This document shows positions 1 to 64,000 of a stretch of 64,000 nucleotides of DNA, in pieces (positions within the stretch are counted from its first letter, which is position 1; each line of letters starts with the position of its first letter). This stretch comes from a virus, in the IMG/VR virus record IMGVR_UViG_3300017917_000400, positions 32,001 through 96,000 of that record; one strand, given 5' to 3'. Position numbers and translations under genes: made by a program. The notes under the pieces are model-generated. The model was not told the DNA's origin. It was given only the letters and a program-made list of their open reading frames with translations, and made no database searches.

Positions 1-1507
1 TCCTCCACTGAGGTTCACCGTCTGTGCTACGTAACACTTCATCTTGATCACCAATAGGTATAGCAACGTTTTCAGTATTTGTTGTATCACGTGCTACAAT
101 ATCACCTTGTGTATTACCGGCATTAAACCGATCGTGTAATACATGAACAGTCCAAAAATCATTATTTGTATCTAGATCCGGTCTAATAACTTCGCCTAGA
201 CTGGTAAATGTTTTGATACAGCGATATGTAGCATTTTGCCAAATTACTAATTCTCCTACGCTGTATAATGTAGCAGACTGCCAAAAACTTCTCCATGCTG
301 TTCCGGGAACTATCAAACTCCAATAGGTATAATTGACGCCAACAAAATTTAGTGGCTGAGCATCTGCAGGCGAACCGTCAGGTGCTTCGTTTAAAATAAC
401 TGTAGTTGCGTTGGTCACGGAAACAACAGTCTGCCCTCGACTAAAACCGTTTCCAATTATAATCATGCCTGAAACAATACCAGTAGTAGAGTTTACTTTT
501 AATGTAGTTCCACTGCTGCCTGTAGCAGTATATGTTTTTGTTAGAGAAACTGCTGAAGGATCTTGTCCTACACTGTCAGTTATCGCAACAAATAAATTGC
601 CGCCCCTTCTTACTACATCGCCTACTTGATATGATCCGCCAGCCCAGTCACCGCTGACGCTGTATCCTTTGGTTACTAAACTCCATGCACTAGAACTATC
701 AACTGAATTAGTAGATGGAATATTGTTTAAATTATTGTTTACTAGACTTATGTAAGAATAGCCGCCATAGATAACAACATCGCCTGCCTGATAAGTGGTT
801 GTTTCGCTCCAACCATTTTCATATTGTTGTCCTGGTAACCATACATTAAATTTAGGATCATCAAATGTAGAAGTAGAAGTATGCCCTAAGATACATACTT
901 GAATATCTGGGCCAATTCTTACAAGATCGTTTAATTTATATCGTAGCCCAGATGTCCAAGTGCCTTTATATTCATAACCGTTGTGTACTATTTCCCACTT
1001 GGCTTGATCTGATTCTAAGCCTAATGCGGTTGTAGATGCTGATACGTGATTTTCAATACAGCGATAAACAATACCACCGTATTTTACAATATCTCCTAGA
1101 CCATAAACAGTTGATGTAGACCATCCACTATTCCAGTTATCAAACTGGCTATATGTTGTCCACTTGCTTAGATCAATCTGTGTTAACCCGCTGGTATGTT
1201 CGTCTATACAAACATATACTGCACCACCATATCTAACAATATTTCCTAAGGAATAAAATGTACTAGGTGTCCAATCTTCTTTCCATTGCACACCGTCAAG
1301 CATTAACTCCCAGCGAGGCTGTGAAGCCAATTCTGGAGTTATGTAATTTAAATCACTGTAAAAATTGGCCTGCGATGTATGGGGTTCTTTACAAACATAA
1401 CATTTTCCGTTATATTGAACGATAGCATCTCTATTATAAAAAATACCATCGGCCCATTCGCCCTTCCATGTAAATCGCAATCTACCAATCTTAAATTCTG
1501 AAGCCAT
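1..1507 (-). CDS. Virion fibre/adhesin with tandem CBM5/12 (ChtBD3)-like repeats; partial, runs off the window start; missing from the ORF track
   Basis: ATG at 1507 with AAGGA SD; open to the window edge (MASEFKIGRLRFTWKGEW...); repeated W-x4-5-Y-x2-G-D-x-V-x-Y-GG-x2-Y-x-C-x3-H-T-S units. Confidence 0.8.
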   Translation of the reverse strand, partial: MASEFKIGRLRFTWKGEWADGIFYNRDAIVQYNGKCYVCKEPHTSQANFYSDLNYITPELASQPRWELMLDGVQWKEDWTPSTFYSLGNIVRYGGAVYVCIDEHTSGLTQIDLSKWTTYSQFDNWNSGWSTSTVYGLGDIVKYGGIVYRCIENHVSASTTALGLESDQAKWEIVHNGYEYKGTWTSGLRYKLNDLVRIGPDIQVCILGHTSTSTFDDPKFNVWLPGQQYENGWSETTTYQAGDVVIYGGYSYISLVNNNLNNIPSTNSVDSSSAWSLVTKGYSVSGDWAGGSYQVGDVVRRGGNLFVAITDSVGQDPSAVSLTKTYTATGSSGTTLKVNSTTGIVSGMIIIGNGFSRGQTVVSVTNATTVILNEAPDGSPADAQPLNFVGVNYTYWSLIVPGTAWRSFWQSATLYSVGELVIWQNATYRCIKTFTSLGEVIRPDLDTNNDFWTVHVLHDRFNAGNTQGDIVARDTTNTENVAIPIGDQDEVLRSTDGEPQWR

Positions 1508-1543
1508 TTTATTTTCCTTATTCCTAGATTATCTCTATACTTA

Positions 1544-1912
1544 TCAGGTTACAATCTGTGTAGGATCGTAAACATATTCTTTGTTAATGCGAACTACAAA
1601 TTCGCCTTGGTCGTTGATATAATAGAACACGCTTCTGTTATCCCAGCGATATTGATCCCACTGTAAATTACTAAAAGGACGACTATGATCTTCTTCTAAG
1701 CGTCCATCAAAAAAATCAACACCATATTCAAATTCTGTATAATCGTTTTCTGTTAAACCTGGATTATTAATTGTGATAGAGTCGTCTGCATCTTTTAATT
1801 GATCAATTTTGACGAAATACAATAATCCGTCGTCTGTGCGTCTGATAGCATAGAAATATCGAGTGTTTGAATCACCAGTGTCTGATGGTTGTGTTCCAAT
1901 ATAATAAGACAT
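1544..1912 (-). CDS. Hypothetical virion-associated protein (122 aa)
   Basis: ORF with AAGGAG SD, in the fibre operon. Confidence 0.7.
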   Translation of the reverse strand: MSYYIGTQPSDTGDSNTRYFYAIRRTDDGLLYFVKIDQLKDADDSITINNPGLTENDYTEFEYGVDFFDGRLEEDHSRPFSNLQWDQYRWDNRSVFYYINDQGEFVVRINKEYVYDPTQIVT

Positions 1913-1924
1913 TTATTTTTCTCC

Positions 1925-2254
1925 TTATGCTATTTCAACGTAACTTAATACTAGATCTAGCGAATCGTCTTGACTGCAAAATACGTGTAATGAATTTTCT
2001 GGCGCAAGTATTAATTTTTCTCCGCCGTTAACTACACGTAAACTTGAATTTGGTGCAATAATTACATCTTTAATGAAGTAACCAACTGTACTAGCGTCAT
2101 CTGTGATAGTTACACTGGCTAATATATTACTGGCTGTTAAATTTGCTAGGCTTAAGCCAATTACTGTTGCACGAGTTGATGCAGTTGTTTCTAATATTTG
2201 AATAGGTGTTGTTCCTACTTCAGTTACTACTTTGTTCTTAAAAAAGTTTGCCAT
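1925..2254 (-). CDS. Small beta-rich virion protein (fibre adaptor?), paralog of 10826-11164
   Basis: 109 aa; IAPNSSLRV...EKLILAPENSLHV resembles IPAGETFTF.TEKLVLATGERVWA. Confidence 0.7.
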   Translation of the reverse strand: MANFFKNKVVTEVGTTPIQILETTASTRATVIGLSLANLTASNILASVTITDDASTVGYFIKDVIIAPNSSLRVVNGGEKLILAPENSLHVFCSQDDSLDLVLSYVEIA

Positions 2255-2260
2255 TTATTC

Positions 2261-5200
2261 TTATCCTAATATTAATGCAAATGTAATTGCAATATCTTCT
2301 GCGGTAGTTGCATTAATGCCACCGCCGGCACCTGCGGCTGAATCCCAAGTTGTACCATTAAACACTTCTAATTGTTTTAATTCTGAATTATAACGAGTCA
2401 TACCAACAACAGCATAGGCAGTAGGACGTTCTGAACTAACTCCAGTAGGAACTACAAATCCGTTAGTACCGGCAATTTTAAAGTAACCAATTCCGGTTTG
2501 TGTAATCTGTGTTACTGCACCTGATACTGTGTTAGTAATGGTATTATCTTTTATTGCAAAGTTTGCTAATTTGATGCTACCTGTACCAGTAGCATTAAAA
2601 ATAATATCTGTGTTTGTTGTACTGCTGATTGTATTGCCATCTATGATAATGTTATCAACTTCAACTCTAGGAACTTGTAATCTAGCACTAGTCAAATCTG
2701 CTGTTAAAACATTATTATTATAAAATCTAATCGTGTCATCGTTAGCGCCCGGTGTTAGCTCTGCGGTAATTCTTGTGGTGTCATCTAAGTCACCAACTCC
2801 ACTTAACTTGATCCAGTTAACACCGTCATAGCCCTCATAGCGGCCAATTTGACTGTTAAAACGAATCATACCAGACTGTGCTGTAGGACGCTCTGCGGTA
2901 TTACCCACAGGAATTATTAAACTTTGGTTAGAGTTGATACTTACTAGTTTATTTGTACCAGGTTGAATTACAATATCGCTGGCGGAATTACTGCTGATAA
3001 CGTTAGCATCAACATTAAATTCTTCTAAAACAATGTATCCAGTGCCGTTGGCACGTAATTCTAAATTACTATTTGAATTAGTTGTTGTGATATAATTGTC
3101 TTTGATAAAAATATCACCGTTGGAAAATTCTTCTGCGGTAATTCTATTGCTGGCTGTTAGATTTGCTGAACTAATGTCACCCGTAACAGACAAATTCTGT
3201 CCCATAGAAACATTATTATAAGGCATTGTGATAATACCTGTGCCTGCGGCACTTAGTTCTAAATTACTGTTTGATAATGTTGTGTATAATCTATTTCCAG
3301 CAATTTTAATATCTTGAAATTGGGCATCGCTGCCAACTGTTAATGTTCCTGTAACAGAATAATTACCCGTTTGTGTTACATCTCCAGTTTGAATTAAATT
3401 ACCAGTATAGGTAACTGTACCTGTAATATTTGTATTACCTAGCGTGGAAGTTCCAAGAACTGTTAAATCATTGTCTATTTGAACATTGTCGTTGGGGACA
3501 TAAATTCTACCAGTTCCATTAGCACGTAATTCTAAGTCTGCATTTGAATCTACAGTCTTAATAACATTGCCATCGATGTTAATGCTGTCAATGTGTAAGT
3601 TGCCGGTGTAGACATTTGCCCATTGTAGACCGTTTGTTCCTAGTGTATAGGTTTCTGTTACACCCGGAGTAATGTTACTAGTAATGCCTGCAACAATATT
3701 AATTGTGTCAGTAGGCTGATTACCGAGTGTAATATTACCACCAATATTAACATTACCAACAACATCAAGATTACCTGCGATGTTTACGTTATTTTGTAAA
3801 TTAATTTCGTCACTGGCAGAAACTATGTTTAGGTCACCGGTAATGCTTTCAACAGTGTTTCCACTGATTTTAATATTTCCAGTGTCAATTTCTGTACCAT
3901 CAATATAGGTAGTATTAACACCATCAGTAAATGTTACCCCTGTTAATGAACTAATATTAAAACTTGTAGTAGTAAACTCTACAGTTCCTGCGGCTTGATT
4001 AACATAGAATAAATCACCAACACGGAAGTCGCCCTTATGGTCTACTGAACTATAATAAATCTTAGCATCATTAAGTTCAACAATTTCGTTGGCTTGTACG
4101 ACATAAGAAGGATCATTATCTACACGCTTACCTGTACCAATATAGGCTAAGTTTTGTCCAATTAGATAAGCAATTACTCCTAGTCCGTCGCCATAGAATC
4201 CATAGTTACCGTAAACACAGGCACTACCAATACTACGAACTTCTGTACCAAAGTCGCTGTGGTCAACTAGAGTAATTGCAGTAGCAGTGCCGCCTGCATT
4301 TGTTCTAATATCTTGTTCTAATAATGTTTCATCAACAAATGTTGTAGAATTGTTTGCACCGTCAAATCTTAAAAGTAATACAGTACTGCTTAAATTAGGA
4401 ACAACAGATGTTGGTGCTGAAAAAGATACGGTATAGAGTCCAGTTCCTTTAGTAACTCTAAAGTCATCAATGTATCCATTCCATCCTGTGCTACCGCTCC
4501 AGGATGCTCCTATGTTCAGAGGTTTTGTAGTTCCATAATTATTAGAATCAGAATAGGTGTTTGTTGAAACCGTTCCGTTGATAAAGAATCTTGTTACGCC
4601 GCCGGATTTAGAAATAGCAACATGAGTCCATGCTCCTGTAGGAACAATATTACTACTAGTTAAAACATAACCGCCATTAACAAATAATCTTAAATTGCCT
4701 GCGGCACTAGATTCTACATACAAACTAAATTGTGCAGTACCAGAAGTTCTTTGATCAAATAATATCATTTGACTGGCTGAGTTTTTATAAACCCAACCTT
4801 CTATAGTAAAGTCCCCTGTTCCAAAACCAAAATCTATATTACTTGCTATTGATGCGTAATCGCCTGTGCCGTCTAATATAAGACTTGCTGTGCCAAATTT
4901 TTTCTGTGCTGTAGATAACTTAGCGTTTCCTACGGCTGTGATTGTTTTGCCGCCGCGTTCAAATTGTGTTTCTAATCCAGAAACTTTACCTGTTAAGTAA
5001 ATTTTTCCGTCTGTGTCAATTTTACTAATTGTACCAGATGCTAGTACTGTAGGATATATTGAGTAATATGTTAATGTATTACCAACATTAAATGTTCCTG
5101 TTTGTCCGCTTAGTCTTAATTCTGTCTTGCCTGCGCCAGCAAACCCTGTGCTACCGCTAACTGCATTAAAACCTTTGTTGGCAAAATATGTAAATGAATT

Positions 5201-6454
5201 TAACCACTCGATGCGTGTACCGTTAGTGGTTACAATCGCATCAACACCCGGTGTGATAAATGTCGCACTGTGGAATAATACACTGGCTTCTTTTGACAGC
5301 ACATTAGCAACACTGCCATCTAAGTATGCTCCACGACCTGCATCGCCAGCATCAAAACCTCTAGGATCTGATACGCTAGTTACAGAGCCGGCAGTAATAA
5401 CAGTGATGTTTCTAACATAAGGACTACGACTAGTTACTGTAAATCCTGGAGCAAATTTAAAAGCATATCCCGGACTGTAAAAGTCTGCAATAGTTAAATC
5501 TTCTACAGTACATTCACCATTTAGTAATATAGCGTCTTGAGTATTAGTTCCTGCTGTTGGTGTAATTTTTACACTGCGTAGACCATAACCTTTAACTGTA
5601 ACGCCTGTAGGCACAGTTAAAGGAAATATTTCTTGATAATCTCCTGGATAGATATAAACAGTATCTCCGCTAGTTGCTTGACTTAGCGCATATTTGATAG
5701 TTAAATATGGATCATTTTGATGTGTACCGCTGTAACTATCACTACCGTTTGTAGCAACATAAAGTATATTGCCTTGTCTTAGATTTAAATTAATTAAATC
5801 AACTACTAGATCGCCGGTGTCAATAACATCTGCGTATAGAGTATTTGTCCATACATCTGCCCAACGCTTTCCGCTTTCACCTAAAGTATACGTGTCATCT
5901 TGATCTGGTACAATATTGCTGACAACTTCTCCGGTAAATGTAATATTATCTGTATTTGCATTACCTAATTGTATGTTGCCGTCCGCAGTAATATTGCCAG
6001 TTGCGTGTATATTACCATTGACAGTTACGTTTGAAAATACTTCAACAGAGCCTGTACCGTTAGGACGCAGTTCTAAGTCTGTATTAGTAGTATGTGTGCG
6101 TATGATGTTGTTTTCTATTTCAACATCATCTACACGTAATTTTTGTTGATAAACAACAGGACTCGATCCTGCTGGAATTAATGAAAGTACATCTTCATTA
6201 GTTGATATAGTTGTGCCGGAAATACTTACATCGGCAATTTCTGCTAGTGTATCTACTAATAGTGATGTTGTTCTTGTTGTGCCGTTAACAGTGAGTGTAT
6301 GAGACGGGGTTGTGGTCTTAATACCAATCTTATGATTAGCGGAGTTTGGATCTGTAACATTTAAGTATATAAGGTCAGTCTCAAATGCTAGATCCACACC
6401 TTGGCGTAGAAGGTTAGCCTTTAAGAGCGGACCGGAAATTCGACCAACGGCCAT
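2261..6454 (-). CDS. Large fibre/adhesin with pectin-lyase-like (DUF1565-type) region and LamG/ConA-like lectin domain
   Basis: YVATNGSD..G...PYLTIKYAL...GDTVYIYPGDY; GTGDFTIEGWV...WTHVAISK...GYIDDFRVTKG; SNSNLELRANGTG repeats; GxTAERP...GMIRFN motifs. Confidence 0.8.
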   Translation of the reverse strand: MAVGRISGPLLKANLLRQGVDLAFETDLIYLNVTDPNSANHKIGIKTTTPSHTLTVNGTTRTTSLLVDTLAEIADVSISGTTISTNEDVLSLIPAGSSPVVYQQKLRVDDVEIENNIIRTHTTNTDLELRPNGTGSVEVFSNVTVNGNIHATGNITADGNIQLGNANTDNITFTGEVVSNIVPDQDDTYTLGESGKRWADVWTNTLYADVIDTGDLVVDLINLNLRQGNILYVATNGSDSYSGTHQNDPYLTIKYALSQATSGDTVYIYPGDYQEIFPLTVPTGVTVKGYGLRSVKITPTAGTNTQDAILLNGECTVEDLTIADFYSPGYAFKFAPGFTVTSRSPYVRNITVITAGSVTSVSDPRGFDAGDAGRGAYLDGSVANVLSKEASVLFHSATFITPGVDAIVTTNGTRIEWLNSFTYFANKGFNAVSGSTGFAGAGKTELRLSGQTGTFNVGNTLTYYSIYPTVLASGTISKIDTDGKIYLTGKVSGLETQFERGGKTITAVGNAKLSTAQKKFGTASLILDGTGDYASIASNIDFGFGTGDFTIEGWVYKNSASQMILFDQRTSGTAQFSLYVESSAAGNLRLFVNGGYVLTSSNIVPTGAWTHVAISKSGGVTRFFINGTVSTNTYSDSNNYGTTKPLNIGASWSGSTGWNGYIDDFRVTKGTGLYTVSFSAPTSVVPNLSSTVLLLRFDGANNSTTFVDETLLEQDIRTNAGGTATAITLVDHSDFGTEVRSIGSACVYGNYGFYGDGLGVIAYLIGQNLAYIGTGKRVDNDPSYVVQANEIVELNDAKIYYSSVDHKGDFRVGDLFYVNQAAGTVEFTTTSFNISSLTGVTFTDGVNTTYIDGTEIDTGNIKISGNTVESITGDLNIVSASDEINLQNNVNIAGNLDVVGNVNIGGNITLGNQPTDTINIVAGITSNITPGVTETYTLGTNGLQWANVYTGNLHIDSINIDGNVIKTVDSNADLELRANGTGRIYVPNDNVQIDNDLTVLGTSTLGNTNITGTVTYTGNLIQTGDVTQTGNYSVTGTLTVGSDAQFQDIKIAGNRLYTTLSNSNLELSAAGTGIITMPYNNVSMGQNLSVTGDISSANLTASNRITAEEFSNGDIFIKDNYITTTNSNSNLELRANGTGYIVLEEFNVDANVISSNSASDIVIQPGTNKLVSINSNQSLIIPVGNTAERPTAQSGMIRFNSQIGRYEGYDGVNWIKLSGVGDLDDTTRITAELTPGANDDTIRFYNNNVLTADLTSARLQVPRVEVDNIIIDGNTISSTTNTDIIFNATGTGSIKLANFAIKDNTITNTVSGAVTQITQTGIGYFKIAGTNGFVVPTGVSSERPTAYAVVGMTRYNSELKQLEVFNGTTWDSAAGAGGGINATTAEDIAITFALILG

Positions 6455-6580
6455 ATATCACTCCTGATAACCCCGTGTTTCACGGTTAACCAATTTTGGA
6501 TTTCTCCGCAGCCGTTTTTACGGCTCTTTGCTGGTTTACCACAGTTTAACCATACAAGGAATTGGTCATCCCTTGTAATC
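6455..6580 (-). ncRNA. Candidate structured 5' leader RNA (riboswitch-like) of the LamG fibre gene
   Basis: At least five stems between late promoter TAAATA (6586-6591) and the SD (6461-6465), including a GAAA-looped stem and alternative pairings. Confidence 0.5.
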
Positions 6581-6585
6581 ATTAG

Positions 6586-6591
6586 TATTTA
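6586..6591 (-). promoter_or_regulatory. Late promoter TAAATA (CGGCTAAATA)
   Basis: Core of the T4 gp55 consensus TATAAATA; same CGGCTAAATA context as 12733-12738. Confidence 0.65.
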
Positions 6592-6604
6592 GCCGTTTGG
6601 ATTT

Positions 6605-9600
6605 TTAACCTAGTATTAGGTTCCAGAGATATGAAATTTCTTCCATGTAATCTGAGGTTACAGTTTCGCCCTCACCGCCCGCATTACCCCATGCAGTACC
6701 TGTCCAGACTTCAACATATCCTTCCTCAATATTGAATCTAGTTTCACCTAATTCAGGAGTTGATCGCTGTTCTGCCGTTGTGCCCGATGGCATTACGAAG
6801 CCGTTATTTCCTGAAATGGCTACGTATCCTAGTCCGGTTGTACTTAAAACAATAGCAGAATTTAAATTATTCTGTACAGTTGATCCAGTAATCGTGGTAT
6901 TTTCTATTTGATTAACGCCCGTGCCGTTTGGCGCAAAAGTAAGATCGTTATTAGTTGTTATAACAGTGTTTGTGTCAAATAGTGTATTATCTACCAGTAA
7001 CCCGTTAGTGCGTAATCGTGTACTGGTAATATCCATAGTTAGAATATTATCTGCTCTAAAATTTAACTCTTCGCTAGATCCTGCTGTTACTGATGTTTGT
7101 CTATCTAAGGAATATACTCCGCCAAAGGCAGCACCAAAGCCTTCAAAAATTCCAGTTATTGTGTTAAATCGAATGTCGCCCTGTGTAGGTATTGGGCGAT
7201 CTGCTGTAGTCCCTTTAGGCACTATTAACGCCGCAGTTGTGTCAAATTTTAAATTTTTGCCTGTGTTTGGCTGTATAAAGATATCGTCAACATTAGATAT
7301 TACATTTGATGTAAATTTTGTAGTTTCTAAAAATACTCCGCCGCCGCCGTTTCCTCGGAGTTCTAAATTGTTGTTTCCTACTGTAGTTGTAATATAGTTG
7401 TCTTTGATTAAAATGTCATTGTTATAAAATTCTTCAGCAGTGACTCTATTTACGGTGTTCTGATTAGTTGTTGTAATATTGCTTGTTACTGATAAGTTTT
7501 GACTAATACTAACATTTTTATTTGGTACAGAAATAATACCTGTACCTGCGGCGCTTAATTCTAAATTGCTGTTTGAATCTGTAGTAAAAAGTCTGTTATC
7601 AACAATATTAATGTTGTCAAAAAACGCATCACCGCCAACTGTTATTGTGCCAGTGTGCGAAGAAAAACCAGTTATTGTTTTATTTCCAGCAAGAACTATA
7701 TTTCCTAACTGATTTAGATTTCCTATAAAATCTGCAGATTGTAGTGTTGTTAGACCAGCAACGGTCATTGTTTGATCAAACTTAGCAGAATCTTTTATGT
7801 TTACAATACCTGCAGAGTTAGCACGTAATTCTAAATCACTGTTTGAAACTGTAGTTTCAATTATGTTATTACGAACACGAATATCGTTTATATTTGCTTC
7901 ACTGACATAGACGTCGCTCCAAACTTTTGATGCAGATCCTAAATCGTAGGTTTCTGTTGCATCTGGTTCAAAGTTTTGATTTAAAGATTGTGCAAATGTA
8001 ACAGTATCAACAGTTTGATTGCCTAGTGTTAATTGCCCATCAAGACTAAAATCTCCGGTAATATCAAGATTTTTAGCAATATTAACATTCTGTGTTAGAT
8101 TAGTACTTGTGCTTGCGGCTAGTAATTTTACGTCTCCTGCTAAACTTTCAATTGTATTGCCTGCAATCTTTAAATTGCCTGTAGTGATAAAATCTTTGTT
8201 AATAACTGTAACTTCTGATCCTGTGGTAACAGTCAGTCCGGTTGCACCAGTAGATGCTAATCCACTAGCATCAAAACTTACTGTACCTTGTTCAAAGTCA
8301 ACATAAAAAATATCGCCCACTCGGAATGTGCCGGTGTGATCTTGACTTTGATAATAAATTTTTCCAGAGTTTAATTCAACTGTTTCGTTGGCCTGTACAA
8401 CTAGGGTTTTATCGTTGCTAACATCTTTGCCTGTGCCTGTATAGGCAAAGTTATGCTGAATAAGATACATTAGCGTGTTTGCGCCGTCTGCTACTGCACC
8501 GTAATTTCCGTAAACGTTTGCGGATCCGATACTGCGAATTTCAGCACCGTATGCTAGTGTACTACCGTCTTGTGTTAATCTTCCAGTACCTTGTGTAGCA
8601 TATAATCCTCTATTGGCAAAATATGTAAATGAGTTTAACCATTCAACTCTAACACCATTTGTCATAGTTAGAGCATCAACACCGGGTGTGATAAATGTTA
8701 CACTATGGAATAACATTGAGGCTTCATTAGTTAGGTAAGTTGCTTCGCTACCGTCTACTAGTGCTCCACGACCTGCATCGCCGCTGGCAAATCCCCTTGG
8801 ATCGTCTACTGTGGTTGTTGTTCCCTGTGTAATAACTGTAACGTTTTGAACATACGGACTACGTGAAGTAACTGTAAATCCAGGAGCAAATCTAAAAGCA
8901 TAACCTTTGTCATTAATACTGTCATAATAAAAATCTTTAATAGTTAAATCTGATACTGTAGTTTCGCCATTCATATGAAACACGTCTTCACTTTGACTAG
9001 CAGTATCTGGAACAATTATAACAGAACGTAAATCGTGTCCACGAACAGCGACGCCTTGTGGTACTACCAGTGGTAGTAGTTCATAATATGTTCCTGGAAA
9101 AATTTTAACCGTGTCGCCCGGTACTGCTACACTTAATGCTTTTTCAATTGTACCAAACGGCCCGTTTTCATGATTGCCTTGATTTGTATTGTCGCCGTTG
9201 GTTGCTACAAACCAAATGTTTCCTGGACGTAGTGCATAATTAACACCGCTAGGTGTTTGCAGAGAAGACGTTGTTATTGAAGAACCATTAACTAAATTAG
9301 TATATAAACTGTTCCACCTTTTTGTAGATGAGGAACCTAATTTATACAAATTATCTTGGTCTGGGATTATATTACTGTTTACATCTGCGTTAAAATCAAT
9401 GTTATCATCAGAGTTACTACCAAATTGTATGTTTCCGTCTAATGTAATATCATTTGTAGAATGTAAGTTTCCAGTGACATTAAAATTGCTATAAACTGTT
9501 AATTGCCCTGTTCCGTTAGGACGTATTTCTAAATTAGTATTAGACAACGTTTCTGTTAAGAATGCATCACCTAAATCAATACTATCAACAAAAGACACAG

Positions 9601-10027
9601 TAGATGCTGAACCTAAATCTAATTCAGACAATGCTGTAATAAATGCATTACCACCGTCGATGTCGTCAAGTAAACTTCCGCTGGTTGTTGATATTACATT
9701 GTTATTGATGCTTATATCGTTTGTCTGTATTTCTGAAGCAAACACACGATCAACTGCGGTAATGTTTAGCGGCCCTAATGCTGTAGTAATTCGAGAAGTA
9801 TCAACAGTAATATCACCGTTGCTATAGGATAAATCAATTAGAAGATTTGTAGTTCTAATTGTACCTGCTACATCTAATGGTACAGTAGGCGACGATGTTT
9901 TAATACCTATTTGATTAGTGTTTACATCAAGGTATATTAAATCAGTTTCAAAGGCAAGATCAACCCCATCTCGTGTGAGGTTATCTTTGAGCATTATACC
10001 TGAAATTCTACCAATATCTGCGGGCAT
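6605..10027 (-). CDS. Large fibre/adhesin, paralog of 2261-6454 lacking the LamG insert
   Basis: Start reassigned to ATG at 10027 (MPADIGRISG) because a GGAG SD lies at 10037-10040; collinear similarity with 2261-6454. Confidence 0.8.
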   Translation of the reverse strand: MPADIGRISGIMLKDNLTRDGVDLAFETDLIYLDVNTNQIGIKTSSPTVPLDVAGTIRTTNLLIDLSYSNGDITVDTSRITTALGPLNITAVDRVFASEIQTNDISINNNVISTTSGSLLDDIDGGNAFITALSELDLGSASTVSFVDSIDLGDAFLTETLSNTNLEIRPNGTGQLTVYSNFNVTGNLHSTNDITLDGNIQFGSNSDDNIDFNADVNSNIIPDQDNLYKLGSSSTKRWNSLYTNLVNGSSITTSSLQTPSGVNYALRPGNIWFVATNGDNTNQGNHENGPFGTIEKALSVAVPGDTVKIFPGTYYELLPLVVPQGVAVRGHDLRSVIIVPDTASQSEDVFHMNGETTVSDLTIKDFYYDSINDKGYAFRFAPGFTVTSRSPYVQNVTVITQGTTTTVDDPRGFASGDAGRGALVDGSEATYLTNEASMLFHSVTFITPGVDALTMTNGVRVEWLNSFTYFANRGLYATQGTGRLTQDGSTLAYGAEIRSIGSANVYGNYGAVADGANTLMYLIQHNFAYTGTGKDVSNDKTLVVQANETVELNSGKIYYQSQDHTGTFRVGDIFYVDFEQGTVSFDASGLASTGATGLTVTTGSEVTVINKDFITTGNLKIAGNTIESLAGDVKLLAASTSTNLTQNVNIAKNLDITGDFSLDGQLTLGNQTVDTVTFAQSLNQNFEPDATETYDLGSASKVWSDVYVSEANINDIRVRNNIIETTVSNSDLELRANSAGIVNIKDSAKFDQTMTVAGLTTLQSADFIGNLNQLGNIVLAGNKTITGFSSHTGTITVGGDAFFDNINIVDNRLFTTDSNSNLELSAAGTGIISVPNKNVSISQNLSVTSNITTTNQNTVNRVTAEEFYNNDILIKDNYITTTVGNNNLELRGNGGGGVFLETTKFTSNVISNVDDIFIQPNTGKNLKFDTTAALIVPKGTTADRPIPTQGDIRFNTITGIFEGFGAAFGGVYSLDRQTSVTAGSSEELNFRADNILTMDITSTRLRTNGLLVDNTLFDTNTVITTNNDLTFAPNGTGVNQIENTTITGSTVQNNLNSAIVLSTTGLGYVAISGNNGFVMPSGTTAEQRSTPELGETRFNIEEGYVEVWTGTAWGNAGGEGETVTSDYMEEISYLWNLILG

Positions 10028-10045
10028 GTGATTAGTCTCCAATAA

Positions 10046-10051
10046 TATTTA
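10046..10051 (-). promoter_or_regulatory. Late promoter TAAATA
   Basis: Intergenic, upstream of the SD of 6605-10027. Confidence 0.6.
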
Positions 10052-10082
10052 TTGGATCCTGGAAGATTAAAAGTATGGGTGT

Positions 10083-10826
10083 TTAACGGTCAAAACCGTG
10101 GATTACAGTAACAGGCTTACCGTAGGGAACTGCGCTGGTAAATTCAACAAAGCGACCATCTCTAGTTACTGTAATAGAAACAGTTCCTGTGCCAACGGCA
10201 TTATCAGTAACAGTTAAACTTACACCCGGTATAACACCTGTAACTGTTCCCGATACGCCAGTACCAGACACTGTAGCGCCTATCATACTGTCAGTTGCTT
10301 CACTAGTAATTAGTGTAGGATTTCCGTTTGTCTTTGCCACGGATATAGTACTAACAGGATTATCTGCCAGTGTATAGTTTGTTGTTGATATTTGAAAAAC
10401 GTTTTCAATAAGCACAACAATATTTTGAGGATTTAATAGTTCTGGATATGGGTAATCTGTGTTGCCAGAGTCTAAAGGACCAAAGTAGATTTCGGCAGCA
10501 TCTCCGTTACCTAAATTTTGCTGTTTAATCAATACTGGTTCTTTATATCTAATTCTTCTCCATGCTTCTGCTACAGGCAATCCGGTAGCAGGATCTAAGC
10601 CACCACCTTGACGCACTTCAAATTCTTGATCGTCTGTGTTGTATCGCATGTGTCCAACTTTTGGACTAGTAATAGTTCCCACTTCGCCTGGACGATTTAC
10701 TGTAGGGCCATTAGGTATTAATACTGCATTTAAAGTATCCAACAAAACTTCATCTGTAATTTCAACAGCAATTCGATTGTCTTTGACATTACGATAATTT
10801 AATTGATTACGTTTTAAAAATTTCAT
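10083..10826 (-). CDS. Virion structural/fibre-associated protein
   Basis: True start probably ATG at 10826 (MKFLKRNQ), TAATG overlap with the upstream stop; GPTVNRP...GHMRYN motif shared with the fibres. Confidence 0.7.
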   Translation of the reverse strand: MKFLKRNQLNYRNVKDNRIAVEITDEVLLDTLNAVLIPNGPTVNRPGEVGTITSPKVGHMRYNTDDQEFEVRQGGGLDPATGLPVAEAWRRIRYKEPVLIKQQNLGNGDAAEIYFGPLDSGNTDYPYPELLNPQNIVVLIENVFQISTTNYTLADNPVSTISVAKTNGNPTLITSEATDSMIGATVSGTGVSGTVTGVIPGVSLTVTDNAVGTGTVSITVTRDGRFVEFTSAVPYGKPVTVIHGFDR

Positions 10827-11164
10827 TAACTTACTCTCATCGCTGTTACAGATACGCTTAATCTTGTATTTGCACTGGCTTCTGCCCAAACTCTTTCACC
10901 TGTGGCTAACACTAATTTTTCTGTATCAAATGTAAATGTTTCACCTGCAGGTATAGTTAGTTCGTGTATAATTTTAGTTGTGTTAGATATTGTTGCTGGA
11001 AGAGGTGCTAACAGATATAAATCCAATGTTACATCATTAGTTGGATCATAGTTACAGAACATCATACAAGTAACAGCGTATTCTCTGTCGTCTGATCCAA
11101 TAGTGCCGGGAGCAGTATAAATCGCTAGTCCCGCAGTTGTTACTAAGTTACTTGTGATTGCCAT
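10826..11164 (-). CDS. Small beta-rich virion protein, paralog of 1925-2254
   Basis: 112 aa; AAGGA SD; EKLVL motif. Confidence 0.7.
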   Translation of the reverse strand: MAITSNLVTTAGLAIYTAPGTIGSDDREYAVTCMMFCNYDPTNDVTLDLYLLAPLPATISNTTKIIHELTIPAGETFTFDTEKLVLATGERVWAEASANTRLSVSVTAMRVS

Positions 11165-11173
11165 TTTTTATCC

Positions 11174-12190
11174 TTAAAATATCATGCTATAAGCAAGAGC
11201 TTTACGTCTACTTATAAGCTCGTCTTTGGTGTTTTCTGTATTTACAAAATACAATCCGGTGCCACCTTGTGCTTCGGCTTTAGCATACATTTTAACACCG
11301 TTTGCTACACTTGCCGGATCTGTGGCTTGTACGTATAATTTAAAATGATCGTCTACTCCCACGCATCCGGTACCATCACTGCGTAATACTAAATCTTCAT
11401 TACTTAATCTACTTTCAATTGTAGCATTATAAAATTTTAAATCTTGTACTTCAAAACGATCTGTAAAGAAAGCCGCATTGACAACATTGTCTAATGTTAA
11501 TGTAAGATTACTCGGACCACCGTCTGCTTCAAAATCACTAATTTCTAAATAAGAATCATATAACACAGTAGTACCGCCAATAATAGCACTGTCCTGAATC
11601 TTATATGGAGGATTTAACGTAAAATAATTTCCAACATAGTCAATAACTGCTTTAATGTTAGGTATAATGTCTGGATCAATTGCTGGCAGTCCTGGAGCAG
11701 TATAATCTAGAACTTGTTCTTCGTAGTTAACTGTACCAGTTACATTAACTACTGCTGTGCCGACACCGATTAAATTTAAATCATATCCGTTGGTTGTAAT
11801 AGAGTTAGTCTGCAACCCCATAAGTTCATCGTTTTCATTTCTTAAAACAAATAAACCACTGCGTGTTTCGCCGATCTGAGTGTCATTCCAACTTCTGGCT
11901 TCATCAAATAATAAAAATGCATCCGGTCTTGACCCTCTACTGATCTGTATACCAGAACTGCCTGCTCCGCCGGGAGCAATACCGGCACCAACTTCTCCTC
12001 TGTTTAATAAAATAATTTTATCTTCTATTTCAACGTTGGCTGTTTGTATGCTGGTGGTATTACCTAAGACTGTTAGGTCTCCTGTTATAAGAACCGTACC
12101 AATTTGATCTCCGGTGTTTAGAGTAATCGTTCCGCCAGAGTTAACTGATAATTTATAGGCTGTATCCTGTACTTTTACTATTCTTGCCAT
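11174..12190 (-). CDS. Virion structural/fibre protein
   Basis: ITGDLTVLGNTTSIQTANVEIEDKIILLN resembles the segment in 53405-55258; hydrophobic C-terminal helix. Confidence 0.7.
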   Translation of the reverse strand: MARIVKVQDTAYKLSVNSGGTITLNTGDQIGTVLITGDLTVLGNTTSIQTANVEIEDKIILLNRGEVGAGIAPGGAGSSGIQISRGSRPDAFLLFDEARSWNDTQIGETRSGLFVLRNENDELMGLQTNSITTNGYDLNLIGVGTAVVNVTGTVNYEEQVLDYTAPGLPAIDPDIIPNIKAVIDYVGNYFTLNPPYKIQDSAIIGGTTVLYDSYLEISDFEADGGPSNLTLTLDNVVNAAFFTDRFEVQDLKFYNATIESRLSNEDLVLRSDGTGCVGVDDHFKLYVQATDPASVANGVKMYAKAEAQGGTGLYFVNTENTKDELISRRKALAYSMIF

Positions 12191-12202
12191 TTATAATCCT
12201 TA

Positions 12203-12224
12203 ATAAGGGACCTAAGTCCCTTAT
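12203..12224 (-). terminator. Intergenic hairpin (weak terminator or stabiliser)
   Basis: ATAAGGGAC-TTAG-GTCCCTTAT, 9-bp stem; lacks a long U tract. Confidence 0.5.
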
Positions 12225-12225
12225 A

Positions 12226-12648
12226 TTATACTGCAATTAAAACTAATACGTCTGCTGACGAATCGTTATCTAAGTACCACTTGTACTTGTTACCGCTGAA
12301 GTCATATGCAAGACGCTTAGTTAGTTTAGCAATAGCAATATCTCCAGGTGTTTGACCTGTTGTAGAACCAAGGATGCGAATTTCTCCGTTGGCTGCTGGC
12401 TCGCCGGAAACTAGTTTACCTGTTTTTAAATTAGTACCAGTAATAGAACTAATGCTTTCTGCTTCTGTAAATGCATCTGTAGAAGTCTTTAGAACAACGT
12501 ATGTGCTTTTACCACGTTGCTTAACAATTTGATAGTCACTGGCTAGTGAGCCGCCAAAGTAACCTTGAACTACGATGCCTGCTTGTGATGTTGTAAATGA
12601 ACGGGTAACTTTAGTACCGTATACATCTTTCTTTAATGGACGTCCCAT
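12226..12648 (-). CDS. Hypothetical virion protein directly downstream of the capsid gene (decoration candidate)
   Basis: 140 aa; strong AAGGAG SD; own late promoter. Confidence 0.7.
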   Translation of the reverse strand: MGRPLKKDVYGTKVTRSFTTSQAGIVVQGYFGGSLASDYQIVKQRGKSTYVVLKTSTDAFTEAESISSITGTNLKTGKLVSGEPAANGEIRILGSTTGQTPGDIAIAKLTKRLAYDFSGNKYKWYLDNDSSADVLVLIAV

Positions 12649-12659
12649 TTGTTTTCTCC

Positions 12660-12730
12660 TTATGTTGACGTTTTAGGTCTACGCAGAGGGATTCTGCATA
12701 AGTTCGCTACTGCGAATATAATTTAGACAT
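12660..12730 (-). ncRNA. Candidate three-way-junction 5' leader RNA
   Basis: GUCU/AGAC closing stem enclosing UUCGC-AGUA-GCGAA and AUGCAGA-AUCCC-UCUGCGU (G-U pair works on the minus strand). Confidence 0.4.
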
Positions 12731-12732
12731 TG

Positions 12733-12738
12733 TATTTA
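12733..12738 (-). promoter_or_regulatory. Late promoter TAAATA (CGGCTAAATA)
   Basis: Directly after the capsid terminator. Confidence 0.65.
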
Positions 12739-12743
12739 GCCGC

Positions 12744-12776
12744 AAAAGAAAAAGGACTCCGAAGAGTCCTTTTCTT
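12744..12776 (-). terminator. Rho-independent terminator after the major capsid gene
   Basis: AAAAGGACTC-TTCG-GAGTCCTTTTTCTTTT; cUUCGg tetraloop typical of T4-like phages. Confidence 0.9.
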
Positions 12777-12799
12777 AGTTCTAATTTAAGTAATGTTGA

Positions 12800-13966
12800 T
12801 TACTGGAATGTAGCATTAGAAATGCTTACAGTTCCTAGGTAGTCAGCGGCATTACCTAAAGAGCTTGCTGTGTTGCTTAGTTCAACATAACCATAACGTG
12901 TCATGAATGATACGACTGGTTCAAATGTTGCTGGATCTAACACAACGCCAGAGCTCATTAGAGGAATGTATGGGCAATAGAATGCTGCCGCATCACTCTC
13001 GCTTGAACCTTTGTAGCCAACTAAAACGTCTGCATTGTCGGCTGCGTATGTGTTTACATACACCTTCATTGCATTGTTTAGTGTACCAACAAACTTAGTA
13101 TTTGTTGGGGCTTCAAATGTACCTTCTGTTGTACGAGCAAATGCAGAAGTAGTTGCGCTTTGTAGAATTGTCAAAGCGTATGGGCTAACAACTGCCCAGT
13201 TACCTGCACCACGACGTGTACGCTGAGCGATAACGTTTGCGGCACGGTTGATTAGAACTGCCAATGCGGCATGCTCGTCACCAACGAATGTTGCTGTACC
13301 AGATACTGTTGCCTGGTCAAATGCTTGGTTGTTACCGTTAGAACCTGCAAGAGTTGCTAGGGAACCTAGAACTTCTTGGTCGATTTCAGCAGTAATTTCT
13401 TGAGCCAAAGCAGCCATGATTTCTGCTTCGATGTCAATACCTTGTTGGGCTTGTGCATCTTGTGCAGCCTCGAATGTCCAACGTGCAGACAATTTACGAG
13501 TTTTGGCTTCAACTGTTTGTTTCAAGATTTGAATGCTCATCTTCTTACCAGCAACACCTTCTAGTGCGGCTGTAGCGGCAGCGCGAGCTGTGCTAGATGA
13601 TGAGTTAGCAGAATAACCCTGAGCGATTGCAAATGGGCTTAATGCTTCTGTACCAGCGGCAAATTCACCAGCCTCTGCGTAACGAACACGTAGAGTATGG
13701 ATTTGACCAACTGGACCAGTCATTGGTTGTACACCAACCAACTCGTTAGCAATAACGGTTGGCATAACACGACGGATCACTGGGAGGATCACGCGGTTAA
13801 GGGTTGCGACGTTACCGGCAGAAGTAGCACCTGCGCTTGCACTTTCAGAAAGATACTTACGAGTATTCTCTAAAGTAACTCCCATGTTTGTGCGCTTGGT
13901 ACCTTGAAGGCCTTCTAATAGTGCCTCTTTAGTTTCTTGCCAGCGGCTTTCTAGTAGTTCTGACAT
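12800..13966 (-). CDS. gp23: Major capsid protein (T4 gp23-like)
   Basis: LPVIRRVMP..IANELVGVQPMTGPVGQI; VEAKTRKLSARWTFEAAQD; EITAEID; AFYCPYIPL; FEPVVSFMTRYG. Confidence 0.97.
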   Translation of the reverse strand: MSELLESRWQETKEALLEGLQGTKRTNMGVTLENTRKYLSESASAGATSAGNVATLNRVILPVIRRVMPTVIANELVGVQPMTGPVGQIHTLRVRYAEAGEFAAGTEALSPFAIAQGYSANSSSSTARAAATAALEGVAGKKMSIQILKQTVEAKTRKLSARWTFEAAQDAQAQQGIDIEAEIMAALAQEITAEIDQEVLGSLATLAGSNGNNQAFDQATVSGTATFVGDEHAALAVLINRAANVIAQRTRRGAGNWAVVSPYALTILQSATTSAFARTTEGTFEAPTNTKFVGTLNNAMKVYVNTYAADNADVLVGYKGSSESDAAAFYCPYIPLMSSGVVLDPATFEPVVSFMTRYGYVELSNTASSLGNAADYLGTVSISNATFQ

Positions 13967-13977
13967 TTAAATTCTCC

Positions 13978-15069
13978 TTATTTTATTCCAGCAAGGCGAC
14001 GAATATCAATGACTTCCGCCTGGCTTGTAGCACTACTAATGCTATGAGTTTCTTTATTGCCTGTTATTTCTTTTGCCTCGACAAGTGCCTTCTTCTTCTC
14101 CGGTGTGCTGCCACTCAAAACTGCTGGTAGGTACTTGTCAAAACTAGTACGTAGTTTTGCAGTTTGCACACTTTCTAGTAACTCGCTCATAATTTCTTTT
14201 TGGTCCTTAGATAAAGGATTTAGAAGTTCACTCATTACTTCTTTACGCTCAGCAGTTTCTTGTGCGCGAGCAACTTCTTGCTCTTTGCTTTCAACTAACT
14301 GTTGCTTCTCAGAAATAATGCTCTGTGCTTCTGCGAGTTTTTGATCTTTTTCTGCAATTACCTTTAGAAGTTTACTAGTCTCACTCTTTTCATTGTGTAG
14401 ACTATTTTGGTATTCTGTGGTAAATGCTTCAAAAATCTTGCGACCAAAGTCGTTTTGACGAGCTTGGTCAATATCTTCTTTAAGTTGATTAATTTCTGTT
14501 TCAAGACTTTGTTTAACAGTAGATTCAACAAGTTCTGCTGAAGTCTTGATAAATTTGCTCTTAAGTTGAGCAAATTGTTCTTTTGCTTCTTTGATAAGAC
14601 GAACTTTGGTTTCTGCCAAATCTTTCTTATCTTCGTAAAAGTCTGCAATTTCCTTCGCCAATGCTTCAACGATAAACTGCTCTAACTTAGCGAAATTCTC
14701 AGCCATGACTTTCTGATCTTCGTGAAGTTCAGAAATTTCGTTAGCCAATGAATGTAATACGAACTCGTTTAGTTTGCTTGAGTGTTCGCGAATAGCCACA
14801 GCATAGCGAGCTTTTGCTTCTGCTAACTGTGTACGATCTTCTGCAAATTCTTGGATTTCGATTGACAAACGATCTTCGATCATTGCATCAATTGCTTCGA
14901 TCATTGTTTGTTTGTCGTGTTCGTATTTTTGTGCGAATTCTTCGCGTAGTTGTTGAGTAGCCTGTTCGCGGTTTTCAGCGATTTTGGCATTCCAAGCAGA
15001 TTCGATGTCTGCTTTGATTTCCTCGGAAATCACATTGTTCTCGAATAATGATTTAAGTGCATCCAACAT
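13978..15069 (-). CDS. gp22: Prohead core scaffold (gp22-like)
   Basis: Acidic coiled coil between the protease and capsid genes. Confidence 0.8.
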   Translation of the reverse strand: MLDALKSLFENNVISEEIKADIESAWNAKIAENREQATQQLREEFAQKYEHDKQTMIEAIDAMIEDRLSIEIQEFAEDRTQLAEAKARYAVAIREHSSKLNEFVLHSLANEISELHEDQKVMAENFAKLEQFIVEALAKEIADFYEDKKDLAETKVRLIKEAKEQFAQLKSKFIKTSAELVESTVKQSLETEINQLKEDIDQARQNDFGRKIFEAFTTEYQNSLHNEKSETSKLLKVIAEKDQKLAEAQSIISEKQQLVESKEQEVARAQETAERKEVMSELLNPLSKDQKEIMSELLESVQTAKLRTSFDKYLPAVLSGSTPEKKKALVEAKEITGNKETHSISSATSQAEVIDIRRLAGIK

Positions 15070-15081
15070 TGTGATTCTCCC

Positions 15082-15717
15082 TTATGATTGGAGTCCACCT
15101 ATTATTTTTAATAGGCTTTCTTTTAAGTATTGCTGTGCCTTTTTATCGCCTTGTACTTCTTGAGCTATTCTAAATGCCTGGTTACCGCCCCTGGTATTCA
15201 TGAGATGCTCATAAATTGGTGTTGGATATGCACCTGGGGCTGATGGTTGAGCTACTACATCAACTGTAATAATCTCGAAATCGCTCACTTCACCGGAACC
15301 GTCTTCTTTGACGTTTCCGGATCCGCGACTACTAACTCCTAACTTAACACCCGATTCCAACATAGTTTTCACTAATTGTCCCATTGGGGTTGGAAGAATT
15401 TTAAGTTTTCCATAACCGTTTGGACCATCCATCCACATTTCTGTGATCATATGGCTTACACGATCTAGATTAATTTTTAGGTCATCTGGATGATCTACTT
15501 CGCCGAGAATTGAATATCCGCCTTCTTTCTGGTCGTTTAGTGTTTTGACAGCCCTTGCGATTTCGCTCACAGGATACACACGCTGATTTGCGTTACGGAT
15601 ACCACCTTGGATAAAAATACCTTTCATGTAAAGATTTTTACCGTCAGTGCCTTCCGACTCCACAACCATCCGGGCTTGATCGAATGTTAAATTCTCTCTT
15701 AAGTAAAGATTACTCAT
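15082..15717 (-). CDS. gp21: Prohead protease (gp21-like)
   Basis: GIFIQ..RNANQRVYP; LGEVDHP; ILPTPMG; LGVSSRGSG; DVVAQPSAPGA. Confidence 0.95.
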   Translation of the reverse strand: MSNLYLRENLTFDQARMVVESEGTDGKNLYMKGIFIQGGIRNANQRVYPVSEIARAVKTLNDQKEGGYSILGEVDHPDDLKINLDRVSHMITEMWMDGPNGYGKLKILPTPMGQLVKTMLESGVKLGVSSRGSGNVKEDGSGEVSDFEIITVDVVAQPSAPGAYPTPIYEHLMNTRGGNQAFRIAQEVQGDKKAQQYLKESLLKIIGGLQS

Positions 15718-15739
15718 CTAGTTAGACCCTATATTAATC

Positions 15740-16510
15740 TTACTTGCTACCAATAATGCTTTTAGTAGCGGCACCGCTTTCGGCGGAACCTTTCTTCTCT
15801 GCGCCATGACCTTTCGCTACGCTACTTAGTTTTGTCGCATTTTTTGAACCTGGTGTATTAACATTACCAGAATTCAAATCCTTTGTTGCTGGGTTTAATA
15901 AACCGCCTTTAGTACCTTCGCCTTTGCTTTCTCCGCCTTTAGCGATGTTAGCAGTTGTACCACCCATATCGTTCTTACCGGCTACAACAGATTTTTTGTT
16001 GTCACCGTCGTCACCCATTTTTGGTGAACCAACTTTTTCTACATATTCTACAACGAAGTCTTCTTTAGTTTCTTCTTCGCCTTCTTCACCTGCTGGCTCT
16101 TCTGGACCTTCTTCGGCACCACCTGCTGGGATTTCTTCACCCTTGTCACCGCCCATCATTTGTTCAAATTCTGCGGTTAATGCATCAATGATGTCTTGTT
16201 TCATTAGGTCTAGGTCGCCTACAGTTGCTGGCTCTTCATCGCCACCTTCCATGTCGCCCATATCGTCCATACCGCCTTCATCGTCGTCGGCTTCAATATC
16301 ACCTAGTAGGTCGTCTGCTGGCTCGTCTGCGGCTTCTAAACCTAGATCTTCTTCTGTTGGTTGATCAAATGTTAGATCATCGTCTAACAAATTTTCATAA
16401 ATTTCGCGAGATTTTGCTACCACTAATTCGTGGAACAATTCTTCGGCTTTTTGTTTGTCTTCATTAATTAGATATTCAAGCATCTGCTCGAACTTTGCGC
16501 GATCAGTCAT
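15740..16510 (-). CDS. Acidic prohead core-like protein (gp67/68 position)
   Basis: D/E-rich low-complexity middle and K/G-rich tail; upstream of gp21. Confidence 0.65.
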   Translation of the reverse strand: MTDRAKFEQMLEYLINEDKQKAEELFHELVVAKSREIYENLLDDDLTFDQPTEEDLGLEAADEPADDLLGDIEADDDEGGMDDMGDMEGGDEEPATVGDLDLMKQDIIDALTAEFEQMMGGDKGEEIPAGGAEEGPEEPAGEEGEEETKEDFVVEYVEKVGSPKMGDDGDNKKSVVAGKNDMGGTTANIAKGGESKGEGTKGGLLNPATKDLNSGNVNTPGSKNATKLSSVAKGHGAEKKGSAESGAATKSIIGSK

Positions 16511-16560
16511 GTTATTCTCCTATAAGTTGTGGGGCAATTCTGCCCGCAAGGCTGTCGATG

Positions 16561-16566
16561 TATTTA
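16561..16566 (-). promoter_or_regulatory. Late promoter TAAATA for the head operon
   Basis: Follows a terminator; a leader hairpin lies at ~16527-16549. Confidence 0.6.
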
Positions 16567-16576
16567 ATATGCACAT

Positions 16577-16600
16577 AAAAAAAACCGGTATAAACCGGTT
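16577..16600 (-). terminator. Rho-independent terminator
   Basis: AACCGGT-TTAT-ACCGGTT followed by a T run on the minus strand. Confidence 0.7.
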
Positions 16601-16614
16601 CAAAATACGAAATT

Positions 16615-17190
16615 TTAATAAAATATTACAGATTTAAACTCATCATAAGTGAGTGTACTGTAGTTTTCATATTTCTTCCAACCAAACTCAATACTACCTG
16701 GTTCAGTTACTCTAATGTATTTAGTATTAGGAAATTCTTTTATAACACTTTCGGTCTGTCTTTGCCAGTTTCCGTGAAAGGTTGCAGGTTCTACACTGCG
16801 TCTATAATTGTGTGTATCAGCATAGACATTGTTTAATTTGTTATTAATTCCAACATAATCAAAACCTAAAATATAGATAGTTTCATAACCGTGTGTGCTG
16901 GCTAACCATAGTGCTGTTGGGCCACTACTCCAACCTTTACTTGGTTCAAAAAAGTTTAATCCGTGGATATTTTTTATTTTTGTATTGAGATTAGTGTACA
17001 CAGGAATACGTCTGTGTACTGCATTATCTGTTAATTCTAGAACCATTTTTGGATCTACAGCCACAAGATAATCCGGGTCGCAGTCCCTATATAGTGCGTT
17101 ACAACCGTATAATTTTCCTAGAGATTTTAATCTATTAGGCTCAACGGCCATACGGCTACGTCCGTTGCCTAATACAAAGGCGTGATTCAT
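16615..17190 (-). CDS. Sialyltransferase/MAF(DUF115)/MptE-like Rossmann-fold protein
   Basis: AFVLGNGRS, YGCNA, DYLVAVD, SSGPTA, IYILGFD motifs. Confidence 0.55.
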   Translation of the reverse strand: MNHAFVLGNGRSRMAVEPNRLKSLGKLYGCNALYRDCDPDYLVAVDPKMVLELTDNAVHRRIPVYTNLNTKIKNIHGLNFFEPSKGWSSGPTALWLASTHGYETIYILGFDYVGINNKLNNVYADTHNYRRSVEPATFHGNWQRQTESVIKEFPNTKYIRVTEPGSIEFGWKKYENYSTLTYDEFKSVIFY

Positions 17191-17201
17191 GTATTAATTT
17201 A

Positions 17202-17441
17202 TCAAGCGGCTGGGGGAGGGGCCGCGTACATTCGAGCAATAAATTCTAGCTCTGCTTGAGTTTCTTTGATGTGTTGATCTGATGCTCTACGCAATTCGTT
17301 AATTTGACCTAAGGTCAAACGAGTTTTGCGTGTATCGTCTAAACCGTCAAGACGATCTGTATCACGATCTGCAATATAGTTGTCATCCTGCTCTAATTCA
17401 GCAGTGTCACGATTAAAATAAAATAATTCACGTAGGATCAT
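17202..17441 (-). CDS. Hypothetical protein downstream of portal
   Basis: 79 aa, MILRELF...TRKTRLTLGQINELR. Confidence 0.7.
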   Translation of the reverse strand: MILRELFYFNRDTAELEQDDNYIADRDTDRLDGLDDTRKTRLTLGQINELRRASDQHIKETQAELEFIARMYAAPPPAA

Positions 17442-17449
17442 GATATTAT

Positions 17450-19162
17450 TTATGCTGGAGGTGCGCCTGCCGGAGCGGCTGCTCCTGGTTCTGCTGGTGC
17501 TCCACCTTCTGCACCTGCCTCTGGAGCCATACCTTCTGGTGCTGGTTCTGCACCTGCCATTGCTGAAGCATCAGCGGCGATGCCAGTTGGGCTTACGCCG
17601 GCGGTACGTAATTCGCCTGCGGCATCTTGTGATGTGCTCTTAGCCATACCGCTTTCTTCTTTCCACAGGCGTTCGTTTTCTGCTAGGTCTTCGTCTGTCA
17701 TACCTAGGAATCGTTTTAATGCAAAACGTTTAGCAATAAACGGTAATGCAACTACCTGTGCAAATGTTGAAATGCGCTGATTATCTAACTCTGCTTGACG
17801 ATATGCGGCAAAGTTTTGTGGGCTTTGAAAGCGAATATCAAATAAACTAAAGTCAATGTTTACACCTTTGTTATACAAGAATAATTTAAATTCTGTATCA
17901 AAAGTTTCAATCATTGCTGTTTGCAAACGCTCGCAATATTTGTTAAATCTTAGTTCTTGAATATATGCTGTGCCAACACGACCGTCATTAAATGCGGCTT
18001 GACTGTCATCTGCACCTGTAGGCAAATAACTACTAGGAATACGCAGAGCTCGCATTAGTTTGTTGGTAAAATATTTTAAATCGTCAATCTCGCCCAGGTT
18101 AGTGCCGCCTGGTAATGTTTCAACTTTTGATCCACGACCTTCTGCTGTCTGAGGAAAGAAGTAGTCTTCATTGATAGACAACGGATTATAAGCACTATCG
18201 ATAGCACTGCCACCGCCTGTGCTACTAGGAATACGACGTTGATGAATTTCATTTTTTACTCTTTCAACGAACCCCATGGCTAAGTGGCTAGGCATATTAC
18301 CAACATCAATGTAGAAAATTCTACGCTCTGGAGCACGTTGTATGCGATAGATAATGATCGCATCTTCTAATAATTCTTTTTGTTTATAAACTTTGAATAC
18401 AGATTCTAATAAACTGTTACCAAACGGATAATTGTTATCTAAGCCTTCGCTTAGGCTTAGATGCACTACATGTTTGGCTTCAACTGCAAATTCATTTTGA
18501 CTGCGACTAAATCTTGTACCTGACTGTTGAGGATATGCGCCTGTCATGCCTCGTGCGCCACCGCCACCTTGAACATAGGCAGCACCGCCTGGTTGTACAT
18601 TTTGTGTGTTAGGATTGATCTGTGTTACTACTAGATCTTGTAGATTAATGTTTAAATCACGAATAACATACTGCTCAGGTTTTTTACCTTCGCTTTCGTT
18701 GACGATAATCTTAACTACTTTGCCTGGATCAACGTAGTACCATTTTTGTGTTTCTGGATCTCTAACAAAAAACCCGTCGCCATACTTAAACAAGTTACGT
18801 GCAATACGGAACATTCTTTGATCTAATTTCTGTAGTTTACTCCACTGCTGTAGATATTCTTTTAGAATTTTAACTTCAGAATTAGTTGCTCGATTTCTAA
18901 ATTGTAGAGTAAATGGAGTGCCGTTTTCTTTGTTTTTCTGTGTGCAGAATTCTGCTAGAATGTCCAGTGCGGCATTAACTTCACTGTCCCAGTCCATAGT
19001 ATCGTACTGCATATAACGTTCGACACGATTTGGACTACCAGTGTAGACATCTGGAAGATAAGAACTGTAGTTACTGCGAGCTGGTCCGGGTTTACCGCCA
19101 GCACCAGATATTGGGCTAATATTGCCTGTGGTTACCGGTGAAAAGTGTCTTTTCCAACTCAT
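17450..19162 (-). CDS. gp20: Portal vertex protein (T4 gp20-like)
   Basis: LLEDAIIIYRIQRAPERRIFYIDVGNMP; EDYFFP; GRGSKVETLPGG; DDLKYF..KL.RALRIP; ELRFNKY. Confidence 0.97.
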   Translation of the reverse strand: MSWKRHFSPVTTGNISPISGAGGKPGPARSNYSSYLPDVYTGSPNRVERYMQYDTMDWDSEVNAALDILAEFCTQKNKENGTPFTLQFRNRATNSEVKILKEYLQQWSKLQKLDQRMFRIARNLFKYGDGFFVRDPETQKWYYVDPGKVVKIIVNESEGKKPEQYVIRDLNINLQDLVVTQINPNTQNVQPGGAAYVQGGGGARGMTGAYPQQSGTRFSRSQNEFAVEAKHVVHLSLSEGLDNNYPFGNSLLESVFKVYKQKELLEDAIIIYRIQRAPERRIFYIDVGNMPSHLAMGFVERVKNEIHQRRIPSSTGGGSAIDSAYNPLSINEDYFFPQTAEGRGSKVETLPGGTNLGEIDDLKYFTNKLMRALRIPSSYLPTGADDSQAAFNDGRVGTAYIQELRFNKYCERLQTAMIETFDTEFKLFLYNKGVNIDFSLFDIRFQSPQNFAAYRQAELDNQRISTFAQVVALPFIAKRFALKRFLGMTDEDLAENERLWKEESGMAKSTSQDAAGELRTAGVSPTGIAADASAMAGAEPAPEGMAPEAGAEGGAPAEPGAAAPAGAPPA

Positions 19163-19174
19163 TATTAATTCCTA

Positions 19175-21568
19175 TTATACAATGTTTCCAGTGGCTTGTC
19201 TAGTGTATTTGGCTGTCTTGCTTAAGAAATCATTAGCATCAGATTGATGTGATACTAACTGTCCCATGTTCATATTTAACTGATTTAACAAGGTAACCAT
19301 TTCTTTTTCCATTCCCGGACCAAGTGCTGTTGGTGTTTTTAATTCTGGTTTTGGCTGTGTAGTTTGTTTTTCAACTGCTGAACTTAATTTACTAATGCTG
19401 TCATTTAATGTGTTTAAGTTTACATTATTAAGGTCTTTAAATGCAGATGTAGTTACACTGATAGTATCTTTAAGTGTTTTTAATTTGATTACACTTTGAT
19501 CAATACTAGTTCCTACAGATTCAGGTATGGCTAATTTAGAGAAATCGACACTCTTAAGTGCAGTATTAAGTTCGTTAACATCCTTTGACATTTGACCTGT
19601 AACCGCCTGTGCATTAGACGCTGCCTGCATATTTTGGGGAATATTTGCGCCCGCTGTTGGGGTCGCTGGAGCGACAACAGTGTTAGTTCCGCCTGTTTCA
19701 AATGCTTTTCTTGCTTTTAAGAAATCTGGAGTAACCATATCCATTAGATCGTCTGCAAAATAAACAGCGGCACCCGCGGCAGTAGTTCCCATTAATACAT
19801 ATTTGTTTTTCTTGGCGGCGCCCATAATCTTTTGCCACCAACTTGGCTTTTCACCTATTTCTTCTGCACCTTCTTTTAAAATTTTACCAGGTGTAGTTCC
19901 AGGTTTTTCAGGAGTTCCTGGCTTTTTGCTATCAGGCTTGCTAGGTTCAGTTGTTGGTGCAGTTGTTGGGGCTTTACCGTCTCTGTATTTGTCATAGGCC
20001 ATGCCTGCGGCCTTAGCACCTACATAAGTTGCGGCTGCGGCACCCCCAACCTTAATAAGATCGTTAATTAGTACTTTAGCAGTTTCAGCACCAAATAGAG
20101 TTATCATTCTACGTGAGGGATCAATTTCTGCAAACTTGTCAGCGGCTGCCATACCAGCATCGGCAGCCATTTTCATTCCTTTGGCTGTTAAATCTAATGT
20201 GCCTGTTTCAATAAAAGATTTTTTAAACGAATTTTGAATCTGAGTTAATGTTTGATCTAAACCAGCGGCAGCTCTTGTTGGATCTGTTGATTTTAATTTG
20301 TCTGCTTGTTCTTTGGCAGCGGCATCCATGGCTGCATTAGTATCCTGCATACCCTGCATCACTGCTTTACCTAATGCTGGAGTAAAATTACCCATTGTGG
20401 CCATAGAACCCGCAAGTCTACGTTCACCTTCTGTTAACTGTTCGCCTGCTCGACCTGCTTTAGCAAATCCTTCATTCATTCCTCTTACAGCATCTTTACT
20501 ACCGTTGAACAGATCTCTACCCATTTTACCTGCATCAACACCTGCACTGGCCATGGTCATTGTAAAGTTACGTGCTTCTTTAGTTACTGCAACACCGCCA
20601 GATGCTATTAAATCTTTAAAGCCCGCTGCCATTTGACCGGTTGGATCTAATTGATTTAACTGTGCAATCTTAGCGTTGACTGCGGTACGTTCTTCTTCAC
20701 TAAGTTTACCAAGAGCTAGTTTCATTCTAGCATCTCTCTGTGCGGCTTTGTTCTGTTCGTCTAATTGCTGTCTAGATATACCAGTAGCCTTGGCCATCTT
20801 ATCTAGTTCTTCGTTGTACTTGGCGGCACCTTCTGCAACTTCTGCATCGCTCATTGAGCGAAGTCTTCCACTTCTTTGCAGTTGTTCCATGTAACTAGCA
20901 TTATAGTTAGCCAGTTCGTCCATGCTAAAGCCAAGTGAGGCAAATTTCTGTCCAGACTTATCCATGAATTTGCCTTGTATGGAAGCAAATTTATCAGCAC
21001 CTTGGCTGGCTGTACCAAATGCCATAGATAACGTTGTAGAGTTTTCTTTGATTGTACGTGCAAAGATTTCTAAAGGAAGCCTTGCTTCACCGGCTTTTAA
21101 TTGAGCAGTTAGTAATGAGTCGCCTAGATCAATACCTGACTGAGATAACTGTCTAAAAATCTGTACTTGATCGTCAAGAACTCCGCCAAACTGTGTTATT
21201 ACATCACTGACACCTTTAAGATTAGCCAACGGCATTGAAGCCAAGTAGCCAGTAAAGTCTCTAATAGCCGGTGTTGTGTTAGTAAATGCTTTGCCAAATG
21301 TCTGTGCAGTGCCTTGTAGAGCATCGCCGAATACATTTATAGATTCTGTAAAGCCCTTTTCTGCTTGCGCTCCTTTTGCTCTAGCGTCGTCTGCCGCAGT
21401 TTTTGTAGCACCTGCATCACCACCGGCGGGTATACCACTAGGCTTGGCTCCCGATGTTTGACCTGCACCTTTGTTCAACTGCGCCAATATCTGGCGCATT
21501 GTAGATTCTTCGGCGGCTCCTTCAACTAATACTGTACCGTACTGCGGTATGGTGACTTTTATTGCCAT
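19175..21568 (-). CDS. Tape-measure-like protein
   Basis: 797 aa, Ala/Gly/Met-rich helical; LDKMAKATGISRQ; two hydrophobic segments; C-terminal LLNQLN..MGQLV; adjacent to the gp26-like gene. Confidence 0.65.
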   Translation of the reverse strand: MAIKVTIPQYGTVLVEGAAEESTMRQILAQLNKGAGQTSGAKPSGIPAGGDAGATKTAADDARAKGAQAEKGFTESINVFGDALQGTAQTFGKAFTNTTPAIRDFTGYLASMPLANLKGVSDVITQFGGVLDDQVQIFRQLSQSGIDLGDSLLTAQLKAGEARLPLEIFARTIKENSTTLSMAFGTASQGADKFASIQGKFMDKSGQKFASLGFSMDELANYNASYMEQLQRSGRLRSMSDAEVAEGAAKYNEELDKMAKATGISRQQLDEQNKAAQRDARMKLALGKLSEEERTAVNAKIAQLNQLDPTGQMAAGFKDLIASGGVAVTKEARNFTMTMASAGVDAGKMGRDLFNGSKDAVRGMNEGFAKAGRAGEQLTEGERRLAGSMATMGNFTPALGKAVMQGMQDTNAAMDAAAKEQADKLKSTDPTRAAAGLDQTLTQIQNSFKKSFIETGTLDLTAKGMKMAADAGMAAADKFAEIDPSRRMITLFGAETAKVLINDLIKVGGAAAATYVGAKAAGMAYDKYRDGKAPTTAPTTEPSKPDSKKPGTPEKPGTTPGKILKEGAEEIGEKPSWWQKIMGAAKKNKYVLMGTTAAGAAVYFADDLMDMVTPDFLKARKAFETGGTNTVVAPATPTAGANIPQNMQAASNAQAVTGQMSKDVNELNTALKSVDFSKLAIPESVGTSIDQSVIKLKTLKDTISVTTSAFKDLNNVNLNTLNDSISKLSSAVEKQTTQPKPELKTPTALGPGMEKEMVTLLNQLNMNMGQLVSHQSDANDFLSKTAKYTRQATGNIV

Positions 21569-21593
21569 TTATTTTTCCATGAAAAACTGCGTA

Positions 21594-21601
21594 TATAAAT
21601 A
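21594..21601 (+). promoter_or_regulatory. Late promoter TATAAATA for the gp26-like gene
   Basis: Perfect T4 late consensus. Confidence 0.75.
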
Positions 21602-21619
21602 ATAAGACGAGCAGTATAT

Positions 21620-21625
21620 TATTTA
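21620..21625 (-). promoter_or_regulatory. Late promoter TAAATA for the tape measure-portal operon
   Basis: Faces the plus-strand promoter, 18 nt away. Confidence 0.6.
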
Positions 21626-21642
21626 GTGGAGTTAAAAAACAC

Positions 21643-22509
21643 ATGGAAAACCAAGAACAACAAGGAATGAATCCTTTAAAGAAATATTTCAGACAACCAA
21701 AGATATATCTTAAATTACCTAGTAGCGGTAATTTTTATCCCAAGGGTTCAATTGAATTTACACAAAATATGGAATTTCCTGTGTATGCCATGACTGCTAG
21801 AGATGAAATCGCAATTAAAACTCCAGATGCACTAATGAATGGTCAAAGCACAGTTGACGTTATACAAAGTTGCATTCCAAATATTAAAAATGCTTGGATG
21901 ATTCCAAGTATCGACATTGATGCTATTCTTATCGCTATCCGTATTGCTACCTACGGAGAGCAAATTGATCTTGATATCAGTATTCCAAATACCACTATAA
22001 CTAAGACATATACCACAGATCTAAGATTGGCCTTAGATAAACTACTTACTGCTGTCTACGATTCAGAAATTAAAATAAATGATGAATTAACTGCGTTTAT
22101 ACGCCCTATTAACTATGAAGAATTTACTAAAAATTCAATTAAAACCTTAGAGGAACAAAGAATATTCAGCATAGTTAACAGTCAAGAAATGTCAGAACAC
22201 CAAAAAATTGAGCAGTTTAATAAAAGTTTTAAAATTTTAACAGAAATTAATGTTGGTTCTATTGTTAAAAGTATTGTTAAGATTGTTACTCCTGACGGAG
22301 AAGTAACAAATATTGATCATATTAATGAATTTGTCAACAATTCGGACACAGAGTTTTTTAACAAAGTCACAGATCATTTAGAAAAACAACGTGACAAGTT
22401 TACAATGCCTATGTTTAAAATTGTTACTACTCAAGAAGAGCGCGAACAAGGCGCTCCAGACGAATTTGAAACACCAGTATCGTTGGATGCTTCAAATTTT
22501 TTCGCATAA
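21643..22509 (+). CDS. gp26: T4 gp26-like baseplate hub/tail assembly chaperone
   Basis: RQPKIYLKLPSSG; MTARDEI; IDIDAILIAIRIATYGE; ends in NFFA. Confidence 0.8.
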   Translation: MENQEQQGMNPLKKYFRQPKIYLKLPSSGNFYPKGSIEFTQNMEFPVYAMTARDEIAIKTPDALMNGQSTVDVIQSCIPNIKNAWMIPSIDIDAILIAIRIATYGEQIDLDISIPNTTITKTYTTDLRLALDKLLTAVYDSEIKINDELTAFIRPINYEEFTKNSIKTLEEQRIFSIVNSQEMSEHQKIEQFNKSFKILTEINVGSIVKSIVKIVTPDGEVTNIDHINEFVNNSDTEFFNKVTDHLEKQRDKFTMPMFKIVTTQEEREQGAPDEFETPVSLDASNFFA

Positions 22510-22559
22510 AGCTCTTCAACCTTAACCTCGAAGACGCACTGCGAGTCGTTGAAGGGCTT
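22494..22559 (+). promoter_or_regulatory. Programmed -1 ribosomal frameshift signal
   Basis: A_AAT_TTT and T_TTT_TTC slippery heptamers (22494-22503) plus 12-bp stem AAGCTCTTCAAC (22509-22520)/GTTGAAGGGCTT (22548-22559). Confidence 0.75.
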
Positions 22560-22733
22560 GATAAAGAAGTTAAAGCGATTCGTACAGATCTACTAAAAAT
22601 TACCTGGTACATGAGAGGTGGTATCACATTAGATGATGCCTTTGCTCTTACAGTTGAAGATCGTGAGATCATATCAGAGATTATCAAAGATAATCTAGAA
22701 ACTACTAAGAAATCAGGATTACCTTTCTTTTAA
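22500..22733 (+). CDS. gp51-like ORF lacking its own start, probably reached by -1 frameshift from gp26; missing from the ORF track
   Basis: FRIKLFNLNLEDALRVVEGLDKEVKAIRTDLLKITWYMRGGITLDDAFALTVEDREIISEIIKDNLETTKKSGLPFF*; frame opens after TGA at 22467; first ATG only at 22611. Confidence 0.75.
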   Translation, partial: FRIKLFNLNLEDALRVVEGLDKEVKAIRTDLLKITWYMRGGITLDDAFALTVEDREIISEIIKDNLETTKKSGLPFF

Positions 22734-22735
22734 TA

Positions 22736-23176
22736 TTATAGATGAACTGCGTTCATCTGTTCTTCGCTATCGCTCGAACTATTTGTTTCTTTTTAATAAT
22801 AGAGCATTATTAAGTGCGAAGCACTTTAGCATTATCCAGATTGTTCAGTCACACTTTGCCCGCACAGGGCAAAGAAATGAACATTATCCGAGTTGCACAA
22901 TGTCACACAGCAGTAGAGCATTACAGTGGCGGTTGACCGGTACCACGAGCTCCGTCTTCATTCAACGGCGGCATACATTAATCTGCTATCACTAGTGTAT
23001 GCGTGAGGTTTTTCTCCTCTCTTTGGGCCTTTATTCTTTCAAACAGCAAAACTTGGGCAGTTTCAAGTCGTCGTCCTGTTAAGGATAGTTGCTGAGTACT
23101 CTTTACGGCGAGAGATTTCCGTCCCTGCGACCCGCGGTCCAGGTATAAGGGCGCATGAAGTTAGCCTGCGCGAGCT
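22736..23176. ncRNA. ~440-nt non-coding structured element (candidate large ncRNA and/or ssDNA origin)
   Basis: Largest gene-free gap in the window; more GC-rich than its surroundings; at least 10 stems, an H-type pseudoknot and two imperfect direct repeats. Confidence 0.55.
22830..22908. repeat. Imperfect direct repeat pair flanking a hairpin
   Basis: CATTATCCagaTTGttcaGTCACAC (22830-22854) and CATTATCCgagTTGcacaatGTCACAC (22882-22908) around CTTTGCCC-GCACA-GGGCAAAG (22854-22874). Confidence 0.75.
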
Positions 23177-23620
23177 TTAACCGTTTGATTTGGCCTGTGC
23201 TTGCTCTTGAAGACGTTGCCTTAGAATGTTTGAGCCGCCTACTCTGACGTTAATGATACCATTATAGTAATCATCTGTTTCTAATACTCTGCGTTCAAAC
23301 TGTTCTCTTGCCTCTAGATATGACATTTCTGCCTTGGACTTGCAATAATAAAGTATTTCTCTAGTGAATTTTTCTGGACCTAATGCTTGTACATCTGCAT
23401 TTAATCTGTCAGAAGAACCCCAATAGTCGCGCCAATCGCTTTCTACGGTACTTCTTCTTTTAAGTTTACGGCCTTTGAGTGGTGGTTTAGTGCGTTTAAA
23501 CTGTGCTAGTTTTTTGCCTATGTACTTTTGCCCGGTTGTAAGATTGGTTATAAGATAAACAAAACCTATATAACCTTCGGGAATTTCTTCGACTAAACTG
23601 TTTTGATAGTGCCATGACAT
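23177..23620 (-). CDS. Minimal GIY-YIG endonuclease (Seg-like catalytic domain only)
   Basis: GFVYLITN..TGQKYIGKK; YWGSS; FTREIL; E (YLEA); YYN. Confidence 0.85.
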   Translation of the reverse strand: MSWHYQNSLVEEIPEGYIGFVYLITNLTTGQKYIGKKLAQFKRTKPPLKGRKLKRRSTVESDWRDYWGSSDRLNADVQALGPEKFTREILYYCKSKAEMSYLEAREQFERRVLETDDYYNGIINVRVGGSNILRQRLQEQAQAKSNG

Positions 23621-23654
23621 GCACTTATATACCGGTTAGTCACTGCCTGTGTCT

Positions 23655-23855
23655 TTAGTTTTGGTTTTTTTTACGTGAAGCCTGTATTTCCATTCGCCTT
23701 TTTTTACATAGATCTCTAATTGTTCTTAGATATTCTCTTGCCTGTACGCTAGATCCGTGATAGCCGTAACGTTCATATCGTTCGTTCCAGCGAGAGTACT
23801 CAATAAACGCTTTAACTAAAGAGTCGTGAGTGTCGTCTTTGATATCATCAGTCAT
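23655..23855 (-). CDS. Hypothetical helical protein (66 aa)
   Basis: Overlaps the gp46 stop; basic C-terminal helix ARxxLxxIRxLxKxRRxEIQ. Confidence 0.6.
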   Translation of the reverse strand: MTDDIKDDTHDSLVKAFIEYSRWNERYERYGYHGSSVQAREYLRTIRDLCKKRRMEIQASRKKNQN

Positions 23856-25629
23856 AAACTTCTATATCGTTAGCGTAACTAGTGAACCCGTTTTCTTTTA
23901 TTACCTTGAGCACGTTGTTCACTCGACCCACTAATTCATCCCTATGAGAAATTAGATAGATGTTCTTATTGCGTTCACGGCCCATCTTTTTCAAGATTCC
24001 TAAGGAGTTTTCAACTCCTGCGGCGTCCATGCCCGAATCAATAAGTTCATCTATGAATAAGAGATTGATGTTCTGGTATAACGACTCCCAGACATCGCGG
24101 AATGCCCAACTTAATCCTAAGATTAATCGATTCCTTTCTCCTCGTGACAGGTTATCAAAATCTAAGTCCTGCCCGAGTTGGGTTATTTCTACCGTTAGGT
24201 CATTTTGGAATACAACGGTGTGAGGTAGACCCACCTTATCAAGGTAATAAGTGAGACGATTATTCAAATAAGCAAGATTCTGATCAATAATCTTCTTACG
24301 AATAAACGAATCTTTGTTAGTTAACAGTTTTAATAAGAACTCTTGATGTTCCTTCATAGAATTTAAACTGTTAACTGAATCCCAAGACACTTCTTGTAGA
24401 GCAGTATTTTCTAATTCAACAATCTGTTCTTGATAAGTGTCAACTTCGTCTTGTTTATTTTTTAATTGAACTGCAAGACTTTCTAAATTGCTTCGATGAT
24501 TGTATGCTTCGTTTAAGGTGTCGTAGAACGTTGCGGGTCTGCCGTTGATATCTCCAATACTGTCTAATTCTTTGACAATCAACTCTAGGTCCCCTGTGAC
24601 TTTGGACAAGTATATATCTGCATCAACGAGATTTTTTTCTGCCGCTTTAATCATTTCTCCGTGCTTATGATCGTGCAATTCTTGTTCGCAGGCTGGACAA
24701 GTTTTATTTTCTAGTTGTTCAACTTCTTTACGATATTTTTTTACACTTTTATCTGCTTGCATCACAGCAGTTTCTAATGTTGCACGTTCTTTATTAAGAC
24801 TTTTAATCTTTGCTGATTGCTCGTCATAAATTTTAACTAATTCATGTTGTGCAATTTCTTGATCAATGTCTACTTTAGCCAACTCGTCTATAGCACTTTG
24901 AATTTTTGCAATATCTACATCTTTATTTTTCTGCCACACAGATTGTTTTAATTTTAAACTGTTAATACTCTCTTGAATTTTATCGTTAGATTTTTTAACA
25001 GCATCAATTCTTGCACTTTCCTGTGTAATTTCGTCTTTGGTAATACGAATTTGTTCTTTAAGTTCCTCTGCCTTTTCGCTCAACAGAGTAATACCTAACA
25101 GTTGTTCAATAATAACACGTTGATCGTTAGATTTCATACTTAAAAAAGGTTCAGTATATGTGTTCAATGCTACAACGTGTTTGAACATGTCGTGACTTAG
25201 CCCTAATAATTCGTCAATGTCTTTTTGTGTTTCGCGACTATCGCCTTGGCCTTCGTCGTCAACATCTGCGTTTTCCTGTTCTTGTTCGTCTACATAAAAC
25301 TTTAGTACATTAGGTTTACGACCACGTTCAATTCTATACAGTCTTCCGTCTTTTTCAAACTCAACAGTGACTAACATGTTCTTATTGTTAATTTTATTAA
25401 TAAGATTATCTTTTTTGATGTTAGTCAGTGCTTGTCCGTAAAGCGCATAACTTAATGCGTTTACAATAGTGGTCTTACCCGTGCCGTTTCGAGAGCCGGA
25501 ATCGTCACCTCCTTGGTCCAAGTTCTCGCCTAAGACTAGGGTAAGTTGCTCTTTATTAAAATCTACTGCCTGCGTAGCATTACCTACGCTCATAAAATTT
25601 TTAACTGTTAGATCTTTTATTTTTATCAT
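23848..25629 (-). CDS. gp46: Recombination ATPase gp46 (Rad50/SbcC-like)
   Basis: KNFMSVG; Walker A NGTGKTT; zinc hook CPAC; signature LSRGE; Walker B LFIDE; ISH. Confidence 0.95.
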   Translation of the reverse strand: MIKIKDLTVKNFMSVGNATQAVDFNKEQLTLVLGENLDQGGDDSGSRNGTGKTTIVNALSYALYGQALTNIKKDNLINKINNKNMLVTVEFEKDGRLYRIERGRKPNVLKFYVDEQEQENADVDDEGQGDSRETQKDIDELLGLSHDMFKHVVALNTYTEPFLSMKSNDQRVIIEQLLGITLLSEKAEELKEQIRITKDEITQESARIDAVKKSNDKIQESINSLKLKQSVWQKNKDVDIAKIQSAIDELAKVDIDQEIAQHELVKIYDEQSAKIKSLNKERATLETAVMQADKSVKKYRKEVEQLENKTCPACEQELHDHKHGEMIKAAEKNLVDADIYLSKVTGDLELIVKELDSIGDINGRPATFYDTLNEAYNHRSNLESLAVQLKNKQDEVDTYQEQIVELENTALQEVSWDSVNSLNSMKEHQEFLLKLLTNKDSFIRKKIIDQNLAYLNNRLTYYLDKVGLPHTVVFQNDLTVEITQLGQDLDFDNLSRGERNRLILGLSWAFRDVWESLYQNINLLFIDELIDSGMDAAGVENSLGILKKMGRERNKNIYLISHRDELVGRVNNVLKVIKENGFTSYANDIEVYD

Positions 25630-26630
25630 AGATTATTATAGATAGCCAACAGAACTTTAGGATCGTAACTGTCGCTTTGAATACTGGCAATTTGATTGCT
25701 AACAATTTGATCTACACTTTCAAACTGTTGCACGTCTAAGTTAGTGTTAATTTCTACATCTTTCTTTTCAGGTATCAACGTAAGTTCTCTAATATTTTCT
25801 TGCGCCATATACGTTTCTTTAATAAAACTAGCCTCTTCAAAACTAATATCAATATCAATGCCTACTCGTAGATATGTTTTAGGCAGTATTAGTTTTTCAG
25901 AATTATCAATCAACTCGCTGAGCTTTATAGTCTTAAATTTAGGAGCACCCTCCCATATTTTATAAACAGGAGTCTTGCCGTGTTCTAAAATCATCATACC
26001 CCTATCGTCATCCCACGCATCTGCGTAGTTGTGCGGAAAAGCATTTCCAATATAGACAATATTTTGTTTGGCCTGTCGCTTGTGAAAGTGTCCGCTGAAT
26101 ACATATTCGGGATTTTTAAAATGATGTGCTTGTAATTCTCCATGGTCTGGCATCTGCACCATAGCATTCATCATAAACAACGGAAGTTCAAAGTGTCCAA
26201 ATATGTAACGACTCTTTAATTTCTCCATTTTTTTCCACTCGTCACCTACTAGCCACGGAACCATAGTAACATCATCTATAGTAGTAATGTCGCTGACAAT
26301 AGTGACACCCGGTATATGACGTCCCCAATCAACAGAATGTACATCACGTTTATCTTTGTAATATAAATCGTGATTACCTGGGAAGAAATAAAACTGATCA
26401 AATGCTTTGCCTAATTTTTCTAAACTACGAATGCTACTAACCATAGTCAGCATATTTAGGCTGTTACGATTGTGATGCCAGTCGCCTAGAAATATTCCAG
26501 TGTCACAACCTTCTTTTTTGGCTTCGGCAATAAACCAATCTACGAAATCCTCGCAGTCTTGATTGTGTACAGCAGAATTTGATTTTAGTCCAAAGTGTAT
26601 ATCTGTAAAACAGGCTATCTTTTTAAACAT
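25626..26630 (-). CDS. gp47: Recombination nuclease gp47 (Mre11/SbcD-like)
   Basis: DIHFG, LGD, GNHD, GHFE, SGHFH metallophosphoesterase motifs. Confidence 0.95.
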   Translation of the reverse strand: MFKKIACFTDIHFGLKSNSAVHNQDCEDFVDWFIAEAKKEGCDTGIFLGDWHHNRNSLNMLTMVSSIRSLEKLGKAFDQFYFFPGNHDLYYKDKRDVHSVDWGRHIPGVTIVSDITTIDDVTMVPWLVGDEWKKMEKLKSRYIFGHFELPLFMMNAMVQMPDHGELQAHHFKNPEYVFSGHFHKRQAKQNIVYIGNAFPHNYADAWDDDRGMMILEHGKTPVYKIWEGAPKFKTIKLSELIDNSEKLILPKTYLRVGIDIDISFEEASFIKETYMAQENIRELTLIPEKKDVEINTNLDVQQFESVDQIVSNQIASIQSDSYDPKVLLAIYNNL

Positions 26631-26652
26631 TCTTTACCTTTTTGATTGATAT

Positions 26653-26681
26653 AGTGTAACAAATAATTTACTATAGGTCAA
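26653..26681 (-). promoter_or_regulatory. Sigma70-type promoter for gp47/gp46
   Basis: TTGACC-17 nt-TACACT. Confidence 0.6.
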
Positions 26682-27514
26682 TCTTCTCCGGTGATTGTGG
26701 GCAAATTTTCTCGTTTCATTGCATTATCGTACTCTTGATTAATCATACGAGTATAACTTGGATTCATTCCGTTTTCTTGCAAGATATCGTCTCGAATATT
26801 TTGCATTTTCTTTTCAATATTGATAACTCTAACAAATGAGTTGGTTACTGCGGCAGTAAAGTAGGCAAATGGGTTATCCGATTTACTTTCGTCAAATTGT
26901 AATCCAATTTGTGTAAGTTGCAAAATAGCCTGTCCTTTCATTTCGTCGTTATAGGTATAACCTCGAACGTTGCCACGGGTAGCATAACGCTCACAGAGTT
27001 TGATGTACATGCGAGCCAGTGTGTCTGTGATCTGTCCATGATCCTTACTAAATTTGCCTTTGATCATTCCTCCGCGCCAGTGGCTTTTTCCTACGCAGAC
27101 AAGCTCATCGTTTTCGTCAAATTTCCAATGTTGGAAGGCAGGAAAGTTTATTTTTTCTCTGTGATCTGCTTGACTCTTTGGTGTGCGTTTACGACCCGGT
27201 TCTAAAGGAATGTGATCGTAAGTCATGATGCGAAATACTAAATCTGTTTTTTCAATTTTTTTGTAATCAACTTCAAATTCTGCTAGTTTGACCTTAGTAT
27301 TTTCTGCTTTGGCTACTTCATATGCCTGCTGTGCTAGACGCTTTGCTCTAGATCTTTTTGCTTCTGCTATAGTTCTAATATTAATTTTTTCTAAACTAGG
27401 TAGAATTAGATCGTATTGATGATATTCTGGTTTGACAAAACTACAGTAGGTATTTTTACTTTTGTGTATTTCTGCTAGTAAATCTTTGTTGTTTAAGTAG
27501 TTTACTTTTTTCAT
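26678..27514 (-). CDS. gp55: Late-transcription sigma factor (T4 gp55-like) with an N-terminal insertion
   Basis: VNYLNNKDLLAEI; GYTYNDEM; FDESKSDNPFAYFT...NSFVRVINIEKK; synteny with gp47/gp46. Confidence 0.85.
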   Translation of the reverse strand: MKKVNYLNNKDLLAEIHKSKNTYCSFVKPEYHQYDLILPSLEKINIRTIAEAKRSRAKRLAQQAYEVAKAENTKVKLAEFEVDYKKIEKTDLVFRIMTYDHIPLEPGRKRTPKSQADHREKINFPAFQHWKFDENDELVCVGKSHWRGGMIKGKFSKDHGQITDTLARMYIKLCERYATRGNVRGYTYNDEMKGQAILQLTQIGLQFDESKSDNPFAYFTAAVTNSFVRVINIEKKMQNIRDDILQENGMNPSYTRMINQEYDNAMKRENLPTITGED

Positions 27515-27538
27515 TATAATTATGACTCCTCAATATAA

Positions 27539-27567
27539 ATTATAAACTCAGCACTTTATAAAGTCAA
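27539..27567 (-). promoter_or_regulatory. Sigma70-type promoter for gp55
   Basis: TTGACT-17 nt-TATAAT. Confidence 0.75.
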
Positions 27568-27573
27568 TAAATA
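27568..27573 (+). promoter_or_regulatory. Late promoter TAAATA for the baseplate operon
   Basis: Upstream of the AAGGA SD of 27596. Confidence 0.65.
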
Positions 27574-27595
27574 TGTTTAATAAGGATAACCAAAT

Positions 27596-28489
27596 ATGCC
27601 AGTAGACTTTAATAATTTTGTAAGTGGTGCAAGATCAATTGCCGGGTCAGCCGCTAATACTCTAGGTACAATTACAAACACTGTAAACACATTGAAAACA
27701 CAGGGATTTGGTGCGGCACTACGTAGCATAAATTTAATCCCAGGAGGGGAAACTGGTTCTAGTTCTAATCCAGCATCGGCAATTTTTAGTTCTTCTGCTA
27801 GTAGAGACTGGCGGGTTAAATTAAGTTTACCTAATAACCCGGTGTATAAAAGTAGTGCGATATTGAGACCTCTGGTAGAAACGAATGGTCTAGTGTTTCC
27901 TTACACACCAGCAATTCAGATGACACATACGGCAAACTATCAGCCAATGAATCCTGTACACAATAATTATCCTTTTTTGTCATATGAAAATAGCAAAATT
28001 GACGCTATGACAATTAACGGAACGTTTTACTGCGAAGACAGCACAGAAGCCGCATACTGGATTGCCGCAGTGCATTTTTTAAAATCTGTAACAAAAATGT
28101 CTTTTGGAAAAGATACAAACGCCGGCGCTCCTCCGCCTGTGTTAAAATTAAACGGGTACGGTGACTATGTGTTTAAAGATGTGCCTGTAGTAGTTACAAA
28201 CTTTATGATAGATTTGCCTAACGATGTTGACTACATTTCTACAGGATTGTCAGCCAATGCTCCTACAACTGCTAGTAGAGTTTCTGCCGCAGTGGCCGCA
28301 GTGACAGGCTTTCAAATTCCTGGTTCATCTTTAGGACAGGGCGTAGCATGGGCACCAGTAAAGAGCTCAATAAACGTTACAGTACAGCCTCTATACAGTA
28401 GAGACCAAGTTCGTAATTTCAGTCTTGATAAATTTATCAAAGGAGATTACGTATTAGGCTCTGGCGACAATAAAGCAGGATTTATTTAA
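27596..28489 (+). CDS. Baseplate tail-tube initiator-like protein (gp48/54 or CIS tube-like)
   Basis: LVFPYTP; GAPPPVLKLNGYG.YVFKDVPVVV; followed by a LysM/gp53-like gene. Confidence 0.6.
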   Translation: MPVDFNNFVSGARSIAGSAANTLGTITNTVNTLKTQGFGAALRSINLIPGGETGSSSNPASAIFSSSASRDWRVKLSLPNNPVYKSSAILRPLVETNGLVFPYTPAIQMTHTANYQPMNPVHNNYPFLSYENSKIDAMTINGTFYCEDSTEAAYWIAAVHFLKSVTKMSFGKDTNAGAPPPVLKLNGYGDYVFKDVPVVVTNFMIDLPNDVDYISTGLSANAPTTASRVSAAVAAVTGFQIPGSSLGQGVAWAPVKSSINVTVQPLYSRDQVRNFSLDKFIKGDYVLGSGDNKAGFI

Positions 28490-28788
28490 TGGCAAACTAT
28501 ACTAACAAAAGTCCTTGGTTTAAAACAAAAGAGTTGCCTGGATATTTGGCACCAATCAATGTTAGACCAGTAAGCGCAGAACCCGATGACTGGGTCTATA
28601 CAGTTGAACCTCAGTACAACTACCGGCCAGATCTATTAGCCAATGACTTATACGGATCTTCAAAGTTGTGGTGGGTGTTTATGCAACGCAATATGGACAT
28701 AATCAAAGATCCAGTTTTTGATTTTCGTTCTGGTGTAAAAATTTACATTCCTAAAAAATCTAGTCTTTTCCTTGTGTTAGGATTGTAA
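28489..28788 (+). CDS. gp53: Baseplate wedge gp53-like LysM protein
   Basis: RPDLLANDLYGSSKLWWVF...N...G.KIYIP. Confidence 0.8.
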   Translation: MANYTNKSPWFKTKELPGYLAPINVRPVSAEPDDWVYTVEPQYNYRPDLLANDLYGSSKLWWVFMQRNMDIIKDPVFDFRSGVKIYIPKKSSLFLVLGL

Positions 28789-28789
28789 A

Positions 28790-31087
28790 ATGCCATTAGC
28801 AGACAGCATTGGAATTCAGCCTAACATACTGGAACTATTCACTTCCTATACTACACTGTTTACAGTTAGTGCGCTGACCAGCGATCAAATAAATTTTCCT
28901 GAATCTAGTTATAAAAACAATCAGTTAGGAAAAATAATTTTAAGAAGTGCCGCAGGTAAACCTGATAACAGAATTGCTACCGCTTACAAAACATCTGCTA
29001 ATCCTTCAGGAAAATATGATTTTTATATTGACAATATAGAAATAGGAAGTTTAATAACCTATGATAAAAGAACTAAAGGTACAAATTCAACTAACATTAG
29101 TTTTAATGTATTTGAACCTTATAGTTTAGGTATGTTTTTACAGGCACTACAAATTGCCGCCGCAGAAGTAGCCGACAACGGCATAGCAGTAAATTACACA
29201 GAGATCCCATATCTTCTAACAATAGAATTTATTGGCTATGATAAAAACGGAAATATTATACCTATAGGAGATGTACTGAACAGACATATCCCATTTACCT
29301 TTGGTAACATCGATATGGACATTACCGCGTCTGGTTGTAGGTACAGCGTAACAGCAGTTCCTTATAATGAATCTGCTCTAGCAGATGCAGTAAACATTTT
29401 AAAATCAGATATTAAGATTAGCGGAACAACAGTTCAAGAGATTTTGCAATCTGGCGAAAATAGTTTACAGCGATGGTTAAATGAACGTACAAAGGAGATG
29501 GCTAAACAGGGCAGTGAAACAGGCAAAGAAGAATATGTGCCGGATGAAATTGTTATTATTTTTCCTAAAGACGGCGCTCGTATTTCTTCAACAGAACTAC
29601 CAGATGACTCGGGGCAGTCAGTGACTGAAAACCCAAATAATTCTGGATCGCAGTCAAAAATAGAAAATAAACTTACACTAAACAAAACGTCTGTAGCATC
29701 TGCAAGTTCCATAACCTTATTAGTACAGAATTCTGAATCTTTAAATGCTATTGGCACTTCTAAGATGGGGTTCACTCTTAATACTGGGGGCGAAAGTCAG
29801 TTAAAGCCTAAAGATCAAATACAAAAAGATCCAGATAAGCCAAACTCTAGAAAAGACAATGTCTACGACCCTAAGGATAAAGTTTTTAAATTTGCCAAGG
29901 GTAGTTCTATTATCAATGCTATTACAGAAGTTTTGTTAATGAGTGAATACTGTAAAACTAATGTAACTGCACCGTCAGATAGTTCAGGTTTAAAAAAATG
30001 GTTTAGAGTAGAGACTCAAGTTTATAATTTAAAACCTACGGTTGGTAATAATAATAGAGCAAAAATTCCTAGGTTATATGTTTTTAAAGTAGTAGAATAT
30101 CTAGTACACGAGCATAGATTTAAACCACCTTCATCGCAGCCGCAAGGGTATGAACAATTAAAGAAAAATGCTGTAAAAGAATATAATTATATCTACACTG
30201 GTAAAAATGTAGATATTCTTACTTTTAATATACAATTAAAAGCCGGTATGTTTACCACAGCCTATGCTGATAGAAATGCATTATCTGGTTCAGCATATGG
30301 TCAAATTAATGGTCAAGGATTAGAAAAAACCGGACAGCCAACTAGCGATGAATCTAATAAAGTATCTACTGATAAAGGAATACCTAATCAACCAGTAGGC
30401 GAACTAGCCTCAAGATACAAAAACGCCGGCGGCGGCCCTAACGACGATTATCGAAGTTTAATTGCTAAAAATTTCTATGAAGCATTATTAAACAGCCAGG
30501 GCGATATGTTAACGGCAGAAATTGAGATTATAGGAGATCCTTATTATATTGCTGACAGTGGCATGGGAAATTTTAGCGATATTCCTGTTAACTTTAACGA
30601 AAACGAAAACGGTTCAATGAATTATCAAAGCGGGGAAGTTGACATTATTGTAAATTTTCGAACACCTGTTGACTACAATGGTTTAACAGGTGGTATGGAT
30701 TTTATTAACGGTGTTGAAAATACAGGATTCAGTGGGTTGTATAATGTACAAGAAGTTATTAACAGTTTTAAGAGCGGAAAGTTTACGCAAACATTAAAAG
30801 CAATTAGAAGACCAATTCAGGAACCTTCTAAAGAAGTACAAAATCCGTCAAGTTCTCCAATACGTGATGAAACAGGAAAAATAAGCAACATTAGAAGAAA
30901 TGAGGAAACTGGAGAATTGTATGATGCTACTGGATTATACGAAGATGATGGAAAAACATTGACTAAGAAACCAGGAGAGGCTGATAAGAAATCAATTGAT
31001 TCTGTCAGCAGAGGAACAAGAGAAAGTCAAGTTGAATATACAAACTCAGGAATACCAGTTCCTGGACGTCCTAGAGGTGGTACATAA
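28790..31087 (+). CDS. Baseplate hub protein (gp27/VgrG N-terminal-like)
   Basis: Immediately precedes gp5; EIIGDP...FSGLYNVQEVINSFKSGKFTQTL is a typical hub C-terminus. Confidence 0.6.
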   Translation: MPLADSIGIQPNILELFTSYTTLFTVSALTSDQINFPESSYKNNQLGKIILRSAAGKPDNRIATAYKTSANPSGKYDFYIDNIEIGSLITYDKRTKGTNSTNISFNVFEPYSLGMFLQALQIAAAEVADNGIAVNYTEIPYLLTIEFIGYDKNGNIIPIGDVLNRHIPFTFGNIDMDITASGCRYSVTAVPYNESALADAVNILKSDIKISGTTVQEILQSGENSLQRWLNERTKEMAKQGSETGKEEYVPDEIVIIFPKDGARISSTELPDDSGQSVTENPNNSGSQSKIENKLTLNKTSVASASSITLLVQNSESLNAIGTSKMGFTLNTGGESQLKPKDQIQKDPDKPNSRKDNVYDPKDKVFKFAKGSSIINAITEVLLMSEYCKTNVTAPSDSSGLKKWFRVETQVYNLKPTVGNNNRAKIPRLYVFKVVEYLVHEHRFKPPSSQPQGYEQLKKNAVKEYNYIYTGKNVDILTFNIQLKAGMFTTAYADRNALSGSAYGQINGQGLEKTGQPTSDESNKVSTDKGIPNQPVGELASRYKNAGGGPNDDYRSLIAKNFYEALLNSQGDMLTAEIEIIGDPYYIADSGMGNFSDIPVNFNENENGSMNYQSGEVDIIVNFRTPVDYNGLTGGMDFINGVENTGFSGLYNVQEVINSFKSGKFTQTLKAIRRPIQEPSKEVQNPSSSPIRDETGKISNIRRNEETGELYDATGLYEDDGKTLTKKPGEADKKSIDSVSRGTRESQVEYTNSGIPVPGRPRGGT

Positions 31088-32424
31088 TGGGTATTGAAAA
31101 TAATCGATCAGTTGAAAAAAGTAGTCGAAGCACGATTGATCCAGGGCCGCATCTTGCTCGAGTTATTAGAACAGAAGATAACAAATACATGGGAACTCTC
31201 CATGTACAGTTATTGCGAGACATTGGCAATATTCCTAACAGCGAAGCCAGCACATATCCAGTTCAGTATCTTAGTCCGTTCTATGGTGTAACAAATGTTG
31301 AACTCATAGGTAAAAATAATACATTTAATGATACACAAAAAAGTTATGGTATGTGGATGGTACCGCCAACTGAGGGCGGAGTTGTTGTTGTGATGTTTAT
31401 TAATGGCGATGTTAGTTTAGGTTTTTGGATTGGATGCGTACAAGACGAATACATGAACTTTATGGTACCAGGATTAGCCGCAACAGAAATAAACACAAAA
31501 CTTCCTTCATCTAAACAACCTGTCGCAGAATTTAACAGACTAATAGTTGAAGGAAATCAACCAGACTCTACACAAATTAAAAAACCAGTACATCCATTTT
31601 CTGAAGTGTTGTTGCAACAAGGACTGTTAGAAGACGAGACTAGAGGAATTACAACCAGCAGTGCTCGCCGAGAAAGTCCAAGTAATGTATTTGGAATATC
31701 TACTCCTGGTCCAGTTGATAGAACTCAAGGTGCTCCTCGAGGAAAAACTGGCTCAAAAGAAAATCCGTCTACTGGAACATTTTACAGCAGACTTGGTGGT
31801 ACAACGTTTGTTATGGACGACGGTGATGATAATTTTTTAAGAAAAACACTAGCAAGTGATGGCCCGCCAGAATATGCTAGTGTAGAAAACGATCAAAAGG
31901 GAGGCATTCCTAATATTCCTCATAATGAGTTATTTCGTATTCGTACTAGAACTGGTCATCAAATACTATTACACAACAGCGAAGACTTAATCTATATAGG
32001 TAATTCCAAAGGCACAACTTGGATAGAATTAACTAGCAACGGAAAAATTGATATTTTTGCTAAAGACAGCATTAGTATTCATACTAAAAACGATTTAAAC
32101 ATTACTGCTGACAGAGATATTAATTTAACAGCAGGCAGGCATATTAATACAAATGCCGGCGGACATATATGGGAAACATCTGTTGGAACTAATGAAACTA
32201 AAGCAGGCGGAAATATTGTTGAAACAGCACCAAATATTCATATGAATGGACCAACAGCATCTACAGCACCAACTGCCTCAAGAATACCTCAAGCAGAACC
32301 GTGGAACGGCCATGAAAATTTAAATCCAACAGCACATACTCCAGATAAAACGGTAGCAGGATCTACTGCTGGTACGGGAGTTTTAAAGAAAATATTAGAC
32401 ACATTTAAAAAAATAGGAAAATAA
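31087..32424 (+). CDS. gp5: Central spike gp5-like (OB fold plus beta-helix, no lysozyme)
   Basis: GMWMVPP.EG..VVVMFINGD...FWIG; RTRTGHQILL; periodic DLNITADRDINLTAGRHIN. Confidence 0.8.
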   Translation: MGIENNRSVEKSSRSTIDPGPHLARVIRTEDNKYMGTLHVQLLRDIGNIPNSEASTYPVQYLSPFYGVTNVELIGKNNTFNDTQKSYGMWMVPPTEGGVVVVMFINGDVSLGFWIGCVQDEYMNFMVPGLAATEINTKLPSSKQPVAEFNRLIVEGNQPDSTQIKKPVHPFSEVLLQQGLLEDETRGITTSSARRESPSNVFGISTPGPVDRTQGAPRGKTGSKENPSTGTFYSRLGGTTFVMDDGDDNFLRKTLASDGPPEYASVENDQKGGIPNIPHNELFRIRTRTGHQILLHNSEDLIYIGNSKGTTWIELTSNGKIDIFAKDSISIHTKNDLNITADRDINLTAGRHINTNAGGHIWETSVGTNETKAGGNIVETAPNIHMNGPTASTAPTASRIPQAEPWNGHENLNPTAHTPDKTVAGSTAGTGVLKKILDTFKKIGK

Positions 32425-32434
32425 ATATTAAACT

Positions 32435-32878
32435 ATGGCAACATATAATGCAGTTTCTGGTAAAAGCGTAATAGCCCAAAATGGGATATCTGATCCCGTA
32501 CCTACAGGCAGAGCCTATCGAGGTGTTAGCACTGTTGCTAGTCCTACTGGTAGTTTTACTCTATACGATTTAAGTTTAATCAAGCAAGATCTGATAAATC
32601 ATTTACACATTCGTCAAGGCGAAAAATTAGAAAATCCAGAGTTTGGGTGTATTATTTGGGATCTTTTGTTTGATCCGCTTACAGAAGAATTAAAAGACGC
32701 TATAGCAGAAAATGTCACAGAAATAATGAACTACGACCCTAGAGTCAAAGTAGATAGTTTAATCGTCAGCGAGTATGAAAGCGGCATACAAGTTGAATGC
32801 GAATTAACTTACCTTCCTTATAACATATCAGAACAGTTACGTTTCAAATTTGACAACGATAACAACATCCTCAGTTAA
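32435..32878 (+). CDS. gp25: Baseplate wedge/sheath initiator gp25
   Basis: LIKQDLINHL.IRQGEKLENPEFGC.IWDLLFDP; YDPRV. Confidence 0.92.
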   Translation: MATYNAVSGKSVIAQNGISDPVPTGRAYRGVSTVASPTGSFTLYDLSLIKQDLINHLHIRQGEKLENPEFGCIIWDLLFDPLTEELKDAIAENVTEIMNYDPRVKVDSLIVSEYESGIQVECELTYLPYNISEQLRFKFDNDNNILS

Positions 32879-32903
32879 TAATCTACGCACATTTTAAATA
32901 CGA

Positions 32904-32909
32904 TAAATA
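32904..32909 (+). promoter_or_regulatory. Late promoter TAAATA for gp6 (second copy at 32895-32900)
   Basis: CGATAAATA context, as at 50452 and 55276. Confidence 0.6.
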
Positions 32910-32927
32910 GTTTATCGAGGGCTAATT

Positions 32928-35900
32928 ATGGCAAGTGTAGATAGACAAAATAAACTTATTGCGGCAGAAGACTGGAAAAAAGTATACCAGAGTTTTAAAA
33001 ACGCAGACTTTAAATCGTACGACTTTGACAACCTTCGTCGTACAATGATCACGTATCTACGTGAAAATTATCCAGAAGATTTTAACGATTATATTGAGTC
33101 AAGTGAGTACTTGGCCCTTATTGATCTCATCGCATTTTTAGGTCAAAACCTAGCATTCCGCTTTGACTTAAATGCTCGTGATAACTTCCTTGAACTAGCA
33201 GAACGTCGTGAAAGCGTACTACGTTTAGCACGTCTATTAAGTTATAATCCTAAGCGTAATCAGCCAGCCAACGGACTTTTAAAGTTTACCTCTATATCTA
33301 CAACAGAAACTGTACTAGACAGTAATGGCAGAAATCTATCTAATCAAACTATTGTTTGGAATGACAGTGCAAATGCTAACTGGTACGAACAATTTATTAA
33401 AGTATTAAATGCATCTTTACCAGAAACTAGTCAATTTGGTAAACCGTTAGCCAGCGCAACAATCAGTGGTGTTCCTTGTGAACAATATAGATTTAATGCA
33501 TCAAACACAGAAGTTCCAATTTACGGTTTTAGTAAAAACATCGACGGCCGCAACGTAGATTTTGAAGCAGTGTCAACTACATTTTCTGGATCTGATTCAA
33601 TTTATGAAGAAGCACCTTTTCCAACAAATAGTCTAGCGTTCTTATATAGAGACGACGGCGGCGGCCCACCAAGTAGCAACACAGGTTTCTTTGTTCACTT
33701 CCGTCAAGGAACATTACAAGAAAGCACATTTACAATTGATCGTCCTAGTACCAGCGAAACATTAGATATTGATAGTCCTAATATTAACAATTCTGATGTG
33801 TGGCTATACGGATTAGATAGTATTGGATTTGAAACAACACTGTGGACTAAAGTAGATGCTGTTGAAGGCAACAATGTCATTTATAATAGTGTAAACAAAA
33901 ATATTAGAAACATTTATAGTGTATTAACTCGATCGCTTGATCGTGTAAGATTAATTTTTGCAGACGGTACATTTGGTAATTTGCCTCAAGGCAACTTTAA
34001 AGTATATTATAGAATTAGCAATGGATTATCTTATTCTATCAATCCGGCGGACGTTAGAAATGTTTCTATTGATATTCCTTACATTAGTAGATCTGGAAAA
34101 AAAGAAATTGTAACTATTGCACTAGGTTTAAAATATACAGTTACAAATGCTACAATCGCAGAAACAACTGATAGTATTAAAACCAATGCACCTGCAACAT
34201 ACTACACACAAAGTCGTATGATTACAGGCGAGGATTACAACGTCTATCCTTTAAGTATCAACCAAGAGATTGTAAAAGTAAAATCAATCAATAGAATTAG
34301 CAGTGGTATCAGTCGATACTTTGACTTAAAAGACAGTTCAGGAAAATATAGCGCAACAAATTTATTTGGCACAGACGGTGTTCTGTATAAAGAGCCAACA
34401 ACAAATTCTTTTACATTTAGTGTAAGCACACGAACTGATATTGAAAACGTAGTTTTAAATCAAGTTATACCAATTTTATCTGATAGAAAAACTGTTGATT
34501 TTTACCTTGACAAATATCCTAAGATTATATTAGATCCAGTTTTCAGTTCTTTCTATCAGCAGACTAGTGCAGTAAATCTTTCTACAGGTTATATAGGAGA
34601 TGTAGATGATGCATCTACTAAAAAATTAGGAGCATTTACAAGTTCTAATTTACGATACATAGTTCCAGGGTGTTTGATAAAATTTACTCCCGAAGCGGGA
34701 AAAGTATTTGATAAAGATAATAATATTATTGATCTAGCAAATGCCGATGCAGACTCAAAAACTTATGTTTGGAGTAAAGTAATTAATGTTATTTCAGATG
34801 GCACAGCCTCAAATACTGGAGTACTTGCAGACGGAACTGGACCTGTAATCCTAAACGATATAATTCCAACTGGCGCTAATTTAAATTCAATATTACCTAA
34901 ATTTGTTACTGGATTAGAATCTAGTGTTATTACAAGAATAGTAGATTTAATTTTTGCTAATAAAGAGTTTGGACTACGCTACGATGCAAATCAAACCACA
35001 TGGAAAATTATTTCAGACACAAACGTAGATAAGAAAAATGATTTTAGTTTAGGTAAAGCCGGCGATGTAAGCAATCAACAATTAGATGCTAGTTGGATAA
35101 TCTTGTTTGAAACCAACGGAGAAGTCTACACAGTTACTAGCAGAGGAACACGATACGTGTTTGAAAGTGAAAAAGAAATTAGATTCTTCTATGACAGCAG
35201 TGACAAAGTTTATGACACAAGCTCAGGAAAAATTATACGAGATAGTATTACAGTTTTAGGAATTAATACAGAGCCAGATACTACCAGTCCTATAGATCAA
35301 GATATCAAATGGGAAATTGTTGACGACTATAAAGGCGCCGACGGCTACATTGATTCAAAGAAAATTTCAATTAGTTTTTATGACAATGACGAAGACGGTG
35401 TTGTAGATAACCCAGAAATTTTTGATATCGTTGTTGCACCTAGTGTAAATCCAGCAGAAAAATTTATTTTTCAAAAGAGTAGAATTAGCATTGATGGCGT
35501 AACAGATTATTATTACATCAGTAATAACAACGACTTAATTAAAATTTATGCATCTCAAGGTGCAATAGATTCAAATGTTTTAGCAGATCAGCAGTTAGTT
35601 TATATTATAGATGAAGATGTAGTTAAGGTATTCTACAAAGAAAGTGTAACCTTTGTTATTACAACAGAATATCGTGCCTTTGTAGGAAGAGATTTATTAA
35701 AATTTCAATACGTACACGCCGCAGACGAAAGTGCAAGAATTGATCCTGCCGCAACTAATATCATTGATGTCTTTATGTTAACTAAGTCTTATGATGCTCA
35801 ATACAGACTATGGTTAAGCGGTGAACTGGCAACTAGACCGTTGCCTCCAAGCAGTGATGCATTGTATATTAATTTTAATAGCAGTCTGGGAAAAATTAAA

Positions 35901-36359
35901 GCGATCAGTGATGAAATCATTTATCATCCTGTAAAATATAAAAATTTATTTGGATCAAAAGCAGACATGAGTTTACAAGCAACATTTAAAGTTGTAAAGA
36001 ATACATCGCTAGTTATCAGCGATAACGATATTAAAACTGGCGTAGTAAATGCAACTAAAGAATTTTTCGCTATTGAAAACTGGGACTTCGGGGATACGTT
36101 TTATTTTGGTGAACTAGCAACATATATTATGACCAAGATGAGTCCTAAGATTGCAAATATTGTTTTAGTACCAAATAATCAAAATTTAGCATTTGGTAGT
36201 TTATACGAAATCAAATCTAATCCTGATGAGATTTTTGCTACTTCAATTTCTGTAGATAACGTTGAAATTATATCAGAAATAACTGCGGCAAGATTAAACA
36301 CTACAGGAGTAGTTTTAACATCTAGCTCAATGTCAGCCAACGGTGTGGTTAGTAATTAA
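32928..36359 (+). CDS. gp6: Baseplate wedge gp6-like (extended)
   Basis: DFDNLRRTMITYL; FNDY.ESS; FLELAERRESVLRLARLLSYNP; FADGTFG; ETTDSIKTNAP..Y.TQSRMITGEDY. Confidence 0.9.
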   Translation: MASVDRQNKLIAAEDWKKVYQSFKNADFKSYDFDNLRRTMITYLRENYPEDFNDYIESSEYLALIDLIAFLGQNLAFRFDLNARDNFLELAERRESVLRLARLLSYNPKRNQPANGLLKFTSISTTETVLDSNGRNLSNQTIVWNDSANANWYEQFIKVLNASLPETSQFGKPLASATISGVPCEQYRFNASNTEVPIYGFSKNIDGRNVDFEAVSTTFSGSDSIYEEAPFPTNSLAFLYRDDGGGPPSSNTGFFVHFRQGTLQESTFTIDRPSTSETLDIDSPNINNSDVWLYGLDSIGFETTLWTKVDAVEGNNVIYNSVNKNIRNIYSVLTRSLDRVRLIFADGTFGNLPQGNFKVYYRISNGLSYSINPADVRNVSIDIPYISRSGKKEIVTIALGLKYTVTNATIAETTDSIKTNAPATYYTQSRMITGEDYNVYPLSINQEIVKVKSINRISSGISRYFDLKDSSGKYSATNLFGTDGVLYKEPTTNSFTFSVSTRTDIENVVLNQVIPILSDRKTVDFYLDKYPKIILDPVFSSFYQQTSAVNLSTGYIGDVDDASTKKLGAFTSSNLRYIVPGCLIKFTPEAGKVFDKDNNIIDLANADADSKTYVWSKVINVISDGTASNTGVLADGTGPVILNDIIPTGANLNSILPKFVTGLESSVITRIVDLIFANKEFGLRYDANQTTWKIISDTNVDKKNDFSLGKAGDVSNQQLDASWIILFETNGEVYTVTSRGTRYVFESEKEIRFFYDSSDKVYDTSSGKIIRDSITVLGINTEPDTTSPIDQDIKWEIVDDYKGADGYIDSKKISISFYDNDEDGVVDNPEIFDIVVAPSVNPAEKFIFQKSRISIDGVTDYYYISNNNDLIKIYASQGAIDSNVLADQQLVYIIDEDVVKVFYKESVTFVITTEYRAFVGRDLLKFQYVHAADESARIDPAATNIIDVFMLTKSYDAQYRLWLSGELATRPLPPSSDALYINFNSSLGKIKAISDEIIYHPVKYKNLFGSKADMSLQATFKVVKNTSLVISDNDIKTGVVNATKEFFAIENWDFGDTFYFGELATYIMTKMSPKIANIVLVPNNQNLAFGSLYEIKSNPDEIFATSISVDNVEIISEITAARLNTTGVVLTSSSMSANGVVSN

Positions 36360-36369
36360 AGGATAATAC

Positions 36370-39300
36370 ATGGCATTCTCTAAAGATCAAAAAGAACCAA
36401 GTCTTCCAACTAGTAGCACAGACACTACTAGAAGTGCGGTTAATTTTTTACCTAGATATTTTAGAACTAGTACTAACCAAAAATTCTTAAATGGTACATT
36501 AGATCAATTAATTTCTGTAGGCAATGTTGATAAGATCAATGCTTACATTGGCAGAAAAACAAACAAAGCCTATTCACCTACTGACAACTATGTAGAAGAA
36601 ATTTCACTAGAAAGATCTGCCTACCAATTAGAGCCAGCAATTTTAGTCAAAGATTCTTTAGATAATGTAACGTTTTTTAGCGACTATAACGATTATATTA
36701 ATCAATTAAAATACTTTAATTCTTCAACAACTGATCACAATAAGATTAACAGTCAAGAGTCCTACTCATGGGATCCTCATATTGATTGGGATAAGTTCAT
36801 CAATTACAGAGAATACTATTGGCTTCCAAAAGGTCCGCAAGTAATTGCAATTAAAGGCCAAAGCAAAAACATAATCAGTACCTATACAGTAACATTAATT
36901 AACGATGTAGACAATATTGCATATTTGTTTACACCAGATGGCCTTACAAGAAATCCTTCAATTAAGTTGTACAGAGGACAAACTTATAAGTTTGAAATTA
37001 ATTGTCCAGGAAGACCAATTGCATTTAAAACTGTTAGAGATTTAGATAATGCCTTTATATACGACGACGGCGTTACTAGCGATACACCATATGTTGAGGA
37101 TGGTACAATTACATTCACTATTCCCGACAATGCTCCTGATGTCTTGTATTATGTCAGTCAAAATGACATTAACACATCTGGCTTCTTTAAAATTTATGAC
37201 ATTGAAGAAAATACATTTATTGATGTAGAAAAAGAAATATTAGGTAAAAAGACTTATAATATTGATGGGACATTAGAACTTTCAAACGGTATGAAAGTTA
37301 ATTTTATTGGAAACGTTACACCTGAAAAGTATTCAACAGACAATTGGTATGTAGAGGGAGTAGGTGACAAAATACGATTAGTAGCAGAAGACTCTCTTCA
37401 AACCCCGTTAAGTTTTACATTAGATAAAGATATTGAATTTGACACAGAAAACTTTGATACGCAAGGTTTTGATGTTAATAACAATTATCCAGATAAAAAA
37501 GATTATATTACAATCAATAGATCTAGCAGAGATGGCAACCACTGGAGTAGATATAACAGATGGTTCCATAAATCTGTTATTGAAACGTCGGCAAATTATA
37601 ATGATCAGCCTATAGACATTGATCAAACAGCAAGAGCTAAACGACCAATCATTGAATTTAAGCCAGATATCCAACTATGGAATTTTGGTACCGAAGCCAA
37701 AAAAAGTGTTGACCTAGTTGATTTGTTTACTAAAGATATTTTTTCAACCATTGAAGGAAGTCTAGGATATACTATTGACGGTGTATTTTTATTAGAGGGA
37801 ATGCGAGTTTTATTTGCAGTTGATACCGATACGACCGTTAATGGAAGAATTTTTAAAATTGGATTTGTTACACACCTGGGTGTAAAACGAATAACTCTGT
37901 TAGAAGAAGATGACACTGATCCAATAGACGGACAATCTGTATTAATCAAGGATGGAGATAATTTTAAAGGAAAGATGTTCCATTACTCTAGCGGAGCATG
38001 GACAGAAAGCCAAGATAAAACTAACGTTAATGTGCCCCCGTTATTCGATGTTGTTGATGTAAATTCTGTTAGTTATGGTGACAGAACAACTTATATTGGT
38101 TCTTCGTTTATAGGAACTAAGTTATTCAGTTATCAAGAAGGTGATACTTATGATAACGAATTAGGTTTAAACATTTCTTATAGCAACATTGGAAATATTG
38201 GCGATATACTTTTTGACTTTAATTTGCAAAAAGATTCTTTTACCTTTCAAGGTGAAGTTGAGTTAATTGAAAGAAATTTAGACAAGGGTTACTTAAAAAT
38301 AAATGACAGTATCTCTTCTAGCAGAAGACTAAACGGTTGGATCAAAACAGAATTCCTAACAAGACAGCCAATTATTCGACAATATAATGTTACTGCTAAT
38401 TTACTAAATTTATTTCCTATTGATGTTTACAAGAAAAGCGGAACGCTTGATGATTTAGAAATTAAAGTTTTTGTAAACAATAAGAAAAGATCTGATTACG
38501 AAGTCTACAGACAAAACAGCGTAGCATATATTCAATTTATAACCGACCTTTCAGTTAATGATGTATTAATCATCGAAACTATTTCTTCAGCAGAAAAAGT
38601 AAGCACTGAAGGTTATTACAAATTTCCAAGTAATTTAGAAAGTAATCCTCAAAATTTAAGTTTATACAATTTAACATTAGGACAAATTTCTAATCACGTT
38701 AAAACTATAGTTGATAATGTTTCATCTTTTGAGGGGTCCTTACCTGGCACAAGTAATTTAAGAGACCTTGGCGATGTTTCAGGATATGGAACACAAGTGG
38801 TGCAACACTCTGGACCACTGGCACCAATCATTTATTCTTTTACAAATAAAAATGTAAACATAGTTAAAAGTTTAAGATATGCTCAAGATGAGTATTCTAA
38901 ATTTAAAAGAAACTTAATTAGAACCGCAACCACATATGGCTACGACGGTATTACTAGAACACACTTAGATCTAATCCTTAAGGAAGTGACTAAGGATACT
39001 ACAATAGAAGCACCGTTTTATTTGAGCGATATGGTTCCGTTTGGAATTAATTTTGTCTACGAACAAGAAATTATAGATGATTCGTTTACTGATTATCCGT
39101 TAACATTTGATTTTAATCTAGACGAAGCCAGCTCAAAAGCAGTATTAGTCTATGTCAACGACGAACTACTATTGCACGGTCGAGATTACATTTTTATAAA
39201 CACTAGTTTTATAAAAATTCTATCTACAATTCAAACAGGCGACAATTTAAAAATAATACAATACGAGGAAACAGCCGGATGCTGTGTCCCGCCAACTCCT

Positions 39301-42300
39301 ACTAAGTTGGGATTATATCCACTGTTTGAACCAAAAATATTTGTTGATAACACCTATCAAGTGCCTACTAAAGTAATTCAAGGGCATGATGGTAGTATTA
39401 CAGTTGCTTTCTCAAATCCAGGTGAACCAGACGAATTTAGAGATCAATTGTTGTTAGAATTAGAAATGAGAATTTATAACAACATTAAGATTCGTTATGA
39501 TGCCGAATTGTTTAATCTTGACAGTATGATTCCTGGTTATTTTAGAAATGCAGATATTTCTTTATCAGAATTAAATTCTACTCTAAGACAAGAATTCTTA
39601 AATTGGACTGGCTTGATCAATGAAGATTACACAAAACATACATTCCTTGATCGAAACAATCCATTTACCTTTAATTATAAATCTTTTGTTGATCCATCTG
39701 GAGAACAGTTATTAGGTTTTTGGAGAGGTATCTACAAATATTTTTACGACACCGACCGTCCTCACACACATCCGTGGGAGATGTTAGGATTTAGCATCAA
39801 ACCAACATGGTGGGAAACAACTTACGGGCCTGCACCTTATACTAAAGATAATTTATTACTATGGAATGATTTAGCGGAAGGAACTATCAGAATTCCGGGA
39901 GAGTTTCCTAGAAAAAATAATCTATATGCTAGAGCAGACCTATTAAAATTTATTCCTGTTGACGGTGAAGGACAATTAATTGATCCTTTAGAAACAGGTT
40001 TAGTTTCTGAATTTATTTCAGTCTTTACAGAAAAAGAATTTACCTTCGGTGATCATGCACCTATTGAAACTGCATGGAGACGTAGTAGCCACTATCCGTT
40101 TGCTCTTATCACAACACTAACATTATTGCGACCAGCAAAGATGTTTGCACTTGGATTTGACAGAATTCGTCAATACAGAGACGAAACAGGACAAATTGTC
40201 TATAAAACTCCAACAGGAAATTCTCGATTTAATCTAAGCAATTTAATATTTCCAAGTACAGTTAAAGACTCAACAAGAGTTTTTGCCAGCGGTCTAGTTA
40301 ATTATTTGATTAGTTATGCCGTAAGCAAGTCCTTTACTATTGTTGATAATTTTAAATCTGATCTAAGTTCATTGCAGATTAAAATATCTAGTAAACTTGC
40401 TGGATTTACAACTAAAGAAAAATTTAAATTAATTTTAGATAGTCGTAGTCCGTTAAATCAAGGAAATGTTTTCATTCCTCAAGAAAACTACGATATAATC
40501 TTAAATTCAAGTACACCTGTGACTACTATCAGTTATAGCGGTGTCATTATTGAAAAGTCTGCCAGCGGATTTATTCTCAAAGGTTATAATAAGACTATTT
40601 CAGAATTTAAGTATAATAAGCCCGTAGAAACAGTATCTGATCCAATTATTAGCGTTGGCGGAATATCAGAAACATACACTGAATGGCAGTCGTCAAAATA
40701 TTATGCTAAAGGGTTAATAGTTAAGATCGATCAAAACTATTTTAGAGTTACAACCGGCCATACAAGTACCACAGCATTTGAATCTAAGTATTTTGCCAAG
40801 TTACCGTCATTGCCTGTAATAGGCGGCCGAGAAATAATTTTAAGAAGAAATTTTGAATCTGAAATTAGTTCGTTGCACTATGGTGCGGAATTAAGAACAG
40901 TACAAGAAGTTGTAGACTTTTTGCTAGGTTATGGAAAGTATCTTACCGATGCAGGATTTGTTTTTGAATATTTTAATCCAGCACTTAAAACAGTTACTGA
41001 CTGGCAGACCAGTGCAAAAGAATTTACATTCTGGACCACACAAAATTGGGCAGAAGGCTCAGTTATTTCATTGAGTCCATCTGCTGAAGAATTAATTTAC
41101 AATAAAGAATATTCTATTGTTGACAGCATATATGATCCATTCTATGAATATTCAATATTCAAACAAGATGGTGTTGAACTAGAACCTTCATTTACAAACT
41201 CTATCAGAGAAAATAATAATTTTAGCCTAAGACCAAAAAATACCGCAGACGGGTTGTATCATGCTACATTAAATCTTGTGCAAAAAGAGCATGTTTTAAT
41301 TTTAGATGACGTAACAATCTTTAATGATATCATCTATGATCAAATACAGGGATACAGACAAGATAGAATAAAAGTAGTTGGTTATAAAATCAGCGACTGG
41401 ACCGGCAATTTTAATATTCCAGGATTTGTTTATGACCGTGCAATAGTAACCGAGTGGAAACCATGGAAAGACTATGCGCTTGGCGAAACTATAAAATATA
41501 AAGAATTTTATTATAGTGCTAGAAAAAATGTTTCTGGTGCAGAAACATTTGATGACAACGAATGGTATAAACTTTCTGATCGACCTGAGAGTAAATTAAT
41601 TCCTAACTGGGATTATAGAGCAACACAGTTTGAAGATTTTTATGACCTAGATACAGACAGTTTTGACGTTGATCAGCAAAAATTTGCACAGCATTTGATC
41701 GGATATCAAAAGCGTCAATACCTTGAAAATATTATCAACGATGACGTAAGTCAGTATAAGTTTTATCAAGGTATGATTCAGGAAAAGGGTACACAGAATA
41801 GCCTTTCAAAATTATTTGACGCATTGAATTCTGCTGATCAAGACAGTTTAGAATTCTTTGAAGAGTGGGCAATACGTTTGGGTCAATACGGAGCCAGCGG
41901 AGGATTTGAGGAAGTTGAATACGTTCTTAACGAAGAAAAGTTCTTAATTAACCCACAGCCAATTGAACTAGTTAATCAAATTCCGTTTGGCGTAAACGAT
42001 TTTGTATATCGTATAACTCCAGATCAAGTATATTTAAAACCCGATGATTATTTACATGCTCCATTCCCAACTGTGTCATCACAGAACGAGTATATTAGAA
42101 CAGCCGGTTATGTAAATTATGAAGATGTTGATTATATAATTTCTTCAAAGGACGAATTTGCAGATTATAATATCAAAGATCTAGTTGAAGGACAATATTT
42201 CTGGTTAGGATTTGACAGGAGTTCATGGAACGTTTATCGATTTACTAATTTTGCTAAATCAATTAAACGTGTTGAAGAAACTGATAATTTTAGAATTGTT

Positions 42301-45300
42301 TTAAATTTTAAATTACCTTTAGATATTGTGATAGGTAGTTATGTTGGTATTAATAATACCAACACATCGGTAGAAGGAATCAAACAAGTTATTGATGTTG
42401 GCTTAGATTGGTTTGAGATAACAATGCCTGCAGACATTGACACTGCGGCTATCATAGAAATTAATACAGCATTAAACATTAATTTGTTTAAATTTACGTC
42501 TCAAAGATTATCTAGCATTAATGATTTAAATTCATTACCTATATCTGGTAAGAAAAATAATGAACTAGTGTGGACCGACGGTACTAATAATAACTGGAGT
42601 GTATGGAAATTTAAAAAAACATATACTAGCAGTGAAATTTCTAATGAAGAAAATTATTTTAGTAAAGTCGTTGCTGTCAGCGACAATGAAACAGTATTAG
42701 CAGCCTCAGCATCAAATACTGTAATATATTACACACGACCAACTACTAATTTTGGTTGGGCTCTGCAGGATGTATTAGCGCCATTATCTACAGAAACATT
42801 TGTTGACACTAACGGAAGTTTTGGCGAAAGTCTATGTTTTAATGCTGACGGATCTTATCTATTTGTTGGTGCTCCTAGATACGGTATAACATCGGTACCC
42901 GGAGTTCTACCAACAGATCCTCCAATAATAACCGAAGTTAATATTGGTTATGTTGCACAGTATACTAAAAATATCTATGGAAACTACGAATTTACTAGAG
43001 TTATACAAAATGCTACACCAACACAATTTCAAGAATTTGGTTCTAAAATTCAAGTAAACGGAAACACGCTTTATATTGTTTCTGCTGGCGGAGTAGCACT
43101 TGATGGTAGCACATTAATTCCTGCATCATTAACTGCTTATAGTTTAATTTCAAATACTGTATTAGCATCATTAACATTTACTCCGGGTATTTCAGTAACT
43201 GATTTTAATGTTTCACAGAATAATACTATTGTAATTTCTAAAGATGACGAATCGGTATCGGTAATTCGATTAAGCAGTTCAACATTTGTTACAGTATCAG
43301 AAATTAATCTCAGCGACTTTGTTTCTATAGAACAAATTGAAACTGGCAGTAATTTTGCAACATCGGCAGCAATTTCTAAAGATGGAAATTATGTTGCTAT
43401 TGGTATACCTGGTTATTCTAAATTAGCCTCAAATCAAGGCGCCGTGGCTCTGTTTAAATTATCCGGAGCAACGTATCTAGCAGACGATTTAATAACTAGT
43501 CCGTTAAATCAAGACAGCGAAAAATTTGGTTATAGAATTAGATTCAACGCAGGCAGCGACAGACTAGTAGTCTACAGTTTTGGCGGTAGTCAAACAGTTG
43601 AAACAGTTATTGATAGCGGAGAAACAACATTTGATTTAAATGTTACTAAATTTATCGAAGTTGAAGAATTTACCGGAAGTATTCGTGTATATGAAAAATA
43701 TGATACTAAGTTTTTAATTGGTGATGAGTTAGAACCACAAAGCATTTTAGGAAATAATTACGGAGATGCTTTTGTAGTCGTTAATAGTGTTTACGTTAAT
43801 GATCAAACAATTACAAACGGTGCATTTTATGAATTTAAAGGTCTAGATAAATCTTGGACAAAATATCGTAGTCCTGAACCTTCAGTTGACCTTTCAAAGA
43901 TAAAATCTCTGTTCTTATACAATACAAGAACTAACAGTGTAGTTGCAAATCTTGATTTTATTGATCCAATTAACGGAAAGATTTTAGGTATAGCAGAACA
44001 AGAATTAAGTTACAAAACTTATTATGATCCGGCTGTTTACAATGTAGGCACTGAAACTGTAGTAGTAGATTCCTTAACATCCTGGACTAACAGAAACGTT
44101 GGAAAACTATGGTGGGATTTAAACACAGTTAAATTTGCAAATCCGTTACAAGGCTCTGTTGTTTACAAAGCAAATACATGGAATACAGTTTATAATGAAT
44201 CAACAGTTGATATCTATGAATGGGTAGAAACTGAATACTTGCCAGCAGAGTGGGACAGTCTTGCAGATACCGAAACCGGGCTAGCCTTGGGCATTAGCGG
44301 TCAATCTAAATATGGAAATCTTGCTTACAGTTTGACACAGAGGTACGATAACGTAAGTAAGACATTTAGAAACATTTACTATTTCTGGGTTAAAAATAAA
44401 GTTACTGTTCCTGATGTAAGTTTTAGAAAAACATCAGCCAACGATGTTGCTAATTTAATAGCCAATCCAAAAGGTCAGGGAATACAGTACATAACTTTAT
44501 TAGGTGCAAATCAATTAGCATTAGTGAATTGTAAAGATTTAATCGTAGGCAAAGATGTTGCATTGAATGTTCGTTATTGGACTATTTCTAATACTGAACA
44601 AAATATTCATGCACACTATCAACTTCTAGCCGAAGGAAATACAAATAAAAAATTAAACAAATATGTTGAACAAAAATGGTTTGATAGTTTAGTTGGATAT
44701 GATATTAATGGCGGTGAAGTACCAGATCCAAGATTGCCTGCAAAACTAAAGTATGGTATTCTTAACAAACCTCGTCAGGGAATGTTTATTAACAGACTTG
44801 AGGCATTAAAACAATTTATTGAAAGAGTCAATTCTGTATTAATTACTAGATCAATTATTGATGATTTAAATCTTTCAAAATTAAATTCTAAAGAAGATCC
44901 TCCAAGCGAAATTTCTGGAAAATATGATATAGCAATAGACACTCAGAGTCAGATAAGATTTGTTGGTTCGACTGGATTCCAGCAAGCATCTGTTTCTCCT
45001 GTAGTTGAAGCCGGTAAGATTGTTCGCGTAATTGTAACTAGTGCAGGCCGCGGCTACAAACTACCTCCAGAAATTACAATAGTAGGCACAGGTTCTGGAG
45101 CAAAATTAACAGCAGTAATTAATTCAATTGGAGAAATTACTAGTGTAACTGTAAATAATTCTGGTCAAGATTATTTAGATACAACTGTATTATCAGTTCG
45201 ACCATTCACAATCTTAGTTAACAGCGACGAAACTGCGGCTAACAAGTGGAGTTTATACATCTGGAATACTGCAACTAGTAGTTGGTTTAGATCTAAAACA

Positions 45301-48300
45301 CAGACCTACGACGTAACCAAACATTGGAATTATGTTGACTGGTATGCAGATGGATACACAGCATTTACAAAAATTGATTACCAGGTTGATTTTTCTTATG
45401 AAATGAGTTTTATTGATATTGCCATCGGCGATTTAATAAAAATTAAAAATGAAAAATCTGGTGGTTGGATATTATTAGAAAAAATTAATAATCTTTCTAC
45501 TGATAACGTTTCTTTAAATTATAAAACAGTAGGCAGACAAAGCGGCACAATTCAATTTAATTCTAATCTTTACAAGTTTACAAATAGTAACATTGGATTT
45601 GATAGTTTTACCTACGACAGCGATGTGTACGATGACGAACCAAAAGAAGAATTAAGAATTATTTTAGATGTAATTAAAAACAACATTTTAGTTGACGATT
45701 TAGAAATAGAATATAACAAATTATTCTTTGCAAGTCTTCGTTATGTATTCTCAGAACAAACATTTGTTGACTGGGCATTTAAGACAAGTTTTGTTAAGAG
45801 TCAACATAATCTTGGAACACTACAACAAAAAGTTAATTACAAAAATGATAACCTAGCCAGTTACGAAGAATATATTAATGAAGTTAAACCTTACCGTAGT
45901 AAAGTAAGAGAATTTATCAGCAATTATAATGCAATAGATAATACCAACACTGGTGTAACTGACTTTGATCTTTCTGCAAAATATAACATAGAAGAAGGAA
46001 AAATACTACCCTTTGATGTAAAGGTTAGAAATGATGCAATCGTTTACTCAGATTCTTCAATTTTGAGCGAACCATACAGTGATTGGTTAGATAATGTAGG
46101 ACACAGTGTAACAGAAATTATTGTTACAAATGGCGGTTCTGGTTACCAAGCACCTCCGTCTGTAGAGATTATCGGAAATTGTAAGTTACAGGCTACAGCC
46201 CAGGCCTACATATCCAGCGGATCTGTGACACGAATTATTGTTAAAAATTTAGGACAAGGATACATTACTACACCTTCTGTAGTTATAACTGGTTCAACTG
46301 GAACTACGGGTACCACAGCAACTGCCTACGCAGTATTGGGTAATAGCCTTTCTAGAACTAACACAATTGGTGTAAAATTTGATAGAACAATTCCTGAATA
46401 CAAAATTAGTTCTATTACAGTTTCTCAAACTTTTAATGGCACAGGATCAAGAACTTTATTTGAGTTGACCTGGCCCATTGACGTTAGAACTAATAAGACA
46501 TCTGTAATCGTTTCCAACGAAGAATTATTGTCTACAGACTTCACAGTCTATAACAAAAAAGATACTTCAAAAGGATACACAAGATATATTGGAGTTCTAG
46601 AACTAGACACAGCCGCAGAAATTGGCACAGCCAATGTTGTTATTACCTATACAAAAGACATTAATCTTCTAAGTGCCGCAGATAGAATTCAGTATTATTA
46701 CAATCCTAAGACTGGGCAATTAGGTAAAGACCTTGGACAGTTAATGCAAGGCGTCGATTATGGCGGTGTTGAAGTTACTGGTCTAGGATTTGAGATTGGA
46801 TCAGGTTGGGACGGCCTACCATGGTTTACTTCAGGTTGGGACGATTTTGACGAAGCATATACTGATAACTTATTTGTTTCTGACGGAACATCTAGATCAT
46901 TCAGCCTTCCATACATTCCCGAAGATGGAGAATTAATTACAGTATACCTAAACGGTGTTAGAATTGATGATCCTAACTATGATGAATATACAGCCGCAGA
47001 AGAAGCATATAATACATCTGCCGCGGAACTAGCAACATTAACCGCAGAGAGAGATTTACTGCAAACACAGACTGATGCTAAACAAGACGAACTTGACGGG
47101 TTAACTCAGGATCTAATCGATACACAGGCAGTCATTGCAGATCTTGAAGCTCAACTAGCAGTTACACCGCCAAGTAATCCATTATATTTTACTTTACAAA
47201 CTTTATTAGCAGAAAACGAAGCGCAAGAAGCAGAATTAATTGACGACATTAACACAGTCAACGGAGAATTGTTAGATTTACAAGCAGACTTAGCCGCTAA
47301 ACAAATTCAAGTAACTGCTAAAACAACTGAAGTTGCAGACAATCTTGCAACATTAAATTCTGCTCCTGAAATTGTAAATGAAGATGCACAGATGAATACA
47401 TTTGTAGGCGACGGTAGTACTGATATTCCTATTGTAATACCTGCCTACGTTGATTTAAACGAAGGCGACACAATAATTTTACGTAAGAGTACTAGCGACG
47501 GAAGTTTTAGACCAAACCGACAATTCTTTGATTCTGAAATTACAGGCGGCGACTTTACTTACACTTCTGCTCGAGGAATTCGAGCAGAAGAAATTATTAT
47601 TGATGGTGATAATTTTGTAACACCTACTACAAACTATGCTCCTGAAGAAGTAGTTACTGGACAGGTTGTAGATTCAGTAGCAATCACAGTGTTCCATACA
47701 GTTGAAGACGGCGCACCAGTAATTGTTACAAGACATTATATTACTACAGAACCTGAAAATGAATTCTTAATTGGTCAGCGACCTAACAGTACTCAGGCCG
47801 CATTTGTTAAAGTAGACGGCTTAATCAAAAAACAAGATGTAGATTATACATTAAATTTTGCTCAATCAAAGATTGTTTTCCTAACAAATCTTCCAATTAA
47901 CAGCGAAGTTGTTGTTACATCAATGAGCAAAAATGGTTTAAATGTTTTAGATTCGGATACATTTATTGGAGACGGTGTTACAACTGAATTCGTAACAGTT
48001 GCTCGCTGGGCAGGAGATTATTCTGTATTAGTATCAGTTAATGGTAATTCCGCTACTGTTACAACTTTCGTCACTGACGAAACTTATGCTGAAGTTGGAA
48101 ATATTGGTATACGTTTTTCAACAGCACCAGCAAATACAGCAATCATAGATTATACAGTTTTAAGTTCGTTAATAGATACTGTAAGTCGAGTTTCTGCTGA
48201 AACAGTAATCTATGATGGCACTAGTCAAGTCTACGAGTTAAACAACTTACCAGCCAACTTAGAACCGTTTGATAATAATGTAATTGTTGAGCATCAAGGA

Positions 48301-50454
48301 AAAATACTACGTCCTGCTGACACTGTTTATTTTGACGTTGTTGGCACAGTTAGAACTTACACAGTAAGCGTAGTTGACTATGCTATCAATACAATTGATG
48401 CTAACAAAGTTCGCGTATACAAAAACGGTATTGAATTAGCAATTTCAAAAGAATTTACTTGGAAATCTTCTAATAACCAATTAACTATTAAGCGCGGTGT
48501 TGCAGTTACTGGAGACAAAATTGCATTAGTTATTTTAGAAAATGCAGAATACTACATAGAAAAGGATTCAACAGGTGTACAACTTCGATTGTTGGATTCT
48601 TATTCTGTAAATGATAAGTTTGTAGTAACAACATTTACTAACCATGATATTTTAGATATTGAACGATCTAATGATTATATTAAATCAGAAAGTACAATCA
48701 CAGAAGGATCAGTTGATTACTACAGATTTAACCAGTTATTAGCGGGCCGCATAGAACTTAGAAACACCGCTATTGGTGCTGAATATGTATGGTTAACTCT
48801 TAATGGAGAATTGCTAACTCCGGAGATTGATTACATCTTAGAAGATAATTTAAACTATATTCAAATTGATAAAAATAGAACATTGTTGTCAACAGACGTA
48901 ATTGAATTAATAGTCTTTAGCAGTGACGTTACATTTAATAAACCATTTGGATATAAAATATTCAAAGATTTAATGAATAGAACTTTCTATAAGAGATTAG
49001 ATGCTAGTGCATCAACTGTACTAGCACAACCTTTAAATTACTATGACACATCTATCGCGTTGGAAGACGCAGGTAACTTACCAGTTCCATTACGCAGTCA
49101 AAATCAACCAGGCATCATATTCATCGATAGAGAGCGTATTGAATATCTTGAAAAAGATGGAAATACATTAAGATATCTAAGAAGAGGAACATTAGGAACC
49201 GGAATACCTACTACACACCCTGCAGGAACTGTAGTAACAGATTCTAGCGTTGGGCAAACAATTCCTTATAAGGACGAAACACAGACTGTGGTGTTAATTG
49301 CAGGTGGATATGATCAAGCATCTACAATATTTGAAAACAGTCTAGGCATGAGTGTAACTTCGTTAAAATATAATTTTAACAATAACACAGCGTTTCCGTT
49401 GGGTACACAAATTGCCACAGTTACAGGAACAGGCTTTAAAGAAAATGTACAAATACTTGTAGGAGATCCAACACTAACAATTAATTTTACCGCTACTGAA
49501 ATTAATTCTGCAGGAGAAATTATTGTAAGTTCAATTGACAGAATTTATGAAGGTAAGGAAATAGTATTTTCAGATACAGTATTTGGTGGCATTGAATTAG
49601 AAACATCTTACTATGTTCTAACTTACGGACAAGATCCAACTACAGAAGAATATTACATTACAGTCAGTGAAGAAATTAATGGAACTCCTGTTTCACTTTC
49701 TGTAAGCAGTGGATCTATGATAGGCACTCATAGTAGAGCAAAATGCAAGACAACATACATTAGTAGCACAGAGTTAACCTTTATAACTCAGGCTGAAGTA
49801 GTTGGTGCATACGACTTAATTGTACAGAATCCGTCATTTACAGTTGGACCAGTGACAGTAGCAGAAACTAGTTATGTAGCACCAGAAGCAGTGCGTTATG
49901 TTCAGATATTGCTGCCATTTGCACCACTTCCAAATCCAAGAACAGCCACTGGTTGGTATAAAAACACTTCAGAAATTAGTGTTTCAAATATTCAGCCAGG
50001 ACGAGGATATACTATTAGTTCTGTTGGCACATCAGACTTTATGAGTATTGGCGCAACATCTAACACTGTTGGTACAGAATTTATTGCTACAGCAGTAGGA
50101 TCCGGCACTGGCACTGTGCTAGATTATACAAGTATTCCTTTAGAGTATTGGGAAGGTATGGACATAGAGGTATTTGTTGCAGGCCGCAGATTACGCAAAG
50201 CGCCAATCACAGTTTGGGATGAAAGTTTAGGTCCAGATAGCCCAAGCGGTGACAAACAATTACAGGCAGAATTTGCTGTAAACAAAAACGTTGGTGCTTA
50301 TGTACGTTTAACAGAGCCCCCAATGAAGGGTTCCAAAGTTATAGTGCAAAAGAAAATAGGTCAAACATGGGTAGCAGAAGGGCAAAGCCTTGTAGATGCT
50401 CAAACAGACCAAGCAAAATTCGTTCGTGCAAAGAGTGCGGATTTGCCTCGATAA
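36370..50454 (+). CDS. Giant multidomain baseplate protein (4694 aa; gp7 position)
   Basis: N-terminal FLPRYFRT..NQKFL (gp7-like); cupredoxin-like, CBM-like, beta-propeller and G.GY...P.V.I repeats; VKPYRSKVR. Confidence 0.75.
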   Translation: MAFSKDQKEPSLPTSSTDTTRSAVNFLPRYFRTSTNQKFLNGTLDQLISVGNVDKINAYIGRKTNKAYSPTDNYVEEISLERSAYQLEPAILVKDSLDNVTFFSDYNDYINQLKYFNSSTTDHNKINSQESYSWDPHIDWDKFINYREYYWLPKGPQVIAIKGQSKNIISTYTVTLINDVDNIAYLFTPDGLTRNPSIKLYRGQTYKFEINCPGRPIAFKTVRDLDNAFIYDDGVTSDTPYVEDGTITFTIPDNAPDVLYYVSQNDINTSGFFKIYDIEENTFIDVEKEILGKKTYNIDGTLELSNGMKVNFIGNVTPEKYSTDNWYVEGVGDKIRLVAEDSLQTPLSFTLDKDIEFDTENFDTQGFDVNNNYPDKKDYITINRSSRDGNHWSRYNRWFHKSVIETSANYNDQPIDIDQTARAKRPIIEFKPDIQLWNFGTEAKKSVDLVDLFTKDIFSTIEGSLGYTIDGVFLLEGMRVLFAVDTDTTVNGRIFKIGFVTHLGVKRITLLEEDDTDPIDGQSVLIKDGDNFKGKMFHYSSGAWTESQDKTNVNVPPLFDVVDVNSVSYGDRTTYIGSSFIGTKLFSYQEGDTYDNELGLNISYSNIGNIGDILFDFNLQKDSFTFQGEVELIERNLDKGYLKINDSISSSRRLNGWIKTEFLTRQPIIRQYNVTANLLNLFPIDVYKKSGTLDDLEIKVFVNNKKRSDYEVYRQNSVAYIQFITDLSVNDVLIIETISSAEKVSTEGYYKFPSNLESNPQNLSLYNLTLGQISNHVKTIVDNVSSFEGSLPGTSNLRDLGDVSGYGTQVVQHSGPLAPIIYSFTNKNVNIVKSLRYAQDEYSKFKRNLIRTATTYGYDGITRTHLDLILKEVTKDTTIEAPFYLSDMVPFGINFVYEQEIIDDSFTDYPLTFDFNLDEASSKAVLVYVNDELLLHGRDYIFINTSFIKILSTIQTGDNLKIIQYEETAGCCVPPTPTKLGLYPLFEPKIFVDNTYQVPTKVIQGHDGSITVAFSNPGEPDEFRDQLLLELEMRIYNNIKIRYDAELFNLDSMIPGYFRNADISLSELNSTLRQEFLNWTGLINEDYTKHTFLDRNNPFTFNYKSFVDPSGEQLLGFWRGIYKYFYDTDRPHTHPWEMLGFSIKPTWWETTYGPAPYTKDNLLLWNDLAEGTIRIPGEFPRKNNLYARADLLKFIPVDGEGQLIDPLETGLVSEFISVFTEKEFTFGDHAPIETAWRRSSHYPFALITTLTLLRPAKMFALGFDRIRQYRDETGQIVYKTPTGNSRFNLSNLIFPSTVKDSTRVFASGLVNYLISYAVSKSFTIVDNFKSDLSSLQIKISSKLAGFTTKEKFKLILDSRSPLNQGNVFIPQENYDIILNSSTPVTTISYSGVIIEKSASGFILKGYNKTISEFKYNKPVETVSDPIISVGGISETYTEWQSSKYYAKGLIVKIDQNYFRVTTGHTSTTAFESKYFAKLPSLPVIGGREIILRRNFESEISSLHYGAELRTVQEVVDFLLGYGKYLTDAGFVFEYFNPALKTVTDWQTSAKEFTFWTTQNWAEGSVISLSPSAEELIYNKEYSIVDSIYDPFYEYSIFKQDGVELEPSFTNSIRENNNFSLRPKNTADGLYHATLNLVQKEHVLILDDVTIFNDIIYDQIQGYRQDRIKVVGYKISDWTGNFNIPGFVYDRAIVTEWKPWKDYALGETIKYKEFYYSARKNVSGAETFDDNEWYKLSDRPESKLIPNWDYRATQFEDFYDLDTDSFDVDQQKFAQHLIGYQKRQYLENIINDDVSQYKFYQGMIQEKGTQNSLSKLFDALNSADQDSLEFFEEWAIRLGQYGASGGFEEVEYVLNEEKFLINPQPIELVNQIPFGVNDFVYRITPDQVYLKPDDYLHAPFPTVSSQNEYIRTAGYVNYEDVDYIISSKDEFADYNIKDLVEGQYFWLGFDRSSWNVYRFTNFAKSIKRVEETDNFRIVLNFKLPLDIVIGSYVGINNTNTSVEGIKQVIDVGLDWFEITMPADIDTAAIIEINTALNINLFKFTSQRLSSINDLNSLPISGKKNNELVWTDGTNNNWSVWKFKKTYTSSEISNEENYFSKVVAVSDNETVLAASASNTVIYYTRPTTNFGWALQDVLAPLSTETFVDTNGSFGESLCFNADGSYLFVGAPRYGITSVPGVLPTDPPIITEVNIGYVAQYTKNIYGNYEFTRVIQNATPTQFQEFGSKIQVNGNTLYIVSAGGVALDGSTLIPASLTAYSLISNTVLASLTFTPGISVTDFNVSQNNTIVISKDDESVSVIRLSSSTFVTVSEINLSDFVSIEQIETGSNFATSAAISKDGNYVAIGIPGYSKLASNQGAVALFKLSGATYLADDLITSPLNQDSEKFGYRIRFNAGSDRLVVYSFGGSQTVETVIDSGETTFDLNVTKFIEVEEFTGSIRVYEKYDTKFLIGDELEPQSILGNNYGDAFVVVNSVYVNDQTITNGAFYEFKGLDKSWTKYRSPEPSVDLSKIKSLFLYNTRTNSVVANLDFIDPINGKILGIAEQELSYKTYYDPAVYNVGTETVVVDSLTSWTNRNVGKLWWDLNTVKFANPLQGSVVYKANTWNTVYNESTVDIYEWVETEYLPAEWDSLADTETGLALGISGQSKYGNLAYSLTQRYDNVSKTFRNIYYFWVKNKVTVPDVSFRKTSANDVANLIANPKGQGIQYITLLGANQLALVNCKDLIVGKDVALNVRYWTISNTEQNIHAHYQLLAEGNTNKKLNKYVEQKWFDSLVGYDINGGEVPDPRLPAKLKYGILNKPRQGMFINRLEALKQFIERVNSVLITRSIIDDLNLSKLNSKEDPPSEISGKYDIAIDTQSQIRFVGSTGFQQASVSPVVEAGKIVRVIVTSAGRGYKLPPEITIVGTGSGAKLTAVINSIGEITSVTVNNSGQDYLDTTVLSVRPFTILVNSDETAANKWSLYIWNTATSSWFRSKTQTYDVTKHWNYVDWYADGYTAFTKIDYQVDFSYEMSFIDIAIGDLIKIKNEKSGGWILLEKINNLSTDNVSLNYKTVGRQSGTIQFNSNLYKFTNSNIGFDSFTYDSDVYDDEPKEELRIILDVIKNNILVDDLEIEYNKLFFASLRYVFSEQTFVDWAFKTSFVKSQHNLGTLQQKVNYKNDNLASYEEYINEVKPYRSKVREFISNYNAIDNTNTGVTDFDLSAKYNIEEGKILPFDVKVRNDAIVYSDSSILSEPYSDWLDNVGHSVTEIIVTNGGSGYQAPPSVEIIGNCKLQATAQAYISSGSVTRIIVKNLGQGYITTPSVVITGSTGTTGTTATAYAVLGNSLSRTNTIGVKFDRTIPEYKISSITVSQTFNGTGSRTLFELTWPIDVRTNKTSVIVSNEELLSTDFTVYNKKDTSKGYTRYIGVLELDTAAEIGTANVVITYTKDINLLSAADRIQYYYNPKTGQLGKDLGQLMQGVDYGGVEVTGLGFEIGSGWDGLPWFTSGWDDFDEAYTDNLFVSDGTSRSFSLPYIPEDGELITVYLNGVRIDDPNYDEYTAAEEAYNTSAAELATLTAERDLLQTQTDAKQDELDGLTQDLIDTQAVIADLEAQLAVTPPSNPLYFTLQTLLAENEAQEAELIDDINTVNGELLDLQADLAAKQIQVTAKTTEVADNLATLNSAPEIVNEDAQMNTFVGDGSTDIPIVIPAYVDLNEGDTIILRKSTSDGSFRPNRQFFDSEITGGDFTYTSARGIRAEEIIIDGDNFVTPTTNYAPEEVVTGQVVDSVAITVFHTVEDGAPVIVTRHYITTEPENEFLIGQRPNSTQAAFVKVDGLIKKQDVDYTLNFAQSKIVFLTNLPINSEVVVTSMSKNGLNVLDSDTFIGDGVTTEFVTVARWAGDYSVLVSVNGNSATVTTFVTDETYAEVGNIGIRFSTAPANTAIIDYTVLSSLIDTVSRVSAETVIYDGTSQVYELNNLPANLEPFDNNVIVEHQGKILRPADTVYFDVVGTVRTYTVSVVDYAINTIDANKVRVYKNGIELAISKEFTWKSSNNQLTIKRGVAVTGDKIALVILENAEYYIEKDSTGVQLRLLDSYSVNDKFVVTTFTNHDILDIERSNDYIKSESTITEGSVDYYRFNQLLAGRIELRNTAIGAEYVWLTLNGELLTPEIDYILEDNLNYIQIDKNRTLLSTDVIELIVFSSDVTFNKPFGYKIFKDLMNRTFYKRLDASASTVLAQPLNYYDTSIALEDAGNLPVPLRSQNQPGIIFIDRERIEYLEKDGNTLRYLRRGTLGTGIPTTHPAGTVVTDSSVGQTIPYKDETQTVVLIAGGYDQASTIFENSLGMSVTSLKYNFNNNTAFPLGTQIATVTGTGFKENVQILVGDPTLTINFTATEINSAGEIIVSSIDRIYEGKEIVFSDTVFGGIELETSYYVLTYGQDPTTEEYYITVSEEINGTPVSLSVSSGSMIGTHSRAKCKTTYISSTELTFITQAEVVGAYDLIVQNPSFTVGPVTVAETSYVAPEAVRYVQILLPFAPLPNPRTATGWYKNTSEISVSNIQPGRGYTISSVGTSDFMSIGATSNTVGTEFIATAVGSGTGTVLDYTSIPLEYWEGMDIEVFVAGRRLRKAPITVWDESLGPDSPSGDKQLQAEFAVNKNVGAYVRLTEPPMKGSKVIVQKKIGQTWVAEGQSLVDAQTDQAKFVRAKSADLPR

Positions 50455-50478
50455 ATATAGAATACAGGTGACTTTAAT

Positions 50479-51093
50479 ATGACAAACAATCCAAAAGAAA
50501 ATTCAGGTTTTTTAGTACAAGGGCATATCAAAATACATGATCCTAGCACTAAAGAAGTGTTTATTGATAAGAAAAATGCTATTCATTATGAAAATATGAG
50601 TATAGCAATGGCTGAAAGTTTAGCCAATGCTGGCCAAGGATTCATATATGAGATGGTATTTGGTAACGGCGGTACATCAGTAGATCCCACAGGAGTTATT
50701 ACATATCTAACTCCTAATAGTACAGGATCTAATGCTAGTTTATATAACGAAACATATACTAAGGTAGTTGATGATCGTAGTACTAATAACTTAGATCCTA
50801 CGAGAAATAAGATTGAAACACGTCATGTTACTGGTACAAACTATACAGATATTTTAATTACTTGTTTATTAGATTACGGTGAACCTTCAGATCAAGATGC
50901 ATTTGATAATGCAACATATACAGATGGTGAATATGTGTTTGATGAGCTAGGTTTGCGAAGTTACAGTCCTACTGGTACAGGCAGATTGCTAACTCATGTT
51001 ATTTTTCACCCAGTACAAAAGAGTCTAAACAGATTAATTCAAATTGATTATACTGTTCGTGTACAGAGTTTAACTGGTTTTAACGAGGCTTAA
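50479..51093 (+). CDS. Baseplate/fibre-attachment protein
   Basis: GHIKIHD...KNAIH; FGNGG; FDELGL; LLTHVIFHPVQKSLNRLIQIDYTVR; TAAATA at 50452-50457. Confidence 0.65.
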   Translation: MTNNPKENSGFLVQGHIKIHDPSTKEVFIDKKNAIHYENMSIAMAESLANAGQGFIYEMVFGNGGTSVDPTGVITYLTPNSTGSNASLYNETYTKVVDDRSTNNLDPTRNKIETRHVTGTNYTDILITCLLDYGEPSDQDAFDNATYTDGEYVFDELGLRSYSPTGTGRLLTHVIFHPVQKSLNRLIQIDYTVRVQSLTGFNEA

Positions 51094-51095
51094 TC

Positions 51096-53405
51096 ATGGC
51101 ATACCAAGTAAGATATACAGATTCAACTAATTTAGATAAACCAGCACTGACGGTTGAAGACAATACTATTAATAATTCAACTAGTCTTCAATTTCCAGGA
51201 AGAAACGTTACCGGTTACGGAACAATTATCGCTGAAAACTTTTTACATTTACTTGAGCATTTTGCTAACGACAGTTCTCCTGAAAACCCAGTCGAAGGAC
51301 AGTTATGGTATGACAACACACCAGGTGTTAATCAATTAAAAGTTTATGACGGCACATCATGGTCTAGCGCAGGCGGACTAAAGAAGGGCAACTCTGAACC
51401 AGAATTAGCAACAAGTTTGCCTGGTGATTTATGGGTTAATACTGATACACAGCAATTATATTTGTATACAGGTTCAGGTTGGATCTTAGTTGGTCCAAGA
51501 TTTAGTACAGGTGCTCGTACAGGAGCAGAACCTGAATTTATTGAAGATACATTAAGTAATCTTCAACCAGTAGTTAGTAACTATGTTAATGGTGAACGTG
51601 TTTGCATAGTAGCCAGCGAAACATTTACTCCTAAAACTCTAATAACAGGGTTCCAAACAATCAAAGCAGGTGTTACTTTAAACTCTAATTATAATACCTA
51701 TTGGGGGACAGCAGAAAAAGCCGCTGCCTTATTAGTAGGAACTACAACTGTATCTGCTAGTAACTTTTTAAGAAGCGACGCTACTAGTAATACAAACTTC
51801 CCAATTAATGTGCGAACCTCCCAAGGTGTTGCAATTGGTGAAGATACACAATTAAATTTAAGCATTGACGGTACTGCTGGTGTAATTTTCCACAAGACAT
51901 CGGGTAGTAATTTAGATATTCGTATGAATAACAACGGTTCGATACGAACAGTTGTTCGTATTGATAGTTCAGAACGTGTTGGTATTAATAATATTAATCC
52001 GCAGACAGATTTAGACGTTGGTGGAGGCATCAATGCATCTGGAGATATCTCTGCAGATGGTAATGCTGCCTTCGGTGGCGACCTAACAGTAGACGGAACA
52101 GTCAATATTTCAGGAGATGTATCATTCGGTACAGATAATACTAATACAGTAACAGTTGCGGGTGTTATTTTACCAGACGTTAACTTAGGTGCAGACATTG
52201 GCACAGTAGATAAAAAATTCCAAAGAATTTGGAGTTCAAGATTTGACGGTGATTTTTATGGAAACGTTTTTGGTTCATTGACAGGTAATGCCAGCGGATC
52301 TTCAACTAAACTAGCATCACCTACTATCTTTGACTTAGACGGTGATATTACCAGTAATGAAGTTGAATTTGACGGACAAACTGGTACACCTACATTAAAC
52401 ACATTGACGGCTTCGGGTAACGGTGTTGAAGCAACATTAACATTTACAGCGCAAACTGTTGCTCCTTACCCAACAGGATCACAAATTGTTGTTAGTGGTA
52501 TTGCTCCAACAGGATATCGCGGAACTTATACAGTTACAGATGGTGGCCTAAGTTATGTAAAATTTGCCAGCACACAAACCGGATCACAAACTACAGTTGG
52601 TGCAATTTCTAGATTTGGTCTAAGTGGTAATAGAAAACGTTTCTTTACACAATTAAGCGAAACCTTTATTGCAGATAAACCTGAAATTACAACTATTGCA
52701 GAAGGTGATACATTTGTTGTACAACGTGGGGCAGAAGGTCTAAAGAAGATTACCAAGCAAAGTCTATGGACAGCAATTCCAGTTACACCCACAGGTGTTG
52801 TATTACCGTTTGCAGGACTAACAGCACCAACTGGATGGTTGTTCTGCGATGGCTCAGAAGTATTAGTTTCAGATTATCCAGAATTATTTGATATTATTGG
52901 TTATCAGTTCGGTGATATTACCACATTGTTGGGATTAGGTACATTTAAACTTCCTGATATGAGAGGTAGAATGGCACTGGCTATGGATAGTATGAACAAT
53001 GGTGTAACTGTTCCTAGTAAGTTAGACCCAACACAACAAATTTCTACAGGCGGAGGCTCTGCAAATAGAGTCACAGACGCTGCCGCAGATATTGTTGGCC
53101 AAGGTGCTGGAGTTGAAAAGAAACTCATTGCTTCGGATGAAATTCCAGATCACGTACACAATATGCAAGGTAACGATGACAATCAATATTATGCTTTTAG
53201 AAACGTACCTGGAGATCCTTCAGACACTAACGCAATCAGCGGAGAAGGGTCAACTGTAACAGCAAGAGGACAATACATGTCGGATTCGGGAAGAATTTTT
53301 GGTTATCCAAGAACCCCGGGCGGCGATTCTATACAGTCTCAATTCAATGTTATGAACCCTTACTTAACATTGAACTATATTATTAACACTGGAAAACTTT
53401 CATAA
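51096..53405 (+). CDS. Short tail fibre with phage tail collar domain
   Basis: PTGVVLPFAGLTAPTGWLFCDG; F.LPDMRGR; PDHVH; NVMNPYLTLNYIIN. Confidence 0.85.
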   Translation: MAYQVRYTDSTNLDKPALTVEDNTINNSTSLQFPGRNVTGYGTIIAENFLHLLEHFANDSSPENPVEGQLWYDNTPGVNQLKVYDGTSWSSAGGLKKGNSEPELATSLPGDLWVNTDTQQLYLYTGSGWILVGPRFSTGARTGAEPEFIEDTLSNLQPVVSNYVNGERVCIVASETFTPKTLITGFQTIKAGVTLNSNYNTYWGTAEKAAALLVGTTTVSASNFLRSDATSNTNFPINVRTSQGVAIGEDTQLNLSIDGTAGVIFHKTSGSNLDIRMNNNGSIRTVVRIDSSERVGINNINPQTDLDVGGGINASGDISADGNAAFGGDLTVDGTVNISGDVSFGTDNTNTVTVAGVILPDVNLGADIGTVDKKFQRIWSSRFDGDFYGNVFGSLTGNASGSSTKLASPTIFDLDGDITSNEVEFDGQTGTPTLNTLTASGNGVEATLTFTAQTVAPYPTGSQIVVSGIAPTGYRGTYTVTDGGLSYVKFASTQTGSQTTVGAISRFGLSGNRKRFFTQLSETFIADKPEITTIAEGDTFVVQRGAEGLKKITKQSLWTAIPVTPTGVVLPFAGLTAPTGWLFCDGSEVLVSDYPELFDIIGYQFGDITTLLGLGTFKLPDMRGRMALAMDSMNNGVTVPSKLDPTQQISTGGGSANRVTDAAADIVGQGAGVEKKLIASDEIPDHVHNMQGNDDNQYYAFRNVPGDPSDTNAISGEGSTVTARGQYMSDSGRIFGYPRTPGGDSIQSQFNVMNPYLTLNYIINTGKLS

Positions 53406-55258
53406 TGACCTACCGAATTAATAAAACCGATGGAAATCAATTAGTTGATTTACCAGACGGCACCTTTGATACAAATACAACGTCCCTAACATTAATTGGG
53501 CGAAATGTAACGTCATTTGGCGAAGCGTTAAATGAAAATTTTATTAAATTATTAGAAAACTTTGCCAGTACTAGCGCACCAGAGTCGGCACTAAAGGGAC
53601 AACTATGGTATGATGCAAGTAGCGGACGTTTAAATGTCTACGACGGAACAAACTTTAGAGCAGCCGGCGGCCCAGTAATAAGCAGTAGAGAACCATCAAA
53701 CTTAGTTGCTGGTGACCTATGGATGAATAGTGAAACAAATCAATTATGGTTTTATGATGGTACAGATTTAACCCTTGCAGGTCCTATATATAATAATATT
53801 CAAGGTACTACGGGGTTTGTGGTAGAAACAGTATTAGATAATTTTAATAGAGGACATACTGTAGCAAAGTTATATGTTGCTAGTACTTTATTAGGATTAT
53901 TCAGCAAAGATGAATTTACTCCAGCACAGCCTATTGTTGGTTATGCAGAGGATATTAAACTTATCAAAGTCGGATTTAATGTAGGATCTTTAACTAATGT
54001 AAAGTTTGATGTTATTGTTACTCGAGCAGAAAATATTTTAACATCAACTGGTGATTTAAAATCTGCAGAACAAATTGTTTACAATGACGGTGATCAAGTT
54101 ATTTTTGGATCTTTAACAATACAATCAGACGACGGTTTAATTATTGGTTCGTCAGAAGACGTTGATTTAAAAATCGTCAGCGGAAAATTTGTAATAGAAC
54201 ATAAATTAACAAATCAAGATATTGGAATTAAGATCAAATCTCCAACCGGCACGCAAGAGGCTGTTACAATAGATGCTATTAATTCTAGAGTTGGAATTTT
54301 TAAAGAAGTACCAGAACAAACTTTAGATGTAAATGGTAATGTTAAAATTGCGGGCGATTTATATGTGGGCGGCGAAACAGTAACATTACAAACAACAACT
54401 TTAGAAGTAGAAGATAAAAATATTGTTCTTGGTAAAACATTGTCAATTCCTACAGATGCAGCCGCAGATGGTGGGGGCATTACTCTTAAAGGTACAACTG
54501 ATAAAACAATCGTTTATGATGATGCCGGCACTAATTGGAATTCAAATATTAATTTCAATTTAGCATCAGGTAATACTTATAAAATTAATAATGTTGATGT
54601 ACTAAGCAATAATACATTAGGTGCCGGCGTTATAAATTCTAGTTTACAGGTATTGGGTGCATTACAAAGTCTTAATGTTGATAATTTAACCTATATCAAC
54701 AATACAACTATAAGCACTTCTGCAAATAATTTAATTTTAAGTCCAAATTTAAACATTGATGTTAGCGCAAAACGTATCACTAACATGGCAGATGCTATAG
54801 ATGAACAAGATGCTACTACTAAAAATTACGTTGATGCTCGAGTATTTGATCGAGGAATTGCACTTAGTATGGATATTACTGGTTTGTCTAATAATCAGAT
54901 AGCCGCAATTTTAGACAATATTGCTCCTTTCTATGATCCAGTATTGGCCCCAGAGGGAATGGCCATTGACGGAACAAGATGCAGAGTACATGGAACTACA
55001 TTATCTGTATCAGTAGGCGATATTACTTATAGTCCAGATGTGGGAGTTGAATATTCGACAGTAATGGTAGATAAAAATGGAACAGAAAATGAGTCGGTCG
55101 TTAAGAGTCTTGCTTTGGGACAAACAATCGCTGGACCTAGTGCGATTATTAATGTACTAAGACAGGATAAATTGTTTGTTATGGGCGGCGGATTAAGCCC
55201 AACATCAGGACAATGGGGATTTGAGAGCGATATCAATGCACCTTATACTACACCGTAA
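53405..55258 (+). CDS. Tail fibre-like protein (N-terminus paralogous to its neighbours)
   Basis: ENFIKLLENFAS...GQLWYD; GDLW; DATTKNYVD. Confidence 0.75.
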   Translation: MTYRINKTDGNQLVDLPDGTFDTNTTSLTLIGRNVTSFGEALNENFIKLLENFASTSAPESALKGQLWYDASSGRLNVYDGTNFRAAGGPVISSREPSNLVAGDLWMNSETNQLWFYDGTDLTLAGPIYNNIQGTTGFVVETVLDNFNRGHTVAKLYVASTLLGLFSKDEFTPAQPIVGYAEDIKLIKVGFNVGSLTNVKFDVIVTRAENILTSTGDLKSAEQIVYNDGDQVIFGSLTIQSDDGLIIGSSEDVDLKIVSGKFVIEHKLTNQDIGIKIKSPTGTQEAVTIDAINSRVGIFKEVPEQTLDVNGNVKIAGDLYVGGETVTLQTTTLEVEDKNIVLGKTLSIPTDAAADGGGITLKGTTDKTIVYDDAGTNWNSNINFNLASGNTYKINNVDVLSNNTLGAGVINSSLQVLGALQSLNVDNLTYINNTTISTSANNLILSPNLNIDVSAKRITNMADAIDEQDATTKNYVDARVFDRGIALSMDITGLSNNQIAAILDNIAPFYDPVLAPEGMAIDGTRCRVHGTTLSVSVGDITYSPDVGVEYSTVMVDKNGTENESVVKSLALGQTIAGPSAIINVLRQDKLFVMGGGLSPTSGQWGFESDINAPYTTP

Positions 55259-55303
55259 AGACAGGGTGGGTTCGATAAATAACATATATTAGGGGTTATA
55301 AGA

Positions 55304-57247
55304 ATGGCGTATACAATAAACCGATGGGACGGAACAGCGATTGCAGTAATTGAAGACGGTACCGTCAATCAACAGTTAGACGTTAAATTAATCGGTAAAA
55401 ATTATGCTGGCTACGGCGAAATACAAAACGAAAATTTTATCCATATACTTGAAAATTTTGCTGGAGCAACTAGCCCTGCAAATGCAGTTCGTGGACAACT
55501 TTGGTATGACAGTGCAAATAAACGATTAAAGATTTATACAGGCGATATAGTAGGTGCTGTAAAACAGTGGAAACCTATCGGTGGCGCCGAATATAGCACC
55601 GTAGAACCAACATATCCAAACAATGGTGATTTTTGGTTCGATAGAAATAGAGATCAACTTAAAGTTAGAAACGGAGATAGTTGGCTAGCAATTGGTCCTC
55701 AAAGTGCAGGCTCTGGCACAACACAGATGATCAGTAAACAGGTAAGAGGATTTCCTATAGGAAGTTCTACACCGCAGACCTATTCTATTATTATTGCTAG
55801 TATTAACGATGTTCCAGTTTATGTCATTGCTAGAGAAGAGTTTACATTAGATATTAGCGACCCTGATTCTGTAATTGTTGGATTTAATCTAATTAAAAAG
55901 GGATTAACACTTCAGCAAGTTGATGATGAAACTGGTGTTAGCGGTACACCTACATTTTTATATTGGGGCACAGCCAGCAACTCATTACGTCTAGGCGGAT
56001 TTTTAGCCAGCGAATATGTTCGTTCAGGAAGTTCAAATTTTACATCAACTGTACGTTTTAGCGATTTAGGTTACACAGTCGGCGACAGTAACGACCTAGC
56101 AGTATTCATTGAAACAGGTACAGAACCAGTTATTCAAAACGTAACAGGTCCAAGAATTTATTTTAGAGTTCGTGACGGTGCTACTGTTAAAAATCCTTTA
56201 ACAATTAATGCAACTAAATTAGAACCAGGTATTGATGACACATTTAGTATTGGTACTAGTGTTAAAAAATGGAAAGAAGTTTATGCTACAAACTTTTACG
56301 GTATTGCAGATAATGCAAATGCTCTTCAAGTTGAAGCAGGTGTATATCGTGTAGCCAGCACAAATGCAGGTGTTAATACTATTGCCGCACGTGACAGTAG
56401 TGGTAATTTAACAGCAAATACTTTTAACGGTAATGCTACTAGTGCTACTAAATTGGCAACTATTAGAACTATTAACGGTGTAAATTTTGATGGTACTACA
56501 AATATCATCATTGAGGATAGTACAAAAGTAAGATTAGATGGCAGCACAATGACAGGGTTTTTAACTCTAAGTGCTGACCCAACATCTGGATTACATGCCG
56601 CTACTAAGAGTTATGTTGATGCACAATTCGGCGTAGGTGGTACTCTAAGTATTGCTCGAGGTGGTACAGGTGCAAGCACAGCGGCAAATGCTAGAACAAA
56701 TTTAGATGTTCCGACTCGTGCAGGCGGCGACGCATCGGGGACTTGGAATATTGATATTTCTGGATCATCTGCACAACTTAATGGATTTGCATCATCAACT
56801 TCGGCAGTGGCTAATACTATTGCTAGAAGAGACGGCAGTGCAAACTTAACAGCAAACGTGTTTAGTGGTACTGCTACAAGTGCTCGTTATGCTGACTTAG
56901 CAGAAAAATATTTGACTGACAACGAATACGAAGTTGGAACTGTAGTAATGGTAGGCGGAGAAAAAGAAGTTACTGCTTGTAAATTTGGCAGTAGAGCAGT
57001 TGGCGCAATTTCTGGAAATCCAGCATACATGATGAACAGCGGACTAGAAGGTGGACAATACGTAGCACTTAAAGGTCGTGTTCCAGTTAAAGTAATAGGC
57101 AGTGTTAAGAAAGGCGATAGAATGATAGCCAGCGATGGCGGTGTTGCTATTGCAGGTCAGCATCATACAGCCGCTGATACATTTGCTATTGCTTTAGAAG
57201 ATAATACTAATACAGATATTAAATTAGTGGAGTGTTTAGTTCTTTAA
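55304..57247 (+). CDS. Tail fibre with C-terminal intramolecular chaperone (peptidase G2/IMC-like)
   Basis: SARYADLAEKY...GTVV..GG...VALKGRVPVKV.G.VKKGD; RTINGVNFDGT; HAATKSYVD; TAAATA at 55276-55281. Confidence 0.8.
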   Translation: MAYTINRWDGTAIAVIEDGTVNQQLDVKLIGKNYAGYGEIQNENFIHILENFAGATSPANAVRGQLWYDSANKRLKIYTGDIVGAVKQWKPIGGAEYSTVEPTYPNNGDFWFDRNRDQLKVRNGDSWLAIGPQSAGSGTTQMISKQVRGFPIGSSTPQTYSIIIASINDVPVYVIAREEFTLDISDPDSVIVGFNLIKKGLTLQQVDDETGVSGTPTFLYWGTASNSLRLGGFLASEYVRSGSSNFTSTVRFSDLGYTVGDSNDLAVFIETGTEPVIQNVTGPRIYFRVRDGATVKNPLTINATKLEPGIDDTFSIGTSVKKWKEVYATNFYGIADNANALQVEAGVYRVASTNAGVNTIAARDSSGNLTANTFNGNATSATKLATIRTINGVNFDGTTNIIIEDSTKVRLDGSTMTGFLTLSADPTSGLHAATKSYVDAQFGVGGTLSIARGGTGASTAANARTNLDVPTRAGGDASGTWNIDISGSSAQLNGFASSTSAVANTIARRDGSANLTANVFSGTATSARYADLAEKYLTDNEYEVGTVVMVGGEKEVTACKFGSRAVGAISGNPAYMMNSGLEGGQYVALKGRVPVKVIGSVKKGDRMIASDGGVAIAGQHHTAADTFAIALEDNTNTDIKLVECLVL

Positions 57248-58071
57248 ACAGCCATGTCTGCTTTAATAGCAGGATCTGGATTATAGTTTTCTAATACAAA
57301 ATCGTCGACTACATAGTCGGCGATTTTTTTTCCTACTGTAATAAACAATGTTGGTAATTGCTTAGGTGTACGAACTAACTGTTCATTAACTGCATCAATG
57401 TGATTATTATAGATATGGCAATCTCCGCCAGTCCAAATGAAGTCTCCAACCTTTAATCCGCACTCGCGAGCGATAATGTGTGTAAGCAATGAATAACTGG
57501 CTATGTTAAAGGGTACTCCTAAAAACATATCGCAACTACGCTGATACATTTGACAACTTAGATGTCCGTCTGTGACATCAAATTGACTCATTACATGACA
57601 TGGCGGCAAAGCCATATCAGATAATTCTGCTGGATTCCAAGCACTGACAATATGTCTACGTCCACTAGGATCGTTCTTAATACCGTCAATTAGTTGTTGT
57701 ATTTGATCAACACCCATAAAGTCGCGCCATTGTACTCCGTAGACACGACCCAAGTCGCCTTCATAGTGTGCTTTTGGTAGCCAGTAGTCTGCTTTGGCGT
57801 TAGCAGTCCAAATAGTAGTTTTAGAAATATCTCTAGTGCCATGTAGGATTTCCGCAAGTCGGCGTTCGTCACCGCTCCCTTCTAAGAACCAAAGAAGTTC
57901 CGAAACTACTGCTCGCCAGGCGAGCTTCTTAGTAGTGACGGCTGGGAAGCCTTCTTGCAGATTAAAACGCATTTGATAACCAAACACGCTACGGGTTCCT
58001 ACCCCCGTTCTATCACTCTTGTTCTTTCCGTTTTTGAGTATGTGCTCTAGTGCTTCGTGATATTGCTTCAT
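57244..58071 (-). CDS. thyA: Thymidylate synthase
   Basis: DRTGVGT; ELLWFL; YGVQWR; LPPCH; YQRSCDMFLGVPFN; GDCHIY. Confidence 0.98.
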   Translation of the reverse strand: MKQYHEALEHILKNGKNKSDRTGVGTRSVFGYQMRFNLQEGFPAVTTKKLAWRAVVSELLWFLEGSGDERRLAEILHGTRDISKTTIWTANAKADYWLPKAHYEGDLGRVYGVQWRDFMGVDQIQQLIDGIKNDPSGRRHIVSAWNPAELSDMALPPCHVMSQFDVTDGHLSCQMYQRSCDMFLGVPFNIASYSLLTHIIARECGLKVGDFIWTGGDCHIYNNHIDAVNEQLVRTPKQLPTLFITVGKKIADYVVDDFVLENYNPDPAIKADMAV

Positions 58072-58546
58072 TGTGATATTCTTCTACTGTGCAAGAACCT
58101 AAATTGAGTGTTTGATGCAATTTCATACCATCTAAAAATTCATTTAGGTTAATATGTACATCGTTGAGGTATTCGCCTTTTATTTTTGTAATATAAACTT
58201 TGTCTAGTACAGGCTTACTTTGTAATAACAAATTTAGGCCGCCTATGACAAAAATATTTTTACGACGATTGTTTTGTTTTAAACTTTTAAGTGCTTCGCA
58301 GACATCTCCTCTAATTTGTTCGATGTCATCTCGTTCAATAAACTTATTAGTAAACAGCACATTAAAACGTCCAGGCAACGGACTAGGCATGTCTGGACTG
58401 TCCCAAGTTTTTTTACCCATAACTACAATTTGATCTTGTGTTACAGTTTTAAACCATTTCATATCGTCTTTATTATGCGGCCATGGTAACGATCCCTTCC
58501 ATCCCATACCGCCTATATCGTCTACTGCAAATAATCCTGCTATCAT
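58013..58546 (-). CDS. folA: Dihydrofolate reductase
   Basis: GMG.KGSLPW...DMKWFK..T..VVMGKKTWDS..PLPGR.N; IFVIGG; adjacent to thyA. Confidence 0.93.
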   Translation of the reverse strand: MIAGLFAVDDIGGMGWKGSLPWPHNKDDMKWFKTVTQDQIVVMGKKTWDSPDMPSPLPGRFNVLFTNKFIERDDIEQIRGDVCEALKSLKQNNRRKNIFVIGGLNLLLQSKPVLDKVYITKIKGEYLNDVHINLNEFLDGMKLHQTLNLGSCTVEEYHNEAISRSTRAHTQKRKEQE

Positions 58547-58549
58547 AAA

Positions 58550-58864
58550 TTATTTTTTTGGTTTTTTAAGAAAACTCTTAGTTTTTTTAATTACATCTTT
58601 CTTTACACGTTCAACATCTAATCTGAAGTCGATATGTTCAATATCGTCCTCGTAGTCGCTAATCAGTTCAGAAAGATGTGACTCAAGATCGTCTATGTTG
58701 TTTTTCTTAGCGTGATCATCAATGTTAACGTCCCATACTTTACCATTCTTGAAAATAATCCTCATAGAATGAAGATATGGTATAGGTACTGCTTTTACAT
58801 CTACATCGCTGAAAACCTCTGGCCATTGATCTACAACATCTTTTGGCAGAGATTTTTTCTTCAC
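58550..58864 (-). CDS. Hypothetical protein
   Basis: 104 aa; ATGA overlap with the upstream gene. Confidence 0.7.
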   Translation of the reverse strand: MKKKSLPKDVVDQWPEVFSDVDVKAVPIPYLHSMRIIFKNGKVWDVNIDDHAKKNNIDDLESHLSELISDYEDDIEHIDFRLDVERVKKDVIKKTKSFLKKPKK

Positions 58865-59475
58865 GCTTCAGCCGTTGCCTTCTTCTTACTTGGTGCTAAT
58901 TTTTCTGCTTCAGCACGTAAACGAGCCGCTTCTTTATACATAGCATCCGCTTGACTGCGGAATTGCTTTGCTAAGTCGGCATCGCTGAGAGGTTCATTAG
59001 ACGGTTTAGTAACTACCTTCTCTTCTGTAGCGGCTGGCTTGCTTTCTGGAATTTCTTTAACAGTAGCCACTTCGGTAGCCTCCGCACCATTACCTAACGC
59101 TAAGTCATTAACACTAATACCGCGTTGTTCTGCGATCAATTGATTAAGTTGATCTAAACTAACGGTTGATTGTAGCGTTGGAGTCATTTCAACTTCACTG
59201 GTTTTAACTTTAATAAGTTTACCATTAAAGTGTAAATTGGCCAGCATAACACTGCCGTCAGGAAAATTAGTACGAGCCATGGCTTCTGCAAATTCATATG
59301 CACTCTGGCCTGCATTACTTTCAACTAATTTAATGATAGTGTCGTGTTGTTCGGGTAACAATGTTGCAGTATCGACAACTAATGCAGAATCGCTCTCACC
59401 TGGCAAAGTTCGATATGCAACGATAACTTTGCGTCCGTTTGTTTTGATACGTCCTACGTGTTTTAAATTAACCAT
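58861..59475 (-). CDS. Hypothetical protein
   Basis: 204 aa, LKHVGR...RTLPG; helical C-terminus; in operon. Confidence 0.75.
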   Translation of the reverse strand: MVNLKHVGRIKTNGRKVIVAYRTLPGESDSALVVDTATLLPEQHDTIIKLVESNAGQSAYEFAEAMARTNFPDGSVMLANLHFNGKLIKVKTSEVEMTPTLQSTVSLDQLNQLIAEQRGISVNDLALGNGAEATEVATVKEIPESKPAATEEKVVTKPSNEPLSDADLAKQFRSQADAMYKEAARLRAEAEKLAPSKKKATAEA

Positions 59476-59698
59476 TTTGTTGTTGTCCTTGTTTAGCGAC
59501 GCCCTCTAAAAATCCATTGAGCTTATTATATACGCTTCCTACAGCGGCCATTTCAGCGGCTTTAAATGCGCCTCTTGAACTGGCAAGATCAATGATGCTC
59601 CTTAGCATGTTCAAATCTTGAACATTTAAGTCTACGGATTGTTGTGCCGGCGCCTCTGGCGTCTTAGCAACTTCTTGTGTTTCGGTTTTTTCGGTCAT
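59468..59698 (-). CDS. Hypothetical protein
   Basis: 76 aa; AAGGAG SD; IIDLASSRGAFK motif. Confidence 0.75.
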   Translation of the reverse strand: MTEKTETQEVAKTPEAPAQQSVDLNVQDLNMLRSIIDLASSRGAFKAAEMAAVGSVYNKLNGFLEGVAKQGQQQNG

Positions 59699-59730
59699 AA
59701 TTATACTCCTTTGTATTATTATATATCCAG

Positions 59731-60015
59731 TTAATTATTTAGATATTTTAAATGTGAACAAGCCAGTAAAAAGAAACTGGCTTCTTTGGGTTCTTCAAAC
59801 CCTATTTTTATTTTGGTTTTATATTGATTATTTTCTAGTACTAGACTTTCACCTATATAAAATCTGTACTTGAGATTTTCGTAGATCCACTCTCTTATAG
59901 ATGCTACCATATTATATCTAAGATCTAAGTATTGATAATGGAAGTAGGGAGGCGGATCTTTAACCTCCCTACAACCTAATACATTAAGTGGATTAATTTT
60001 TACATCATCGATCAT
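59731..60015 (-). CDS. Hypothetical protein
   Basis: 94 aa; ATGA overlap with the VWA gene. Confidence 0.7.
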   Translation of the reverse strand: MIDDVKINPLNVLGCREVKDPPPYFHYQYLDLRYNMVASIREWIYENLKYRFYIGESLVLENNQYKTKIKIGFEEPKEASFFLLACSHLKYLNN

Positions 60016-61187
60016 TTTTTCTTTTCTGGAAACTCGTAGTAAGCATAAGTTCCAAATGGTGGAACAATACTATCATTTCCATGAATAATAAAAATGGTGT
60101 CGCAGTAATCTTCGTCACCCCAACTGTCCCAAGGATAACCGTCTGTAAACATGATAAACTTTTTAGGGTTAATATCATGCTCTTTCATGTATTCCCAGTT
60201 ACACACAAAGTCAGTACCACCACCGCCCATTAATTCGTACTCAGAAATTTCTTCGGCAGTGTAACCATTGAAATCTGCTTCGTTGTAGACTTTAGTATCA
60301 AAGCACCAAATTTTAATATTAAAATCTTTGAACTCTTCCATAATGCCCTTAATCTCACTAAGGAAGTCTGCGCCCATTTCGTCTGTAATAGAACCAGACA
60401 TATCTAAACTAACACAGATGTCGATAGTAGTGTCAAAATTGCACCCGGGCAATACAGCACCGGTCATTTGACCTTTACGGCTAGGACGACTCCAACTAAA
60501 ATCATTTTTAATTGTGCTTTGGATTTGTTGACGTAATAGTTCACGCCAATTCATCTTAGGCTCAGTCATCTCTTTAATCATACGTGCAATATCTCCAGGT
60601 ACATTACCTGCACCTGCGGCCTGTGCGGCTTGAATCATTGCTTCTTTGATCTCATCGCGAATTTTGCGAAGTTCTTCTTTGCTGTGTTTTGGACCGTTGC
60701 CTTCTTTATCTGGATCCAAATGTTCATCTAACAATTCGCCTAGCGCGGCTAATTGCTCTTCGTCGTATTTGTTGTAGATTTCGTCGTAGACTTGTTCAGC
60801 ACTCCAACTGTCATATTTACGATCATAGAAAAACTTAACTGGCGGATCGTCACCAATACGCTCACGTTTTAAAAGACCGTTAACACAATAGTCTGCGGCA
60901 ATGTTCCAAATTTGTTTGTCTCTGCCTTCGTTACGCATCATGTGATCGTAGACGCAGTGTAAAATTTCGTGTGCAACAACAAATTCTACTTGTCGAGGAG
61001 TCATCTTTTCAAAGAACTCTCGATTATAATAAAAGTTACGAAAGTCCGTTGCGGCAGTAGGAAGCCAATCGCTGGCATCAACTAATTTCATTCGGGTAGC
61101 CATATTACCAAAAAATGGATGGCGAAGTAATAGGCCTACTCTGGCTACAACAATCTTATCAACGATTGGATCTAGTGAATGTGACAT
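60012..61187 (-). CDS. DUF2201-type metallopeptidase-like plus VWA domain protein
   Basis: TAATD; HEILH (HExxH); WNIAADY..N; MIDAS DMSGS, GGGT, FTDG. Confidence 0.9.
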   Translation of the reverse strand: MSHSLDPIVDKIVVARVGLLLRHPFFGNMATRMKLVDASDWLPTAATDFRNFYYNREFFEKMTPRQVEFVVAHEILHCVYDHMMRNEGRDKQIWNIAADYCVNGLLKRERIGDDPPVKFFYDRKYDSWSAEQVYDEIYNKYDEEQLAALGELLDEHLDPDKEGNGPKHSKEELRKIRDEIKEAMIQAAQAAGAGNVPGDIARMIKEMTEPKMNWRELLRQQIQSTIKNDFSWSRPSRKGQMTGAVLPGCNFDTTIDICVSLDMSGSITDEMGADFLSEIKGIMEEFKDFNIKIWCFDTKVYNEADFNGYTAEEISEYELMGGGGTDFVCNWEYMKEHDINPKKFIMFTDGYPWDSWGDEDYCDTIFIIHGNDSIVPPFGTYAYYEFPEKKK

Positions 61188-61215
61188 TTTTGCTCCGTTT
61201 GTTTACTATATGTAT

Positions 61216-61244
61216 ATTATACAATCGTTTCTATACTTTGTCAA
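61216..61244 (-). promoter_or_regulatory. Consensus sigma70 promoter
   Basis: TTGACA-17 nt-TATAAT. Confidence 0.85.
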
Positions 61245-61246
61245 GG

Positions 61247-61272
61247 ATAGAGGTGCATTTCTGCACCTCTAT
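61247..61272. terminator. 11-bp hairpin between the ATPase and VWA genes
   Basis: ATAGAGGTGCA-GAAA-TGCACCTCTAT (minus strand); T tract only on the plus side. Confidence 0.6.
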
Positions 61273-61277
61273 TTTGA

Positions 61278-62378
61278 TTATCGCTTGTCCTGAGCGGCCG
61301 CGATATACTTACCAAACTTTTCGTGGAACTCATCGAAGCATTCAATTTCGTCTGGATCCAACGGCAGTTGATATTGGGTAAGTGCAAGTTTGGTACCCAT
61401 AACAACCAATTCAGTTTCAAAATTATCCATCATAAAACGGAAGAAGTGATTAACCTTTTCGTCAAACTTCTTATCGTTTTTGTCAGACGCATCTTTGAGT
61501 TCATAACACATAGAAACAGTCAAAGAATACATAGCCGAGATTTCAATTTTGGAATCTAACTTTTTAACCTTACCAGCCAAAATGTCTTCAGGCTTAGGCA
61601 GTTTGCTAGAAACTTTGCGGTGAGCCATAAACTTGATAGCAAGACCTTCACCGATAGCACCAGCAACCAAATCAGTCAATGTGTCGTTGTCAGTGTCATC
61701 GTCCTCTAACAGTTCGCTAACAAAGGACCAACTACGAGGAGTAGCAAATGCACGGCTTGAAGATTTTGGATCAAAATCGTATAAGTCTTTCTTAGCAAAA
61801 GTAACATAACCTACGACATCTTTGTGTACACGGTTATTAGTAGCCCACATTGACCAGTCATCGAAATCTACACGCATTTCCAAGTGAACGAAACGGTTAG
61901 CCAACGGTGCCGGCATGCGATAAGTAACACCTTTATCTGCTTCACGGTTACCGGCGGCAACAATTAGAACGTTGTCTGGTAAGTGATATTGTCCAACACG
62001 ACGATTCAAAATAAGTTGATATGCCGCCGCTTGCACACTAGGGGCCGCAGAGTTCATCTCGTCTAAGAACAAAATTACATAGGGATATTTACTAGCCAAA
62101 TCTTCGCTAGGAAGTTCACTTGGACTACCCCAAACCATAGTACCAGTGTTTGAATCAAAATAAGGAATACCTTTGATATCTGTAGGTTCCCAAAGACTCA
62201 AACGGATATCAATTACATGGGCATCCATTTCTTCACCTAGTTGGTGAATAATATCGGACTTACCAATACCTGGAGGACCCCAAAGAAATAAAGGACGCTT
62301 TTTCTTAAACGCCTTGCGGATTGCGTTTTTCGCTCCGTTAGGGCTAACTTGACGATTGACTACTTCTGCTTTTGCCAT
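61278..62378 (-). CDS. MoxR/dynein-related AAA+ ATPase
   Basis: GPPGIGKS; LFLDE; AAGNR; PLANRF; TPRSW. Confidence 0.92.
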   Translation of the reverse strand: MAKAEVVNRQVSPNGAKNAIRKAFKKKRPLFLWGPPGIGKSDIIHQLGEEMDAHVIDIRLSLWEPTDIKGIPYFDSNTGTMVWGSPSELPSEDLASKYPYVILFLDEMNSAAPSVQAAAYQLILNRRVGQYHLPDNVLIVAAGNREADKGVTYRMPAPLANRFVHLEMRVDFDDWSMWATNNRVHKDVVGYVTFAKKDLYDFDPKSSSRAFATPRSWSFVSELLEDDDTDNDTLTDLVAGAIGEGLAIKFMAHRKVSSKLPKPEDILAGKVKKLDSKIEISAMYSLTVSMCYELKDASDKNDKKFDEKVNHFFRFMMDNFETELVVMGTKLALTQYQLPLDPDEIECFDEFHEKFGKYIAAAQDKR

Positions 62379-62426
62379 TACATGCTCCTGTTAAAAATGA
62401 TTTGCAATTAATTTCGCAGTATCATT

Positions 62427-62455
62427 AGTATAACGCCGCTCCGCAGATATGTCAA
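62427..62455 (-). promoter_or_regulatory. Sigma70 promoter
   Basis: TTGACA-17 nt-TATACT. Confidence 0.8.
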
Positions 62456-62463
62456 CTAGAAAG

Positions 62464-62865
62464 TTAAAATGTTTTGTGGGTTTTTGGTAATTCGCGTTTC
62501 ATTGCTTTAATCAAACCATATTTTCGGACATCGCCCGAAAATAAGTGTAATTCTATGGCTTTTCTTTCGCCCAAAACAGTGATAGCGTTTTCTGTAAGAT
62601 GATATGGACAATCCAAAAATTTGTCCAAATATAATAAGACTTGAGGTTTTAAATCTAAATCGGATGGAAACGGAACTTCGTAAACTTTAATATCCAAAAC
62701 TTCAGTAATGTATCTAAGACCTTCATCGGTGAGTCTGAGACTTTCTCTATCTTTAGACCTGTTGTTTTTCCACCACAGTCTTGTTTTAATTTTAATATTT
62801 TCTTCACTCAAAGCCTCTCCAGATTCTTTTATAAAGATTTTGGTATAGGCTTGTTTTGTGTTCAT
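62464..62865 (-). CDS. Hypothetical protein
   Basis: 133 aa; WW.N.R...SLRLT.EG; LD....CPY. Confidence 0.7.
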   Translation of the reverse strand: MNTKQAYTKIFIKESGEALSEENIKIKTRLWWKNNRSKDRESLRLTDEGLRYITEVLDIKVYEVPFPSDLDLKPQVLLYLDKFLDCPYHLTENAITVLGERKAIELHLFSGDVRKYGLIKAMKRELPKTHKTF

Positions 62866-63146
62866 TTAAGTTCTTCGCCGGTAGTTAATTTGTAAACAGA
62901 AAAATCTTTGCAGTTAAAAAGTGAATTTAATTTCTTTGCCAAATTGTGTGCATGGCCAGGATTTGAAAAAGAAACTTTTTTATACTTACTTCCAGGATAA
63001 CCGCCAAGACTATTTTGACTTTTCAAATTAAAAGGCTTGCCCTGATAAAAAACAGCCCAGATGGCTTCCGCCTCTAAAATTTGATCACTTTTAAAAGTCT
63101 TCTTGTTTATTTTTTCAAGTACTACCGTTGGCTTTGGACGACTCAT
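62862..63146 (-). CDS. Hypothetical protein
   Basis: 94 aa MSRPKP...KYKKVSFSNPGHAHNLAKKLN; GAGG SD; TAAATA at 63171-63176. Confidence 0.75.
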   Translation of the reverse strand: MSRPKPTVVLEKINKKTFKSDQILEAEAIWAVFYQGKPFNLKSQNSLGGYPGSKYKKVSFSNPGHAHNLAKKLNSLFNCKDFSVYKLTTGEELK

Positions 63147-63187
63147 ATACGTTCCTCAATTATATACGTATATTTATCCAAAGTTTA

Positions 63188-63430
63188 CTAGTTTTTGTCC
63201 CAGTTGCCTCCGTCCATTTCTATGGACACTACACTAGTATCTTTTTGTATTTCTTGTATAAGACCTTCGTAATTGCCGGCTAATCGAGTCATAACAAGGC
63301 CTAAAGTATGGGATAGATTTTTAGCAGTTGCGATGTCTAACCTAACTTCTCGTTGATTGCTCATATCTGCGGCTTTAATAGTACTCATGACTTGAGTAAT
63401 AACTGATGTATTAATATTATTTTGTGACAT
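63188..63430 (-). CDS. Hypothetical protein
   Basis: 80 aa ending MDGGNW. Confidence 0.65.
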   Translation of the reverse strand: MSQNNINTSVITQVMSTIKAADMSNQREVRLDIATAKNLSHTLGLVMTRLAGNYEGLIQEIQKDTSVVSIEMDGGNWDKN

Positions 63431-63899
63431 TTGATAACCTATGTTTCATTTCAAATTCAGTTTTAAATGGTCCTTCGTAGTCGTATCTTTCAATAGTGAT
63501 TAATTTTGGACAAAAACTTCTGACCCATCCTTTATCAAATTTAATAATGTAATACCCGGCACAATAAACTGATTTTGATTTATTACTTTTGGTAAACAAA
63601 GGTAGATGTCTTTTAACATCAAACAATGGATTGAACGGTGTAGTGCTTGTTGGATAATCGTAGACAGTATTATCTTTTACTGTATTTTTGTTTTCAATCG
63701 AGATTGTTTTTTTAATAAAAAATTCTGGACCAAATTGTTCAACAATTTTTTTCTTATTTTCAAATGTAGTGATTTTATCTTTACTACTGAACACATATTT
63801 TTTTTGTTCTGTAATTTTTAATACACCTACCTTGTTTCCATTTTGTTCAACAATCCAAAACTTTCCATCTACTACTGGCTTGGCGTGAATTTCAGTCAT
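63417..63899 (-). CDS. Hypothetical protein
   Basis: 160 aa; LPLFTKS.KSKS.YCAGYY; CPKLIT..RY...GPFKT. Confidence 0.75.
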   Translation of the reverse strand: MTEIHAKPVVDGKFWIVEQNGNKVGVLKITEQKKYVFSSKDKITTFENKKKIVEQFGPEFFIKKTISIENKNTVKDNTVYDYPTSTTPFNPLFDVKRHLPLFTKSNKSKSVYCAGYYIIKFDKGWVRSFCPKLITIERYDYEGPFKTEFEMKHRLSNVTK

Positions 63900-64000
63900 T
63901 GGTGATACCTCGCATTAAGTGGTTCTGCATACTGTTGTGCTTGATCAGAAATCTTTTTCAAGTCGTATAATTGACAAAACTTCAAAAGTCTAATTCCAAC
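63896..64000 (-). CDS. 3' end of an upstream gene (partial; possibly a 5'-3' exonuclease/RNase H C-terminus)
   Basis: VGIRLLKFCQLYDLKKISDQAQQYAEPLNARYHQ*; ATGA overlap with 63899; product is a weak guess. Confidence 0.45.
   Translation of the reverse strand, partial: VGIRLLKFCQLYDLKKISDQAQQYAEPLNARYHQ

What the first reader, a model, noticed from the sequence alone, without database searches (positions are those of the whole stretch)
21643..22733. Programmed -1 frameshift fusing gp26-like and gp51-like ORFs: a lambda G/GT-type chaperone pair in a T4-like phage
Seen: gp26 ends TCA AAT TTT TTC GCA TAA, which contains two overlapping XXXYYYZ heptamers in the correct phase (A_AAT_TTT, T_TTT_TTC). 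A 12-bp stem with one G-U pair (22509-22520/22548-22559) begins 5-8 nt downstream. The -1 frame is open for 77 protein-like codons to 22733, is closed upstream by TGA at 22467, and has no ATG/GTG/TTG until 22611. Predicted products are 288 aa and a 363-aa fusion (...LDASNFF-RIKLFNL...SGLPFF). Known: -1 frameshifts make G/GT tail-assembly chaperones next to tape-measure genes in lambda-like and many other tailed phages, whereas T4 genes 26 and 51 are separately initiated. Inference: these proteins are the tape-measure chaperones here. The tape-measure-like gene is adjacent but divergent.
Basis: partly seen in the sequence, partly recalled or inferred. Interest (0 to 1): 0.8.

Follow-up and report, generated by a model that had tools for sequence, protein, structure and literature searches.

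The report
Frameshift in phage baseplate-hub chaperone gene
One tail-baseplate assembly gene of this uncultured giant T4-related phage very probably makes a 288-residue and a 363-residue protein because some ribosomes slip back one base on a strictly conserved TTTTTTC; phage T4 makes the same pair from two genes (26 and 51), and I found no published report of the slip.

Summary
The gp26-like gene (21643-22509, Pfam PF12322) carries an in-phase T_TTT_TTC at 22497-22503. Its stop lies 3 nt later and a 12-bp stem starts 5 nt later. A 76-codon -1 frame runs to 22733 and has no start codon before its codon 37.

Comparison makes a programmed -1 frameshift very likely:
- The heptamer, the phase and the -1 domain are kept in 80 of 80 metagenome loci, 73 of 80 further viral contigs and 7 cultured giant phages at about 30% protein identity.
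- Substitutions before the first ATG fall on codon positions as they do after it.
- A helix starts 3-9 nt after the heptamer in relatives, with compensatory changes.

The -1 domain matches the C-terminal tail of T4 gp51. Genomes with one PF12322 gene keep the extension in the -1 frame, seven of the eight examined behind a slippery T run. Genomes with two genes (T4, CP220, five contigs) carry the tail in frame on one of them. So both forms seem to be needed, as with lambda G/GT.

A tape-measure-chaperone role is inferred only, and no fold match to known tail chaperones was found.

This scan has noted the same thing on other DNA (343 notes, at least 305 genomes). I found no published report.

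The parts
21594..21601 (+). TATAAATA, T4-type late-promoter-like octamer 42 nt before the gp26-like start
   Evidence: Only copy in the 64-kb window, against 9.5 expected by chance. Its function is inferred.
21643..22509 (+). gp26-like gene, 0 frame: 288-aa short product of the PF12322 T4_baseplate family
   Evidence: Pfam PF12322 30.9 bits against a cut-off of 24.5, and phrog_150 baseplate hub. AF2 model pLDDT 85. BFVD fold matches to 'baseplate hub assembly protein', E 4e-21, TM 0.86.
22497..22503 (+). Slippery heptamer T_TTT_TTC in 0-frame phase, encoding the invariant Phe-Phe
   Evidence: Kept in phase in 80/80 metagenome loci, in L005-L012, in 73/80 further viral contigs, and in Atu_ph07, Phosso, PA5oct, RaK2, 121Q, CBB and Vibrio 2.275.O.
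22507..22509 (+). 0-frame stop TAA, 3 nt after the heptamer
   Evidence: The stop lies 3 nt after the heptamer in 70 of 79 loci and 12 nt after it in 9. A role as an extra stimulator is inferred.
22509..22559 (+). Stem-loop: 12-bp stem 22509-22520/22548-22559, 5 nt after the heptamer
   Evidence: MFE fold. In relatives the longest helix starting 3-9 nt after the heptamer has a median of 9 bp, against 5.5 bp at random in-gene positions (Mann-Whitney p 3e-38). Arm pairs show compensatory changes and the 3' arm position varies.
22503..22733 (+). -1 frame extension: 76 codons plus stop, gp51-tail-like domain, C-terminal part of the 363-aa long product
   Evidence: Protein conserved from its first codon (R1 invariant). 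Substitutions at codon positions 1:2:3 are 22:6:55 before the first ATG and 21:6:54 after it. AF2 pLDDT 90.6, three helices. Profile links to gp51 tails.
19175..21568 (-). 797-aa divergent neighbour, candidate tape measure or hub protein
   Evidence: The order portal, then a 720-850-aa protein, then the gp26-like gene recurs in RaK2, PA5oct, Phosso, 121Q, CBB and RsoM2USA. The RaK2 orthologue is annotated as similar to a tape measure and the PA5oct one is a virion protein by MS. Atlas feature hits include tape-measure clusters at 0.93. No similarity to T4 gp29.
17450..19162 (-). T4-type portal gp20 (context)
   Evidence: PF07230 3.4e-111.

Best explanation
The single PF12322 (T4 gp26/gp51 family) gene of this giant phage is decoded in two ways.

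Most ribosomes stop at TAA 22507 and make the 288-aa gp26-like protein. A fraction slips back one base on U_UUU_UUC (22497-22503). The slip is helped by the hairpin 5 nt downstream and perhaps by the stop codon 3 nt downstream. These ribosomes go on in the -1 frame to 22733 and make a 363-aa protein. Its extra 76-aa three-helix domain corresponds to the C-terminal tail of T4 gp51.

The two forms do what T4 gp26 and gp51 do from two genes, that is, assemble the baseplate hub and the tail-initiation complex. They come in a ratio fixed by the frameshift efficiency, which is the logic of lambda gpG/gpGT.

Shown here:
- the signals and their conservation;
- coding constraint on the -1 frame from the slip site onward;
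- the either/or pattern of one gene with an out-of-frame extension versus two genes.

Inferred:
- that the slip is ribosomal;
- its efficiency;
- that the shared part binds the tape measure or hub, and that the extension recruits another tail part.
For: Signals: in-phase heptamer, stop, stem and open -1 frame.

Conservation of heptamer, phase and -1 domain:
- 80/80 metagenome loci at 45-89% identity;
- L005-L012;
- 73/80 further contigs;
- 7 cultured giant phages at about 30% identity;
- RsoM2USA (T9) and RAS14 (T7) also use -1.

Stop conserved: the top 120 protein clusters are all 239-301 aa and none is near 363.

No usable start codon:
- an ATG at extension codon 2 in only 11 of 79 loci;
- gene callers start the ORF at many different places inside the domain.

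Coding constraint is equal before and after the first ATG.

Downstream helix is enriched, with compensatory variants.

TTC runs against codon bias.

Natural in-frame homologues have the predicted junction ..F-R-x-x-I/L-L...

PF12322 copy number:
- one in Atu_ph07, PA5oct, RaK2, 121Q, S-PM2, P-SSM2, HTVC008M and Vi01, with the extension in the -1 frame in all eight and a slippery T run in seven;
- two in T4, CP220 and five contigs with an in-frame long form. In L199 the second gene is a tandem short paralogue.

T4 gene 26 encodes its Phe-Phe as TTC TTT, which is not slippery.

Homology of the extension to the gp51 tail:
- the P-SSM2 -1 ORF against T4 gp51 residues 200-246, BLASTP 4e-7;
- hhalign chain of 6e-7, 6e-5 and 5.5e-5.
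Against: - There is no protein or ribosome-profiling evidence, so the efficiency is unknown.
- The window hairpin alone is only z -1.96 against shuffles.
- The direct profile match of the extension to T4 gp51 tails is modest: E 5.5e-5, probability 66%, over 32 columns.
- Loci are phylogenetically related, so the counts and the Mann-Whitney p value overstate independence.
- In cyanophages the -1 ORF always has its own ATG at codon 4, or GTG at codon 2, so separate initiation is possible there.
- No fold or sequence similarity to known tail assembly chaperones was found.
- The CBB homologue is annotated 'structural protein'. If that is true it would differ from gpG/gpGT, which are absent from virions.
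Confidence: 0.85

Rival explanations
1. Transcriptional slippage. The RNA polymerase adds one U on the T6 run, and ordinary translation of the edited mRNA gives the long form.
For: The site is a homopolymer. Relatives carry longer runs: T9 in RsoM2USA, T7 in RAS14, T8 in HTVC008M. A distant clade with a T7 run has the extension in the +1 frame, which a 1-nt deletion would also reach.
Against: - More than 160 loci keep TTC as the second Phe codon, which holds the run at six, although TTT is 4.4 times more common. Selection for slippage would favour a longer run.
- A helix placed 5-6 nt downstream, with compensatory changes, is a ribosomal signal.
- From my own knowledge, efficient bacterial polymerase slippage needs about 8-9 identical bases.
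Confidence: 0.07
2. Two separate genes. The downstream ORF is translated on its own by re-initiation or coupling at or near the gp26 stop, as public records annotate it (121Q gp595, Phosso, cyanophage 'gp51').
For: An ATG overlaps the stop (ATGA) in 11 of 79 loci. All 80 cyanophage-like loci have ATG at codon 4 or GTG at codon 2. Annotators call separate small genes.
Against: - In the window the first start codon is codon 37 of 76. It lies inside helix 1, which is predicted at pLDDT above 90.
- 68 of 79 loci have Ile, Val, Leu, Thr, Gln, Ala or Ser codons at extension codon 2.
- Constraint on the -1 frame begins at the heptamer.
- Predicted starts are scattered over profile positions 2-37.
- This reading does not explain the invariant in-phase heptamer or the stem.
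Confidence: 0.05
3. Artefact or decay. The T6 run is an assembly error in one continuous ORF, or the gene is a fresh pseudogene.
For: Homopolymers are error-prone, and natural in-frame long forms do exist.
Against: The same run length and phase occur in more than 160 independent assemblies and in finished genomes of cultured phages. The in-frame lineages have a different junction (one Phe) and a second short paralogue.
Confidence: 0.01

Closest known systems
Phage T4 gp26 (208 aa) and gp51 (249 aa), baseplate hub assembly chaperones (Leiman et al. 2010, PMC3004832)
   Same: Both T4 proteins are full-length PF12322 members (8.8e-64 and 3.9e-52), as is the window protein. gp26 ends at the conserved Phe-Phe. 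gp51 continues in frame for about 48 aa, and that tail aligns with the -1 extension.
   Different: - T4 uses two divergently transcribed genes and has no slippery site: FF is TTC TTT and gene 25 follows directly.
- The window protein is longer (288 aa).
- It lacks the four cysteines that T4 and most relatives have at the two CxxC sites.
- Its extension has an extra N-terminal helix of about 25 aa.
Cyanophage and pelagiphage gp26 plus the small 'gp51 baseplate hub assembly catalyst' (S-PM2, P-SSM2, HTVC008M)
   Same: Same arrangement and almost the same site: AGT TTT TTC GTA TAA with the 'gp51' ORF in the -1 frame. There is one PF12322 gene per genome.
   Different: The cyanophage -1 ORF is shorter (about 60 aa) and has its own ATG 3 nt after the stop, so it is annotated as a separate 57-aa gene. 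I found no record or paper that annotates a frameshift.
Lambda gpG/gpGT and the conserved -1 frameshift of tail assembly chaperone genes in long-tailed phages (Xu, Hendrix & Duda 2004; review by Atkins et al. 2016, PMC5009743); P2 E/E+E'
   Same: - A short product and a frameshift-extended long product that share an N-terminal part.
[quoted passage not shown]
- Both forms apparently needed.
- The review says the G-T frameshift is conserved in long-tailed phages 'except T4'.
   Different: - No sequence or fold homology to G/T families was found.
- The protein is 2-3 times larger.
- The gene is not directly upstream of a tape-measure gene on the same strand.
- Binding partners are unknown.

Membership tests
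Pfam PF12322 T4_baseplate (T4 gp26/gp51 family) | Match to the family model above the curated cut-off | tested here: met
   30.9 bits against a cut-off of 24.5, residues 59-249. Six-frame search of the contig gives 30.7 bits.
Pfam PF12322 T4_baseplate (T4 gp26/gp51 family) | Same fold as annotated baseplate hub assembly proteins | tested here: met
   AF2 model against BFVD: E 4e-21, TM 0.86/0.88 over 288 columns. 56 matches at E <= 0.001, many of them named baseplate hub.
Pfam PF12322 T4_baseplate (T4 gp26/gp51 family) | Domain ends at the conserved Phe-Phe motif | tested here: met
   F286 and F287 are invariant in the alignments. T4 gp26 ends ..EFFELL.
gp51-type C-terminal tail (listed as PF28602 in precomputed annotations) | Helical tail directly after the PF12322 domain with the motif ..S/Y..(4-6)..L/M-x-P/S-x-E-R.. 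| tested here: met
   Collinear alignment from the FF onward. hhalign gives 5.5e-5 (giant-phage extension vs gp51 tails), 6e-7 and 6e-5 through intermediates. P-SSM2 extension vs T4 gp51 residues 200-246: 4e-7.
gp51-type C-terminal tail (listed as PF28602 in precomputed annotations) | Match to the PF28602 model itself | not testable with these tools
   The model is absent from the local Pfam copy. It appears only as a precomputed label on gp51 homologues.
Canonical -1 programmed ribosomal frameshift site | X_XXY_YYZ heptamer in 0-frame phase, conserved in homologues | tested here: met
   T_TTT_TTC at 22497-22503, kept in all -1 lineages examined.
Canonical -1 programmed ribosomal frameshift site | Downstream structure after a 5-9 nt spacer, supported by covariation | tested here: met
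Canonical -1 programmed ribosomal frameshift site | Trans-frame protein product observed | not testable with these tools
   Needs MS, a western blot or a reporter assay.
Lambda G/GT-type tail assembly chaperones (Xu et al. 2004) | Sequence or fold homology to known chaperone families | tested here: inconclusive
   No Pfam chaperone family matched. Foldseek on PDB found nothing. VIA wide gave only a helical hairpin at Z <= 8. No chaperone-named protein among the BFVD top 50.
Lambda G/GT-type tail assembly chaperones (Xu et al. 2004) | Gene pair lies directly upstream of the tape-measure gene on the same strand | tested here: not met
   The only tape-measure candidate (19175-21568) is upstream and divergent. 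Downstream lies a 440-nt gap and then a GIY-YIG nuclease gene.
Lambda G/GT-type tail assembly chaperones (Xu et al. 2004) | Both short and long forms are required | tested here: met
   Indirect evidence only. One-gene genomes have the out-of-frame extension; two-gene genomes have one long and one short gene. This holds 8 against 7 with no exception.
Lambda G/GT-type tail assembly chaperones (Xu et al. 2004) | Shared part binds the tape measure, extension binds the tube protein, and neither is in the virion | not testable with these tools
   Needs biochemistry.

The most novel reading that the evidence does not exclude
The frameshifted PF12322 gene is the missing counterpart, in T4-related myoviruses, of the universal G/GT tail-chaperone frameshift, and it is the older state. 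T4, the Campylobacter phages and some giant phages later resolved it into two genes. [quoted passage not shown]
Probability: 0.5. Interest if true: 0.85.

Novelty: new variant of a known kind. Interest (0 to 1): 0.75.

Why it matters
The tail-chaperone frameshift is regarded as conserved in long-tailed phages 'except T4' (PMC5009743). The role of T4 gp51 has been open since the 1970s (PMC3004832).

A conserved frameshift in the gp26/gp51 family has these consequences:
- It explains why most T4-related genomes have only one such gene.
- It shows that the 57-aa cyanophage core gene 'gp51' and many small 'hypothetical' ORFs in giant phages are probably mis-annotated tails of a fusion protein.
- It gives a concrete, testable model for gp26/gp51 function.
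- It adds an abundant natural U_UUU_UUC plus hairpin signal for frameshift studies: more than 7,500 protein clusters.

Tried and rejected
- Foldseek of the 76-aa extension against BFVD: no match below E 2. This is uninformative for a small helical domain.
- Foldseek on PDB and VIA wide for the 288-aa model: only a generic helical hairpin over residues 154-212, Z <= 8.
- PDB by sequence: nothing. NCBIfam: nothing.
- PF28602 could not be searched.
- 797-aa neighbour against T4 gp29 by BLASTP: no similarity.
- Rfam on 22400-22760: no family above threshold.
- Sigma-70 promoter and terminator scan: nothing specific before the -1 ORF.
- The 14-sequence alignment A3 was too divergent for a metagenome scan, so A4 was used instead.
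- P0245 alone found nothing in viral contigs, so alignment A7 was used.
Context of the in-frame forms came from the search for related loci and the genome search.
- A_AAT_TTT as the working slip site: rejected, because it is not conserved outside the closest relatives.
- Eight literature searches found no description of this frameshift. Subscription papers are not covered.

Full report
WHAT IS THERE

The window is part of a 104-kb IMG/VR contig, estimated 28% complete, so the phage is a giant one. Around the finding lie a T4-type portal gene (17450-19162, minus strand; PF07230 3.4e-111) and a 797-aa gene of unknown family (19175-21568, minus strand). Diverging from them is a 288-codon ORF at 21643-22509 that matches Pfam PF12322 T4_baseplate (30.9 bits, cut-off 24.5) and phrog_150 'baseplate hub'.

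The ORF ends TCA AAT TTT TTC GCA TAA. The -1 frame is closed by TGA at 22467-22469 and then stays open for 76 sense codons past the heptamer, to TAA at 22731-22733. Its first ATG/GTG/TTG is at 22611. The minimum-free-energy fold pairs 22509-22520 with 22548-22559: 12 bp, one G-U, -19.7 kcal/mol, z -1.96. A slip on T_TTT_TTC gives 287+76 = 363 aa with junction ..DASNFF|RIKLFNL...

IS IT MORE THAN CHANCE?

TTC is the minor Phe codon here (122 against 540 TTT). Among 17 Phe-Phe dipeptides in 17 long ORFs of the window, this is the only in-phase T_TTT_TTC.

Relatives were collected from three sources:
- Eight viral contigs at 42-90% identity all keep the heptamer in phase and a conserved -1 ORF.
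- Eighty metagenome loci at 45-89% identity, from lakes, oceans and brines, keep it 80/80. The 76-codon -1 ORF is present wherever the contig is long enough. The 0-frame stop lies 3 nt (70 loci) or 12 nt (9 loci) after the heptamer.
- Cultured giant phages at about 30% protein identity keep the same T_TTT_TTC and a homologous -1 domain: Atu_ph07, Phosso, PA5oct, RaK2, 121Q, CBB and Vibrio 2.275.O. RsoM2USA has a T9 run and RAS14 a T7 run, both leading into -1.

The family is large. More than 7,590 90%-identity clusters were found, and the best 120 are all 239-301 aa, so the stop is conserved.

THE -1 FRAME IS TRANSLATED FROM THE SLIP SITE

The extension aligns from its first codon, and Arg1 is invariant in 75 sequences. 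Between the window and five close relatives, substitutions in the part before the first ATG fall on codon positions 1:2:3 as 22:6:55. After the ATG the figures are 21:6:54.

A start codon at extension codon 2 exists in only 11 of 79 loci; elsewhere that codon is Ile, Val, Leu, Thr, Gln, Ala or Ser. In a search of 1.84 billion representatives, gene callers start this ORF at scattered places inside the domain (profile positions 2-37). This rules out coding that begins at ATG 22611. It makes independent initiation an unlikely general explanation.

THE DOWNSTREAM HELIX

In all 13 loci first examined, a helix opens 5-7 nt after the heptamer, and its 3' arm lies 8-85 nt away. Over 93 loci, the longest helix starting 3-9 nt after the heptamer has a median of 9 bp, against 5.5 bp at 1,880 random positions inside the same genes (Mann-Whitney p 3e-38). 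The loci are related, so this p value overstates independence.

The arm pairs differ in a compensatory way:
- AAGCTCTTCAAC / GTTGAAGGGCTT
- AGGATCTTAAC / GTTAAGATCCT
- GGCTTTTGAATC / GATTCAAAAGCC
- GACTCCTTA / TAAGGAGTC
- AGGATATCAG / CTGATATCCT

The 3' arm also sits in different codons of the protein in different clades. A spacer of 5-6 nt followed by a stem is the classical arrangement for ribosomal -1 frameshifting. It argues against polymerase slippage as the main route. So does the fact that TTC, not the commoner TTT, always caps the run at six.

WHAT THE TWO PARTS ARE

T4 gp26 (208 aa) and gp51 (249 aa) are both full-length PF12322 proteins (8.8e-64 and 3.9e-52). gp26 ends at ..EFFELL. 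gp51 carries about 48 further residues.

The -1 extension aligns with that gp51 tail, collinearly from the Phe-Phe:
- hhalign gives 1.9e-3 and then 9.7e-5 with wider sets.
- Giant-phage extensions vs gp51 plus cyanophage tails: 5.5e-5. Through the short-type extensions: 6e-7 and 6e-5.
- In cyanophages P-SSM2 and S-PM2 the gene annotated 'gp51 baseplate hub assembly catalyst' (57 aa) is the -1 ORF behind gp26, at AGT TTT TTC GTA TAA. Read from the Phe-Phe, it matches T4 gp51 residues 200-246 at BLASTP 4e-7.

AlphaFold models are confident: 85.2 for the 288-aa part and 90.6 for the extension, which forms helices at 9-38, 43-47 and 51-71. The first start codon of the window's -1 ORF would cut helix 1.

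ONE GENE OR TWO

Six-frame searches with PF12322 give:
- One copy in the complete genomes of Atu_ph07, PA5oct, RaK2, 121Q, S-PM2, P-SSM2, HTVC008M and Vi01.
- Two copies in T4 (genes 26 and 51) and in Campylobacter phage CP220. One CP220 copy has an in-frame tail ..YPFEREIFISLI...

The representative search also found about 20 clusters of 319-351 aa with the extension in frame, with junction ..x-F-R-x-x-I/L... Six of 80 further viral contigs are of this kind and 73 have the -1 heptamer. All five in-frame contigs tested hold two PF12322 genes. In L199 the long gene is followed in tandem by a short paralogue that ends without Phe-Phe, heptamer or extension.

T4 gene 26 spells its Phe-Phe as TTC TTT, which cannot slip, and gene 25 follows at once.

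So in the genomes examined, a slippery in-phase T run was seen only where a single gene has to supply both forms. Vi01, which also has one gene, has the extension in the -1 frame behind GAA ATT TTC, which is not a canonical heptamer. This is the best evidence here that both forms are needed, which is the essence of the lambda G/GT arrangement. The in-frame forms also confirm the predicted junction of the trans-frame protein.

FUNCTION

By homology the products are baseplate-hub assembly factors. T4 gp26 and gp51 are listed as hub assembly chaperones, and gp51 as essential but of unknown function (PMC3004832).

A specific tape-measure-chaperone role is analogy only:
- No Pfam tail-chaperone family matched.
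- No solved or predicted chaperone fold was found.
- The 797-aa neighbour is a tape-measure candidate only by position, by the RaK2 annotation, by PA5oct virion MS and by weak Atlas features. It has no similarity to T4 gp29, and it is divergent rather than downstream.

So the element works like G/GT but is not a member of that family.

NOVELTY

The review by Atkins et al. 2016 states that the G-T frameshift is conserved among long-tailed phages 'except T4' (PMC5009743). Eight full-text searches found no report of a frameshift in gp26/gp51. Public records annotate either a separate small ORF or nothing. Subscription literature was not searchable.

This scan has noted the same thing on other DNA: 343 notes in at least 305 genomes, with several follow-ups reaching the same reading. 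My conclusions rest on the tests above.

VERDICT

A -1 programmed frameshift is very likely (about 0.85-0.9). G/GT-like logic is supported by the one-gene versus two-gene pattern. The tape-measure-chaperone mechanism is plausible but untested. It is a new variant of a known kind.

Noticed in passing
L013:3736-3937, L014, L015:3748-3937 (viral contigs, 21-29% identity to the window protein): A distant clade has GAC/GAA TTT TTT TGG (a T7 run) and the homologous extension in the +1 frame (..FF|GLSDDHIKNVYEEFF..). This implies a +1 or -2 slip, or a 1-nt transcript deletion.
   Followed up: partly
L016:3931-4189, L017: Another distant clade has the extension domain (..LNEMPVRDRKFYI..) in the +1 frame, with about 25 codons of overlap and no T run. 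The way the frames are joined is unexplained.
   Followed up: no
L111/L117:1496-2391 (P-SSM2), L112/L118:1472-2364 (S-PM2), L119-L198: The cyanophage core gene 'gp51' (57 aa) is the -1 ORF behind gp26. The same in-phase TTTTTTC occurs in 80/80 related contigs, but with an ATG at codon 4 or a GTG at codon 2. It is probably a frameshift fusion annotated as a separate gene.
   Followed up: partly
L114 (Salmonella phage Vi01), about 2240-2440: Vi01 has a single PF12322 gene with an extension-like domain in the -1 frame. The only possible slip window is GAA ATT TTC ATT TAA, which is not a canonical heptamer. A GTG/ATG start lies further in.
   Followed up: no
L022:1966-2219 (RsoM2USA), L023:1825-2072 (RAS14), L113 (HTVC008M): These phages carry longer T runs (T9, T7, T8) at the same site, all leading into the -1 extension. 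Polymerase slippage may contribute there.
   Followed up: no
window 21643-22509: The window protein and its close relatives lack the four cysteines (two CxxC pairs) found in T4 gp26/gp51 and in the Atu_ph07, PA5oct and RaK2 homologues. A zinc site seems to have been lost.
   Followed up: partly
window 21594-21601: TATAAATA, the T4 late-promoter octamer, occurs once in 64 kb against 9.5 expected by chance, and that copy sits 42 nt before this gene.
   Followed up: partly
window 36370-50454: A single 4,694-codon ORF lies on the plus strand in the structural region.
   Followed up: no
window 22734-23620: A 440-nt gene-free stretch and a SegE-type GIY-YIG nuclease gene (PF19835 3.2e-35) follow the extension ORF. 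Earlier notes of this scan treat the stretch as a structured RNA.
   Followed up: no
L024:2206-2432 (LR756511, 595-kb uncultured phage): A megaphage homologue has GGT TTT TTC with 22 codons of 0-frame overlap and a low-complexity linker before the -1 extension. The extension also has its own ATG.
   Followed up: no

What the first reader, a model, noticed from the sequence alone, without database searches (positions are those of the whole stretch)
22736..23620. Minimal GIY-YIG nuclease abutting a ~440-nt densely folded non-coding element: candidate nuclease-RNA system
Seen: the genome is otherwise tightly packed, yet a 440-nt GC-richer gap starts right at the stop codon of a 147-aa GIY-YIG protein. 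On the minus strand it forms consecutive stems: GCGCA/TGCGC; CCTG-GACC/GGTC-CAGG; an H-type pseudoknot ACGG..CTCT-CG-CCGT-AA-AGAG (~23099-23122); CAGCAA/TTGCTG enclosing TCCT-TAAC-AGGA and ACTTG/CAAGT; GAGG/CCTC; a ~10-bp GCATACA stem (22971-23002); CCGT/ACGG; GTGG/CCAC. Known: Seg and I-TevI GIY-YIG homing endonucleases normally carry C-terminal DNA-binding domains (NUMOD, HTH). This protein has none, but has a basic loop (KRTKPPLKGRKLKRR). Nuclease plus large structured RNA pairs are known for HNH/RuvC enzymes (HEARO/IscB, TnpB). Inference: the element is a co-transcribed ncRNA that may bind or direct this nuclease, or the nuclease acts on the element itself.
Basis: partly seen in the sequence, partly recalled or inferred. 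Interest (0 to 1): 0.85.

Follow-up and report, generated by a model that had tools for sequence, protein, structure and literature searches.

The report
Twin-box phage RNA behind nuclease gene
The gene-free gap behind a small nuclease gene of this uncultured T4-like lake phage encodes a real, roughly 437-base knotted RNA; its first third is an RNA motif catalogued in 2010 with no known function, the rest is uncatalogued, and the nuclease looks more like a constant neighbour than the RNA's working partner.

Summary
Observation confirmed. Window 22740-23176 (minus strand) is a GC-richer (46% vs 37%), ORF-free, about 437-nt structured RNA that starts 1 nt after the stop codon of a 147-aa SegE-type GIY-YIG ORF.

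Its first 136 nt are Rfam RF01718, Polynucleobacter-1 (108 bits, E 4e-24). Weinberg et al. 2010 already noted that this motif lies downstream of one gene family. The other 300 nt are not in Rfam but covary strongly: several helices, two pseudoknots, and two 7-nt boxes (GGATAAT) that are identical in 117 of 118 relatives while the word changes (8 words).

- For: in 117 of 117 phage loci picked by RNA pattern, a nuclease gene lies upstream (109 GIY-YIG adjacent, 5 GIY-YIG with another gene in between, 3 an unrelated PD-(D/E)XK endonuclease).
- Against: homologous twin-box RNAs sit in Polynucleobacter chromosomes beside DUF6641 and integrase genes with no nuclease gene recognised nearby. GIY-YIG homologues in Melnitz, P-SSM2 and a Rhizobium phage lack the RNA. 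The nuclease does not co-vary with the RNA or its word. The same word occurs with both nuclease families.

The function is unknown. This scan has reported the same RNA class before on other genomes.

The parts
23177..23620 (-). 147-aa minimal GIY-YIG nuclease ORF (SegE family), stop codon TAA at 23177-23179
   Evidence: ORF. Pfam PF19835, E 3.2e-35, residues 3-123. dN/dS about 0.12.
22740..23176 (-). Full structured RNA, about 437 nt (RNA position p = window 23180 - p)
   Evidence: Conserved over its whole length downstream of homologues. Covariation map. No conserved ORF.
23041..23176 (-). 5' domain = Rfam RF01718, Polynucleobacter-1 RNA
   Evidence: cmscan 108.4 bits (gathering score 37), E 4e-24, model positions 1-141 of 141. 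The only copy in the 104-kb record. Helices covary.
22973..23000 (-). 10-bp covarying hairpin (RNA 180-207) whose loop forms pseudoknot 1
   Evidence: 94% canonical pairs, 42 pair types over 10 pairs. MI pairs 180/207 to 189/198.
22983..22989 (-). Pseudoknot 1, 5' arm (RNA 191-197, ATAGCAG)
   Evidence: Pairs with RNA 267-273. 98% canonical against 20-50% in slid registers, with compensatory changes at 5 of 7 pairs.
22907..22913 (-). Pseudoknot 1, 3' arm (RNA 267-273, CTGCTGT)
22962..22964 (-). Pseudoknot 2, 5' arm (RNA 216-218)
   Evidence: Pairs with RNA 244-246, which lie in the loop of helix 234-238/250-254. 99% canonical, and all three pairs covary.
22934..22936 (-). Pseudoknot 2, 3' arm (RNA 244-246)
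22883..22889 (-). Twin box 1, GGATAAT (preceded by AACTC)
   Evidence: Identical to box 2 in 117 of 118 unique phage RNAs, over 8 different words. Mutual information with box 2 is maximal, and no other column tracks it.
22854..22874 (-). 8-bp hairpin between the two boxes (RNA 306-326)
   Evidence: 97% canonical, 13 pair types
22831..22837 (-). Twin box 2, GGATAAT (preceded by GTGTGAC-N8-ATCT)
22812..22826 (-). Small hairpin with a conserved GC-UUC-GC top; its lower stem covaries
22759..22779 (-). Terminal hairpin 1, with the loop GAGCGA-T-AGCGAA, which is conserved in the phage and the bacterial versions
22740..22758 (-). Terminal hairpin 2 (terminator-like, weak U tract); the convergent plus-strand frame ends at 22733
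   Evidence: Not called by the simple terminator scan.
23655..26630 (-). Upstream same-strand genes: gp47/SbcD-like (25626-26630), gp46/SbcC-like (23848-25629), 66-aa ORF (23655-23855). Syntenic in all relatives.

Best explanation
The gap is a gene for an autonomous non-coding RNA of about 437 nt with several pseudoknots. It has three modules: a 5' module that is the orphan Rfam family Polynucleobacter-1, an uncatalogued core with two pseudoknots and two identical 7-nt single-stranded words (twin boxes), and two terminal hairpins.

Shown: the structure, its conservation, the twin-box identity, and the existence of the same RNA architecture without any GIY-YIG gene in chromosomes of the probable host genus.

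Inferred:
- The RNA is transcribed as the last element of the gp47-gp46-orf66-nuclease operon. It always starts just after the stop codon of whichever ORF precedes it, and no sigma-70-like promoter was found.
- It is released by processing.
- It acts in trans by presenting the same 7-nt word twice, to two identical nucleic-acid sites or to a dimeric binder that is not the nuclease.

The GIY-YIG gene is a SegE-type, homing-endonuclease-like gene that sits in a 'nuclease slot' just 5' of this conserved RNA gene. In the same way free-standing homing endonuclease genes sit beside conserved genes in T4-type phages. It has spread among these phages more recently than its flanking genes diverged.
For: - RF01718 match: 108 bits over the full model.
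- The whole gap is conserved at 70-87% identity in relatives whose gp46 is only about 60% identical at the protein level.
- All helices and both pseudoknots covary: 94-99% canonical against 20-60% in slid registers. G-U 337 against A-C 30 fixes the strand.
- Twin boxes: identical in 117 of 118, 8 words; no cis-complementary column.
- Independence from the nuclease:
  - 17 of 151 Polynucleobacter genomes hold RF01718, as part of a conserved non-coding element of about 500 nt with twin boxes (identical in 9 of 11, 4 words), beside DUF6641 and tyrosine-integrase genes. No GIY-YIG lies within 1.5 kb.
  - GIY-YIG homologues occur without the RNA.
  - Unrelated genes are inserted between GIY-YIG and the RNA in L125, L233, L237, L258, L266 and G156.
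  - Mantel correlation of GIY-YIG against the RNA 5' domain is r 0.10, not significant.
  - No GIY-YIG residue tracks the word.
  - The word AGATAAT occurs with both GIY-YIG and PD-(D/E)XK neighbours.
- Mobility of the nuclease gene: median dS 0.6 against more than 2.6 for gp46 in the same genome pairs, dN/dS 0.12; an island of 79-88% nucleotide identity over the ORF, against 56-70% in gp46 and orf66; and a second nuclease family (PF24608) in the same slot in 3 loci.
Against: - In 117 of 117 RNA-selected phage loci with enough upstream sequence, a nuclease gene lies within 1 kb upstream and none is empty. Sporadic homing endonuclease genes usually leave empty sites, so fixed adjacency may mean a functional tie.
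- All phage loci share one syntenic position, so adjacency and shared ancestry cannot be separated.
- No expression data could be obtained: the transcript ends, the processing and the trans action are all inferred.
- The low dS of the nuclease gene could also reflect constraint on its mRNA.
Confidence: 0.55

Rival explanations
1. This is a functional nuclease-RNA system. The RNA binds, guides or regulates the upstream nuclease, or the nuclease processes the RNA. The twin 7-nt words would act as specificity elements.
For: - The RNA starts 1 nt after the nuclease stop codon.
- 109 of 117 loci have GIY-YIG directly adjacent, 5 more within 0.9 kb, and 3 have an unrelated PD-(D/E)XK endonuclease in exactly the same place. 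No locus lacks a nuclease.
- Both the gene and the RNA are more conserved than their flanks.
- The nuclease has no DNA-binding domain.
- The variable twin words look like short programmable elements.
Against: - Bacterial twin-box RNAs have no nuclease gene recognised nearby.
- The fold of the neighbouring DUF6641 protein matched no solved nuclease.
- Homologous 145-aa GIY-YIG proteins occur without the RNA in cultured phages (P-SSM2, a Rhizobium phage, Melnitz); the family is found in 784 phage records, whose RNA status was not tested.
- There is no co-variation of the protein with the RNA or the word.
- The same word occurs with two unrelated nuclease families.
- Unrelated genes can be inserted between the two.
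Confidence: 0.2
2. This is a cis-acting 3' untranslated element of the gp47-gp46-nuclease operon. It would be a structured block that stabilises the mRNA against 3' exonucleases, times its processing or terminates transcription, with no trans function.
For: - It is always the last element before the terminal hairpins and always abuts the stop codon of the preceding ORF, whatever that ORF is.
- No own sigma-70-like promoter was found.
Against: - About 440 nt with two covarying pseudoknots and identity-covarying boxes is far more than a stabiliser needs.
- The bacterial copies are not behind any ORF: they lie divergent from DUF6641, with about 190 nt of spacer.
Confidence: 0.1
3. It is not an RNA gene at all, but a DNA-level element (replication origin, recombination hotspot) or a missed small protein gene.
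For: - Many public contigs break in or next to this region.
- Single-sequence folding energy is not exceptional.
Against: - Compensatory base changes keep the helices.
- G-U against A-C asymmetry: 337 against 30.
- An Rfam covariance-model hit on one strand only.
- No conserved reading frame.
Confidence: 0.03

Closest known systems
Polynucleobacter-1 RNA motif (Rfam RF01718; Weinberg et al. 2010, Genome Biol 11:R31, PMC2864571)
   Same: The first 136 nt match the full model at 108 bits. The original paper already says most examples lie downstream of one gene family with a possible P-SSM2 homologue, and that the 3' half is not always detected. Here P-SSM2 gene PCMG_00221 is a homologue of the GIY-YIG ORF.
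   Different: The catalogued motif is 141 nt with no known function, and it was then absent from sequenced purified phages. Here it is the 5' third of an RNA of about 437 nt, whose other 300 nt (two pseudoknots, twin boxes, terminal hairpins) are not in Rfam (E up to 10). Some relatives keep the 3' core but replace the RF01718 domain.
Free-standing GIY-YIG homing endonucleases of T4-type phages (SegA-G; SegB inside the T4 tRNA and stable-RNA cluster). This comparison rests on my own knowledge.
   Same: - Pfam SegE_GIY-YIG domain.
- An intergenic position beside a conserved gene, here an RNA gene.
- Much lower synonymous divergence than the flanking genes.
- Another nuclease family in the same slot in some genomes.
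   Different: - No C-terminal DNA-binding domain.
- Apparently fixed rather than sporadic: no empty site in 117 loci.
- Cleavage and homing were not tested.
RNA-guided nuclease modules: HEARO/omega RNA with IscB, TnpB
   Same: A nuclease gene next to a large structured RNA that carries short variable segments.
   Different: - A GIY-YIG or PD-(D/E)XK nuclease, not RuvC/HNH.
- The variable part is 7 nt and present twice, not one guide of 15-20 nt.
- The RNA occurs without the nuclease and the nuclease without the RNA.
- No co-variation between them.
Large orphan structured RNAs of phages and mobile elements (GOLLD, ROOL). This comparison rests on my own knowledge.
   Same: - Several hundred nucleotides.
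- Heavily structured.
- Found in phages and in mobile regions of host genomes.
- Function unknown.
   Different: - No sequence or structure match in Rfam.
- No tRNA genes in the window.
- The twin identity-covarying boxes are, as far as I know, not a feature of those RNAs.

Membership tests
Rfam RF01718 Polynucleobacter-1 RNA | Covariance-model score above the curated gathering score, over the full model | tested here: met
   108.4 bits against 37, E 4e-24, model positions 1-141 of 141, minus strand. Same result on the whole record.
Rfam RF01718 Polynucleobacter-1 RNA | The model's helices are kept by compensatory changes in relatives | tested here: met
   P1, P3, P4, P5 and P6 show changes on both sides in 44 and in 92 sequences.
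Rfam RF01718 Polynucleobacter-1 RNA | Described context: downstream of the GOS11034 gene family, with a possible P-SSM2 (PSSM2_218) homologue | tested here: inconclusive
   The upstream GIY-YIG ORF has a P-SSM2 homologue, PCMG_00221 / gp202. I could not check that this is the same gene as PSSM2_218 or GOS11034.
SegE-type GIY-YIG nucleases (Pfam PF19835) | Domain match above the curated cut-off | tested here: met
   121.5 bits against 25, residues 3-123 on profile positions 1-123 of 123.
SegE-type GIY-YIG nucleases (Pfam PF19835) | GIY and YIG motifs present | tested here: met
   The sequence reads GFVY at residues 18-21 and YIG at 33-35. The downstream catalytic Arg, Glu and Asn were not mapped on a structure.
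Homing endonuclease (Seg / I-TevI type) | Separate C-terminal DNA-binding domain (NUMOD, HTH, zinc finger) | tested here: not met
   Only 24 residues follow the catalytic domain, and Pfam finds no second domain.
Homing endonuclease (Seg / I-TevI type) | The gene is mobile relative to its flanks | tested here: met
   Median dS 0.60 against 2.65 for gp46 in the same pairs (160 pairs in which both values could be computed), and lower than half of gp46's dS in 78% of those pairs. A block of raised nucleotide identity over the ORF. Gene-tree discordance: Mantel r 0.39 with gp46.
Homing endonuclease (Seg / I-TevI type) | Sporadic presence, with empty target sites in close relatives | tested here: not met
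   0 of 117 RNA-bearing loci lack a nuclease gene upstream.
Homing endonuclease (Seg / I-TevI type) | Site-specific cleavage of the nuclease-less allele | not testable with these tools
   Needs a cleavage or co-infection assay.
RNA-guided nuclease systems (IscB/TnpB-omega RNA type) | The nuclease and the RNA always co-occur and co-vary | tested here: not met
   The RNA occurs without the nuclease in Polynucleobacter chromosomes. The nuclease occurs without the RNA. Mantel r 0.10, not significant. No residue tracks the word.
Group I intron carrying a GIY-YIG ORF | Intron core and flanking exons of a host gene | tested here: not met
   No group I match in Rfam at E up to 10. There is no coding sequence downstream on this strand.
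Type III toxin-antitoxin (ToxIN type) | Tandem identical RNA repeats upstream of an endoribonuclease toxin gene | tested here: not met
   The RNA lies downstream of the gene. Only a 7-nt word plus a short context is repeated, inside a large fold.

The most novel reading that the evidence does not exclude
The twin 7-nt words are programmable address labels of a new kind of RNA-directed DNA or RNA transaction. The RNA would hold two identical sites together for a protein that has no recognition domain of its own: the minimal GIY-YIG or PD-(D/E)XK nuclease in the phages, and in the host islands the 188-198-aa tyrosine recombinase, which consists of the catalytic domain alone. The rapid turnover of the word would then reflect a conflict between the phage and the host island. 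Nothing here excludes this. The lack of co-variation with protein residues is even what a mechanism based on base pairing would give. But no target site was found, and the integrase is near the RNA in only about half of the bacterial loci.
Probability: 0.07. Interest if true: 0.9.

Novelty: new variant of a known kind. Interest (0 to 1): 0.55.

Why it matters
An RNA motif that has sat in Rfam since 2010 with no known function turns out to be the front end of a much larger, knotted RNA. That RNA is abundant in uncultured freshwater T4-like phages and is shared with mobile islands of a probable host genus. Its two always-identical, fast-changing 7-nt words are an unusual evolutionary signal: identity covariation, not base pairing. 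This points to a specific partner that has not been found.

The strict 'nuclease slot' in front of the RNA, filled by two unrelated nuclease families, gives a concrete experiment. If the words prove to address a nucleic-acid target, this would be a new class of RNA specificity element. If not, it is still one of the larger orphan phage RNAs with a well-supported fold.

Tried and rejected
- tRNA or tmRNA in the gap: none in the whole window.
- Other Rfam families in the 3' 300 nt: only chance-level hits at E up to 10.
- RF01718 in the variant loci (L034, L065, the L061 group, marine contigs): none at E up to 0.1. These carry a different 5' domain, while the L061 group and L087 show twin repeats.
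- Thermodynamic support: z-scores of -1.4 and -1.6 are not significant, so this was not used.
- A cis partner for the twin words: no column with complementary covariation. The best other mutual information was 0.2-0.44 bits, against 0.62-0.97 between the boxes.
- Nuclease residues tracking the word: none better than the gp46 control.
- Island proteins (DUF6641, integrase and others) in the phage record or the phage loci: none.
- DUF6641 as a hidden nuclease: AlphaFold model at pLDDT 77.5, with no Foldseek match in the PDB at E up to 0.001. No paper mentions DUF6641.
- Own promoter for the RNA: no sigma-70-like site on the minus strand. In the bacterial locus only a weak site, not above the shuffles.
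- Bacterial spread: in 151 genomes sampled across the family, only Polynucleobacter genomes matched.

Full report
**What is there.** On the minus strand the window carries gp47/SbcD-like (25626-26630), gp46/SbcC-like (23848-25629), a 66-aa ORF (23655-23855) and a 147-aa ORF (23177-23620). Then come 441 bases without a credible ORF, up to the end of a convergent plus-strand frame at 22733. Pfam places residues 3-123 of the 147-aa protein in SegE_GIY-YIG (E 3e-35), so there is no room for a second domain. The gap has 45.8% GC against 36.9% for the window. The record is an uncultured virus contig of 104 kb. Its nearest cultured relatives by this gene are the Methylophilales Melnitz phages.

**Part of the RNA is already known.** cmscan gives Rfam RF01718, Polynucleobacter-1 RNA, at 23041-23176 on the minus strand, over the full model, at 108.4 bits against a gathering score of 37. 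It begins one base after the stop codon and is the only copy in the record. The paper that described the motif says most examples lie downstream of one gene family with a possible homologue in cyanophage P-SSM2, that the 3' half is not always detected, and that no example was then known in a purified phage. P-SSM2 does encode a homologue of the GIY-YIG ORF. I could not verify that it is the locus the paper names.

**The rest of the gap belongs to the same RNA.** More than 600 viral contigs encode relatives of the nuclease. In most of the 80 fetched, the whole 441-nt gap is conserved at 70-87% identity. RNAalifold on the 3' 300 nt, and a mutual-information scan over 92 non-identical full-length copies, give these features (RNA position p = window 23180 - p):
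- the RF01718 helices;
- a small hairpin at 161-175;
- a 10-bp hairpin at 180-207;
- pseudoknot 1, between the loop of that hairpin (191-197) and 267-273;
- helices 228-231/261-264 and 234-238/250-254;
- pseudoknot 2, between 216-218 and the loop bases 244-246;
- an 8-bp hairpin at 306-326;
- a small hairpin with a conserved GC-UUC-GC top;
- two terminal hairpins at 401-421 and 422-440.

These helices are canonical in 94-99% of cells, against 20-60% when the partner is slid by 1-3 columns. G-U cells outnumber A-C cells by 337 to 30, which fixes the strand. Single-sequence folding energy is unremarkable.

**Twin boxes.** Two short modules of the form GTGTGAC, about 8 bases, AAYCT, then a 7-nt word flank the 306-326 hairpin. 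The word, GGATAAT in this window (22883-22889 and 22831-22837), is the same in both boxes in 117 of 118 unique phage RNAs, although eight different words occur. Mutual information between the boxes is at its maximum, and no other column in the RNA tracks them, by complement or otherwise. I saw this. Earlier reports of this scan describe the same thing on other genomes.

**Is the nuclease a partner?**

*Evidence for a tie.* I picked loci by RNA patterns, not by the protein. Of 117 non-redundant loci with enough upstream sequence, 109 have the GIY-YIG gene directly in front of the RNA. Five have it about 0.85 kb upstream with another ORF in between. Three have instead a PD-(D/E)XK endonuclease (Pfam PF24608) ending 11-156 nt before the RNA. 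None has an empty slot.

*Evidence against.*
1. RF01718 is present above the cut-off in 17 of 151 Polynucleobacter genomes, mostly in closed chromosomes. There it is the front of a conserved non-coding element of about 500 nt that shares the terminal hairpin loop with the phage RNA and has its own twin boxes (identical in 9 of 11, four words). The neighbours are a divergent DUF6641 gene and often a 188-198-aa tyrosine recombinase. No GIY-YIG lies within 1.5 kb. In a family-wide sample only Polynucleobacter genomes matched.
2. Homologous minimal GIY-YIG genes lack the RNA in P-SSM2, a Rhizobium phage and Melnitz.
3. Pairwise distances of the nuclease do not follow those of the RNA 5' domain (Mantel r 0.10, p 0.11) and follow the 3' domain no better than gp46 does.
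4. No nuclease residue tracks the word better than control columns.
5. The word AGATAAT occurs behind both nuclease families.

**The nuclease gene behaves as a mobile gene.** Between the same pairs of genomes its median dS is 0.6, while that of gp46 is saturated (2.65). Its dN/dS is about 0.12. Nucleotide identity to 17 relatives jumps from 56-70% in gp46 and orf66 to 79-88% within the ORF, then sits at 70-84% in the RNA. Together with the alternative nuclease in the same slot, this fits free-standing homing-type genes settled next to a conserved RNA gene. It does not fit the usual patchy distribution of such genes, so I keep a 20% reading that the tie is functional.

**Mechanism.**
- Shown: the fold, the boxes and the independence from the nuclease.
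- Inferred: co-transcription with the operon, since the RNA always abuts the preceding stop codon and no sigma-70-like promoter was found; processing to a stable RNA; and action in trans through the two identical words.
- Unknown: the partner and the biological role.

**Verdict.** The RNA is an extended, uncatalogued form of a known orphan family. The nuclease is most likely a fixed neighbour. The same class has been reported repeatedly by this scan on other DNA.

Noticed in passing
L235:3963-4484, L254:8819-9385, L232:10497-11018: In three related phage contigs the gene directly in front of the RNA is not GIY-YIG but a 'Phage putative PDDEXK endonuclease' (PF24608, E down to 6e-30). L235 keeps the twin word AGATAAT. 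L232 has a quite different repeated word (about TCGTCAA).
   Followed up: partly
L099-L107 (Polynucleobacter chromosomes), e.g. L107:900-2913: Conserved arrangement: a DUF6641 gene (divergent), about 190 nt of spacer, a twin-box RNA of about 500 nt, variable ORFs, then often a 188-198-aa tyrosine recombinase that is the catalytic domain only. It looks like part of a mobile island. The DUF6641 model (pLDDT 77.5) has no PDB fold match.
   Followed up: partly
window 21643-22733 (+): The 288-aa T4_baseplate-family ORF (21643-22509) is followed by a 40-aa frame (22611-22733). tblastn finds that frame in nearly all relatives, just downstream of the baseplate-family gene on the same strand. Another first-stage note on this genome reads this as a programmed -1 frameshift. 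I did not test it.
   Followed up: no
window 22437-22461 (+): Weak hit to Rfam Ocean-VII RNA (20 bits against a gathering score of 53.5, E 0.006): a GC-rich hairpin inside the 3' end of the baseplate-family ORF, close to the proposed frameshift site. Probably chance.
   Followed up: no
L009, L036, L042, L053 and 18 other loci: 22 of 81 public contigs end within 470 nt after the nuclease ORF, four of them right at its stop codon. Assemblies seem to break where the well-conserved nuclease gene meets the polymorphic RNA.
   Followed up: no
L233:10375-11148; L146:616-1143: Unrelated ORFs (257 aa; 175 aa, no Pfam match for the latter) are inserted between the GIY-YIG gene and the RNA in a few phages. 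The RNA then abuts the stop codon of the inserted gene.
   Followed up: partly
L061, L063, L070-L073, L080; L087:4687-4756: Relatives with a nuclease about 75% identical (and a marine contig) carry an RNA of about 550 nt. It has a different 5' domain (no RF01718) but a homologous core and the twin word ACATGAA. The family is therefore wider than the Rfam model.
   Followed up: partly
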